DNA of 64,000 nucleotides, taken from positions 5,518,001 through 5,582,000 of the forward strand of contig JBHGNT010000021.1 of assembly GCA_043228905.1 (NCBI GenBank), given 5' to 3'. The notes below the pieces were generated by a model. The model saw nothing but the letters and a program-made list of their open reading frames with translations, did not search any database and had not been told where the DNA came from. The DNA comes from Azolla caroliniana. Its lineage: Eukaryota > Plantae > Polypodiophyta. The stretch's first letter is position 1; every line of letters begins with the position of its first letter. This document shows positions 1 through 64,000 of this stretch, in pieces. Made by a program: the position numbers and the translations under genes.

Positions 1-172
1 CAACACAGGGAATAATAGGAAATTAGAGCCAGATGCCACAGGAATCATTAATTCTGCTTTAAGAACACATTTGGTGAATGTATACCAATGTTCAAGCCTT
101 TGCACTAAACCGAAAGTTGCGATGAGAGATGACTGACTGATAATTCGGATAGTTTTGTTTCATGTTTCACAG

Positions 173-1373
173 GTTTTTTGCAACAAATGTTGAGCTGAAT
201 CTAACTGTGATAGCATGCGAGCACATGACACCAGAGATGCAACCCATGGGTCTGGACACATGCACCTTTGATCCTGAAACTGTTGAGGTGGGTGCCAAGG
301 TCTACATCATGGGATACAATCTAAATGAAATCAGAAGTGAGAAATGCTCTGCAGGAGGCGGCCAACGTAGGCTCACAATTGGTTCTGGTCATGTGGTGAC
401 CAGTGGCAGTACCCACATGGAGGTAGAGGCACGTGATGATTGGTGGGCCGAAGGGTCACCTGGCTTTGATGCTGAGGGTGCCTTTGCATTTCTTGTGACA
501 GGGGGCAAATGCAAAAACCAGCGTGTTAGAATGCGCATTGTCACGCTCCCCACCATTCGCTCTTGGCTAGAGCCTGAATGGAAGGCATCCATAGCTTCCA
601 ATTCCACACCCAACCCAAATCCTAATATTAGCATCAACCCTAATATCTCACACAGAGGCAGGTGTTCAGGGCGCCTGCATTCGTATACTCCACAGACATC
701 TAAGATCAGGATTGCAGATGTTGAGATTTCTAACAAAAAGTCTTCTGATCCTGACCATGATTCTGACAACAGCCCTACCCCTAACAATAAGCAAAATCTT
801 TACCCTGAGCATAACCTTAACCCAAACCCTGACCTTGATCCTAACCCCAACCCCAATCCCAACCCTGACGTTAACCTAAAGTGTAGCCTTAACTCAAACT
901 CTAATCCAAACCCACAACCTAAGCTCAACAATAAACCTAATTCTAACCCTAACCATAACAATAGCTCTAAGCATAACCTTAATCCTATCCATAAAACTAA
1001 TGCTAGCTCCAACACTAACCCTAAGTATAGCCTTAATCTTAGCCCTCGGTTGCATCACAAGAGATTCCCACCCATTCCTGTACTTAAGAATATCTCTGGC
1101 ATTCATGTTGCAAATTCACCCCCGAAAGCTAGCCCAAAATTGCTTGTATCTGCTCGTAGCCTTAACCCTACCGCAAAGTTACCTTCAACAGCCACTCAAA
1201 CAAAATTTGCTAGGAACTCTAGTGGTATGTATCATTGTCATTGTCACCCATCAACTAAATCCCATGTTTGTTCAGAAGATCGCAGATCTGGTAGGCCCAC
1301 AAATTTGCATAAACAATGCCAAAGAGAAACTAAACCTTTCAGACAAAAATTGTCAGAACTACACAAAATTTAA
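173..1373 (+). CDS. Terminal exon of a plant trypsin-like peptidase-fold protein with a Pro-Asn low-complexity C-terminal region (5' exons outside window)
   Basis: Acceptor tttcacAG ends at 172 and the frame stays open to TAA at 1373. FFATNVELNLTVIA...VYIMGY...LTIGSGHVV...WAEGSPGFDAEGAFAFLV resembles, from memory, an uncharacterised plant trypsin-like family. Confidence 0.6.
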
Positions 1374-1598
1374 TCACCCCCCTCCCTATTTTTGTGACAG
1401 TGTAATTAATATACCATTATTCTCATCAAGTCAATAAATGAAATATTTATCATTAAAATTCTGACATTTCGTTTTATTAAAAATTAACGCACAAGGAGAT
1501 ACTGGCATTAGCTTCGTCGACATGATGCCAACTCCCTCTACCAAATTTGCATGTGCATAAAAATGTTCTATATACAGCTATAAGGTGAAAGATTCATC

Positions 1599-3227
1599 TC
1601 ATTCAATTTCAACCACGTGTTTGAAGGCATATATCTCAAGATCTGCATCACACCATTTTTTACAAGAACCCAACATAGAAAGCCAAAGACCGGTATTGGG
1701 ACAAAAGGGGATTTTCAGGATCATTGCCTCTACTTTATCCAATTGACCTGCCCGTCCCAAAACATCAATAAAACATGCATAGTGGAGAATATTGGGTATG
1801 ATACCATAAACCTGGGCCATCACATGATAATATGTTTGTCCCTTCTCTATTAGACCTGCATGACTACAAGAATTCAAGATACTCAAAAAAGTGATTGGAT
1901 CTGGCTTATGGCCTTTTTGTATCATCATGTCAAAATAAGATGTGATATCTTCAATCTCTCCACATTGAGCATATGCAGAAATTAGAGCATTCCATGTGAA
2001 TGAATTTTGAATAGGAAGTGCGTCAAACACTTGCTGAGCTTTCTCAAGAAAACCACATTTTGAATACATATTGATGAGCGCACAACCAAGAGTAAGGTTG
2101 TGCTTTGATAGTAATCCATTTCGATCTATCTCCAAATGTATCTTCCTACCCTTATCTATCGCCCCTATACTACCACATGCCTTCAAGCTACAAGCATATG
2201 TTATTGCATCTGGATATATTCCATTAGCTTGCATTTTTTCGTAGTACTTTAGTGCTGCCCTTCCATATCCATGTTGAACATATCCAGCTATCAATGAAGT
2301 CCAAGTAATTAAGTTCCGATTTGGAAGAGAGTTAAACACTGCTTGAGCTTTTGATATCATACCAAATTTAGTGTACATATTTATTAATATATTACCAATA
2401 CCAACATCTGCTTTCAACAAACCCTTGTTAGAAATCTCACCATGTATTCTTATGCCCATTTCTATAGCTCCAATACCCGCACAAGCTTTCAAACTACAAG
2501 TATACGTAACAAGATTCGGTGAGGTACCATCAGATCTCATCTGCTCAAAACAGTCTAGTGCTTTCTCACCATGGTCATATTGTGCATATCCAGATATCAA
2601 TGATGTCCAAGTGACAACATTTCTCACCTCAAGTGTGTTAAACACCTCTTGTGCTTTAACTAGCATACCACATTTGGCATACATATCAACTAATGCACTA
2701 CCAAGAAAGATATTTCTTCTCAATAATGCTCTTCTAGATATTTCTACATGTATTTCAATCCCTGTTTCGAGGTTAGCAATAGAGCCACATGCTTTTAGAG
2801 CACAAGCAAATGTAACCACATCAGGTAACACATGCTGAAGCTTCATTTCTTCATAAAAATATAAAGACTCTTCACTATATTCATGGTGTGCATATCCTCC
2901 AATCATCGCATTCCAGGTGACCACATTGCGGGTCGAAAGCATATCGAAGATTTCTCTTGCCTTGTCGAGCGAACCACATGTGGCATACATATGGATCAAT
3001 GCACTCGTAACAAAGGCGTTATCTTTCATAAAATCTTTGAAGAAAACATGATGATGCAATCTACACCCTGTATTTAGGTCTTTGAGGTGACCACACACCT
3101 TTAGCAAAGCCACACATGTTCGTGAACCTACATATCCACAATTGTGATGGATTCTCTGATACAAAGCGAGAGGCAGGCGTGATTCTCCTCCAAGAATAAG
3201 GTTTAGGATGGATGGAGAAGGGGGCAT
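1599..3227 (-). CDS. PLS-class pentatricopeptide repeat protein ending in a partial E domain (no DYW)
   Basis: Intronless ORF with repeated motifs (SALIHMYATCGSLDKAREIFD, NVVTWNAMIGGYA, PDVVTFACALKACG). C-terminus HYACFIDVLGRAG...PFCPNTGLWLSMLGSC is E-domain-like. Confidence 0.93.
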   Translation of the reverse strand: MPPSPSILNLILGGESRLPLALYQRIHHNCGYVGSRTCVALLKVCGHLKDLNTGCRLHHHVFFKDFMKDNAFVTSALIHMYATCGSLDKAREIFDMLSTRNVVTWNAMIGGYAHHEYSEESLYFYEEMKLQHVLPDVVTFACALKACGSIANLETGIEIHVEISRRALLRRNIFLGSALVDMYAKCGMLVKAQEVFNTLEVRNVVTWTSLISGYAQYDHGEKALDCFEQMRSDGTSPNLVTYTCSLKACAGIGAIEMGIRIHGEISNKGLLKADVGIGNILINMYTKFGMISKAQAVFNSLPNRNLITWTSLIAGYVQHGYGRAALKYYEKMQANGIYPDAITYACSLKACGSIGAIDKGRKIHLEIDRNGLLSKHNLTLGCALINMYSKCGFLEKAQQVFDALPIQNSFTWNALISAYAQCGEIEDITSYFDMMIQKGHKPDPITFLSILNSCSHAGLIEKGQTYYHVMAQVYGIIPNILHYACFIDVLGRAGQLDKVEAMILKIPFCPNTGLWLSMLGSCKKWCDADLEIYAFKHVVEIE

Positions 3228-3251
3228 CACGCCATAGATTCTTGCAGGCCA

Positions 3252-4068
3252 CGTTCGTTCTCTGCAGGGATCATTTTGTTCTTCGTCAATATTTATAAAA
3301 ATGGCCCTGTAATTGTTGCATATTTGCAGAAGTAGGCCTCTACTAGATTTGGCATGGGCATTGTTGTTGGCCTAACAAGAGGTGATTTATGGCTACACAA
3401 TTACAAGGCCACACAAATAAGACAATCTCTATCTCACTATAGATGATGGCATGTCTCATTTCCCTTCCAAATTTCTTGTTTGCTGCATTCATGACATATG
3501 CATTAGGTTGTGGTTCGTTCTCTGCAAGGATTGTTTGTTCTTCGTCTATATTTATAAAAATGGCCCTGTAATTGTTGCATATTTGCAGAAGTAGGCCTCT
3601 ACTAGATTTGGCATGGGCATTGTTGTTGGCCTAACAAGAGGTGATTTATGGCCACACAATCATAATGCCACAAGTAAGACAATCTCTATCTCACTATAGA
3701 TGGCATGTCCCATTTCCCTTCCAAATTTCTTGTTTTCTACATTCATGATATATGCATTAGCTTGTGGTTCGTTCTTTGCACGTATCGTTTGTTCTTTGTC
3801 TATATTTATAAAATTGGACCTATATTTGTTCCATATTTGCTGAAGTGGGACTCTACTAGATTTGTAAGCATTGTTGTTGGTCTAGCAAGAGGTGGTTTAT
3901 GGCTACACAATTATAAGGCCACACAAGTAAGACAATCTCTATCTCGCTATATATGGCATGTCCCCTTTCCCTTTCAAATTTCTTGTTTGCTACATTCATG
4001 ATATACGCATTAGCTTGCATTCGTTCTTTGCAAGGATCATTTGTATTTTGTCTATATTTATAAAATTG
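3252..4068. repeat. Tandem repeat, unit about 255-260 bp, about 3.2 copies
   Basis: Units begin with (g/a)ttcgttct(c/t)tgca at about 3252, 3512, 3766 and 4020 and share tatttataaaa, tctactagattt and gacaatctctatctc blocks. Confidence 0.9.
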
Positions 4069-4099
4069 GATGTATAGACATATATATAAATAAAATTTG

Positions 4100-4230
4100 A
4101 TGTATAGACATACCGTCACATAAGCATCCAAATTACCATTGTTCATGTACTTGTATACAAGCATTGCCTCTATAACCTCATAGCACCATCGTACTACATT
4201 CCACAAGTTGAGATTTCAAATACAACATTA
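4100..4230 (-). pseudogene. Receptor-like kinase fragment (subdomain IV-V)
   Basis: Translation NVVRWCYEVIEAMLVYKYMNNGNLDAYV resembles the RLK motif NLVxLxGWCxE..LLVYEYMxNGSLD. No intact gene around it. Confidence 0.5.
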
Positions 4231-5137
4231 ATTATGTTCATTGTGAATGTGGTCTAACTTCCCTCCTACACACACACACACACACGTATAAACAATAGAT
4301 TCTTCTATAACAAGGAAATTTTGTTTGCCCTAGTAAAAGTGTTGCGACAATAACATCATGCAAAACAATGCATCCATAAAAATCTCCTAGACTCATACAT
4401 AATCTAGATGTGTGCTTTGGGCAAATGTTTTGGACTTTTGAACCTGTATATTGTGTTTAGTGCAATTAAACTAGTGATAGGCAAATGGAGGGCTAAGATC
4501 TTACAAGATCAATAATGTGCCTCCACTTCTTCACCATAATTGTGTTTTGCAGTTCAAAAGTCTTTAGTAATTGCATATGTTTAGTCTGAAATCCATGCAC
4601 ACCTAAAAAAACCCAGCCATAAGAAGTGGCTCGACAACCTCACTTTCTATAACCTCAAGGTGTGATGTGGCCTCAAATCATTGAACAATATGAGATATTC
4701 TTCTACCATGCATGAACACTAGGGAAATCATTTGTTGAGTTGGTCAAATAAGTGTCTCCATTTGTTAAATTTGTCAAATGCACGTTGTAAGCTTCTCCAT
4801 TGGTTTGTGGTCAGATAAACCATCTTAAAACAGCATTTTAATAAAAGCAACAAATAGACAATTGTAAAAACTTATACACAAATGTCATTATGAGAGGTCC
4901 ACATGCTCAAGAAAATGGTATCCATCTGTATCTACTATACTACTCCTGAGGCTCTGGACAATACACCAAAAAACATTTGATATGAATCATCGTTATAGTT
5001 TCAGAGAAATGATGTACATAAATGATGTAAGGGTAGGATACAAAATCACAATTATGTAAAGTCGCATGTTCACGGTCACACCATTGCTTGTGTTCATTGA
5101 GTTAGGATGGATTTGCAAATTGCATACACACAACCTC

Positions 5138-8100
5138 TCAACCAAAAGCCTTCGTTATTGTGCCTTTGGATGTCCAAATCTGCACAAAAATAACATAGAA
5201 GATAAACAACAATAACCAAATTATATACATGCATTAGCATCCATCTATACATAAAAATATCACAAACCTTCAGTGTTTGGTCCCAGCTCCCTGTACACAA
5301 GGCACTTCCATCAGATGCTAGACCTATGCAACTTACAACTTGTGTGTGGTATTGCGGCAGGTTCCTCATCTTACTGACAACCTGAAAGCCAAACTCTCTC
5401 TATATATGTGTGTTTGTACACCTGTGCAAGTATGCATATTACTTTGTGTATGCAAGTGTATGAGTGTGAATATGCGAACGTGTGCATGAGTGTATATCTA
5501 TATTTACCTATCTACATAAATACATATATATATATTGTATCTGCATTGCCATGTAGTGTCATTTCCAAGGATGTACAAAAACTAAACTGTATTCCCACAG
5601 AAATATGTCCTAACCAATAATTAGCTTATTGAGTTCCCATCCATGACCTCAAAGTCTATAAACCTTGCAGTTTACCAGTTATACAGTGACTTGTCGATTG
5701 ATAAAATGTGAAATTTCCAGAAATAAGTTTACATGCATGTGTATACAATAATAAATTGTGCATACATGCATATGTGTGTGCACACACACATACAGACATA
5801 TATATAATCATTTCGCCGTCAATCATTTTTTTTGTGTTTCCCTTCACATTGAGGTTACCTAACAGAAACCTAATGTAGTTCTCTGTGTAAATTGTATTTG
5901 GAATGCTTTAATATTGTGCTTTTTAGCGTGTCATGTCTTGTTTCTCAACTAATAGTCAGATCCCAAAACACAATCCTAAAAACATATGAGTAAAAATAAC
6001 TGATACCTCAGCTGTGATACTATCCCATATGTAGCAATCTCCATTAGAGTATGCTGCAAAAAGGAGACGCCCTGAATTCGAGAAAGCTATTGAAAGCGCC
6101 TTAGCTTTTTGAGCAGATAAAGACTGATCTCTGTATCCTTGTAGATGATGTCCTGTGCGTGTATCAAATATTCTACATGTGCTATCATCAGACCCAGTAC
6201 CAAATGTAATGCCATCTGAGAGAAACTGTACGGTATTGACATCTTCTTCATGGCCATGGAAAGTCTGTACCGATTTATTGATGCGCATGTCCCATAACCG
6301 TGCTGTCTGGTCACATGAACCTGATACAAACAGCTTTGGATTTGCTGTACTGACAGATAAGCTGCCAGGAAATGGATATACTGATCAGACTTTATTTCCA
6401 TCACTTCAGTGGATGTATGTTTGTGTGTGTAGATGTCATGGATGTATGTCTGAATGTATTGTGGGATAGAATGGACAGCATGATATATGTATGTAGGAAT
6501 GTAGGTATACATGTATAGTATAGTATGTTATGGTAATGGATGGCTTTACAGAGGACCAAGTATATGCACAATATGTATGTCAATGTACAAAGGTGAGTGT
6601 GTATGTGGGTATGGGATGTCGGTATGTATGTATGTATGTATATATGCATGTAAGGTATGGTGCTGTGTGGTATATATGCATTTGTGAACATTATGGAAAA
6701 GTTGGTTTAGCACCAACCCTGTTAGGTACTGGATATGGCTTGGTACACCAACTTCATGCAATAAGTGCCAAAACCACAGGCAGAAATATTGGGTTTTCTC
6801 AAAGGGATGAATCGACTCACCTCAGCACATCACTCCTGTGACCCAATGCCAAATTACCACCAAAATCGATGACTTTTCGACCACTCTCTATCTCCCACAA
6901 TGCACATGTGCTGTCACCAGAGCTCGTAATGATCTCCCTATCTGAATGAGGTACGAACTTGCAGCCAGAAATGTAGCCTTTATGCCCTCTTAGTATCTTT
7001 GGTTCAGAAGTGACACTCCCTTTAACAGAGTTCAATGTATAGATGGACGAAACACAATCTAACCCTCCGCAAACTATTGCTTTCCCACTGGGAGAGAAGG
7101 CACATGTCATTATCCATGAACAGGTGAGCTTTATAGAGTGTGTCTTTTGACCTGTTAAGGCATTCCAAACGATCAAATGACCATCTTGTGAAGCACTTGC
7201 AACTCGTTCTTTCCCTTGTGCCCAGTCTAATGAGTAGACCTGCAATAATAATGCAAAAGTTCATACTCTGTTTTTGAGTCATCTGATGTTATTTAGTATT
7301 CTATGCCATCGTGAGCTAGTAGAAGTAGCATTGTTTTTATTAATGCAAGCCAATTAAGACTATGAATTGTTAAATGGTGGACACATTAGGCCAATGAAGA
7401 GCATATTATGCATTCTTTGCAAAATGAATCTCGTGCCCTTACATTAGGGACAACCATTTTCAGGCTATTACAAAGTTGTGAAAATCTCTAAGATTTGTTT
7501 CGAAAATAGATTCAATCCATGGCCTCAGCATTGGCAACATGGCATATTTTGCACAACAATAAAGCTTATAGTGATTAAAACCTAACAAAAATATTCCCCA
7601 AAATGGCCATTTCTCATGGTTTGTGGAAATTTTTTATTAATTTTTTTACAATGAAGTTGTTCAAAAGATTTGACAAATTAACAAGAATTTACTGAGTAAC
7701 ATTTTCCAGAACAAAGTTAAAATTTGTGAAAACTGAAAATATTAGACTAATATTTCTGTGCTTTTTAGAGTATATAGTTGGGTTCCTTTTTTTTCTATTA
7801 GAATGGCACCAAATTCAGTAAATAGAACCACCAATATGTACTTTGCCTGTATGCCCTCTAAGCGTTCGGCAACAGACAAAACCGTTCGGCTGGAATTTCA
7901 CGGGTATCATTCCATTCGCTCGGGCATAAGAAGAAACTGTTAAACAGATACAAAATCGAGTTATAAGGATCACAAATAAAAAAGCAAAGCAACGCACAAA
8001 AATGCTTCACATGTCAAGCCCAGGGGTAAGTTGAGAAACAAGAAAAACATCAGAGATTTTCCTGTCTTCATGTGGAAAACAAAAATGTAACTAAAACACC

Positions 8101-8300
8101 CAATAGCACTGCTCTTTGGGCATGCCTAGAAACAACCAAAAAGCAAAACCTAAAGAAATCTAAAACAACCAATAAAGGAAAATGGGAACAGAGAACCAAC
8201 CATCGGTATCAATAAGCTGGGAACGTTTCTGTTCAACTTTCTCTCTCAAGCTGGAGGCCTTTGATTTTGCTTGATGATGGAATTCAGAAAGAGTGGCCAT
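5138..8300 (-). CDS. GB1: Heterotrimeric G-protein beta subunit (AGB1-like WD40), 6 coding exons, 374 aa
   Basis: Exons 8300-8201, 7936-7842, 7239-6821, 6361-6007, 5381-5268 and 5179-5138 have GT-AG introns with consistent phases. Motifs CCRTLRGHTGKVYSLDW, SASQDGHLIVWNALT, GTGSDDSTCRIFD, ALCTGSWDQTLKIW. Confidence 0.95.
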
Positions 8301-8648
8301 AGATCGATGAAGAGCAAAGAAAGTCTCTGCTTTTTTGGGCAGAGTCTGAATCAATGAGGGCTAAATCCAAAGGGATTGCAGAAGATCATGTTCCTTCATG
8401 GCACCTTTGATTCTCATCTTCTTCATACAACTGCAAAGGAAGATGCAAGGATTGGGGGAAAGAAGAGAAATGAGGAAAAGGACTCTGTTTTCCCCTGTTT
8501 CTCCCTTTCTTTTGGTTTCCCTTTGTGTTTTGTTTTGTTGTGTTGTGTGTGTCTTTTTATCCCTTTCTTTTTGGTTTCCTTAGAGTGTTTTTTTTCTTCT
8601 ATGTGTGTTTTTGGCCCAAACTCAGTTAGTTCATCTAAATTTCTAATG

Positions 8649-8651
<3 letters not shown>

Positions 8652-8684
<33 letters not shown>

Positions 8685-8698
8685 AACCTATAAGAATG

Positions 8699-8748
<50 letters not shown>
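8652..8748. repeat. Compound (GA)n/(GT)n microsatellite in the G-beta 5' region
   Basis: Directly visible GA and GT runs, associated with a duplicated 18-mer ctaacctataagaatggt (8683-8700, 8780-8797). Confidence 0.9.
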
Positions 8749-8749
<1 letters not shown>

Positions 8750-11700
8750 TTGTAGTGAGAGAGTGAGAAAAAGAGACACCTAACCTATAAGAATGGTAAT
8801 TCTCTAGAGAGGATGTTTCATTAACAAAGGATTTATACACCAATCCCTGGCAAAAGCTATCTCCAGCTCCACGACCACACTTTGCTCCCCCCCATTAGTT
8901 TTCCTTCACAGCACGATCAACCAGAGAAACCAAAAAAATAAAAAGAGAAAGACGGGAAAGAAAGAAAAAGCAGGATAACACGGTCGTCCTGCTTTGACAT
9001 GACCTGGTTTGCTCGTCTAGGGGGCAACTATCGTCGGAACGAATGGTCGTATTGTCGTTCTTTTCCTGTATACCCCGATGGATCGCAAAAAAAGAAACAA
9101 AAATCGTCTTTGCTATCTTGCCTCCACCATTCACATACACGTGGCATGGATTCTCTGGTTGTCGTTCTTTTTTCATGCCCATGAGTTGGGTAGATCAAAA
9201 GCTCATCAATGCTTGCGTACCTACATTATTAATGAGTAGGAACTACTCTCTTCGCCCACTTCTTTACTCCTTGTGGAGAATTGATCTTGAGAAGATAAAT
9301 TTTGTTGCATCAAAGTTGTAAGACGTGATGTGTTCCTACCGAGGTCTTTTTTCACACTCAATCCATTACGTACTTTTGGGCCAAGTAGAACGTATTTCTT
9401 ACTAGATTTTGCCTACATATTTACTGCCTTTATTTTGTTAAGAGAAGGAAAAACATAACATGAACATTTACCTTCAAATTAAAGGAATGCCAAAGAAACC
9501 CACAATAAAATGTACGGGTTTAAACTTACTTTGAAATATTGGAAGTTAAGCTAAATTGCCTCTCATGCATTCAAGTTTGTTTAATTAGTAAAACCCATGA
9601 TTATGATATGCCCTTTTTGTCACCATTCCATAATGGCCTAATTCCTCAATTGGTCGTTGACTAAGTTCCTTTTAGTGCAATCACATGGATGGTACAAATT
9701 GGGAAATGCACTCTATGCGGGTTACAATTGTCCATCTATGATCCAAAAATGCAATGAAAACAATATTTATGGAGTTATCTACTTCTTCTGAGAAACTAAA
9801 CAACATGCTCCTTTGCAATGTAAGCCTCTACAAGGATTTTTGAAATCATATGTACTTGTTATTTGAGACTAAACAAGAAGCTCATTTGTAAGTTGGTATG
9901 TGAGCTTCTATATAAGGATATATGAAATCATTGTTGCCAAGGGCGAAAGTCATAAACCTCTACAATTTCTTTCACCCTTGGTAATGCACAAAACAATCAA
10001 CCAAACATTTCATAACTTACACCACCTTTTCATAATGTTTGGATGTAGAGTTTCGTATGAGAGAATGAGCTCGCAAACACCTAAAGTAAGAAGAGAGCAT
10101 TTTCATGACATGCAACCACCTTTTTACAATGTTTGGAAGAAGAGGTAGAAGATGATTTTATCACATGAAAAACAAGGAAACAAAGGTTCATCACTAGTAC
10201 ACGGATATAACATCCCAAGATTTAGCCAAGGGAATTTTAGTAACATCATCACTAAATTTGCAAGAAAAAGGTTGTTTTGGGCTCATGTAGAAATAACCCA
10301 ATTCAAGCTTAAGCTTGTTCTCATTCCTCATATTTGAAAGACATTTAAATTTCATAATATAATGAGACATTGTTTGAGATGTTTGTTAAACATTCATTTT
10401 TCGCACGATTAAACTGAGAAAAAGCAGACAACTTTATCAATCATACAAGAGAGGTTATTGCACATTTTGATCTACACTACAATATAATCCTTAACATACT
10501 ACTCAAAATATTGATGTTAATCACAAAAAATTCACCAATATTTATGTGATTATCATCAATATTGAGCATTTATTTTCAAGTAAATGCATTAATGGGTTTG
10601 TTATGGGGCACCATCTTCAATCATGCATTTGAAAAACGAAACTTACATATTGAACAGTATTGAATGTCTACTCTATCTTTCATCACTTCTTATTATTCAA
10701 TACTTCATGTATCATGCAACTAAGGCATGACGATTAAGCCCGATATTTTGATACAAGAGTTCCTGATGTAAATAATCCACAGAAATCGTGCAGTAATACA
10801 AGAGTTCATGAAGAGAGATAGGGAGGTTCGAGGTTGAGGGGTTGAGGGGTTGTGATTATCCAATAGAGAAATAAGTTAGTGACTTTATCCTAAGAATATG
10901 AGACAAACCATAACTTGATCTAACAATCTCAAGCTTGATTATAGTTAACCAAGCTACAATATCTATTATCTATAGTCCACATCCACTGAGAGAAACTGAA
11001 ATCCTTTTAAGTGAATCTTGAATGATTACTTCTCCATACTGATGGATTTCTTCATATGAGATGAACTTACTATGAAGGTTTGTAGTAACGACCAAAGGTT
11101 GATAAGAGCAACTTTATTCCTTAATACCAAGATGGATAAGTTGCTTCACTCAATAGTAAGTCTCACCTTATTGCTACTAGTAAATACTAATGGTCACTAT
11201 GATGCACTCCCAGCTCTTCCAAATCCAACTGAATTTCATACCTTGGCTTCAGCTTGACTCTACAAAAACACATTTCCAAACCTTGTTTGCATATGTGTAT
11301 ATATGTGTGTTTCTAATCATGGGTTTTGTGCACAATATGGACATCTTGGTGCCCATCATACAATTGCTAAAAAAATGTGTACGGGAGCATATGTATGTGC
11401 TTTCGATCTTTTTTATCTGATATATCTAAGAGATTAATCCAATTCACAGTCTCATAATTTACCTTATAGCACATTCAATAGCATCCAACATTCTTTCTCT
11501 ATTGTCAATTTTCAAACTCCATACAATGACACATGAGAAACAGAAAAATATAAACAAATAGACAAGTAATAGCCAAAACAGAAGATGTACACATAAGGGT
11601 TTGAAGAAGGCACAATGCTCCTAGAGAAATGGCTGAAGTACATAATTCAGTACAATGATGTGTTGAGGTCAAGTCCTTCAAGTGCCTTAGAATAAAGATT

Positions 11701-14407
11701 TTTGTTCAATTTCTAAAATTTGTTTTCAAAACATTTTCTCATCTGTTTTCAAGTTCTAATCAATTTTAGAATTTTAGGTGAAAAGTGGCACTGCCCATGT
11801 GAAAAAAAAAACAAATCATCATCCTATATTTTATGCATGATTCATCAGCCTCATGGAAAAAGGAGTATCAGCCTTCTATAAAATTTTATGTGGCGGCTTA
11901 AAAATAATTAGGAAAAAATATTATATGAAGACTTTGACTACAATTCAATTTCCACATATGGTTGGGGTGACTGATAATGTCGATCATATCATGCACTGGA
12001 CGCCACATCTTCAAGAAATTCTGATGAGACATGAACAACAACCCCCTCATGACTCTTTGTCGATTACATGTGCAACATCAGAACCTTGTGACAATTGCCA
12101 ATCTTGAGTTCCTGAACAAAAGACACCATTTTAAGGAACAAAATCCTATCGATGAATAGCACGGTCGTCATCAAACTCTGAGTATAATTTCTACCCACCA
12201 GTAGCAGGTGTCAATTTTTGCCAGTGCTTGCATGGTCAAACTAGAATACAAAATTCTTTTTGATGTGAAGAATTTTACCAATTTGCCTACCTTGTTGTAT
12301 AGTTAATCATTGAATTTACAGGCTACCATGGATTGTTGGTTATCTGTAATTCTTAATATTTGAGAATGGTCCAATTGAACCCGTAATCAAATTGAAATCC
12401 TGAATCTAAAGTGCATTTTTAAGTCGCCAAAACTTATCCAAAGCTAAAGAGAAAATACATACATACATCTATTATCTATCCATCCATCCATTGAGTAGTG
12501 TTGGTTTTTCACTAGCGAGTCACGAGTAGTGAAACAAACCAAGTTGTGAGCCGATGGTTGTGGGATTGTGACAAACCATAACCTTTCTTCATGTTTGTTC
12601 CATGGGATGAACCTTCGTTGGACACACCAAACCTTCCAGAATCGAAGATACCAAATGGGATATAAAATTAGCATGCCCAGTAACTCGTGTATGGTTCCCA
12701 AAGCAAGTCCCAGTTACATAACATATCTACTTGCTAAGCCTCTCAAGGAACATATAGCCCAATGTATTGCGATTCCTAGTGAAAAGGGTCTAATTTTTGT
12801 TGCTTGAGAAGGGCGGTAATGCTAAATACTAGATCTTTTTATGGCAACTACTTTTTTGTTTGGTAATTCCCCAAACTTATCCATGTGTTTTTTTGTATAT
12901 TTGTCTAACGAATCTCTTGTGTATATTAGTATTTCTTATCATTAATTTAGTTTACTCTTTGACTTCTATTTGAACCCCAATTCTGATAGGGAAGGAAATA
13001 CTTCCAATAATCAACAAAAGACTAGGTAGAATGACTGCGGCAAAAATTTAGAGGGTCGGCGGTTTCGTCAGCAAAAGGGAGATGCAAAATGGAACGAAGT
13101 CAATTACCAATTTGTTGGTGACGGCTCTACCCATCGTGGAGACCCAGGCAGGAGATGTATCGCCTACATTCCCACCAATGTCATTTCTATTTACCAATGG
13201 ATATTTGTAGGTGTTATTACCTACGTATTTTCACGGATGTCACTTCTCCATTTATGAGGCATGATTGAACGATTCCACTCACATAGTTCTCTCTCTAAAA
13301 AGATTTTAATATCAAAACGTTATTGATCATGCGATCGAATACTTCTCTCTGAGGAGAAAGCATCTCCCTAGGTAGAGGCATGGGTAGGGACACGGAAACC
13401 ATCGCTTTCTAGGCATCGATCCATTGATCCACCATCCACCTTCCATCTATATCTATCTATCTATCTATCTATCTACAATCTTGTGAGATTAATCATGATA
13501 CAAATATGGGTGAATTCAAGATATCCACAATGAAACAAAAATAAATGCCCTAAGTTTCCTAAATGTTCATGCTGATGGTCTTAGTGCATGCAATGAAATG
13601 ATTCTTGGCACGGTTTACAAACATAAAGTGCTTAAATAATATGCATGGGATGTGTGGTTGTGAGGGGACATGCATCCTATATTGGTTGGTGTGGTGGAGC
13701 GAGGCTATGATGAAGTTCGATGAGAGCATCTATAGGTTCTTGGGCAGATGAGACATGGAAAGCAATGATCTCCATGGTTCTGATGCTGGTGAGGCTTATG
13801 TAGCTTATATGCCTTTATTTGTGGTTTCAGCATTCCTCTGGTCACTCTATGGTGACTCCTCAGTAAATTATCAATGGCGACGTGAGTCTATCGAAGAAGT
13901 CATAGTGAGATGTGTTTGCCATCGCATCCCCTTTGGTAATATAAGGGTTGATTTCCTATGCCTATGAAGGTCACGCAAGATTCGGTTCTTAGACAATTCA
14001 TTTTATCCTCATAAACCAAAAGATTTCGTGAAGATGCGTGTGCGTGCGTGCTTCGCTTGAACGGGACCATCTGGGTCTTGGACCAAGGAGGATGTCCATC
14101 AAGTTATTGAGAAGAGGACGATGTGAATGTAAGATTTGAGGAAACAATGTTACATTTGAGAAGATCGGAAATTTGCACACTCACAAAGAAGATAAACAAG
14201 AAGAATATTATATTGATGGTGATGATGATGATATCACATATTGAGCCCCCCTTGCACAAGCCTTACAAGGGTTTTTATAGGTCTATCCATGCTTCTAACA
14301 TGCACAAAACCATGGGCTTGGAACCATGGTTTTGTGCACACGGGTTTGTACGGTTGTTTCCTATGCCTTTTGAATATGAAAAGAAATACATGACATTTTA
14401 AGTACTT

Positions 14408-14477
14408 GGTAGTAGCCCTAGTGGTAAGATAAATGTCTTTTATCTTGGAGGTGCAAGGTTCAAATCTTGCTTGCACC
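14408..14477 (+). other. tRNA-derived (SINE-head-like) degenerate sequence
   Basis: A-box-like tagccctagtggtaa, T-arm gcaag-gttcaaat-cttgc with a perfect 5-bp stem; anticodon arm not intact. Confidence 0.45.
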
Positions 14478-14519
14478 CCTCTATATGCACACTAGAATTT
14501 TATAATTGTTTGTGTAATC

Positions 14520-15750
14520 CGCGTGGAACCGCACTGTTTCACAATTTCTCCCATTGGACACGCAACATCATGACACCCCTAGATTCATTGCCACTCCTCG
14601 TTGTGTGCAAAAGTCATCTAGGGCATTATGGTGATTTTGTAGGTCGTGTTCAGACTCCGAGAGCAAAAGTATGTTGTCTGCGTAGACCAAGAGACTAACT
14701 TGTGTACCCCTAATGGTTACTCCGTTGCCTCTCTTAGGAGCAATAAAATTAGTGATCTCGTCAATGTAGATCCCAAAAAGAGTTAATGATAGGCGACAAC
14801 CTTGTTTTACACCAATGATGCTAGTGAAGCAATCAGATAGGCCACTTGGGCATCTTACGCACCTAAAAACTTGCTCATATAGAGCATAGATGGCCCAAAT
14901 AATGTCATTTGGTATCTCCAAGCTTCTAAGCCTATCAAACAAACACTCCCTACGAACTGTGACAAAGGCTTTGCGGAAGTCCACAAAACAACAATATAGT
15001 TTCTTGTTGTGAGCCTTCATCTGGTCAAATAAGCATCTAAGTGTGAAGATATGGTCAATAATGGAGAAGACTCATCTAAAGCCAACCTGCTCAGGTGCTC
15101 GAAGACTTAAGGTTTCCATATAATCGCTAAGCTTTGTTCCATTATTGCACCATATAATTTAACGAGCGTATGACCTATCATAATGGTCCTATATGTATTT
15201 GGGTCCATTGGACCCCTTCCTTTATGTATAGGGTCCATTGTGGTGGAAAACCCTCAGCGAGGGCGCAGTTGAAGATTAGAGTGAGAAAAGGAGTTAGGCA
15301 TTCTCAAGCATATATGATGTGTTCGGCTCGCAATCCTGCGTGGTCCATGGACTTCATATGTTGTAATTTTTTTATGATCTTTGTGACCTTAGAGGTCGTG
15401 AAAAGTGTCCTTGTGGTAGGTCGAGGTGTGGAAGGCATTGGAATGGGTGGTTGGTTCGGGACGTGGTAGAGTTTCTCTATATATGTGTGCCAAGTGTTGG
15501 GATCGTCAACGGGTGTTTGTGGTCTCAGTTCTCGTAGTCTCTTCCATGCAAAGGCGCAATCCTTGCTCATGAGCACATGGTAGAGTTCCCAATATTGAGA
15601 TGCTTCACAAGCTCGTCTTTTACGGCGTGTCATCTTGCGCAGCTCTTTGCGAGCTTGTACTGAGGAAATAGTACCACTAAGCCGCGACACTTTATAGAAA
15701 ATGTACATTTCCTTCATAAGAGGAGGAGAGGGGTTTGTGGTGTCCAAAAA
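14520..15750 (-). mobile_element. RTE-like LINE fragment (RT region, decayed)
   Basis: YRTIMIG, QVGFR, LYCCFVDFRKAF, GVKQGCRLSLTLFGIYID and LLVYADN motifs, with stops and frameshifts. Confidence 0.85.
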
Positions 15751-16329
15751 ATCACGAAGAAAAAGATGTTAGAGCCGAAGAAGCTTTTTAGGTTTGACAT
15801 GGGTTAAAAACAAACTCCGGTTAAAAAGTTAACCAGGGTCAGGGTTGGGTTCTGTTTCCCCCTTTCGCTCTCAAGACGAAGAAGAAGAAAGAAAGAAAGA
15901 AGAAGAAGGAGAAGGAGCAGCAGAAAGACCAGAAAGAACAAAAGAAAAAGAAAAGGCAGGCAATCTCTTCTCTCTCACAACCGAAGCACATCCTTCTGAC
16001 AAGAAAATTCGGCCTTCTGCTCATCTCATGTTGGCTATGGCTCCCCCACAGAGGGTTTCTGCACGCTTTCTTTCTCAGTAAAACTCCCCCAAGAAAACAA
16101 ACGAGAAAGGGCAACCCTAATCCCCCGGTTTCCCGCCAAAACCTCACATTCTCCTTTAGCTCATTCTTCGGACAGCGTTTCCTCTTCTTCCCTGTTTCTT
16201 TTCTACGGTGTAAGCCCGAGTTCTCCCCTTTTGTCTTGACAGTGATCATTTCAAAAATTTAGTTTGCTTTTATTTTAATGATCATTTGTGAACGAAGTTT
16301 TCTGAGCTTTGCTTAGATGTGCAGGTGAG

Positions 16330-18801
16330 ATGTATTCCGATCGCATTGCTTCAAGCTCAGCAGGAAGTAGGAAGAGATCTATCAAGGATAGGCTTGGTAC
16401 GACTGTTCAAAACGGAGAGGAATCCTCCAGACAATCCTATTCAAAGCGGTAAGCGTAGACCTTTTAAATACAAACATACGCACCTTACATACATAAAAGA
16501 CGTACATGTGGACATACCGACAGAAACAGATGCATACATACCTAGAATTCATACAATACATATACACATACACCCATATATTACATATCTACATGAATAC
16601 AGTCACATTTACACATACACGCATAGCTGAGCACGCTCCTATGTTTGTATGTATGTATGTATGTATGTATATGCATAAAGTATATTCATTTGTCTTCTGT
16701 AACACACCGATAAATGTCCAACTAGAAAACTTTGTGACTTTATCATAAATTTCAATGGCATATTGAAGCGTTCATGCTGAACTAACACCTGAGTGAATCT
16801 TAAGTGTGCTATGTGTTTGCCTTTCTTGTCTATGGTGTTGAGATGCATTATAGTATTTAATACACAAACGACAATTCGGAAGCTTAAAATATGTAACTTG
16901 CAGATGCCACCAAGGATGATATTATCACTTAGGGGTTTCAAAGACTTTTGCTAGTGATGTTGCTCAAAGTTGGATATTTTTTTGGAATTATACATGCAAA
17001 CTTCCAAGTCATGGGCCACATATATTGATATAGCTAAGCCTTGAACATTCAGGAACAGTTTGGATTGTTCCCGTGAAATTAAGACTGTTATTCATCTCAA
17101 TGTTTCCCAAATTCTCTTTCTCTTGATGTTTGGTTCATCATAACTTATGCAAAAGGCCACAGAAAAGTTTTACTCATTGCTTACTAATGATGGGAAACAT
17201 TGTTAAAATTTGAAATGGGAAACCTGAAAATGATTTAAAACCTTGTGGACATACTCGTAATCTCACTGAAATTTATCCGAACAATTCTTTATTTTTAGTT
17301 TCCGTATGCACTTTTTCTAAATTTGATGCAAGGTTTTCAATAATCTTTGAAGTTTTATATTTGAAAATTCCATGCTATTGATGCCAAATTTAAAGCCAAA
17401 AAAGGAAAAGACTCAAGCTGGAAAGCCTGAATGAGTGAAACCTATTTTACATGTAAAAATCTGAAACCTCTAATTGGCAATTTCTACTCATCTCATTGTC
17501 ATCCTCTTGCTTTCTTACTCTGTTGTCATCATTCTGTAAGTTTTCCTTTCTCTAAATTCTTATTAATTTATCATGTGCCTCCTCTATGACATTTAGCTCC
17601 ATTCTATTAAATACATAATCAGGAGATAGAACCAAGTAATGCATGAATATTGAATTTGATAAATTTGGTTTTGGAGTGCAACAATTAAGCTTTAGCTGAT
17701 TACCAACCAGCCACATATTTGTTGTTTGTGCTTAGTCACCTTGATGGTGATTAATTAACTAGTAGGCACACAAAAAATGGTTTATATGAGCCCCACCCTA
17801 TTGTTCTGGTATCGAGAACTCCTCTTCATTCCTGATGACTCATCATAGATCATTATGATAATGGTTATAGCATCTATCCTGTTTCTTCTTGATTGGATAT
17901 ATGTGGGTCTGTAATCATGGATGATATCTACCTGTGAATTTTGTAGAAAATTCACTGCATGATTGTAAAATTCACATATGCCTACATGACATGTGACATT
18001 TCATGACTTATCCATGGTAAATCTTAAAGGACAATAGGCGAGAATTTGTCTATACTTACATGACATGTGACATCTAAAGGACAACAGCCAAGAATTTGTC
18101 TATACTTACATTTCGAAGCAATGGATCTAATGTCCGAAAAAACCAGCAGTTCCACACACTTATACATGTGCATGTATGTATATATATGTGTGTATATTTA
18201 CATACATATCTATATTATACTTATGCTAATATATATTTGCGTAGCAAACAAATGCAGTATATATTTGTATAAACAAACTAAATTTGTGAGCCACCGAGTA
18301 TTGAAGTCTTAAAATGCGTATTGTTTCACATACCTTCTGTATTTTACCAGGTTGCAAGGTTATGATGGGAAGTGGCAGCACGACATGTATGATGATATTG
18401 ATGATCCTCGACCAGCAGTAAAAAGTACATTATACCCTCATTTCTTGTAAAATTTGAAATTTGGTCTGCTACACATTGTCTTTTTATGTGATTCTAATGT
18501 GAGCTTTAACTTGTGATCAGATGAACAAAGAGGCAGTGAGGATTTAAGGACAAAGTTGAAAAAGACTGTCTCTAGAAATGCGCAAATTGGAAATAACTCA
18601 TCAAGTGGAATTAAAGACTTAAGGGAGAAGCTTTCTGGGCCAACTCCACCTCCTCAATCTCATCCACAAGTAGTTACCAAACTACAACAACGCACTTCAT
18701 CTGTAATGAAGCCAGTAGCACCAAAGATCACCACTGTGCCTGTGACCAAGCCTTCAGTAGCTGCTGCTAAACCTCCAGTTGTGCCAAAAGTATCAACTAT
18801 G
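16330..18801 (+). CDS. First three coding exons of a plant SAM-domain-containing protein (SAM exons not found)
   Basis: Exons 16330-16448, 18351-18424 and 18521-18801 splice in phase with GT-AG. They give MYSDRI...RSIKDRLG...KR...DGKWQHDMYDD...DLRTKL...DLREKLSG, the recalled N-terminal motifs of plant SAM proteins. Confidence 0.78.
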
Positions 18802-19219
18802 GTAAATTCTCGTTACGATTTTTCATTTTCAAAAACTAAGCTAATATATCGTCTTGGTCCTTGGAAGCAGTTTTCATAATTTCTCATAATGTGTTATCGT
18901 TGAATAGAATCTCTTTTTTGAGCACAATATATGCATTTGTTATGTTTGAGCGTTCCCAAGCAAAAAAACTTGGTTAAGTAGCTCCTTTTATGAGCCTATC
19001 CCATATTTAGGGCATGGACAGAGTTAATGAGGCATGACTGAGCTTGAACATCGTCATATGTTTCATGATGATTCATGACATGTTTGCATTTGCACTATGT
19101 AAAGAGAGTTTCTTTTGCATTATTGTACTGTGGAGTTTTAATGGCACATCTTGAGAGTCAATGGAACCTGGTTGACTGGATCTTTTCCCAAGCCTGTACC
19201 TACTCTTAGGCACGGGTAG

Positions 19220-20560
19220 TGTCATGACCTTAATTGTCATGGGACCATTCCGAGACATCCTTAGGCATAGGTGTGGACCTAGCACATTGCGTTGGTGAGG
19301 AGTTGCACATTGTGAATGGGGGTTAGTCTATAAAGGCATTTCCAAAGGCTGGGAGAAAAATCTAGAGAATACACCACACCCCTGTTAGTGTTGTTGCTCA
19401 TCCACATAATCATTTCCTTCGTCATATTCATCTTCTTCACCACTTGTGCTTTGCCTATACATAGAGAGAGACAGAAGGAGAGGGCACAACTAGAGGACTG
19501 TGTTGATTGGTATCGGAGTAAGGCTATCAAATTGTCATTACCACTGTCCTAGCTGTTGCACATCACTGCATTGATCACATTCATCCCATCAGTCTTTATG
19601 TGATAATTGAAGTTCCTAGGGTCTAAATTAGTTGAACCTTGTCACTGGGTTCTATCCAATCTCTTAGATCTGACCCTTTGACGGAGAATATCCCCAATGA
19701 TGTTCATATCAATGGGTCAGTGACCTCAGGGAGATAGTCAATCAAAGACAATGTCTTCGAGAAATGCCTGCTTGAACAATAACCAGCAACCAATCTATTT
19801 GCACTGTTATACATATCCCTGGGCAGTTGGAGTGGAGTTGGTATGCCCACAAACCCTAACTGCGCGGTGTTTCAGTTTGGAATGCCAATGCAGTTGATTA
19901 GTGGCTCATAAAATGGGAACCAACCTTCCAATTATGTGAGATCATAGATGATCAAACCGCATAGAACTTGTTTCATTTAACCTACTAGGCATAGAACATA
20001 GATGGACGAAAGTGGTTAAAGATCGCCAAATGCCTAAGAGATGGGGTCTATTTTAGATCAATGTTATGAATAACTTCATCTCACCAGATGACCTTAGTAA
20101 GTCCCATGATTATTGCAGATAATTATTGTGTATGAGTATGCAGATAATTATTGCGGGATTTTCCATAGTATACCTGAGGAGATACTTGATTATTTCCAGG
20201 CACATGATCTGCCTTACATCTTAAGAACTGAGAAATGTGCCACACCAAGTCAGGTTATGGAGATGACCTTGGTATATGAGGACCGTAGGAAACATGTTAC
20301 TCAAGTCGTTGACATAGGTAAATCAATGGTTAGTGCTAGAATTGTTTTTGTTAGTTGAGAGAAGTCTAAGCAGCCTATACACGTCATTTTCTTGTAAACT
20401 TGTGTATGGTAAGATCTCAAATCTTTCTAGTAAGAAGCCTAAATCTGGTTTGATTCCAGAACTGCAAGACAATGCTAGGTGTGAAGGCCTATATTTTGAC
20501 TGTTCAGGCCAATATCAACCTGGAGATTACCTGCAGGGAAAAAGAAAGGATTGAGCTAAT
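19220..20560 (+). mobile_element. Highly decayed Ty3/gypsy LTR and gag remnant
   Basis: LTR-like segment with ctataaagg; gag-like FNLLGIEHRW...MPKRWGLF and a knuckle remnant GLYFDCSGQYQPGDY. Boundaries approximate. Confidence 0.4.
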
Positions 20561-20599
20561 GTAGTCTCAGTTCCAATTGTGCTGTCTACATTTAGCAAT

Positions 20600-21156
20600 G
20601 GGCCCGGTTCGGTTTCTTGGCCTTGAAACCAAACCAAACCCTTTATTAATAATAAAAACTGAACCAAACTGTTTAAAATGTATGAAACCATTTAAACCGA
20701 ACCATTAAACCAAACCGTTTAAAGAATAGGAGAAACCAAACCGTTTATGAAAAATTTAAAATCAAACCAAACCGGTTTATCATACATCAAACCAAACCAA
20801 ACCAAACCATTTTTTATTGATATTAATCATCATACTTAATATAAATTTGTGTGAGAAAATCATCATAAATTTTGTCATCATACTTATCATAAATTTTGTT
20901 ATCATACTGATCATAAATTTGATCATCATACTTATCATATTTGATCATCATAAATGTAAAGGAGACTCTACATATAATGCATATAAAATTTAATAAGTTA
21001 AAACTAGAGTTTAAAATTAAAAGTTGAAAGTTAGAGCCTATATGAAAAAATTTATGTTTATTTTTTAACCTATAAACCTTTAAATCTTTAAACTGAACCA
21101 TATAAACAGAAACCGATAGCCAATAAGCCGATAAACCGCTAAATTCAAAACCGATT
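20600..21156. repeat. AAACC(G/A)-rich MITE-like element with an internal about 24-bp tandem repeat
   Basis: Dense aaaccg/aaacca motifs; atcatacttatcataaatttt-type units at about 20825-20953; runs into the gap. Confidence 0.55.
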
Positions 21157-21256
21157 NNNNNNNNNNNNNNNNNNNNNNNNNNNNNNNNNNNNNNNNNNNN
21201 NNNNNNNNNNNNNNNNNNNNNNNNNNNNNNNNNNNNNNNNNNNNNNNNNNNNNNNN
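21157..21256. other. Assembly gap (100 N)
   Basis: Run of exactly 100 n. Confidence 1.
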
Positions 21257-24200
21257 AATCTATCATTGATATATCCTTATTTTATGCTTACTTTAGTACC
21301 TAATCTCTAATATTTGGTTTCAGAGCCTATGTACTAACGTTTCTTTTGGTTTTCTTTTTGTCTTCGCGTGGGATGGCGATTGATCGTTGTGCGGTCGCCT
21401 TCATGCAGACAAGGATTAGCGAAAGAACTTCGGTAAATTTTCCTTAATTTTTTATCTAATTTTTCTTCTCCCTTCTATACATGTGTATACTTAATATGTA
21501 GTTTTTTTTTCATATATTCAATGATGTTGACGTGGTATTTAATTGGTTATCTTAAACGTTTACATATGTCCACGAGGTCAATACCTCGTTTGACATATAA
21601 ATCATATGTGATGAGTGTCGTATGCGTACGAGGTTACTACCTCAATTGCGTATTACGTTCACGAACATATGTTACGTTCGCGTACGAGGTCAATACCTCG
21701 ATTCGTTCGAAATGATATGCGTTGGATTTACTATGCGTAAGAGGTCAATACCTCAATTGCGAATTACGCTTAACCTTATTTTCGGATGTTTCGTGTGCGT
21801 AGAGGTATATGCCTCGATTACGTATCCCGAATACATCATTGTTGGCTATATAAAAAAAAACGATTCATTTAGTATACGCATCTGTGGTCACTTATATACG
21901 TCTCTGATCGTATATATGTGATATATTGACATATGTGTATATTTTAGATTACGTGATTTATATCAAATGTTTTCCTAATTGGGGAGAGGATTTTGGTGGC
22001 CGTCCTCACATTTTTGTGAGAATGGCGTTGTCACCATCCCTTTTATCAACAATTTTTATTGTTGAAATTCCCGTTGGTCACTTTGATCTTTCGTTACGTA
22101 ACGAACCTCATATAGCCAAAATGATGTTGAATACGTCGGGCTTGATCCACATCAAGTAGGGTCGCTCTAATGACACACGTATCCAACATCTCCCCTCGTT
22201 ACATGGATACGATGCCACCATGAGCTCGTTCTTACGAGCGCCATTCGTAATGACGTGACCATGTGATGGGCCACATGAGCCTACGAAGACACAAGGGCTC
22301 ATTCGGCTTGACCATTAGGTTACACTTTGGCATATGCCATTGTACTTACGAGGCTTGAGGGTAGGTAGCGTACAACCATAGTGGGTAATAAATGAGGGAG
22401 AAATAAGGCCACTTCACCTATATGTTTCTTTTAAAAAAAACATATAGGGGCAAATGCCTCGCATATCTCGAATACGCCTCAAACATTAAACATTCAAGAC
22501 GCACAATCTACTTGGTTGGCTCAAGTGTTTAATGTATTTGTCCTCGAGGTCTCGAGTTCAAATATGACCAACACCATACAACATCGTTGATACATATGAC
22601 TATAATACATGTTTAGACTTTAGGTCTAAGTGCACTTCGGGGTCCTCGTAATAGGACTTAAAGAGCCGAAACCACATATGTGGGCACAGAAACATAGTTA
22701 TTGTTAACATTTTTTTCGTGTATAAACTATTCATGACGCGAACATACATGGTTGAGCCTCGGGGAGCCGCCATGAAAAAAATCGATATAGAGATCAGGGA
22801 AAGGCATTCATTTGTCACCCCCATGGTTTTTAAAACACCTCTGTGTTACCATAGTAACCTGATCTTGAACCTCATCTCATACGTCTAGAGGGGTATTGAC
22901 GTGAGATCATGATATCGATTAATGTTTGCCCATGATATGTTTACACCACGACAAGATGTTATGACTATTTGTCTGACCTTATCTTATTTCTTTGCCAGAA
23001 ATAATCATTCAATGGCTCAGAATAACGACCCGATGCCCTCCGCTCAAGCGGAAAGACCTCAAGGAAATCCTCCTGGGACAATGTCCATTGAGGCGTATAT
23101 TTTACAAGTACAACATTTCCTTAGTTCAACCGCGCAGCAGTTGACCGAATTTCGGCAATCTCAAAGTGCTCTCGAGGCACGAGTCATTAGTCTCCAAAAT
23201 GAGATTAATAGACCTGATGAGCGTCAGGGTGAACCATCATTTGTCGTAAAGCCATTTACGGGAGATAAAAAGGAAAGAACCGAAGAAGCAATCTGCACGT
23301 GGCTGGGCCGATGGGAGTCTCATTTTGAGCTCTATCCCACGCCAGATAGTACGAAGATTGCATATGTCGGCCGAGAACTAGGGGGTAAGGCCGCCGCTTG
23401 GTGGCGTGGGCTCCGAACTTTGGGGAGATTGCCCGAGACCTGGACAGACTTTGTCACAGTTTTCAAGGGTCAATTTCTACAACCTCCCTCTCGAACCGAG
23501 GCAGCACAAGCTTTAATGAACCTCTCTAGCAGGAAGTTTTCCTCGCTAGAAGATTATGTCCACCATGCTAGAACCCAAATCCAAAAATCGGGTCTAGAAG
23601 GGGACAATTGGTTAATAGCTTGTTTTGTCAATGGCATCCCCAATTCGGACTATCACTGGATAGTGCACGATAAGGATCCAAAATCCTTCGAAGAGGCCGT
23701 TGAGATAGTTCTTCGCTATCAACGCACTTCGAAGAAGGACCATAACAAACCCAACGAAGCGCCCGGGACTAAGCAGTCACAATTCGTTGGGAAACGCAAG
23801 ACACCCAACGAATTCATGGATCGCGATTATAAGCGACAACATCCTTTTTGCGTATTCTGCAAAAAGAAGGGTCATACAAAAGAGCAATGTCGTAAGCTCC
23901 AACGAAAAGAGCACGACGCCAAACCTAAAGCTACAGACCATAAAGGTCAGATTCCTAATGTCCTTCAGGTCTATACACATCATTTGAGTAATTGTCAATG
24001 TTCTTTCCCTCATTATGTATTGGGTCCCAATGATTTACTACGTGCAAACGGGTATATCAATGGATCTCCCGTACAATTTTTATTTGATTCGGGAAGCTCA
24101 CACAATTTTGTGAATGATCGTTTGGTACAGATATGGGGAATCCAACCCACCGTAAGTGATCACACCTACACGGTGCACTTGGCTGATGGAAGAGTACAAC

Positions 24201-25385
24201 ACATCAACGGGGCGATTCATTCTTTAGGAATTTCTATTGATACCTATATAGAGGAAGTAGACTTCCATGTAATGAATCTTAGTACCACCGATGTAATACT
24301 GGGTTATCCCTGGTTTTATAATAAAAGCTCTTCTTTATTTATTGATTGGGTTCGCCATTCCATTTCTTTTGTACTCAACGATTGTACGCATTTTATTCAA
24401 TGTGTAACAAAACAATCCCTCTCGATTGTTTCCTCGTGTCCATCAATATCCGAGTTGTCTTGTTCTACGTTATTTTATTGTGTACTTGATCCGGACATTC
24501 ACGTTTACAATATCGATAATGTCTCGGGTCAATTAACATATTTTGAACAAAAACAACTTGATGAAATCGTAAACGATTTTCGTGATGTTTTTCCGAGTGA
24601 ACTACCCGATGGTTTACCTCCTAAACGTAATATAGACCATCGTATAGATATTGTACCTGGCATTGCACCCATTAGTATACCTCCGTATCGCCTAAGTCGA
24701 TCTGAAGAGGATGAGGTAGCTAAGCAACTTAAGGACTATTTACGAATGGGTTATATACGTTATAGTAAATCTCCATGGGGTGCACCAGTTCTCTTGGTTA
24801 AAAAGAAAGAGGGCACATGGCGTATGTGTATTAATTACCGACGCTTGAATAAAGTGACGATCAAGAATTCGTACCCATTGCCCCGGGCTGACGATCTAAT
24901 TGACCGTCTCCAGGGAGCTCGGTATTTTACGAAACTTGATCTCCGTACTGGCTACCATCAAATACGAATAAGTGAGGACGATGTTCCTAAGACAGCATTT
25001 CGTACGCGCCACGACCATTATGAGTTTTTGGTTATGCCTTTTGGTTTGACCAATGCTCCGGCTACATTTCAACAAGAAATGAATGACATTTTCCGAGAAC
25101 AACTTGGAAAATTTGTCGTTATCTTCTTAGATGATATTTTAGTTTATAGTCGTACATTACAAGAACATGCTAGACATGTCCGCTTTGTTTTACAAATATT
25201 GCGTGACAAACAATTTTACGCGAAGATCTCAAAATGTGAGTTCTTCAAGAAATCAATTACTTATCTTGGACATCTCATAACCGAACGAGGAGTTGAAATT
25301 GATCCTTCTCGCATCGAGAAAATCAAGCTTTGGCCCACTCTTCGGAATATTCGAGAAGTTCGATCATTCCTTGGTTTTGTCGGAT
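21257..25385 (+). mobile_element. Ty3/gypsy (chromovirus-type RT) element, 3'-truncated after RT
   Basis: LTR tail, then an iMet-type PBS at 21315, a 1.7-kb leader and a gag-PR-RT ORF that is replaced by LINE sequence after RSFLGFVG. Confidence 0.88.
21315..21327 (+). promoter_or_regulatory. Primer-binding site (tRNA-iMet type)
   Basis: TGGTTTCAGAGCC, one mismatch to TGGTATCAGAGCC, 2 nt after a probable LTR end (ctaaTA, CA>TA). Confidence 0.75.
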
Positions 25386-25387
25386 AG
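23012..25387 (+). CDS. Gag-protease-RT polyprotein (truncated; no RNase H or integrase)
   Basis: KAAAWW...LPETWTDF (gag), [14 protein letters not shown] knuckle, [10 protein letters not shown] protease, RT motifs [22 protein letters not shown] and FLDDILV. Confidence 0.88.
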
Positions 25388-26410
25388 AATACTACGACAA
25401 TTCTCACCACGGGATATTATATGGTCATGCCCGTAACACTCATGAAAACACATGGCTACGTAAGTTCAGTTGGGACCCTTTGAAATGGACATGGCATGAT
25501 CCCTACGGGGAGCAAGGAAGCAAACCCATCCCTTTCTTCCAATTCACAACTAGATTGGGCCACCACATTCTAGCTGCTCAAACCGCTCGAGAGCCGGCTG
25601 TTGCGAAGGTCTGGCACAAATTTCAAGTTCCTCCCACAATAATCACCAAGTTTTGGCAGAAACTCAGGAAACAACAACACGCGAGGCGAATTACCACATT
25701 CCAATGGCTATTAATACATAAGTCCCTACCAGTGGGAGCATGGCAACGTGGGAACCTTAACTCTCCTAATTGTGTAGAGTGACCACATGTAGTAGAATCA
25801 ATATGACACGCTCTGTGGGACTGCCAAATGTCCCATCGCATATGGCGGGGGGTTGGCCACTTGTTGCAATTATGCCAGGTGCAAGGCTCAATCAAGTGGG
25901 AAAATATATGTTGGCTATCATGGCAGACCACAATTGGCAGATACGAGCATCAGGAGGAGGGGATGACTTTGGTGATAAAAGCACAAGAGGTCTTTTTCTC
26001 CTCCATCGACAATGTCCACTCCGCTCCTCTTAATGACAATTCTCAAGATGTGTTGGAATTGGTCAGCCCAATAACTCTTTGGATTCTATGGAAACAACGA
26101 TGTATGCGAGTCTTCTCCAACCAAACCGCACATCCAACAAGGTTATTGCAAGAGATATGGAGTGAAATTGTAGCCACTCTAAAGAGCCAATATGATGGCC
26201 TTAAGGGCGGCTCTGAGGGAGTTGAAAGACAACGAATAGCCCTCATCTAACAATGGTCCTCCTCTCCCTTTCTTGAGTCAGTGGGCATCCACATAAGATG
26301 GAACTATCGCGTCCCTTCAGGGATTTGTACATAATCATCTCATTTGTAAAATTTTATAACTAATGGAAAGAGTTTTTTTTTGGGAAAATAAAAATAAATA
26401 TAATAAAAAA
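25386..26410 (+). mobile_element. 5'-truncated L1-clade LINE (ORF2 C-terminus, zf-RVT-like) with an A-rich tail
   Basis: WLLIHKSLPVGAW, C..C..ES..HALWDC and LWILWKQRCMRVF motifs, homologous to the LINE at 27419-29768; A-rich tail at about 26385-26410. Confidence 0.8.
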
Positions 26411-27418
26411 ATTTAAAGAAATTTCTCTTTTCCCATGTAAGGTAAAAAATGCCCTTGGATATGTATAGTAGGCATTCAAATAAAAAACAAACATGATATC
26501 AATACAATTTTATGAATTCATGAAAGGAACTTTGCATCGTGTTTTTAGTATCAACGTAGTAGTAATGGTTCACAAATGTTGCACCTCTACCAAAGAATGA
26601 ATGTCTTAGCCATAAACCATTTACTTCTCATGGGGTTTGGCTTTATTTTAGATTTCATTCTAGAATAAACAACTCTAAGGATAAAGGGCTTGTCATGCAT
26701 CTCTTTACTATGGATATTCTTTTATTCATAGAATGACCATTGGGAGTCGGTATTTGCAAGTGCAATGTCTTTTATGGAGTTTGGTTAAGGAAAACTACTT
26801 TTCAATTCTCATGCATTTTTTATAAATATACTTGATATGTCATTGTCTTTCATTACGTAAAATACATCACACTCCACATTGAAAAAATGTTGAAATTTTA
26901 CTTTATTGAAACAAGAAGATATATAACAAAATCTTTAAAACTTGAAACATGTATGCAAAGCCTCCAAGGTGTTGTTGCCTTAATCAAAATTTGATGCACG
27001 TAGATGAATTTTGGTTTAAACCCTTAGAAGATTTATCATCAAAGTGGAATTGGTTAAAAAAAATCACATTGAAGGCTAGATTGATGACCTTTTTTAAAAA
27101 ACTTTTCGGGTCAAGGATTGCTAGGTTTGAAACTCAAACAATAATTTAGAATGTTTGCAGATTTCAAAAAAGAACATTTGAAACAAAACCCAATGTAAAG
27201 CATTGAGGTTTGAAGTGTGACATCAAAAGTCGGTGCGTCACAATATCAAATTTCAGCTCAAAGATTACTCGTGAAGTTTCCAAATGCAAAACAAATATTG
27301 TCTCTTACAAGTCTCTATTTCTACAACATGGGTTGTTTATTTCCCTTGTTTTCAAGAGCTTGTACTTTAGTTATTGGTGTATAAAAACCTTTATTGTTTA
27401 TAGATATATCATATAGTT

Positions 27419-29768
27419 TTTCTTTTTCCAAAAAAACACTACTACGCATTAGTTAGCAAACAAAATTACATCATAGAACACCCAAAGTTCCTCTCACCAG
27501 CCCTCACTCTGGCCTTCCCACCAAAGTGGACATAGTCCCCACCTCATTTTCAACAAACGTATCCAAACAACTCCAATAACCTAATAATTTGTACCATATC
27601 TATACAGATTTACAGCACCTAGACGCTGTTGGAAACCGGAAACAGCCATGGGGTGCTTGGTAGTTCCATTGAGGCCCTGATGATGATCTGCCCACCATAG
27701 GAGAATTACCCCATTTCAGCAAGAACTTTGATCGAGATCTTTCAGCTGCATCAGATTCCCCCTTAATTGAGTCGTATCGTCCCCGCAGCCAAGATACCAA
27801 CTCAAACCAGATATTTAATAATACCTCACCGCTAGGGATCTTTTGTTGTTGAAAAACAAATTTACAACGGTTGGTCCAAATGTGCCAGACCAATAAACAA
27901 GACACCATCATCCATATCTCTTCAAAAAATTCTGAGTTAGTGCCATGTCGAACTCCAGCCCGTTGAAACACCTTGCCATCCTGCACTATAAAACCATGTC
28001 CGTGGGGGTTTAACTGTTCAGCCCAGCCTTCCCCTGTTAACTTCAGCCCTTGTACGGACCCCCATACAACTCTCCCATTCACTCCGCATGCTGCCACTAT
28101 CCTGAGACTTCTACCCCAAATGTTAATAGCCTCGCTGCAATTCCAAAAACAATGAGGAATTGATTCCAAAGGGTGTCCACAACTTTTGCATCCAGCCTCA
28201 CCACCACGACACCTAAGCCACTCCCCCACCGGCACCGCTTTGTGACTAAGAAGCCACAACCAAAGCTTTATTTTTTCTGGCATATCGAGCGCCCATAGCC
28301 TCCTCCAAAACAACTTCAACCAGTCATCAGAAATGCCTTTATCCTTCCAACTATTGCGAGTTAGGCCAGCACCCATCAATTTAGAGCCAATGATTTGCCT
28401 TCCTAGCTTGGTAGTGTACTCGAAAAACCGTTCAAGTTTGTCCGTTCCCGGTTTCTGCCACCACACCTCTAGTGGATCCCAATCCAGATCACATATGGGT
28501 TTGTTGTCAACTATCCAAAGTTTACGATCAGATTCCAGCTTCCCTGGGTCCGGGTTTACTTGCCACTTCTTACCTTCCAACATTGCCACTCACACTGCCA
28601 ACCACTGGCCATTGTCTGCCAAAGCACTTAGGTTGCCCCACAAACGATACTCATTAGATGGGCACCTACCTCAGATAATTTGTGCATCGCCCTCACCTAC
28701 AAACCACCCAAACCAGACCCCCTCTTCTTCATTCAGCTTAGTTAGACCATCAACAGCCTTATCTATCAAGTGGGTAACCTTTTCCAGCCTGCCGGTAAAT
28801 CTAGGACTTCCAACCAGACGCTCCCTTCTTCTCCTTTTGAACTCCTCCCAGTCTCTTACTGAACTAACATTGTACCCTACCATTTTTCCCCATTGCAAGT
28901 ATTTTTTCTGACCAAGCATCATACCATCATCACTTCGAATCCTGGGGTTCCAAAACAAAGGTTGACGGAGTTGTTCCTCCATTGTTTTTGGCTGCATTAA
29001 GACCAACCCCTCTCTTAAACTTGACCAGGCCCTCATTATGGTGCGGGCCACCCTATCCTCCATGCTAGTAGGTTCTTTTAACGTTAGGCCTGGACTGAAC
29101 AACCACCACATCTTTGCCTTCCAAGGGCCGCCATTCCTCGGACTCCAGAGTTCAGCTCTGTCTCTAAGAAGCAATTTCCACAATTCTGGTCCAGGTTGGA
29201 GACTTCGCACCAAGAGCTTAGCAAGTAAAGCCTTACTTTGGTGAACTGGATCCACCATCCCAAGTCCACCTTGACTTTTTGCTTTGATCAAACAACTCCA
29301 GGCCACTTTAGCTGAAGCAGTCTCATGGTCTCTACCCGACCAAAGGAACCCTCTCACCATTGCCTTAATATTTTTTATGCACTCTTTATCTAACATCCAG
29401 CATGCCAATGAGTGCCACATGGTGGCCAACAAAATATGGTTTACCACAACCACTCTACCTGCAAGGGAAAGCTTTACTGATGCCCATAACCGAAGCTTTT
29501 TTCTGATTTTGTCTTTCACTTGCTCAAGTTGCTAATTTTTCTGAATCTCTATTCCCACCAAAAAGCCCAAATACTTAACAGCCCTTCCATTAGGAACCCA
29601 TTGAAAATCAGCATTAGGTTGCCCATTCGGCCAAGAGTTTGGACTTACCCAAAACCCTCTACTTTTGTTCCAATTAATTTTCCCACCTGATGCTTTACAA
29701 AACAACTCAATTCGATTTTCAGCCTGCTGTAAATTAGCATCATTGCCTTGCAGATAGAGCATGGTGTC
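27419..29768 (-). mobile_element. 5'-truncated L1-clade LINE with a 9-bp TSD
   Basis: Starts in the RT core (DTMLYL), then KYLG, LSLAGRVVVVN, KVAW, GGLG and zf-RVT (CKSCGHPLESIPHCFWNC). TSD catatagtt at 27410-27418 and 29769-29777. Confidence 0.92.
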
Positions 29769-29891
29769 CATATAGTTAATCTAGTTCTTTCATGGTTTTT
29801 TAAAAAGTCACACTCTGTGAAGTTTAGACATTATAAAAATGGTGCCCTTGTTTTTGTGGCTTTTTAAATACATGTATGTGCTGCTCTCAAA

Positions 29892-30152
29892 CGGTCCCAA
29901 CCGGCAAGTAGCCCCTAATCATAGTTGGGATAGTCCCAAGCGGTCCCAAACAGAGTTGGAACAGTCCCAAGCAACCCCCAAACAAAGTTGGGACAATCCC
30001 AAGCAGTCCCCAAACATAGTTGGGATGGCCCCAAGTAGCCCCCAAACAAAGTTGGTATAGCCCCAATAAGTCCCAAATAGCAAGTCGTCCCAAATAGGGT
30101 TGGGATAGTCCCAAACAACAAGTAGTCCCAAACACAGTTGTGACTATCCCAA
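29892..30152. repeat. Degenerate short-unit array of tcccaa/ttggga motifs
   Basis: Repeated gtcccaaa...gttgggac/at units about 30-40 bp apart, each with an internal inverted pair. Confidence 0.7.
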
Positions 30153-30925
30153 CTGCTAGCTGAATGACCATATCTTGACCCATATAAGGAGGATCTTCTC
30201 CTTAGTTTGCTCATTCCTAATTTTTGAATTCTACACACACTCTCTCTCATTGTAATCTTGAGCATTCTGTCGTCCCTAATATCTTTTGGTTTGTCCCAAC
30301 ATTGGGATTCCCATAATCTCTCATCTCTTTCTTATAATATAAACCAATTTTTTGTCCCAACCGTGTTTTGTGTGTTTCAACACCACCATAATTTAGGGAC
30401 ATAACATGTATTACAAAAAATAGATATTCTTTGAAATCCATTGTTTTTTTACAGGTTTTTCAAATCAAGATGTCATTAAACTTGGTATTTTCTTAAAATA
30501 TAGAAATTATATAATAACTATTTGACAAACTATATGGAATCTTTAACAAGAACTATGCAACATTGCCTACTCATAATGCAATTGTGCTTATGAAAAAAAA
30601 GTCATATACAAGAAACTAATTGTGGATAAAAAAATATTGCCAAGTATGTTATTTGGAAATATGGATAGCCCTATGCGCATGAGATAAAACATGATCAACA
30701 AGTTGAAGAGTAGCTAGCTTATTGTGGATGTTATCCATCCTTCCACATGATCTACACCTGCATAGGCTTCGTTGAAGACAACATAGGCACGAGGAATGTT
30801 GTAGTGTGAGGCATTGCATAACCTTAGTTTTCAGGGATAACAAGATAGCATTGTCCCATGTGGGGCACCCCATGGGGATGCCACAATGGCAAAGCCCTGG
30901 AAAATATGCCAATAGGAATAATGCA

Positions 30926-31211
30926 TATACACATGATTTGACATCTTGATAATCTGGTTTTAAATAGTGTTAAATCACTAGTGTTTTGAAAATGGACAAT
31001 ATTACACTGTACGCGTAATGGAAAATGAACTAGATGTGTTTATAACCCAACAATAGTGACTATTTTGGGCTTATACACATGATTTGGCATCTTGATAATC
31101 TGGTTGAAAATAGTGTTAAATCACTAGTGTTTTGAAAATGGACAATATTACACGTAATGGAAAATGAACTAGATGTGTTTATAACCCAACAATAGTGAAT
31201 ATTTTGGGCTT
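30926..31211. repeat. Tandem duplication, about 146-bp unit x2
   Basis: tatacacatgattt...tattttgggctt repeated at 30926 and 31072. Confidence 0.9.
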
Positions 31212-31955
31212 CGATGTTCCCAATTGTTATATAGTCTCCCACTTGTGCACATTAAATCCTCTTCTTGTTGTAATTGGTGACCAGCCTCTTGTGCACGTAG
31301 TCCTCACAATTTGATCTACTTCATGATTATATTTTAAAATAAAAATGACAATATTCATATTTGCCAAGAGATGAGGGCCACAAATTTATAGCTCCTCATC
31401 TCTAATTAGTCACGTGCTTAAATAAATTTCCTATTTGTCAACTCTAGCCCCATTTGAATGTAGTTTTTTAGTGCTAGCTAACATCAAACTTTTGGATGAA
31501 TTCATGGTTCCAAGCTCATGAAATACCCCCCCTTAGAGAAACCGATCATCTAATATTTCCAAGCTCGTGAAACTTCAATTGACAACACTAGGTTCATTCT
31601 ATGCAACCCCCTTGGAAATTAAGTGTGTACCATTTTCAATTCAATCTGAAAATATATGAGGAGCTTTTATAATATTCTCTCCCAAACATTTAGATATTTT
31701 GACAAATGCTCGTTAGAGGTTTCCTAATATGTAAATTATGTTTCCATGTTTCAAAAGATTGATAAGAACAAGAAGATTACATTAGTTGGACTTGTAAGGC
31801 AAGCCTCCTGTAAAAACTCTCATTATTCATATAAAAATTTCTAAGGTGGTATTGTGGAATGTGTGGACATGTATGCTACATTGTTATATATTTTCCAATT
31901 CAAACGTTCGTGTCAATGTTTTTGTTGTTGTGTGTGACCCTTCTCGCAAATGTTG

Positions 31956-34834
<2,879 letters not shown>

Positions 34835-36916
34835 GAGGAGAGAAATGAGTTACTCCTTATTTCTTTATGTAGACTATGGTCTTACATCATTCGGTTACTA
34901 CCATTATGAGTGTTTCCTTTATCTCATCAACTAAATCCAACTACACTTTTAAGATTGATGGACAAGTAGAATTTGAAATTAGAAGATTCTACAATCCAAC
35001 ACCTCAAAAGTGGCATACTTCTATAAAGTCAATTAGTATGCTTCAAGCAAAATACATGGAAACTTGAATTCTACTTACTTAATCAAGTATAACGACTATC
35101 ACTATAGAGACCACGGTCCTACTATGTGCCAATATATTTTTCCCGATGATCCAATCTAGATCTATAGAAACACAACCTCTTGTCATAAATTCATTAGTAG
35201 ATAGAGAGGGAGAGGTAATCGTTAGCTCAATCTTCTCTAGCTTTTCCATAATGCTCTAAACATGATGATGTTGACTTACTTTTGAACTGTGTTAACCTCC
35301 ACTAACTTCAAGAAAGCATTTTAATTCCTTGACTTTCCTATGGTAACCTGGATGATTCTAACCTCCTCCAACTTCTACGAAAGAGTTTTTAACTCTTTAG
35401 TAGTAATCATGATGATTCTAACCTCCATCTCCCCATGCTTGATATTAATAGGTCCTTAAGGTTGCAAGAAACTTCGCCTAGCTAACACTATGTTCTTTAC
35501 TCTTAAACCCCTTTACTGAGTTTCTATAATTTTTAAAAAATGATGATGTTGAAATTTGAATAGGATTGCGTACCCATTACACGCTTATCTAATAAAGGTA
35601 AAACACTTTAAGAATATACTGTAATGATTAGTGAATGACAAAACCAATGATACTATAGATTCATGCTTTTTAGCGTTTCGCAAAGAAAAAACCACATGCG
35701 CAGCTTAAAAGCAATCGATATGAAGAATGAGATCCAAGGATGCATGGAATATGACAAATAAACTTATAAATTTAGGATAGAAACCACATTGATTTCTAAT
35801 AAAAGAGTATATTCAATGCTCTTTTCAATAAGTTTTTTTACAGAATCCTAGTAAATATTATAATCGTCTCATGGTTTTATTGAGAAAATGAGTTGGTTTG
35901 TTTAGGTATGTACTTTGGCCACTATAATGATCTGGATTAAATTCATCATGTATGAAAACCTCCAGACACATGGTCAATTCTAAAATAAAAAACAACAATA
36001 AACTTGGGTGTTGCAATGCCCTCGGATTTATGGGAATTATTTGAGGTTGTTTAAAACTACCATATGTCCCCTAATGTTGTGCTTGGCTTCGATGACTCAT
36101 AAAATGTTCAAAGGGTTTTAGCCATGTGGAAACCATCTAAAAGTTAGAATGGTAAAAACAATATCCTTAAAATGTTGTACTAAATAGAAGTGCCTAGTAA
36201 AAGCAAGATATAATTAACATGTTTACCATATTGTGTTCTTATATATGTACATAATGTGTGCTCATAATTAAAATGTCATTGGTTGATGATAGAAATGCCA
36301 TTATAATTTATACATATGGAATTAACATTCACACTTAATGTTATGATTAATAATATGAATCTTTGTTTAAATCACTTGAATTAGTCTCTTCCATTAATTA
36401 CACTTACCTAAACATAAATTTAGACATAAATACAAAGCAAGAACTACTCCTAAACATTAGAAGCATTTCCTTTGGAATATTCAGCCAGGGAAAAGTTTCC
36501 TAGATTTAAGAGGATCCATGTCTTATCACTATAATCTGTCAATCATTCACAATGTTCTGTAATTTATTATAATTGACAAGACACACTCCGAGAAAGTCTT
36601 ATTTGAAGAAGGGCAAGACTAGTTAGTTTCTAACGGTAACGAAGTGGTGCAAGAAAAAAACATGTTTGTGTGTAACGTGTCAACTTCCATTTAATTGTAT
36701 AAATATCACAAGTATTTGTTCCTTCGAAAGAAAGTTCAATAGTCAATCCATATTCTTTTTCATTGAGTGGGTAGAATGTAAAGTGTTAAAGAGTTAGATT
36801 TTGAAATTGTGATAGACAATATGGGAAAACCCATTACGATTGAACCTCATAAGAATTATCTTCATTTCTATGATACACAAATTATACAGTTTTGACACAA
36901 GACAACTTTTCATAGA

Positions 36917-37073
36917 AAGGGCCACGATAGTGTCTTGTGGTGGTCACTTATTGGTTAGTGTATTGTATTGAACTCAATAACCCTCAAACTTAACAAGGGC
37001 CACGATAGTGTCTTGTGGTGGTCACTTATTGGTTAGTGTATTGTATTGAACTCAATAACCCTCAAACTTAACA
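36917..37073. repeat. Apparently perfect 78-bp tandem duplication
   Basis: aagggccacgatagtgtc...ccctcaaacttaac at 36917 and 36995. Confidence 0.93.
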
Positions 37074-37859
37074 TATAGGTGTGAGCATGTAGATTGACAT
37101 GTATGATATTGCCATTATGTCACCAACCACAACCAACATTACGCTCTTCTACAACTTCAAACATCCATTACAAACATTTAAATTATTTGAGGTTGGTATG
37201 ATGCTATATAGCCTTCTACATTAGATAGACACATAAATAGAAAATAGCCAAGTCATGCTCATTATCCTATGGATAGAGCTCATGTAAACAAGTGTATCAA
37301 AATAAATAGAAAAGGAAAAGTCGATAGAAGCATGATGATGTGCCATCTCACATACACACAAACTTGCAACCCATTATCAACAATGCCATCTTCCTTGGTT
37401 TAGGTTGACGGTGGTCACGTTCAACTTTTCACACGGACAATGGAAGTATTGCTACAATATGTGCTTGTGCCTAGTACAAAGTAGAATAGATGTTTTATCA
37501 TCCATGAGGAGGGCAATTATGACCCATGGGACTAAATCAACATATCATATTGTATGTGCCTCATTCCTAAGAAGGGGAGGTTACAACTACTTTGTAATAA
37601 GAACTCTCTATGTGAAAATAATGCACACTCACATGTGCTCACTCTTCTAGAGGATGTTTGAGTACATGACACTTACATTGTCATGCTTTACTAACAAGTC
37701 GTCATATTTGTCGTGAATTACCTTATACATTTGATAATATATATTTGTGGAGATGAAACAATATTATGTACTATTTGTATTCTGCCTCCGGGCCTTTTAT
37801 TAATACCAATGGAGCATATGTTTTATGGAAAAATAAAAATAAAAATAAAAATTTACCTT

Positions 37860-40800
37860 ATACATTTGAGCATGTCATAAACAAGTGATATTCATCCTTC
37901 ATTGTTAGGTTTTCATTGGATACCTTGAATATCATCACATTTCTGTGATGATGATGCCATGACTCTACCTCAACACCTAACTTGTTTGAGTGTGTTTGTG
38001 GAAGTGGTAAGGCTCTCCTAGAGCCAACTTGAAGGCTCATGGGGATAGAGAGATGTGATTGGATATGTCCAAGCAATTTGTCCTTGTATTGGGGCCAACA
38101 TTTGGGGTTAATAATTGCAATATATTATTCCAAATTTGAAATTTTAGCACCTTGCCACTTCATCTTTAGTGCCATTAGTAATATATCATTGATGATAACA
38201 TACTTCATAGTCTCACATGGGAGCTCTAATAGATCTTTTACTCCCCATCTCTTAAATCATTTTACAATGTCAAGCACTCAACTAGATAAGAGGATTTTCC
38301 TCATATGATTTTGTTACCTTGCATCCTATGTTCCAAACTTGTTTTTGGAAATCTATGATCAAACTTACTCTTGACTTTTGTGATATATTGTTATACTCTT
38401 TGAATGACTAGTACCTCTTTGGGCTAAGCACTTATTTATAATAGCTTGACAAGGTAGGACGTTGAGGATTATATCCCCAATTTTCCAATGTAAGAAGAAT
38501 TTTTGGTTTGTCTCTATTTCATTCCAAGCACTAAGTGAGATAGTAAAACCCCACACTTATACTCCATAAAGCAACACTTGAACCACCATAGCATTGAATA
38601 ATGTCAATCTCACTTCCCATCCTCGAGAGTCGAGCATCACTTTGGTTGCATTGATTCTCAAACATATAATAACTATTCCAACCTGCTTGAAGTCTAGACT
38701 CGTAGCTGTCACAGACAAGTAGACAAGGCTCAATACTAAGAGAGTGAGATCATAGACAAGATAATAAGAAAGAGAGTGAGAGAGAAAGTAGTCAAGAGAA
38801 CAAGATCTGAATTATGATTTCGTAACTAGGTTTAATCCGAACCAAGTTGTATGCTCCCCGCAAGTCAATCTTGGAGAAGACCTATGCACAACGAAGGCGA
38901 TTGAGGAGCTCTAGGATGAGAGGTAAAGGCTATCGATTACGTATCGTGATTTTATTGAGGCCACGATAATCCTTTTTCTTCACAAACAAGATAGGGGCCC
39001 CAACTAGTGACTTAGACGGTTGGATGAAGCCCTTCTCCAAATTTGCATCGAGATACGTGCGAAGAGCCTCTAGTTCTGGTTCAGAGAGACCATAGATGGG
39101 CCCAAAGGGTGGAGATATGCCCTCCTGTAGATCTATCGGACAATCATATGGTCGATGCTCTGGTAAGTGATCTGCATTCTTCTTCTTGAACACATCAACA
39201 AAGTCACCATATTTGGATGGAAGCGAGTCCAGATTGGCTTTCATAGGAACCAAAGCTGGGGTACTCGACTTTGAGTCATTGCCCATTTAGATGGAGTGCC
39301 TTGTGACTGGGGCATGATCATCCGAGTGCATTGGTCCGAGTTGAATGGAGTGCTCGACAGAAAATGATTCGGGCCATTCTAACACAACGATATTGGAAGC
39401 CGCTCCAACCTCCATGTGAGTTTGCAGTTGAAAAGTAAGTGAGTGGTTGTGCCAATCTATAACAGGTTTATTCGCTTTCAACCAAGACAACCCAAGTATG
39501 ATTGGATGTTGCGGTGAAGTGATGAGGTAAAATGATAAGGCCTCTTGTTGGGTCCCGAGCTGCAAAATGAGGGGGACTGTGGCCTCGACTACTTGTCCGT
39601 GACAGTTTGTTCACCTTGACTAAGGCCAAGGTGAACCCCTGTATTTATACATGTTTATGGGCTCTAAATGTAGCCCCATGCAAAGACTCATTTTCATGCA
39701 CAAGTGTCTAGAATGTTCTAGATTTTGGAGGTTTCTAGAAGCTTCTAAAATCTTACATGTAGAATAGATCATCTCAGTAATCTAATAAGATAATATAGTT
39801 ATGTATTGGATGTATTGGTTAAAACATATCCATTAAATACAATAGGTCAAGAGTTCAAATCATGACATGATTGTTGTCATGTAGCATACATTTCACCTAT
39901 TTATTCATGGAACCTTAACACCAAGATATTTGAAGATTTGCACCATTTGTATTGGTTCTACTTTGTATCTAAAGTAGGTTGGTGTCTTACTGCCGAAAAC
40001 AACATGGTGTTTTTCCTTCAAATTGACTTTTTCCCATGGTAATGCTTAGTGTACAACCAAGTAATTGACAATTGAATGTTTTGGCCTAAAGATAGGTTGA
40101 GCAAGTGTTCATTTGTGATGATGTTCAACCCATGAGCTAATCTTTTGTTCCATGGTAGTGCTATATAACTTGGCCATATCTGAGGCAACCATGATAGTTC
40201 GATAGTTGGTTATCAATTTTTATCTGCTCCTTTATGGATTACTTTGATCCAATTCATGATTCAATCTTCTCAAATACATTTCTTGATCGTTTGATCCATG
40301 ATAATTTCTATTTGTTGATGAGTTTACAAGTCTTGTCATTAAAGTTATATTCACCGCTTTGCCATTAGACATCTTTTTTACCCCTCTATTAACATTTTCA
40401 ACAAATACAAATGCATTCTATGGTATTGCAATACTAAATTTCATACGCATTATCCCATCATGCATATAAAGCTTACATATATATTGTTCCATCTCCTCGT
40501 CGGTGAATTCACTAGTTATATCTTCCTTTTGCATTTGAGTTGTCTCCATACTAACTTTGGTTGGATTTTAAACATTTGTTTTTTCTTCTTTTCTTGTATT
40601 TGATGGTATTGTCTCTTCTTTCTCCCCATCATTCTTCAATCTTGATACAATAATAAAGCTTTGTCATTTTTATCTTTTTCAACCTTTAACATTTTGAGAT
40701 TAGCTTTGCATTTTTCGTCAAACCAAGCATTGCATGGGAAGCTAAGCATTCAATGTCCACCCACTTGTGCACTAAATTATTGACACCCTACCTTGAGAAT

Positions 40801-41650
40801 GACATTCTTCAATTGCTCCCACTTTGTTTTCACACCTTTACTAAGGAAGAGGTTCATGACATAACTCTCAGTTACCTCATTTGCATATAGACTCGCCTTT
40901 TGATATGAAGTTCACATAATGTACCTCTTTTCCTTTTGTACACTAATGCATTGGTCAATGTGTGAATTTTTGGGTGAAATATACAAGTACAAGAGCTTGT
41001 GGTTCGAGTCTAATGACAATGGGCCAATACTTATTGTATTCACTATGGGTGCATCACATTCATTCACCAATGCATAGTCAAATAACTTCCTTTTGTTGAT
41101 GTTGAGAGGTTGTGGTGGTAGGATAGCCAAACATAGAGGTCTTCATGAGCAACCCTATAGGGTTTTATATGGGCGGTCTCGAAATGGAAGTGGGTCAAAG
41201 TGACCCATAGGGCTTTACAATAGTTGTTTGGGTGATGGAAGATGAAAATATTACAACACTTACAATATTGTGTGTGTGTTTTCAGGCATGATCTTGCTTG
41301 GGTTGGTGGCTCTGCCAGATCGGGCAACAAATGTTCTCATGGATAGGTTTGGTCATCAACGTTTCTATCTTTCAATAAGATTGTCTTGAAGACTATGTAG
41401 TGTTGCCTCTTGAATTAGTGGGTGTTGTACGAGGGGTTTGAAAATCATAAAAGTTGCCCTCAATGTTCATGGTTTCATCACAAGCTTTGATGAAGGGCAT
41501 ATTATTACTTATGTTAAGGAAATTATGTAATGCCTCATTGTTATAGTGATATGACATATGGAAAGTGAGCAAAACATAGTAAAGGTAGGTTTTAGACAAG
41601 CGTGGGATTTGTAATCAAAGTGCTCACTAAAATTAAAAAGGAAAAAGAAT
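37860..41650 (-). mobile_element. Decayed RTE-like LINE interrupted by an LTR-derived insertion
   Basis: In order: endonuclease remnants (FDYALV, DSNHK), FPCNAWFDEKCK, YRTIMVAS, FKYLGV...VCY | insertion | YESRLQ, LLYGV*VWG and KDEYHLFMTC. Confidence 0.7.
38707..39879 (-). mobile_element. Composite solo-LTR-like unit containing a Tcn1/Tf2-like protease-RT fragment
   Basis: TG..CA ends and a gtagc duplication at 38702-38706 and 39881-39885. U3-like part has tctaga repeats and TATA gtataaata. Internal pol segment HPIILGLSWL, PEHRPYDCPIDL, GAPILFVKKKD, KIDLRGAYNL. Confidence 0.7.
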
Positions 41651-41749
41651 GACTATTAAGAAGACAACAAAAGCTACCCATTGCTAATGAAAGGGTCAAT
41701 GGTTTGAGATCGACTAAAGGTGATTGAAAGGAAAATATGGAGTTTCTAT

Positions 41750-43538
41750 TATCGCCTTTGGAGGTCAAATATGAACTATGAGACCAGAAATATTACATTT
41801 CACGTGATACATGTGAAAGTGAGTAGCGACTCTCAATGTTCAAGAACTTTACCGATGAATGTTGCAATCAAGAGTGCAGATTGTGGTTGTGAGAGAAATT
41901 CGTGCAAGGATTGAGCTTGGTTAAAGATGTGTGGAAAGCATGACCGAATATGATCAAAGGCAGAGCATTGTATCGAAGTGTGATACTCAAACTCTCCAAC
42001 TTGTTTTGGACAAAGTGTGCATAGTCGACCACTCTCATCTCTTGTGCCCCAATGCCCCCTCTCACATCGCAATGCATGTGAGCTAAGTCGCATGGAAGCA
42101 ATGGTTCAAATGACAAATAACAAGATGGGCTCTAACATGTATTGATGTGTATGGTTTCCTTGTTCCCTGAAGAATATGGTTTTGTAGTTAGGTGCAACAT
42201 GTGTAGTATAATGTGTAGACAATGAGCCGAGTCCACATTTGTCCCATGCCATGATACATTGGCATTGCAAAAAGACCTCATTTACAAAGGTATTTAGTGA
42301 TGCATCATGAAGCAAGTGCATTGCATCCCATCTACCAAGCCATTTTTTCATATCTTGCATCCAACTGGAACACAAATTTTTCTTTTAAGCATCTTTTGGA
42401 TCTTTTTGCTTGCTTCCCATGCAATTCTAGGTAGTTGATGTGAGGGATTTTTTTGAATCTTAACCATGTATTCAATAAACCTTTCCATGGCTATGATCGC
42501 AATGGGAAGTGATCTTGTCTCAAGGAGGAGGGGGAGGAGGGTGTATGATGTTTGTTTCTTTACTTGTAGAACTTTGTAAGAATATATTGTATGATGTTTG
42601 TTTGTTAACTTGTAGAACTTTGTGAGAATATATTTGAACATTTTCAAACTCTTTCTAAGTAGATTTAGGGATGCTACCACCCCATAGAGAAGCCCTAGTG
42701 TCACGAAAGTGTCAAAAAGGTATATCTTGAGGATTCAATACAATATCTCCATGATTGCATGTGTTCTCAAATGCATAATATGCTCGCTTCCCCGCTTCTA
42801 AGCGGCATGTAGCGCATTCATTCCATCTATGATTTGAAGGAACTTCAAGGCCAAGTTATTTGAAGCTTTTCTCACATTCAAGTGGCTCATTATTGTATAT
42901 AATGCATGGTTTATCTTTTTGGGGCCTCTTCACAAGCATAATCTTTGTTTTAGACCGATTGTCACTTAATTTAGTATGCATGCAAAAAATTCCAATGCCT
43001 TCAAAAGTTTTTGTGCATCTCCTAAAGTATTTGCAAAAAACACTACATCATTTGCATATAGCAAAAGCATAATGACAACATTCCCAATGGCAAATTCTTC
43101 AACACATTCTTCCTTTACAAATGTGGCAACCATTTCTTCCAATTCATCAATGCATAGGCCAAATAGAGTTGGTGATAGTGGGCATCCATGCTTAACACCA
43201 ACAAATCTAAAAGTTTATCTCTCATATGCACACAACATATAACATTCTCATATATTCAGGAAATTGCAAGCATATATTATTGGCACCTCGAGTTCTTCCA
43301 TTCACCTCCAAAGATGCTCACGAGGTACCATATCAAAAGCTTTCTTGAAGTCTACGAAGCAATAATATAAACCTTTACCTCTAAGACGACTTTCCTCCAT
43401 TAATACTCGAAGGGCGACAAGGTGATCAATGGTGCTATGGTGTTTTCGAAAGCCAGTTAGTCCATAAGCTCTCTTATCTCTTTTTTTCATCTCATGCACT
43501 TATCTTTGATTCCATTATACATCCAAATAGTTTTGCCA
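41750..43538 (-). mobile_element. 5'-truncated RTE-like LINE (decayed)
   Basis: GFRKHHSTIDHL, FVDFKKAFDMVPRE, GVKHGCPLSPTLFG, LLLYANDVV and C-terminal LSSHALRCERGHW...CTLC. Confidence 0.85.
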
Positions 43539-43599
43539 TGAGAGAGAGAGAGAAGATTAATGGCCTTTTGAACAACATGATCAACATTTCATATTCCAA

Positions 43600-44290
43600 G
43601 AGGTTATACACCTTTACTTGAGATAAGTTGCAATGATTATTATCATTGTATGACCCAATTCCTAATTTAGATGGGGGATCTCAAGAGCTTGATTGGACAT
43701 TTGTTGGAAATAGGAGATTGACTATGATCTCAACAAATGATGTCTATCACAAGTTGATTGACAAACCTAAGCGGATGGAAGAAAGGGTTCTTGTAAGCCC
43801 ATTAGTTGGTGGTTTCATGTAATCAAGGCATGTTAGTGTTCTCGATTGATGCTACGATCTGCAATAATCATTTGGCGGGTTATGGTTGGAGCTTTAGCAT
43901 TGGGGGGTGCATTAAACAAGGGAAACATTGTTAGAGGAATGTGTTTCTTTTGTTCCATGGAGTTGGAACATAGTAGGCATCGATTTCTTTCATGTTCGAT
44001 GGCTAGAATGGTTTGAAGATGTATCAATTTAGTGTGGATGTTTTTAAATAGTGTAAGACTATCTTCATTAGTTGGGGTTTTTCACATATGGAGAATAATG
44101 AGTTGACGTCTCATTTCCAAATTATTTTTGAGTTCATGAGGTTTTGGGGGCTATGGTTCAATTGGAATATACGGAATGCCTTCACTTTTTATTTGCAAGT
44201 TAGTGAGGAAATATGTTGTAAAGTTAAAAGGACTTCTTTTGTGGCAATTAACAGTGTTGGAGAAGTCACAAAACCTCAACCATGAAGAGA
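43600..44290 (+). mobile_element. Decayed L1 ORF2 C-terminal fragment
   Basis: WRVMVGALALG, CFFCSMELEHSRHRFLSC and FWGLWFNWNIRNAFTF motifs. Confidence 0.6.
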
Positions 44291-44943
44291 GAGAACGTTG
44301 CCAGGTCACATATCATCATAACCCTAAACCAAATCACAAAACATTTAAATTGACATTGTTCAAACCAAGAGGTATGTATTAGTGCTAAACATATTATATG
44401 TTAACTTTGGCACAATTATTTAACAAAGAGTTTTCCAACCAAAAGTCGTGTGTATATAAACTTAGAAAAAATGAAAATATTGGACCTCAAATGTTATAAC
44501 TTATTATGTTTGATATGCTATAACTCTTAGTTTAATAAAGTTAATTCATAAATTTAGTAAATATTTCAAAAATGTCATAACCCTAAACCATTCAACTATT
44601 TAAACTATGATTTAAAGATGGCATGGTATAATTGTAAACCATCAATCCAATAAATGGTCAAACCAAACTTACTGAACACCTAGGCCCCAAGCCAAACCAA
44701 GCCATTTTACAAATTTCTATATCTAAATAGAGTAGAAATAAACCGAATTAGTTAAATTGTTGTGCCACATTTGTTTGTGGTTTGCTTTGGCTTAAACAAA
44801 AACATAACCAATTCCTATGTGTGATGTTCTTTAAATGTGTATATGCTTAGCACTTAAGCCTTTGTAAGCCATTAGTTGATTTCTTAATTAGAATTGTCTT
44901 AGTGAAGGGTGAGCAAGAGTTCGTATGATTAGGGTAACTGAGA

Positions 44944-45475
44944 TGTTATGAGCATAATTGTAACCGTTGTTGTGGGCTAATTCATAAGGATGAAGGGCGA
45001 AGATTAAGTTATCTCAATCTTACAGTGGAGATACTTCATCTATTAGAATCTTAATTAATGATATGCAAAATTTAAGAAGGAAATAAGGATGAATGGTCAG
45101 TCCATCCAACCACCCCTTAACAAAGGTGGGAGACAGGTCTCAGTCCCCTACCAATGTCACATACCATTGTGTACAAACATGGATCATAGCTAAAGGAGGC
45201 ACACATGTATGAAGCTAGAGTTTTGCCACACTATCAGAGTCTCTATCTCAAACAATAAAGAAAAGAGATCCCCCTTTATGAAGGTAGTTAGCCATCTTAT
45301 ATAGGCTCAAACCTTAGGCCCTTGTATGTTTCACACTTGGTTGTTTTGTATAAAAAGTAGCCAAGTGATGAAACACTCTAAAGTTATCCCCCATTGTAGG
45401 ATTGAGATAACTCAATCCTCACCCTTCATCCTTACAAATTAGCCCATAAATATGGTTACAGTTATGCTCATAACA
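44944..45475. mobile_element. 532-bp TG..CA element with about 95-bp terminal inverted repeats and a 5-bp TSD
   Basis: tgttatgagcataa...tctcaatc is the imperfect reverse complement of gattgaga...ttatgctcataaca. TSD tgaga/tgagg (4/5 match); internal cctatataag on the minus strand. Confidence 0.8.
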
Positions 45476-45666
45476 TGAGGTTAGGGCTTGAGAGTGTTTA
45501 ACAATTATCTGGCCCGACTACAATATCATTTCAACAAAAAATATAATACCAATACTGTTAGCGACATGACTTAATCCCAAATCTTTATTCCATGGATATT
45601 GTCAACAATTCCAAAATATGATTTTCAAACTTATGTAGTCTTATAGGTCATCGCTTGCTACGCATT

Positions 45667-45954
45667 TTGAGCTGCTTTTCTAGCTACATAGGCTTGCCTT
45701 CTTTGGTCTTTCTCCTTCGGGATTCGATCTTTTACTACAACAAAATTTATACATTTTAGGTACACATTGCTACTATCTATAACTCTTAACTCTTTTTCTT
45801 ATCATCTAAGTTGAGCTGCTTTTCTAGCTACATAGGCTTGCCTTCTTTGGTCTTTCTCCTTCAGGGTTTGATCTTCTACTACAACAAAATTTATACCTTT
45901 TAGGTACACCTTGCTACTATCTAAAACTCTTAACTCTTTTTCTTATCATCTAAG
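45667..45954. repeat. 144-bp tandem duplication
   Basis: ttgagctgcttttctagctac...tcatctaag at 45667 and 45811. Confidence 0.92.
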
Positions 45955-46974
45955 GTTGTACAAATAATCCCTCAACATGATTCTCCTTCTAACCTCTTTC
46001 GACCAACTCAATGTGTTCCATATACCATAAATAGGAGTAAACAATGACTCGCCTCAAGCCTGAACTGAGGCATTAATCTGTTTTTAAACGGTTTGACATA
46101 TCAGTTCGGTTTAGTTCAAGCTTAAGCTTCCTTAATCGGTTTGCCCTCGGTTTGGGATGGCTCAAGCCCACTGAACCATTTTGGGCTAACCGTTTCTCAA
46201 ACCGATTAAGGCTAATAAGTTTGGCTAAATTGGCTCCTAAACAAGTTTGGCAACTGGTTTAGGAACCAATTTGTCTCAAGTTTGAAAACTCTCAAACCAG
46301 TTAAGTCGAAATTGAACCGTTGTTGATTCTTAACCAAAAATTCATGTAAAGCACAAAGATTGTCAAAACAATTCATGATATTTCTAGTGAGGGAGAGTGA
46401 TTTCTCAGGTTCCTCTTCTTGCATCCCTATAATGACAATCGTTTACTTCCTTTTCTCTCTTTCATATAGTTATTTGGCATCAATGCATCCTTTGAAGTGG
46501 ATTCAAGTTAACTTCGTTAAACATTTTCCTTTGGCATCTTCTTATTGAGAACGTCTCTCCATTTCATAATGATTGCATCTTATTTTGCCTCAAGTTTAGA
46601 CTTCATTTCAACATTTGCTTTGATTAACGATTCTTTCTTGGCTTTTAAGATTGTCATTTTGGTTTATACTCTTGAATTTGCAATGCAATTTTCTTCATAG
46701 CAAGTAACCCCTCTTTCAAATATTTATGCATGAGTTCCCTCTCATTACAAGCATGTACTTCATTCTTTCGATGGGCAAATAATGTGAGTTTCCACCAATT
46801 TTTTCGATACATCATCAACAACCTTTGATTCCCTTTCAATCATTGTTGACACTATCTCTAATTTCTATGACCAATATTTAGAATATGGTCCTTTATTACT
46901 CCTCTCCCTCTTTGAGTTCCCCTATTTTTTGTCTCTTGCGCCCCTCTCTTAAGCAAGAATCAATTAATTCCTCT

Positions 46975-47503
46975 ATGAATGATGCCTTTTCGCAACACCA
47001 ATGTATCACGACATGGGGAAATTTGGAGGCTCAAACTTCACACATTATATTGCATATGTTGCACCTAACTACAAAGCCATATTCTTCATTCAATGAGTAA
47101 ACCACACATTGCAACACATGTTAGAGTTCATATTGTTTCGTGCCATCCAAAGCATTGTTTCCATATGACTTAGCTCACACTCACTACAATTTGAGATGAG
47201 GTGTGGGGGCGTAAGTGGTGAGAGTAGTTGACTATGTGCATTTCATGTTAAACAAGTTTGAGAGTCTGAGTATCGCACTTCGGTACAATGCTCTATCTTT
47301 GATCACATTCGATTATGTTTTCCATACATCTTCAACCAAATGCAATCCCTGCACAAATTTCTCTCACAATCACACACTATCAATTGTAACCTTCATTAGT
47401 AAAATTTTAAACATCAAGAGTCACCACTCACTTTCACATGTATTATATGAATATGTTATATTTTTTATCTCATGGGCCATATATAACCTCGGAAGACGAT
47501 ACT

Positions 47504-47537
<34 letters not shown>
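46975..47537 (+). mobile_element. 3' fragment of an RTE-like LINE ending in (TC)n
   Basis: Homologous to the reverse complement of 41760-42300 (gacttagctcaca, tacaatgctct, aatttctctcaca); followed by a (CT)n run. Confidence 0.7.
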
Positions 47538-47541
<4 letters not shown>

Positions 47542-48797
47542 AACATTGTCATTGCATGAACATTGTTTCTTTAAGACAACCAATTTTCCATATCTTTTTT
47601 TTTGTGTTTTTGCATTTTCCATTGTTAAAGGGAAATTCATTACAACATCATGGTAGTGTGATTGCTTTTGTGTGTTCTAAATCTAGAAATCACGATGGTC
47701 ATGTTGGATACTTACATGATTAAATTGGACATGTGAGATAAAATATATGGATAAAACACTGTGAAAGTTTGAATTTCACAAACATACCACTCCCTTGTCT
47801 TTGTCATGTTTAATGAAACTCACAAAAATACCCCTCCCTTGTCTTTGCCATGTTTCGTGAATGTAACTCACAAAAAAGCACATGTGCTATATCCTATCTT
47901 CCAAACCATTTTTTTATATTTTGCATCCAGGTGGAACATAAAAAACTCTTTCAGACCAACCTTTTTGCTTGTTTAGCATGTATTCAACAACCCTTTCCAT
48001 AACCATGATTCAATGGCAATTGATCGTCGCTCAAGAAGTATGAGGTATATGGCATTATTTCGAAGGTCACGATTGCTATGTTGAATCTCCGAGATTTTAT
48101 TGAAGGGGAGATCGTAGAAGTAAAGGAGATGGTTAGGGGAAAGAGCACAAGATTATGCAAAATAAATGCCAAAGAGTATAAAGTGAAAACTACATATTTT
48201 GTTGTGACCATAGCCTCGTGACAAGGAGTGCGAGCGAACTAGCACAACTATTGAGATGATATGGGAAGAGTAAGAAAAGAAATAAAGCAATGATGCAAGT
48301 GAAACTAAGGTGAGTAGGATTAGAGGTGAACAAGAGTAAAAGAGAATGAGAGAATGAGATGAAAGAAGAAGAGAAGAGTGAGTGAGAAAAAAAGAAAAGC
48401 TTAAGAAATTTTCATTAGAAAGACCTTGTGCAAACTAGTTTCACTCTAGGTAGAGCTCATCAGTGCCTAAACCTGATCAATTTACGTGACTTAAACAATA
48501 GAACTTTAATTTTTTGAAGTATATAAAATGACTTAACTTATACCTCTCCTTATATGTGTAGGGAGAGAACTTGAACTCTCATTCATTGTTTGAGGAACAA
48601 AAGATCTTATGATACACTATTATTATCTTCATTTACTTGCTACTGTTAATTTTTATTTCTTCCTATTGTTCTCTCTTATCTGTATCTTCTTGTATATTAT
48701 TATTCTTTTTACTCTTCACTTGACGCTCTTGTTCCCTAATGCTATTGCTTGCTTTTTCACTTCATTCCTTGATTCCTTTCATTGTTCGATTGCTACT

Positions 48798-48844
48798 CCC
48801 CCCCCCCCCCCCCCCCCCAACCCAACCCAACCCAACCCAACCCA
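48798..48844. repeat. Poly-C run plus (CCCAA)n
   Basis: About 21 C followed by CCCAA units. Confidence 0.85.
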
Positions 48845-50298
48845 AAAGTGGTTTTTATAGGCTATTCACAATCCTCATTAGAGTGGTTGAGATGTTTCTA
48901 GGCTTTTGTAGAAGTTTCGAAAGCCTTCTAGGCCATATTAAAATTAGGCCAATAATTCCCTCGATTTACACATGTGGCTTTAAATATATAAGGCCTATAA
49001 TAATTCATAATTATAAATTTGGTATTTCTTACTTTTACACCAATCCTTAAATCTACAAACATGATAGTAGAATGAGATGGTTTCACAACCTTCGAGCCTC
49101 CTTAAATACATAATGCTACTATAGTTGTATGGATGTCACTACCAAGCATTATTGTGTATGCTCAAGACTAGCCTAGCAAGCATGTTTGCCATTTCGCTAT
49201 CATGCATAACTATCATATGAGGTGCCATGATAATTATTTTGAGGAATGTTGAAATAATGTAAAAAGTTACAATGCTATATATGGACAAGATAGTAATGTG
49301 TGATAGTAATGGGTTGACATCTAGTACAAATGAGGGATTGTGGACTACAACTCATCATCTTGTCAATTTGCGATGTACAATAATAACTTGATGAAATGCT
49401 TAATTGTCTTGTTTTATTGGTTGGTTTGATGTTGTCTAAAACCAGGAGCACATTATTGCCACAAGATATGTGTGAACATTACGAAACATCAAATTGACAA
49501 AGTTTATTATTGACAGTAATTTCAAATAGAATCTTTCTCAAGGTGTCAGGCTTGAAAATCTTCCTCTTAAAATGATTGGAATAATCAATTAATGCCAGTT
49601 AAGAATCTAATGAATGAAATTGAAACTTTAATAATGAAGGTGAACTTGTGAAATTATAATAATATGCCATACCATATATCTTTCAAGTGGATTTCATCTT
49701 ACTATAGAGTTGACTTAGGTTGTGGAAAAGGAAGCATCGAGTAACATCCTGGTGATTATGAAAAACAATTTGCATCGCAAAATTAATTGAAAACATTTTT
49801 TCCTTTTGTGTTGTATTGAAATATCTTAAATAATTAATTTGTAAGAATGCCACTACACCAAATTTGTATTTCTATGGCATTTTTTTAACAAAACGTGTAT
49901 TATTGGTAAGAAACTTCAATGTATCTGCGAAAATAATGCCCGTCTATGTGAAAAGTGAGTGAGATCATCGGGGACTTGAACCAAAGAGGATGTGATTGGC
50001 TGAGTCATTGACATTAAGGACCTCATGTATGTTGATATTCACTTTCAGTTTGATTTGAGGAATCAATATGATTTTTCTCTTGAACTCTCGATGTGTACAA
50101 AACCCTCTGTATGTATGAACACACAAGAGTGAACACTTGTGTTTGCAATTAACTTGTTTGTATACATCTCAATCTTTATTTTATTTAATTTATCAATTTA
50201 TTATTTTTAATTATATATATATATAAGTATGTGAGAAGGAAAGATTGGCTTGGGTGACATGGCGAGGTGACCTCAATCAACGTCAATTGCAAGTGTAG

Positions 50299-50763
50299 TG
50301 TTGAGAATCAAGCTCAACATAGTGCAACGTGTGAACACACCTTTTGAGAATCTATGATTACTCAAAGGTCAAGAGTCACACCACTACTCTCTACACGTTA
50401 ATTATGTGTTATAGAATCATATTCTATGACACATAACTAATGAGTTACATATTCCCCATGACTAAGAGTCTTCACATTCCCCAAGAGAGAGTGGTTGTTG
50501 TAGTTAGTTAATGAAGAGAGAGGGTGATTATATATAAAGCACCCTTCTCCTACTTCATACTAAGTCGGTTGTGACTCCTTGTTATGCTACATTTTGTAAA
50601 TCTTATTCTACTTGTGAAATATACACCTTCTTCTTGAGTATTCTATTTTCCTCTCATTTATCTATCTTGAGTTCCCTTTTCTCTCCTCTCCTTTTCTCTC
50701 ACACATATACACACATAACGCATATCTATTCCGCTGCACAAGAATCACCATCGATTCTTTACA
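50299..50763 (+). repeat. 5' LTR of the copia element
   Basis: TGTTG...TTTACA with tatatataaag, immediately followed by the PBS. Confidence 0.8.
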
Positions 50764-50775
50764 TGGTATCAGAGC
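50764..50775 (+). promoter_or_regulatory. PBS (tRNA-iMet) of the copia element
   Basis: TGGTATCAGAGC directly after the LTR CA. Confidence 0.92.
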
Positions 50776-51191
50776 GATTTGGTAGCTCGATCTACCCCAC
50801 TCACCTCATCGTGATCATGTGTTGTGCTCTACGCCGATGTTCAAGAAGAACCGACTCATCGCTATCATAGTACCATTACATAGCTCGTGTTCGAGAGAGA
50901 AGGAAAAGAAGAAAGGAAGCTTCATCGACAATGAATACTCAAATCGGGAGTGCTCTCCCTAGCGAGAAGCTAGATCGAAACAACTTTGCATCTTGGGAGT
51001 ACAAGATGCACCAATACCTTGTCGGCCAAGGCTATTGGGGTTACATCAAAGGAGCACAAGAAAACCGACCCGACCCGAAAGACGCCGACTATGCAACGTG
51101 GGAGCAAGCGGCAAGCTGAGTGATGTATTGCTTGGCCACATGTGTTCACGACCGCATGCTTGGCTACATTCAAGAAGCCGAGACGCCAAAG

Positions 51192-51610
51192 TGTTATTCT
51201 CTAGCCGGACAAGGCCTAACACAAGGTGTCACGGAGACACTTCACCAAAGGGTGATTACGGCATAGGATTAAGATTCAACGATTACACCGACTTACATAG
51301 GTTACACGATTAGAATGCTTCGGTTAATTACACGCGTAAGATATAACAGTAATTACAGAACGGAAATCAAGACAGAAGTATAAACAACATAAGCTCTATT
51401 AATTATCCGCCGTCATTACAATGGGGTCCGGGCCTTTAAATAGGTTTCCGGCCCGTAGTACAAAACGGTGCCTCTCGCACCTATTCGGGATCCGTCCGGA
51501 TCTGGAACGGCATACCGTTTCCAGTCCGTCCGTCCACACTATGCTCATTTACAACCATATCTAATTAATTCCTTCACTCCGTATTTTGGACTCCTTGCCC
51601 GCCGGTAACA
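51192..51610 (-). repeat. 3' LTR (419 bp)
   Basis: Near-identical to 60661-61079; TATA-like cctatttaaagg on the minus strand. Confidence 0.96.
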
Positions 51611-51612
51611 CA

Positions 51613-51650
51613 TGGCACGCCCGTGGGACAGTACCTTGTACGTCGAACCC
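51613..51650 (-). promoter_or_regulatory. tRNA-Arg 3'-end mimic at the PPT position (reads as a PBS on the + strand)
   Basis: Minus strand GGGTTCGA-cgtacaaggtact-GTCCCACGGGCGTGCCA-tg-LTR; plus strand LTR-ca-TGGCACGCCCGTGGGAC. Confidence 0.7.
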
Positions 51651-51662
51651 TTCTCGGCCCCT

Positions 51663-54578
51663 TCATTGTTCACCCAAATTGTCCAAATTACTTTGTTCAA
51701 GAATTTCCACTTGTTCTTCCGGTTGTGGTTGTTGCGGCTGTGCTTGCTGCTGCTGCTGTGGTTGCGGTTGGGACTGAGGCTGCTCCGGCTGCTCTGCTTG
51801 CTGCTGCTGCTCCGTTTGTTTCGCTGACTCCGGCTGCTCCGTTTGTCTCTCTGGCTCCGGCATCTCCGTTTGACTGCTTCCGGTCCGGTCTCCTTCCAGT
51901 AAGGGTTCCTCATCACTGAGGTTGACCGTAACTGGTTCTCGTTCTTTCTCTCCCCGGATCCGGGACCTCTCGTAGCTTTCAAACTGGATCTGCGCCTCCA
52001 TCCTGTCGTCGTCCAGCTGAGCTACAAGTTGCCGGACTTGCTCTAGTTGGTCCTCTGCCAAGGCTTGAAAGTCTTCGGCCAGCTCATCTCTTATGCCGGT
52101 AAAATCTTCAGAATTTAGCATATAGCAATCATCTCCCTCCTTCCGCCGGTTCTCTACGTCGGCCCGGAGCAATTGGAGTTCCGCCGCGTTCGTGGCCCAC
52201 TTGGTCCACCATTTGACGGAACCGTTGTCAATCAAGCTCTTGGTCTGGTTCAACCAGGCCCGCATTATATCCTGGATGCGACTTGCTCCCATTTGCGCTC
52301 TGCTTTCCACCACTTGTCGCTCCTCCTTCAACTGCTTGATGAGGTTTGCCGTATCCTCCGCCTGCTCTCTGTAGCGCGTCAGCTGCCCTTGATATGTCGT
52401 TTGCAGCCTCTGCAGCACCTCCGCCGCTCTTTCTTTTTCCGCCTGCTGTTGCCTGAGGAGCTCTGTCCGAACCTTCTCCGCCTCTTCCAACCGTCTTCTG
52501 TTTTCCGCTTGTTCCTTGGCGAATGCGGTTGCGGTCCGATCAACTGCTTGCCGGAGCTCATCCGTCCGTTCCTTGTGCTCCGTTTGCAACCGTTTATACT
52601 CCCGGTGCAATTGCTCAAATTCCTCCGTTTTTTGTTTGAGCTTGCCGTTGATCTGGCGATGGTTCCGGTCCTCCCGGTCCTTTACCTGCCGGAGTTCCTC
52701 TTTCAGGCGCTCTACTTCTGTTTCGGCGTTCCTCCGGAGCCTCTCCTTCTCTTGCAGCATTTTCTCCTTCTCCTCCTTGAGCCGGTCGTACGCTTGGTGG
52801 CCTTTCCGTAAGCTCTCCTCGGCCCGGCGTAGATTCTCAGCAGTCTTTTTGAGTTCTGCCTCCGCTGCCGTCTTCAATTCTCTTTCGCGGCTCCTCAGCG
52901 CTTCTTGGGCAACTAGCTCATCCTTTAAATCCGCAAGCTCTTGGGCTTGTGCCGCATTTCTCTCCGGAACGGTTTCCGTTGCCGGGGTCTGATTGCTATG
53001 TACAGGTTGATTTGACACTTTATTCTGTACATTGCCCGGAGTCACCGGTGCTTGGACTTGTGTTGTCAAAGCGAATTGAGCCATTTCCCTTGTGACCCTG
53101 TCCAAGTCTTGTTCAAGGCTCCGGATTCTGGACCGGGCCGTCTCTAGATCTACGGTTGTGATGAGCAACCGTTCCTGGTGCGCTCTCTCTTCCGCCTCTA
53201 TATACTCGACCGCTCCGGCGATTTGCTCGCCTACCCACCGTAGCCACATGCTACTGGTGCCTTGTTGCTGTACTGGTCGGGTCGGCTCATTCCCTGTGGA
53301 ATTGTCTGGCCTGAGTGCCTGCATATGCCGTTCTGGTTCTACTCCTTGGCCGCCGTGTGCTCTGGCTGGGCTCGCCGGCTGTTGAGTTCCGGTTCTCGCC
53401 GTCTCCGGAGCCGTTGGACTGACTTCTTCTATAGAAGTCGACAAGACCGGTTCCCTACGCACCGGTTCCGGTTCTTCCCTTGTGGTTTGCTCAGGTTGAG
53501 TTGGGGGCGTTTCTGCCTCTCGCGGGTACGACCGCTCCCCTCCTGTCTCGGCGGCCCTACTTCTTGACCGTCGTTGGAGGTGCTCTTCTGGCTCCTCCGT
53601 TTCCTCTTCCTGTGTCACGGCATGTTTCTGTGCCGTCAAGGGTTCCGGTTCCTTCTGTCCCGGTCTCCGTAAGGTTATCTTGACGGGTCGGACCGGTGAC
53701 ACCTCCTCCGGTTCTGGGACCCGTTTCTTCCCTTTCGTCGCCTTCGACGCCAGCAGCTGCTGTCGTTTGGACGCCGGCTTCGAGGTGCTTCCTTCCGATA
53801 CTCTTGGCCGCTTCTTTGGCTGAACGGTCTCGACCGGCGGCACGAGCAATGTTATCCACTGAGCGACGGCATGCCACAGCTTCCGGCCCTCCTTGCCGTC
53901 CTTTCCTCGTACCATGTCGATTGCCACGCACAAACCGTCTGCAATCAACACCGGCCAATCCACCTTGGTCCCTTCATAGGTGGCTATGATCATCCTTGCC
54001 CGACTTTTTGGCATGACAGGGGGTCGGGGGTACACGTGGCCGTACTCATGGAGCACTCGAGCTATCTCCCTGAACAGCGGATCTTCGCCGCCCTGCGTTC
54101 GATAGCCTTTGCCGGCAACAGAGTACTCACCGAAATATCGGGTGAGTTGCTCCGAGGTTGGATTATCAATCTGAAAAATTCCTCCCTCCGGAAGGCCTGT
54201 TAGCGCACGGATCGCTTCCTCGGTGATGACTTCCTTGTCGAGCTCCTTGATGACCTGGTCGGCTTCTCTGTGCGGTGGTGCTTCCATGATGGCCAAGAAG
54301 CCCTCCAGTCCGTGTTGCCTGAACCATTTCCTGGCCGCTTCCGACAGCGGTTGTGGTTCCATGTCTGCTTCGAGGTCGAGGAAAGATGGCGAGGTAGAGT
54401 GGTGATGAGAGTGAGGACGAGAGAGAGAGCGTTCTGAACGTGGGGGTTCTCTGCGTGCAGGTTCGCGTTTGCTCAGCTTCCACTGTCTTGGTGCTTCTGT
54501 GCTTCTTGGCTCGCGAAATGAAAAGGTCTCCATGCGTTCTGCTTCTTCTTTGTGCGTTTTGGCGCCTTTTTCGAGCAT
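51663..54578 (-). CDS. Extra retrotransposon ORF (about 970 aa): globular N-terminal region, long coiled coil, Gln/Pro-rich tail
   Basis: Intact ORF between pol and the 3' LTR, first ATG at 54578; E/K/R/Q heptad-rich central part; no clear transmembrane segment. Confidence 0.8.
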   Translation of the reverse strand: MLEKGAKTHKEEAERMETFSFREPRSTEAPRQWKLSKREPARREPPRSERSLSRPHSHHHSTSPSFLDLEADMEPQPLSEAARKWFRQHGLEGFLAIMEAPPHREADQVIKELDKEVITEEAIRALTGLPEGGIFQIDNPTSEQLTRYFGEYSVAGKGYRTQGGEDPLFREIARVLHEYGHVYPRPPVMPKSRARMIIATYEGTKVDWPVLIADGLCVAIDMVRGKDGKEGRKLWHAVAQWITLLVPPVETVQPKKRPRVSEGSTSKPASKRQQLLASKATKGKKRVPEPEEVSPVRPVKITLRRPGQKEPEPLTAQKHAVTQEEETEEPEEHLQRRSRSRAAETGGERSYPREAETPPTQPEQTTREEPEPVRREPVLSTSIEEVSPTAPETARTGTQQPASPARAHGGQGVEPERHMQALRPDNSTGNEPTRPVQQQGTSSMWLRWVGEQIAGAVEYIEAEERAHQERLLITTVDLETARSRIRSLEQDLDRVTREMAQFALTTQVQAPVTPGNVQNKVSNQPVHSNQTPATETVPERNAAQAQELADLKDELVAQEALRSRERELKTAAEAELKKTAENLRRAEESLRKGHQAYDRLKEEKEKMLQEKERLRRNAETEVERLKEELRQVKDREDRNHRQINGKLKQKTEEFEQLHREYKRLQTEHKERTDELRQAVDRTATAFAKEQAENRRRLEEAEKVRTELLRQQQAEKERAAEVLQRLQTTYQGQLTRYREQAEDTANLIKQLKEERQVVESRAQMGASRIQDIMRAWLNQTKSLIDNGSVKWWTKWATNAAELQLLRADVENRRKEGDDCYMLNSEDFTGIRDELAEDFQALAEDQLEQVRQLVAQLDDDRMEAQIQFESYERSRIRGEKEREPVTVNLSDEEPLLEGDRTGSSQTEMPEPERQTEQPESAKQTEQQQQAEQPEQPQSQPQPQQQQQAQPQQPQPEEQVEILEQSNLDNLGEQ

Positions 54579-54689
54579 GCACACGTCGTGTACCAATTTA
54601 GTATTAAGTAGCGTGGCGGCTCTTAAATGCCCACTACGTACCTTTTCGCGCCTTGCTTTCACACCCGTTCATACCTCGATTTTTAATGA

Positions 54690-54720
<31 letters not shown>

Positions 54721-54756
54721 AAATTTTTTTTTTTTTTTTAATGACGGTGTGTGACC

Positions 54757-57700
54757 TTACACATCCGTAGGTCCCCTCGGACCCTTACCGTTTTCCTTAC
54801 GGGTTGCCGTGTCTTCCTTCGCCTCTGCTACTGGTTCCCCGTCGTCTTTTTCTTCCGGACCGATACGTACCGATCCCGGTGTAGTGCCGGTGAGCTGCAT
54901 AAACGGGTTCTTTGGCATCGGTCCTTTATAGGGTTTTAGTCGAAATCCGTTTACCCACTTGCCTAGTACTTCACCGGCAAGTGTCCCTATCTGATAGGAC
55001 CCGTTGTATTCCCGTGTCAGCCAATACGGGCCTGTCCATCTGAACCGGAGTTTACCCGGCATCTTGCCCATCCTCGTTTGGAATACTAGCACCGGCTTTC
55101 CGATTTCGAACATCTTCTCATTACCTTTCCGGTGACGGTCAACGAACGCTTTCCGTCGTCGTTGCTCCAGTTCCATGTGTAGGATGCTGGCCAACCGTTG
55201 CTCCTCCAGTTCGCATAGTGCTGCTAGCCGCATTTCCTCCGACTTCTTTTCATTCAGCCATTCCCGTAGTTGGATCCGTAAGCTTGGTACCTGAAATTCC
55301 ACCGGCATGACCGCTTCTAAGCCGAATGCTAACCGGAACGGCGTTGTCCGGATACTTGTTTTGTATGCCGTTCTGTACGCCCATAGCGCACTATGGAGCT
55401 TTGTGTCCCAGTCCGTCCGGTTTTCATTGACAATTTTGCGGAGAATGTTCTGCAGCGTTTTGTTGGTGGACTCTGCTAACCCGTTCGCCTGTGGGTAGTA
55501 CGGTGTGCTTCGTTTATGGACCACGGCATAGAACGTTGTTAAGCTTTCCACTACCTGGCCAAGGAAGTGGCCTCCTTGGTCGCTGATTAATTCAATCGGA
55601 CAACCATACCGGCACCAAATGTTTTCGTACAGGAATTTTGCTGTGGATGACGCGGTGTTGTCTCTCAGGGCCTTAGCTTCCACCCATTTCGTGCAATAAT
55701 CCGTTGCCACGATGACATAACGATTACCTGTTCTCATTGCCGGTGGCTTGAACGGTCCGACAAAATCCAACCCCCACTTCTGGAATGGCTCTAGTGGAAG
55801 TACCGGTTGGTGTGGCATCCGTGCTTGCTCCGTAGGCTGGCCCATTCGTTGGCATAGGTCACATTCCTTAGCATACTTGACGGCGTCTTTTAACGTCGTG
55901 GGCCACCATAAGCCGCTCTGCCATACTTTCCTCGCCGTCGCTTCCCCGGCATAGTGTCCTCCGGCAACCCCACAGTGTGCTTCCCGTAAGATTACTTCTT
56001 TCTCGTCACTACGGACTGCCCGTCTCCATATTCCATCTGCTCCTTTGTGGTAGAGAGTGTCCCGTAACAGACAGAAATTGCGGCTCTGCACCGCCAGTCG
56101 TTTCCTCTCGTCCCGGTTCATTTCCTCCGGTGGCAAGCCCGTGCTTAGGAACTGGTGCATGTTTGTCAGCCATTTATCTTCTGATGCCACCGTGTCGTCC
56201 GCTGCCGTTTCCGGGGTGATACGGAATAACTCCGCGTCCGGGAATTCATCCGCTACTCCGTCGCCTTGTTCTCCGGACTCTAACCGGCTCAGGTAGTCTG
56301 CTACGGCATGCTGGATACCGGGCCGGTGGAAAATCTCGAATTCGAACTCCTGCAACAGCAAGGTCCAACCGGCCAACTTACCGGTCAAGGACGCCTTGGA
56401 AACTAAGTAGAGGAGCGCCGAGTGATCCACATGGAAGGAGAACTTCCTTCCCAATAGGTAGTGACGAAACTTTGTTACACTGTAGATCATGCCCAGGGCC
56501 TCCCGTTCCGTCGTTGAATAGTTCTTCTCCGCTTGGGACAGCTTCCAGCTGGCGTAATATACCGGCCGGTACCATTTAGGCTCCGTAAGTTGCATTAAGG
56601 CGCTGCCAATAGCGATGTCGGAAGCGTCCACGAACACATGAAATTCCTTGCTCCAATCCGGAGGCTGCACGACGGGTGCTTGCGATAAGAGTACCTTCAG
56701 GGCATTGTATGCCTTATCCTCCGTATCCGTCCATTGGAACGGTGTCCGATGTACCGCGGTGTGTAATGGTGTAGCCAAGTCAGCCAAGTGACGGAGCATC
56801 CGGCTGTGCCACCGGATCTGTCCTAAGAATCGGCTTAGTGCTTTGGCCGTTTTCGGCGCCGGTGCCCCTAGTATGGCGTTTACTTTGTCCGGGTCGACCG
56901 CAATGCCCTCCTTACTTACAATGTGTCCCAGCAATATTCCACTTGAAACCCCAAAGATGCATTTTGCTGGGTTTAAGCTTAGCCGGTATAACCTACACTT
57001 TTCAAGGCATAACCGTAGGTGCTGCAAATGGTCTTTTCCCCGGCTATAGACTGCAAAATCATCCAGGAAAACTTGCATGAAGGCAGGAATGTATTCGCCG
57101 AAGATCTCCATGATGATTCGCTGGAAAGTTGCTGGTGCCGTTTTTAGGCCGAACATCATGACTTCGGCCACAAACACCCCCCATTCGGTGACGAACGCTG
57201 TCTTCTCCTGGTCGTCGGGGTGCATCCGGATTTGATTGTATCCGCTGAAGCCGTCTAAAAAGCTATAAACGTCATGGCCGGCGACGGCATCCAGTACTCC
57301 ATCCGTGAACGGAAGAGGGAATGCATCCGTAATTGTGGCGGCATTTAGTTTCCTGTAATCTACACACACACGGATTTTACCGTTCTTCTTTGGGACGACG
57401 ACGATGGGGCTCAGCCACGTCGCTTTCTTTACCGGCCGGATGAAGCCCACTCTTAGGAGTTTGTCGATTTCCTCCTTCACTTTGGCGGCGTAGTTGGGGT
57501 TCATTCGGTATCGTCTTTGCGCCACTGGTTTCGCGTCCTTGCCTAAGTGGATCTGATGCTGATATAATTGAGGGTCCAGCCCTCGCATGTCTTCGTATGA
57601 CCAGGCGAATACGTCGCGAAACTCCGTGAGAAGTTTGATCATCGCCGCTTTATCTTCCGGCTTCATTTCTTTGGCGATGTGTACCGGCTTTGATTCGTCC

Positions 57701-60609
57701 TTGCTTCCTAGGTTCACTTCGTCGAGCTGGGATGCTTTTACCCGTTGGGAAACGGCCATTTCCCGTTCCAACGCTTCCTATGCTTGCCGTAATTCCCGAA
57801 TCGCATCTTTGTCTGGTTCGGCTTCGGTGTCGTCCCGCTGCGGCAAGTATGCGGCTACGGCTTCAGCTACGTCAATCTCGAAGAGTGGTACGATCTTCGG
57901 ATGTTCCTCCAAGTACTGGGCTTCTTCGTCGTCTGCCAATCCTTCAAGCATGTTCACACATTCCGCATACAACGGTGTGCATTCCTTACCGTTGCTCGTC
58001 CGTGGTTGTGTCGGTACCCGGACCTTGGCTTTTCCGCGCCGGAAGGTAATCATATTTTTTCGCCAATTTTGCTTGATGTGTGCTGTTTTCAACCATGGTC
58101 TGCCCAGCAACAGAGGGTACGCGCCTTGCGCCTGTAGCTGCAGCACTACAGCCGAGATGTGAAATGTGTGACCTCCTATGGTGACTTCCAATTTCCGTAT
58201 TAAGCCCGTCGGCCGTACCGAGCTCGTATCCGCCATCCGTAGCTAGAACGGGCATGGCTCCCATTCATGTATTCCCAAGGCATCACACGTACGGAGGCTT
58301 ATTACGTTCACCCCGGAACCTCCATCGATTACGGTGCCGGGAAGTTCGTGCCCTTTGACAATAGCTGTAATCGCCGGACTACTAGTGTCCACCACCGTCG
58401 GTCCCTCCTCCGGATTCGAGAAAAGGACTGGTGCCGGTGGAGCTATACCGTCTGTCATGACCGTTTTTAGTCCTTCTGTGAATCGCAGCACGAGCTGCAA
58501 GAGTCTTCCTAATGGTAACGTGATCTGACATTCTTGTAGTGCTTGCCATGTCTCGTTTTCTGGGTGGCTACCGCCGGCACTCCCTATGGTCTTCGCCTTT
58601 TGCCGTTCCGCGTCCGCGACGTTCCTTTCATTGGCTTCCTTCACCCATTCCGTCGCCTGTTTTCGTATGGCCTCTTGTGTTTCCCATTCTTTGGCCATGC
58701 CTTTCGACCGTGTGGTTACTTGCTGTAAATCCGCCACTTCCAGAACCACCATATTAACTGCTGGTCGTTTCTCGTAGCTCTTTACCGGGCACTGGTTACT
58801 GTAGTGGCCTTCCTGCCTGCAGTAGTAGCAGTACTCTTTACGGGTATTGCTGGATTCAGCATTGCTGGTAGCCGGAGTCGGTCCCGTAGTGAGGGGTGCG
58901 TTCTGTGCCGGTTGGCTCCTTGGGGTTCCCTGTTCCGGGTCCCTAGTGTGACCACCTTTCTTGAAATTACGTTTCTTATTATTCTTATTTTTATTTCGGT
59001 AGTCCGGTCGTGGTAGATCGTAAAATCGGCCGTAGTCCTCTTGGTGCCTTCGGTAACCCGGGGAATGGTCTCTGTCGTATTGCTCGTGTCGTCTGTTGGG
59101 CTCCCGATAACGGTCCGATCGCTCATACCGGTCGTAGTTATCACGCCGATTCCCGTACCGGCCATCATTCTCTTGCCTGTCCCCGTACCGGACATCCTGT
59201 GCCGGTGGGTACCGGTTCATTCTTTGCCAACGATCGTCATCTTCGTCTCGGCTGCTTCTTGGCTCGATCCGTTGGACGGGTGGTGCTTGTCGATTTAACA
59301 GGTTGTACTCGCACCGGTCCGTTGTATGACTCTTGGATTGACAAATCACACACTGAGTGCGCATGGTGCACTCTACTGCCGAGTGTCCGGCATTCAAGCA
59401 GATTGTGCATTGAATTGCCTGCCGGAACCGGAGATCTTCCTCGGTGGGTAACGCCCGTTGCAGTGTTCCCAGCGTAAGCCATGAGCTTGTCTTTTCCATT
59501 TCTCTGACCCGGTCAATGACCTGGTCGATGGTGCATCCTCGAAAGTCGATTACCGTACACACCGTGCGTAACGGTTCCCGGAGTGCGTTTAAAAATATCG
59601 TCCGTAATTCCTCCTCCGGGGGTGCACGGGCAAGCTGGCTATGCATTCGTTGGAAACGGATGACGAATTGGGGAATGCTTTCCCCTGCCTCCTGCCGGAT
59701 CGTATAAAACAGGCCCACCATTGTCGTCTGGTCGACCTCCTTGTGGAAAAAATGCAAGAATTTTGCTTTTAATTCTGCAAAGGTTGTGATGGTCGCCGGG
59801 TCCTGCGTGCGCCGCCATCGTGTCGCCGGTCCCTCCAACGTGACTCCGAATTCCGCTATCTTCGAGCGTTCTTCTTCCTCCGGTGTCATTCGCTGGGACG
59901 TGTGATTTGCTTCCCATGTCTGCTCGAAGTCATGAACATGCGCTTCTGCGTCCGGGTCATCGCGATACTTTGAGTATTGGAACGGCATGTCGTCGTCCAG
60001 TATTAGGCCGCGGTTTAGTGGCGTTTGTTGATATCTTTCCGGTTCTTTTTCCGGTTCCACTTCCGGTTCTTTTGCCGGTGCTTTTTCCGGTTCTTTTTCT
60101 GGCTCTTCTTCCGGTACCTTTGCCGGCTCTTTCGTTGGTGTTGGTGGCTTTGCTTCTTCCACTTCCGGTGTTGGTGGGTTGACGGCTTCCGTTTGCGGTT
60201 CCGGATAGCCCTGGTTGAGCGGTTCCGGTTCTGGAGTCGGCACGGTATCCGACCCGTCGTCTTCCGGGCCGCCGGGGGTATCGTTGCTGCTCCGGTAGTT
60301 CGTGTGCACGCTGTATCCCCCTTCGGAATCCGATTCGTAGGCTGAAAAGGCTTCTGCCTCGTTTTCTCCGCTTGCCAGCGCCTCCAGGAGGCGTTCGGTT
60401 TCCCGGAGACTACTTAGACTGCTTCCGTCGTCCTGGTCGCGAGTTTGCCGTAACCGGAGAGATTCCTCCGCGACTCTCCGGATCTCGTTGGAGAATGAAC
60501 GATCCGAGCGAATTTCCTGCGCTGCTTGCTGGAAAGTCTCACGTCGTCTTTGCCGTTCGGCGAGGCGTCGAGCTCGGTCTGTAACCAAGTCGTGCGTTGG
60601 TCTAGTCAT
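54757..60609 (-). CDS. Gag-Pol polyprotein, single frame, with two premature TAG stops (58243-58245, 57778-57780)
   Basis: The three listed ORFs are in the same frame. Three CCHC knuckles, VIDGGSGVN protease, LDGFSGYNQI and FLDDF RT, VDASD RNase H, GLDFVGP and PQANGLAE integrase, GPY motif. Confidence 0.92.
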
Positions 60610-60642
60610 CCATTACCGTCGTTCGCTGCGAGAAAGCAGGAA

Positions 60643-60654
60643 TCGTGGTCCCCA
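60643..60654 (-). promoter_or_regulatory. Putative minus-strand PBS (tRNA-Arg-like)
   Basis: TGGGGACCACGA begins 6 nt after the 5' LTR and is one mismatch from the recalled tRNA-Arg-type TGGCGACCAC. Confidence 0.5.
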
Positions 60655-60660
60655 AAACTG

Positions 60661-61079
60661 TGTTATTCTCTAGCCGGACAAGGCCTAACACAAGGTGTCA
60701 CGGAGACACTTCACCAAAGGGTGATTACGGCATAGGATTAAGATTCAACGATTACACCGACTTACATAGGTTACACGATTAGAATGCTTCGGTTAATTAC
60801 ACGCGTAAGATATAACAGTAATTACAGAACGGAAATCAAGACAGAAGTATAAACAACATAAGCTCTATTAATTATCCGCTGTCATTACAATGGGGTCCGG
60901 GCCTTTAAATAGGTTTCCGGCCCGTAGTACAAAACGGTGCCTCTCGCACCTATTCGGGATCCGTCCGGATCTGGAACGGCATACCGTTTCCAGTCCGTCC
61001 GTCCACACTATGCTCATTTACAACCATATCTAATTAATTCCTTCACTCCGTATTTTGGACTCCTTGCCGGCCGGTAACA
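60661..61079 (-). repeat. 5' LTR (419 bp)
   Basis: Matches 51192-51610; followed on the minus strand by the PBS and the gag ATG at 60609. Confidence 0.96.
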
Positions 61080-64000
61080 CAAAGGAAGCGTGGGAGAATC
61101 TACGAAAGATTTTCGCCGCCAACACAATCGCGAGAAAGCTTCAACTCCACCAAGAGTTGAACAACATCCAACAAAAGGATATGTCCATCACGAGCTACAC
61201 CTTGAAGATCAAGGAGCTTTGCGGCTCGCTCGGCTCGATAAGCGTGAATGTGAATGACGATGAGATGGTGCAAATATGCCTCGGCGGCCTTGCACCACGG
61301 TTCGGCGCGATGAGGACCATCGTACTAGCATGGGAGAATCCTCCCTCTTTCTTCGATCTTCAATCCATGTTGTTGGTCAAAGAGAATCATGTTTAAACAA
61401 GGAGCAATGCCTTGGAAGGCCACATGCTCTACACGCATCGGATGGAGGAAGAGGACGCGACCGTGCAAGAAGAGGCCGATTCGGCCAAGGATGAGGCGGA
61501 CGAGGCCCGAGTTAGGAAAACAACTCTCAATTACGACAACAAGATGGAGGCCATCGAGGAACCTTCGGAAGAAGGGGGAGCCACCATTCCAATCCGAGCC
61601 AACAAAACTCGGTCGAATGCGGATATTGTGGAAAAATCGGTCACCACGAAGAAGAGTGTCGTAAGAAGATGCGCGAGTCGGCTTCCACTAGCCAACAACT
61701 CACCAATTACGCCACCAACTCCGACTATGACGATTGTGGAGGAATGTTCATGATGAGACATAGAGCAAATTCTATGTCAGCTTCTACTTCAACTAGTGCC
61801 TTCGGTCCGAAAGACGTATGGCTCATCGACTATGGTGCCTCAAACCATATGACGTCTCATCAAGAATGGTTCCGAGAAATTCGAGAGCCGGAACGACTCG
61901 ACTATGTCGAAACCGGAGACGACACTACACATCCGATTCGACATATTTGCAATATCCCATTCGGCAAAGAAGGTAACCAAACTTTTATTAAAAATGTCTT
62001 GCATGTATCAACCATTACGAAGAATTGGGTCTCCGTCGGCCAAATTGTTGAGCAAGGGATGCAAGTATGATTTAATCAAGGTGGTTGCTTCATCGAAAAA
62101 GAAGGCCGACTCATCGCTCACAGACAAAGAAAGGGCCGAATGTTCATTCTCGACTTGCACGAGATGAAATCGGCCATGTTCGCAAAGGGCACGAAAGCCG
62201 ATTCCGACATAGAGTTATGGCACAAGCAGATTGGCCATAACAACCTCCAAAAGCTCAAGGCAATGCAATCAAAAGGAATCGTCATCGGGCTCCCGACATT
62301 AAAGGAGAAAGAGATTGAAGGTGTGTGTGCCGCTTGCCAATTCGGCAAGCAACATCGGCACCCATTTTTTAAGGAGAGGAACGTGAGCAAAGGCGTACTC
62401 GACGTAATTCATTCCAATGTATGGGGTCCGACTCAGACGACTACATTCGGCGGATGCCGATACTACGTGACCTTCATCGATGACTTCTCCAAGCACACTT
62501 GGATCTACCCCATGCGGCAAAAGAGAGAACTATTCGGACACTTCCAAAAATTTAAGAATGAAGTCGAGAAAGCCACGGGCCAACATGTACGATGCCTTCG
62601 ATCAGATGGAGGCAAGGAATATTTCTTGAATGAGTTTATGGCATATCTACGGAAAGAAGGAATTCAGTGAGAGTTTTCATGTCGACATATGCCACAACAA
62701 AACGGAGTGGTCGAATGAAAGAATCGGCACATCCTTGAAGTAGCACGGGCCATGATGAACGAAAAGCACATGCCAAAGTCGTACTGGGTAGAAGCGGTTA
62801 ACACAGTTGTATACCTCATGAATCGGTGTACGACATCGGGTGTGCACAAACTTACTCCGCACAAGGAGTTTTTTGGAAAGAAACCGAACCTATCACATGT
62901 TTAGATATTTGGCTCTATTGCATACGTGCACATCCCCAACAAGAAGCGCCAAAAGCTTGACCCGAAGTCGGAGAAATGTATCCTCGTAGGATACTCATTG
63001 GAGCAAAAGGGGTACAAGTGATATAACCCCTCAACTCGAAAATCTCAAGTAAGTCGAGACGTCATTTTCGACGAGTCCGCATCTTGGTAGCACCAGAGAC
63101 AACTTCGACTTTGATTCCACTCGACCTGGAATCCGCCGAAATAGAGATAGAAGCTGAAGATCGGCTCACACGCATGTTCGAAGAAAGCCCAATTACGACA
63201 AGGCTTAGTGGGCCACAAGTGCCCCGAGTGGTCAAAGCACATCTCGGCTGAGTCTGAAGCTAGACAAAGGGAAGGCGAAAATGCCGAAGTATGAAGACGA
63301 TCACTTCGACGGCAAAGAATCGACTCACTCTCTCGATAGTGAGTTCGAAGGCCTTGACATCCGGACAAATGGAGTGAAGAAACCCTTAGTATCCACAAAC
63401 GAGAAGCTCCGCTGATCCACCTGTGAAAAGAACCCCGTAAGCCGATTCGGCTACAATGATTATATAGTGTACCATTACGCCTTTATGATGAAGGTAGCAA
63501 TAGTACGGGAGCTAGAAACCTTTTCCAAAGCCGTGAAGGACCCGTGATGGGTCGAAGCAATGAACAAGGAGATACAGGCACTTTGCAAGAACAAAACATG
63601 GGATTCCGTTCCCCACTCACCGCACAAGATCTACAAGGTGAAGTATAATGCTGATGGCTCCGTAAACCGCTACAAAGCTCCATGGAGTCGTCTATGAAGA
63701 AACATTTGCCTCGGGGGCAAAGATGACGACTATCCGGACCGTAATTCCACTCGCAGCGGCGAAAGGGTGGCACCTCCATCAGATGGACGTAAAGAACACC
63801 TTTCTTCAAGGAGAATTAGAAGAGGAGGTGTACATGGTACAACCACCCGGCTTCGAATCCAACATTCATCCGAAAGCCGTATGCCAACTCAAGAAGCCAC
63901 TCCATTGCCTCAAGCAAGCACTGTGTGCTTGGCATTCCAAGATTACGCAATATCTTCATCAAATCGGCTTTTGAATGTCAAAATATGACAACTCCCTCTA

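Follow-up and report, generated by a model that had tools for sequence, protein, structure and literature searches.

A copy of the tRNA-Arg(UCU) 3′ end at the polypurine-tract position of a Ty3/gypsy element in Azolla caroliniana and its possible use in plus-strand priming

A young Ty3/gypsy retrotransposon of 9.9 kb (51192-61079, ORFs on the minus strand) was analyzed in a 64,000-nucleotide stretch of Azolla caroliniana DNA (the window; contig JBHGNT010000021.1, positions 5,518,001 to 5,582,000), in which the 3′ end of tRNA-Arg(UCU) is copied at the place where the polypurine tract (PPT) is expected. What is likely new here is this tRNA 3′-end copy at the PPT position and its conservation in a group of elements, and, as read from the sequence, both cDNA strands were likely started from host tRNAs. 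We lean slightly towards the reading that, in a Ty3/gypsy group of fern type, the copy replaces the PPT and a second host tRNA would prime the plus strand. Priming of the plus strand from a PPT is the standard for retroviruses and LTR retrotransposons in the available parts of PMC3185662 and PMC6317226, and the latter places the PPT next to the 3′ LTR in 'most' elements. No report of such a tRNA-primed plus strand was found in a literature search, and the standard survey of plant elements nowhere uses the word fern in its main text.

Structure of the element and of its 3′ LTR junction

The element has the domain order gag, protease, RT, RNase H, integrase (the protease being placed by position, without a Pfam match), direct LTRs with TG...CA ends, a target-site duplication (TSD) and a primer-binding site (PBS) of about 10 nt, as is typical of Ty3/gypsy, whereas the usual PPT abutting the 3′ LTR is absent both in the window and in L002, the only sister family that was read end to end. 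The two 419-bp LTRs differ by 2 mismatches, and insertion of the copy left exact ends and a TSD without mismatch. The earlier note had placed all ORFs and the LTR TATA on the minus strand; this stands for the four long ORFs and for the motifs TATTTAA and CATTGTA, which have the same order in L002, with the addition that the plus strand of the LTR also carries one TATAAA. The features are as follows.

51187-51191, no strand: left copy of the TSD CAAAG, by direct reading
51192-51610, minus: 3′ LTR, 419 bp, TG...CA, 2 mismatches against the other LTR
51611-51612, minus: spacer of 2 nt that separates the tRNA-like CCA from the LTR and reads TG in sense direction; identical in L002
51613-51629, minus: tRNA-Arg(UCU) positions 59-76, copied except for one missing base; the final 11 nt, CCA included, match perfectly
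51630-51642, minus: insert of 13 nt between the tRNA positions A58 and G59, unchanged in L002
51643-51650, minus: GGGTTCGA, the T-arm part of the copy (tRNA positions 51-58), of which L002 retains TTCGA
51648-51664, minus: run rich in purines, about 38-54 nt away from the LTR, possibly a relic or displaced PPT; core AGGGGC also in L002
51663-54668, minus: extra ORF, 1001 aa from stop to stop, on the strand of gag-pol, by translation
54757-57777, minus: RT, RNase H and integrase open frame, 1006 aa, by domain search
57778-58242, minus: protease-region segment between two in-frame stops that L002 lacks, by position and comparison with L002
58243-60612, minus: gag ORF (Retrotrans_gag, zf-CCHC), by Pfam
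60024-60155: 12-bp tandem repeat inside the gag ORF
60643-60654, minus: 5′ primer-binding site, separated from the LTR by a T-rich spacer of 6 nt and corresponding over about 10 nt to a tRNA-type 3′ end
60661-61079, minus: 5′ LTR, with the TATA-like TATTTAA at 60905-60911, then CATTGTA
61080-61084, no strand: right copy of the TSD CAAAG, by direct reading

The acidic motifs of RNase H are present in the 1006-aa pol frame, in which Pfam detected neither an extra archaeal-type RNase H (aRH) nor a chromodomain. No Pfam family matched the 1001-aa extra ORF, for which only 3 homologues were found; its weak Atlas leads are Transposase_32 and Athila ORF-1, with a score of 0.84 against a bar of 0.9. 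tRNA genes were found neither in the window nor in loci L001-L081.

Reading on from the left LTR, the plus strand has CA (51611-51612), TGGCACGCCCG TGGGAC (51613-51629), the insert (51630-51642) and TCGAACCC (51643-51650), and the positions which the earlier note had given for the junction and its sites all hold. Its reading that no purine tract abuts the 3′ LTR was borne out by the junction itself and by a scan of the 190 nt upstream of the LTR for purine windows, none of which abuts it; the best of them (13/15 purines) end 37-39 nt or about 95 nt from the LTR. The purine-rich run which had been offered as a possible PPT is real. The proposed match to the tRNA-Arg(UCU) 3′ end, with its 1-nt deletion and 13-nt insert, was recovered at 25/26 nt; its perfect 3′ part measures 11 nt by the tRNA of the host runs and not 10 nt. 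In an alignment with the 3′-terminal 30 nt of the L092 tRNA-Arg(TCT) the block reached a score of 32, the best outside tile among 5330 window tiles being 22, and its terminal 11-mer has a single occurrence in the window. The block reads as a putative primer-binding site on the minus-strand cDNA, with a predicted tRNA/block duplex of -47.7 kcal/mol vs -19.4 at the 5′ site (RNA parameters as proxy).

The insert had been described as a mini-hairpin. In the predicted sense-RNA fold it pairs with the CCA end and the LTR start and not with itself, and the mini-hairpin is predicted, weakly, only in the antisense DNA fold. The sense-RNA hairpin, whose interval was chosen after the hairpin had been seen, gave z -1.79 against shuffles (11/200) and z -1.13 in L002, while longer junction folds were not better than shuffles (z -0.17, -0.62, -0.01).

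The inward PBS-like site of the 5′ LTR is also present, and this site, TGGGGACCAC, begins at 60654 on the minus strand after the 6-nt spacer, with one base different from the L002 version (TGGCGACCAC). About 10 nt of it match a tRNA-type 3′ end other than that of Arg(UCU); it is unlike the Asp-type PBS of L010, L017 and L018, and its T-rich spacer resembles that of normal PBSs in relatives. In viral contigs a tRNA lies at the match to this site in 44 of 72 loci (7 amino acids, with Arg at 29 loci), none of these being host tRNAs.

Conservation of the block and the matching candidate host tRNA

Instead of a normal PPT, the L002 family and many contigs from three organisms carry the block. In L002 it is identical at 34/35 positions, the identity being 71% for the LTR, 62% for the first 60 nt of the LTR and 60% for the 300 nt upstream. 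Contigs that share the block and then diverge at 51650 number 79, 64, 84 and 63 in four runs of three organisms (agreement 0.47-0.53), and those diverging at 51604/51607 number 25, 21, 29 and 48; the orientation of these other families rests on consensus cells of loose ends, read by eye. Within 51601-51687 there are 0 variable sites among 40 listed of 90 and 0 indels among 12 listed of 21, and this lack of variants has P 0.005 for the 87-nt interval, which was picked afterwards, and 0.095 for the 40-nt block. The summed contig depth is highest over the block, which is not a copy number. L002 has CTA where the window has CCA, a change that would mispair with the tRNA and would keep the RNA hairpin; the T-arm match weakens outward, where the window and L002 differ, and both retain the core of a G-run some 45 nt upstream.

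A normal PPT at the LTR is present in 6 of 9 more distant relatives inspected, the other 3 being unreadable, and the close relatives L003, L004 and L049 stop short of the 3′ LTR. The metagenome scan covered 8 of 64 parts, with the best 80 of 521 matches kept. In viral contigs neither a single-protein query nor the junction pattern returned relatives, and an alignment query returned one distant element. Among 54 plant loci the sole reverse-PBS match, L062, was rejected, since it reads as an ordinary PBS belonging to an element on the opposite strand and outside the pol match.

A tRNA 3′ end matching the block was found in the host runs: that of tRNA-Arg(UCU) is present in all 4 plant DNA runs examined, where 4, 6, 5 and 2 contigs cover the 3′-terminal 30 nt of the L092 tRNA-Arg(TCT) and run on, at their loose ends, into a TCT anticodon arm and D loop. 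These contigs are candidate nuclear genes of the host, and run X1 is possibly the source of the window itself. The same runs contain other families in which an LTR-like end is joined to an exact complement of tRNA-Arg(UCU), 30 nt or more in length, and 3 of 54 plant loci (L026, L030, L068) have the first 10 nt of the block as an ordinary PBS in forward orientation. The motif without the insert is a tRNA-Arg 3′ end in 14 of 21 prokaryote matches (13 TCG, 1 TCT; 7 without a tRNA) and in 1 of 2 viral-contig matches. Plant tRNA 3′-end strings were absent from the searched supplementary files of PMC5389709 and PMC13390833, and a match in PMC5381547 was rejected as an unrelated miRNA precursor.

Priming of the plus strand and other explanations

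Priming of the plus strand by a tRNA is suggested by the geometry of CCA, 2 nt and TG without a PPT, by the 25/26 identity together with the conservation across families and the separate ordinary 5′ PBS, and by the readable relatives, which with their normal PPT serve as controls. As a fuller model, to which we give an even chance, a fern lineage of LTR retrotransposons without a PPT would have both cDNA strands primed by two different host tRNAs, the second on a bipartite site of minus-strand DNA, with a G.U-dependent hairpin of the genomic RNA removing the competing RNA copy. In the favoured reading the minus strand would be primed at the 5′ PBS by the first tRNA, and after strand transfer RT would copy U3 and the block, with removal of the RNA by RNase H. 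Once released, the sense RNA would form a hairpin of its own, in which the insert pairs with the CCA end by way of G.U pairs not available to the DNA strand, so that the DNA site stays open. tRNA-Arg(UCU) would then anneal through its 3′ 18 nt (one bulge) and its T arm across the looped-out insert, and from its CCA end RT would synthesize across TG and on into the LTR; removal of the tRNA by RNase H would leave a 2-nt overhang beyond the LTR CA, to be trimmed by integrase. The block itself likely arose as an inverted copy of the PBS-LTR end, aided by the inverted terminal repeat of the LTR. The invariant insert and the fixed deletion weigh against simple annealing of the tRNA, being kept though not required, and the CTA for CCA in L002, the modest hairpin z, the persisting G-run core and the decay of the T-arm match weigh against tRNA priming.

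It is possible, though unlikely, that the primer acts in cis: the tRNA-like segment of the genomic RNA would escape RNase H, be cut after its CCA, mimicking a tRNA-DNA junction, and prime the plus strand in the manner of a PPT. The geometry would be the same as for a tRNA, the invariant insert and deletion and the pairing of the insert with the junction in sense RNA would be accounted for, and the hairpin survives the L002 change. However, such a primer has no need of a bipartite match of 25 nt that extends into the T arm, the hairpin takes the fragment away from the DNA that has to be primed, and tRNA/PBS hybrids are normally degraded by RNase H and not resistant to it.

A displaced PPT, in which the G-run about 45 nt upstream primes and the block is a conserved spacer (trimmed later, or kept for packaging, dimerisation or tRNA recruitment), appears improbable to us. 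The window of 13/15 purines ending 37-39 nt from the LTR would suit it, as would the AGGGGC of the window and L002, which is similar to the PPT cores of relatives, and an AGG(G/A)GC-like core read by eye in 3 of 4 loose-end consensus cells. Against it, the distance from the G-run to the LTR is unequal in the window and L002, the G-run lies inside the extra ORF in L002, in all 6 readable relatives at most a few nt separate the PPT from the LTR, and the exact register of CCA and 2 nt is left unexplained.

We give still less credit to a relic, that is, a PBS which a template switch captured in inverted orientation and which has been passed on with no part in priming, plus-strand priming being sloppy or located elsewhere. 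The families with an LTR-like end and the long exact tRNA complement would be a ready donor, and inheritance of the PBS without correction is described for Ty1 and Ty3 in the available part of PMC7472051; yet the block is far more conserved than the flanking coding and LTR sequence, and the window copy was integrated with the precise ends and perfect TSD given above.

An antisense genome, the alternative in which the packaged RNA is opposite to the ORFs and the 51613 site is an ordinary minus-strand PBS, is very improbable, for although that site is the better tRNA match of the two with textbook 2-nt spacing and TATAAA lies on that LTR strand, the ORFs and the TATA-like and CATTGTA motifs are co-oriented in the window as well as in L002, the spacer at the 5′ site is T-rich like those of the relatives' normal PBSs, and the second-strand position would again be a tRNA-like end without a PPT, so that two tRNA sites would still be needed. 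An inversion of the ORFs between the LTRs was rejected on the same co-orientation in the window and L002 families. The earlier interpretation as a whole is partly supported: of the outcomes named there as refuting it, neither a normal PPT in sister copies nor the lack of a matching tRNA was observed.

Relation to known elements and meaning

Pairing that extends to the tRNA T arm is known from the bipartite PBS of Ty3, the extended tRNA boxes of Ty1 and the primer activation signal of HIV; there the complements are on genomic RNA and serve minus-strand priming, whereas here they are only on minus-strand DNA. Tf1/Tcn1 and TAR self-priming, in the available part of PMC6317226, also use a non-standard primer, possibly through RNA structure, but replace the minus-strand tRNA, while in the window element it is the plus-strand PPT that is replaced.

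In the RT tree, labelled from host names and PBS type and not from REXdb references, the element falls in its own clade (100/99), apart from seed-plant elements with an Asp-type PBS. Athila, a non-chromovirus OTA clade, shares with it the domain order, the lack of aRH, the 5-bp TSD, the large extra ORF 3′ of pol and the T-rich spacer before the 5′ PBS, as far as the available part of PMC6317226 describes it, where tRNA-Asp/Asn is the dominant Athila PBS. Membership in Athila by RT was rejected, the Athila-type relatives forming a separate clade (96/81), and L017, L018 and L031 of this type have a tRNA-Asp-type PBS and a normal PPT, which the window element lacks. The Tat lineages (Ogre, Retand, TatI-III) use tRNA-Arg primers in the same part of that source, and the forward PBS of L026, L030 and L068 has the first 10 nt of the block; Tat membership was rejected by the lack of aRH and by the separate Tat clade (100/100), and the Tat loci L058 and L033 keep the PPT, while the window element has an inverted Arg(UCU) site at the 3′ LTR. 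Phygy and Selgy of moss and Selaginella are also non-chromoviruses of seed-free plants without aRH, and, compared by their description in the available part of PMC6317226, they have 4-bp TSDs, tRNA-Trp/tRNA-Ala PBSs and no extra ORF; the 5-bp TSD and 1001-aa extra ORF of the element speak against both. A chromovirus was rejected as no chromodomain follows the integrase.

Such elements could be turned round or lost by annotation tools that take orientation from the PBS and PPT. If tRNA priming of the plus strand is true, a natural lineage would show that the second primer is swappable for a tRNA, and would provide a short substrate on which the choice of plus-strand primers by RT and RNase H can be tested; it would also suggest that a primer site may jump between the LTR ends via inverted repeats.

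The element and its 3' junction

The block, a copy of a tRNA-Arg(UCU) 3' end (51613-51650), is next to the left LTR, on its inner side, in a Ty3/gypsy element, which is listed here with the other features of the window.

1602-3371, minus strand: PPR gene, with named top matches mostly to Ceratopteris and Adiantum proteins
5097-7260, minus strand: exons of what we take by eye to be a G-protein beta (WD40) gene
22913-25384 (plus strand), 14571-15768 and 27603-29531 (both minus strand): remains of a second gag-pol of gypsy type (32% to the pol of L002, the sister family) and LINE-like fragments, so named by eye
32514-34826, minus strand: exons, presumably of a glutamate dehydrogenase gene, by eye
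41882-47374: inverted repeats of 347 nt, 4.8 kb between, 78% complementary, possibly a DNA transposon
50764-51186 and 61085-64000: decayed Ty1/copia element (Pfam matches), whose gag is the host site of the gypsy element
51192-61079, ORFs on the minus strand: Ty3/gypsy element, 9,888 bp

The matches of the PPR gene point to a likely fern host. The PBS of the copia element, starting at 50764, is presumably of Met type by motif. The gypsy element is flanked on both sides by the 5-bp duplication CAAAG, and its 419-bp LTRs have TG...CA termini and two mismatched positions. The coding parts are all on the minus strand: gag, a segment of the protease region, an RT-RNase H-integrase frame that is open, and an extra ORF (eORF) of 1001 aa. 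The LTR motifs TATTTAA and CATTGTA share this strand, and the right LTR is therefore the 5' LTR. The gag-pol of this copy is broken by two in-frame stops, and L002 is open at both places. A 12-bp tandem repeat in gag (60024-60155, 8 overlapping copies) codes for a Pro/Glu/Lys-rich stretch.

At the 3' end the sense strand reads, in order, the eORF stop, GGGTTCGA, a 13-nt insert, GTCCCACGGGCGTGCCA, TG and the LTR. As the earlier note had claimed, no purine tract abuts the 3' LTR of the window element, the closest one ending 37-39 nt off. At the other end, a T-rich spacer of 6 nt and then TGGGGACCAC come after the 5' LTR; the equivalent of TGGGGACCAC in L002 is TGGCGACCAC.

tRNA identity of the block

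The tRNA-Arg(TCT) gene of locus L092 was used as reference. The block matches this type of 3' end at 25/26 nt, in the layout (from the 3' end) of 11 perfect nt, one absent base, 6 more nt, the insert and 8 nt of T arm, and the earlier reading of a tRNA-Arg(UCU) end with a 1-nt deletion and a 13-nt insert holds. The insert sits precisely at the A58/G59 boundary of the tRNA; RT copying a tRNA primer halts at A58, according to an excerpt of PMC3185662. The alignment score against the tRNA 3' end is 32 for the block and 22 for the best other tile of the window (5330 tiles). Predicted pairing with tRNA-Arg(UCU) is -47.7 kcal/mol for the block against -19.4 kcal/mol for the 5' site, which therefore needs another tRNA. 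A search pattern for the block permitting 0-13 inserted bases matched 21 contigs of prokaryotes and two viral ones. ARAGORN placed a tRNA-Arg at the match in 14 of the former and one of the latter, and no other tRNA at any of these matches; the L092 gene is among the tRNA-Arg genes found in this way.

Four plant DNA runs holding the element (organisms A, A, B and C; 3 studies) were compared with L092; one of them, X1, may be the window's own source. In all four, contigs cover the last 30 nt of the reference tRNA with few or no differences, and their loose ends run on as the TCT anticodon arm and D loop, so that a matching Arg(TCT) 3' end, in candidate host tRNA genes, is present as the earlier note had asked. 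In X1, a 4-contig consensus past L092:1527 gives a tRNA-like arm with an anticodon stem unlike that of the other runs, presumably part of a pseudogene or of a tRNA copy carried by an element. Also in all four runs, contigs pass from LTR-like ends (2-3 distinct ones) through a short spacer into a complement of tRNA-Arg(UCU), exact or nearly so over some 30 nt (L092:1494-1527), which reaches well beyond A58. These other families may have ordinary PBSs of unusual length and be donors for inverted capture, or they may have 3' blocks that lack the insert.

Conservation and classification

Among 81 loci the block was found in one, L002, a collapsed contig whose RT is 92% identical to that of the window element and which has, in a single orientation, the eORF end, block, TG, LTR, spacer, PBS and gag. 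Identity between the two is 34/35 in the block, 71% in the LTR, 62% in its first 60 nt and 60% in the 300 nt upstream. Of the conservation expected in sister copies, the block and the 2-nt TG spacing are kept; the CCA itself is altered to CTA, the sole difference in the block. A PPT stands at the LTR in six of nine more distant relatives inspected (L001, L010, L017, L018, L033 and L058; the other three were unreadable), the closest being L010 with 51% RT identity. L001, with a single ORF of 2387 aa and a PPT of normal type, is an LTR retrotransposon, although IMG/VR lists this 8465-bp contig among viruses.

The plant runs were compared on 51350-52050. Among the best 24 of 273 loose-end rows, 79, 64, 84 and 63 contigs per run track the block and depart from the reference at 51650, agreeing among themselves at 47-53%, and 25, 21, 29 and 48 depart at 51604 or 51607, within the LTR terminus. 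Inspected by eye in sense orientation, the four consensus cells past 51650 have acidic codons and a stop at the end, as in both eORF ends, and lengthen the T-arm match by a few bases. This suggests that many families share the same layout, their orientation being taken from the consensus read by eye. Within 51601-51687 there is no variant among the substitutions and indels listed (40 of 90 and 12 of 21, respectively); P is 0.005 for this interval, which was picked afterwards, and for the 40-nt block by itself it is 0.095.

In RT trees of 114 and 53 rows (midpoint root; L049 omitted as too short), the element falls in a clade supported at 100/99, whose 11 rows are metagenome proteins and loci and which is separate from the seed-plant Athila-type and Tat-type clades, and the loose group around it takes in Adiantum and Riccia proteins. 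Neither an archaeal-type RNase H domain nor a chromodomain was found in the element by Pfam. It functions like an Athila-type non-chromovirus, yet we place it under no named lineage; the 5-bp duplication and the eORF set it apart from Phygy and Selgy as PMC6317226 describes them.

Proposed priming of the plus strand

Seen from the minus-strand cDNA, the block has the order LTR-CA, 2 nt and TGG..., that of a PBS directed into the LTR. A tRNA extended from it would give plus-strand strong-stop DNA that overhangs by 2 nt. Extended tRNA pairing is known in Ty3, Ty1 and HIV, which serve as comparison systems. In the predicted sense-RNA fold, which uses G.U pairs (-13.7 kcal/mol), the insert pairs with the CCA end and the LTR start, and the DNA complement folds weakly (-3.1 kcal/mol). 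Such a hairpin might withdraw the RNA copy and keep the DNA site accessible; its signal is modest, with 11/200 shuffles equally good. That the block has not reverted to the exact tRNA sequence means little, because Ty1 and Ty3 inherit their PBS (excerpt of PMC7472051).

Three observations count against tRNA priming: annealing has no need of an invariant insert, the CTA of L002 would mispair with the tRNA yet preserves the RNA hairpin, and AGGGGC is kept about 45 nt upstream in both the window element and L002. They keep alive two other explanations, that the tRNA-like segment of the genomic RNA itself primes the plus strand, which we consider unlikely, and that the upstream G-run does so as a displaced PPT, which is more doubtful still. 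If the packaged RNA were antisense to the ORFs, its second-strand position would also hold a tRNA-like end, and the absence of the PPT is therefore true for both orientations.

No account of tRNA-primed or PPT-independent plus strands in such an arrangement was found in open-licence PMC and bioRxiv texts. That a second tRNA primes the plus strand is the likeliest mechanism, at somewhat better than even chances, and the replacement of the PPT by a conserved copy of the tRNA-Arg(UCU) 3' end, in a likely fern lineage, is real.
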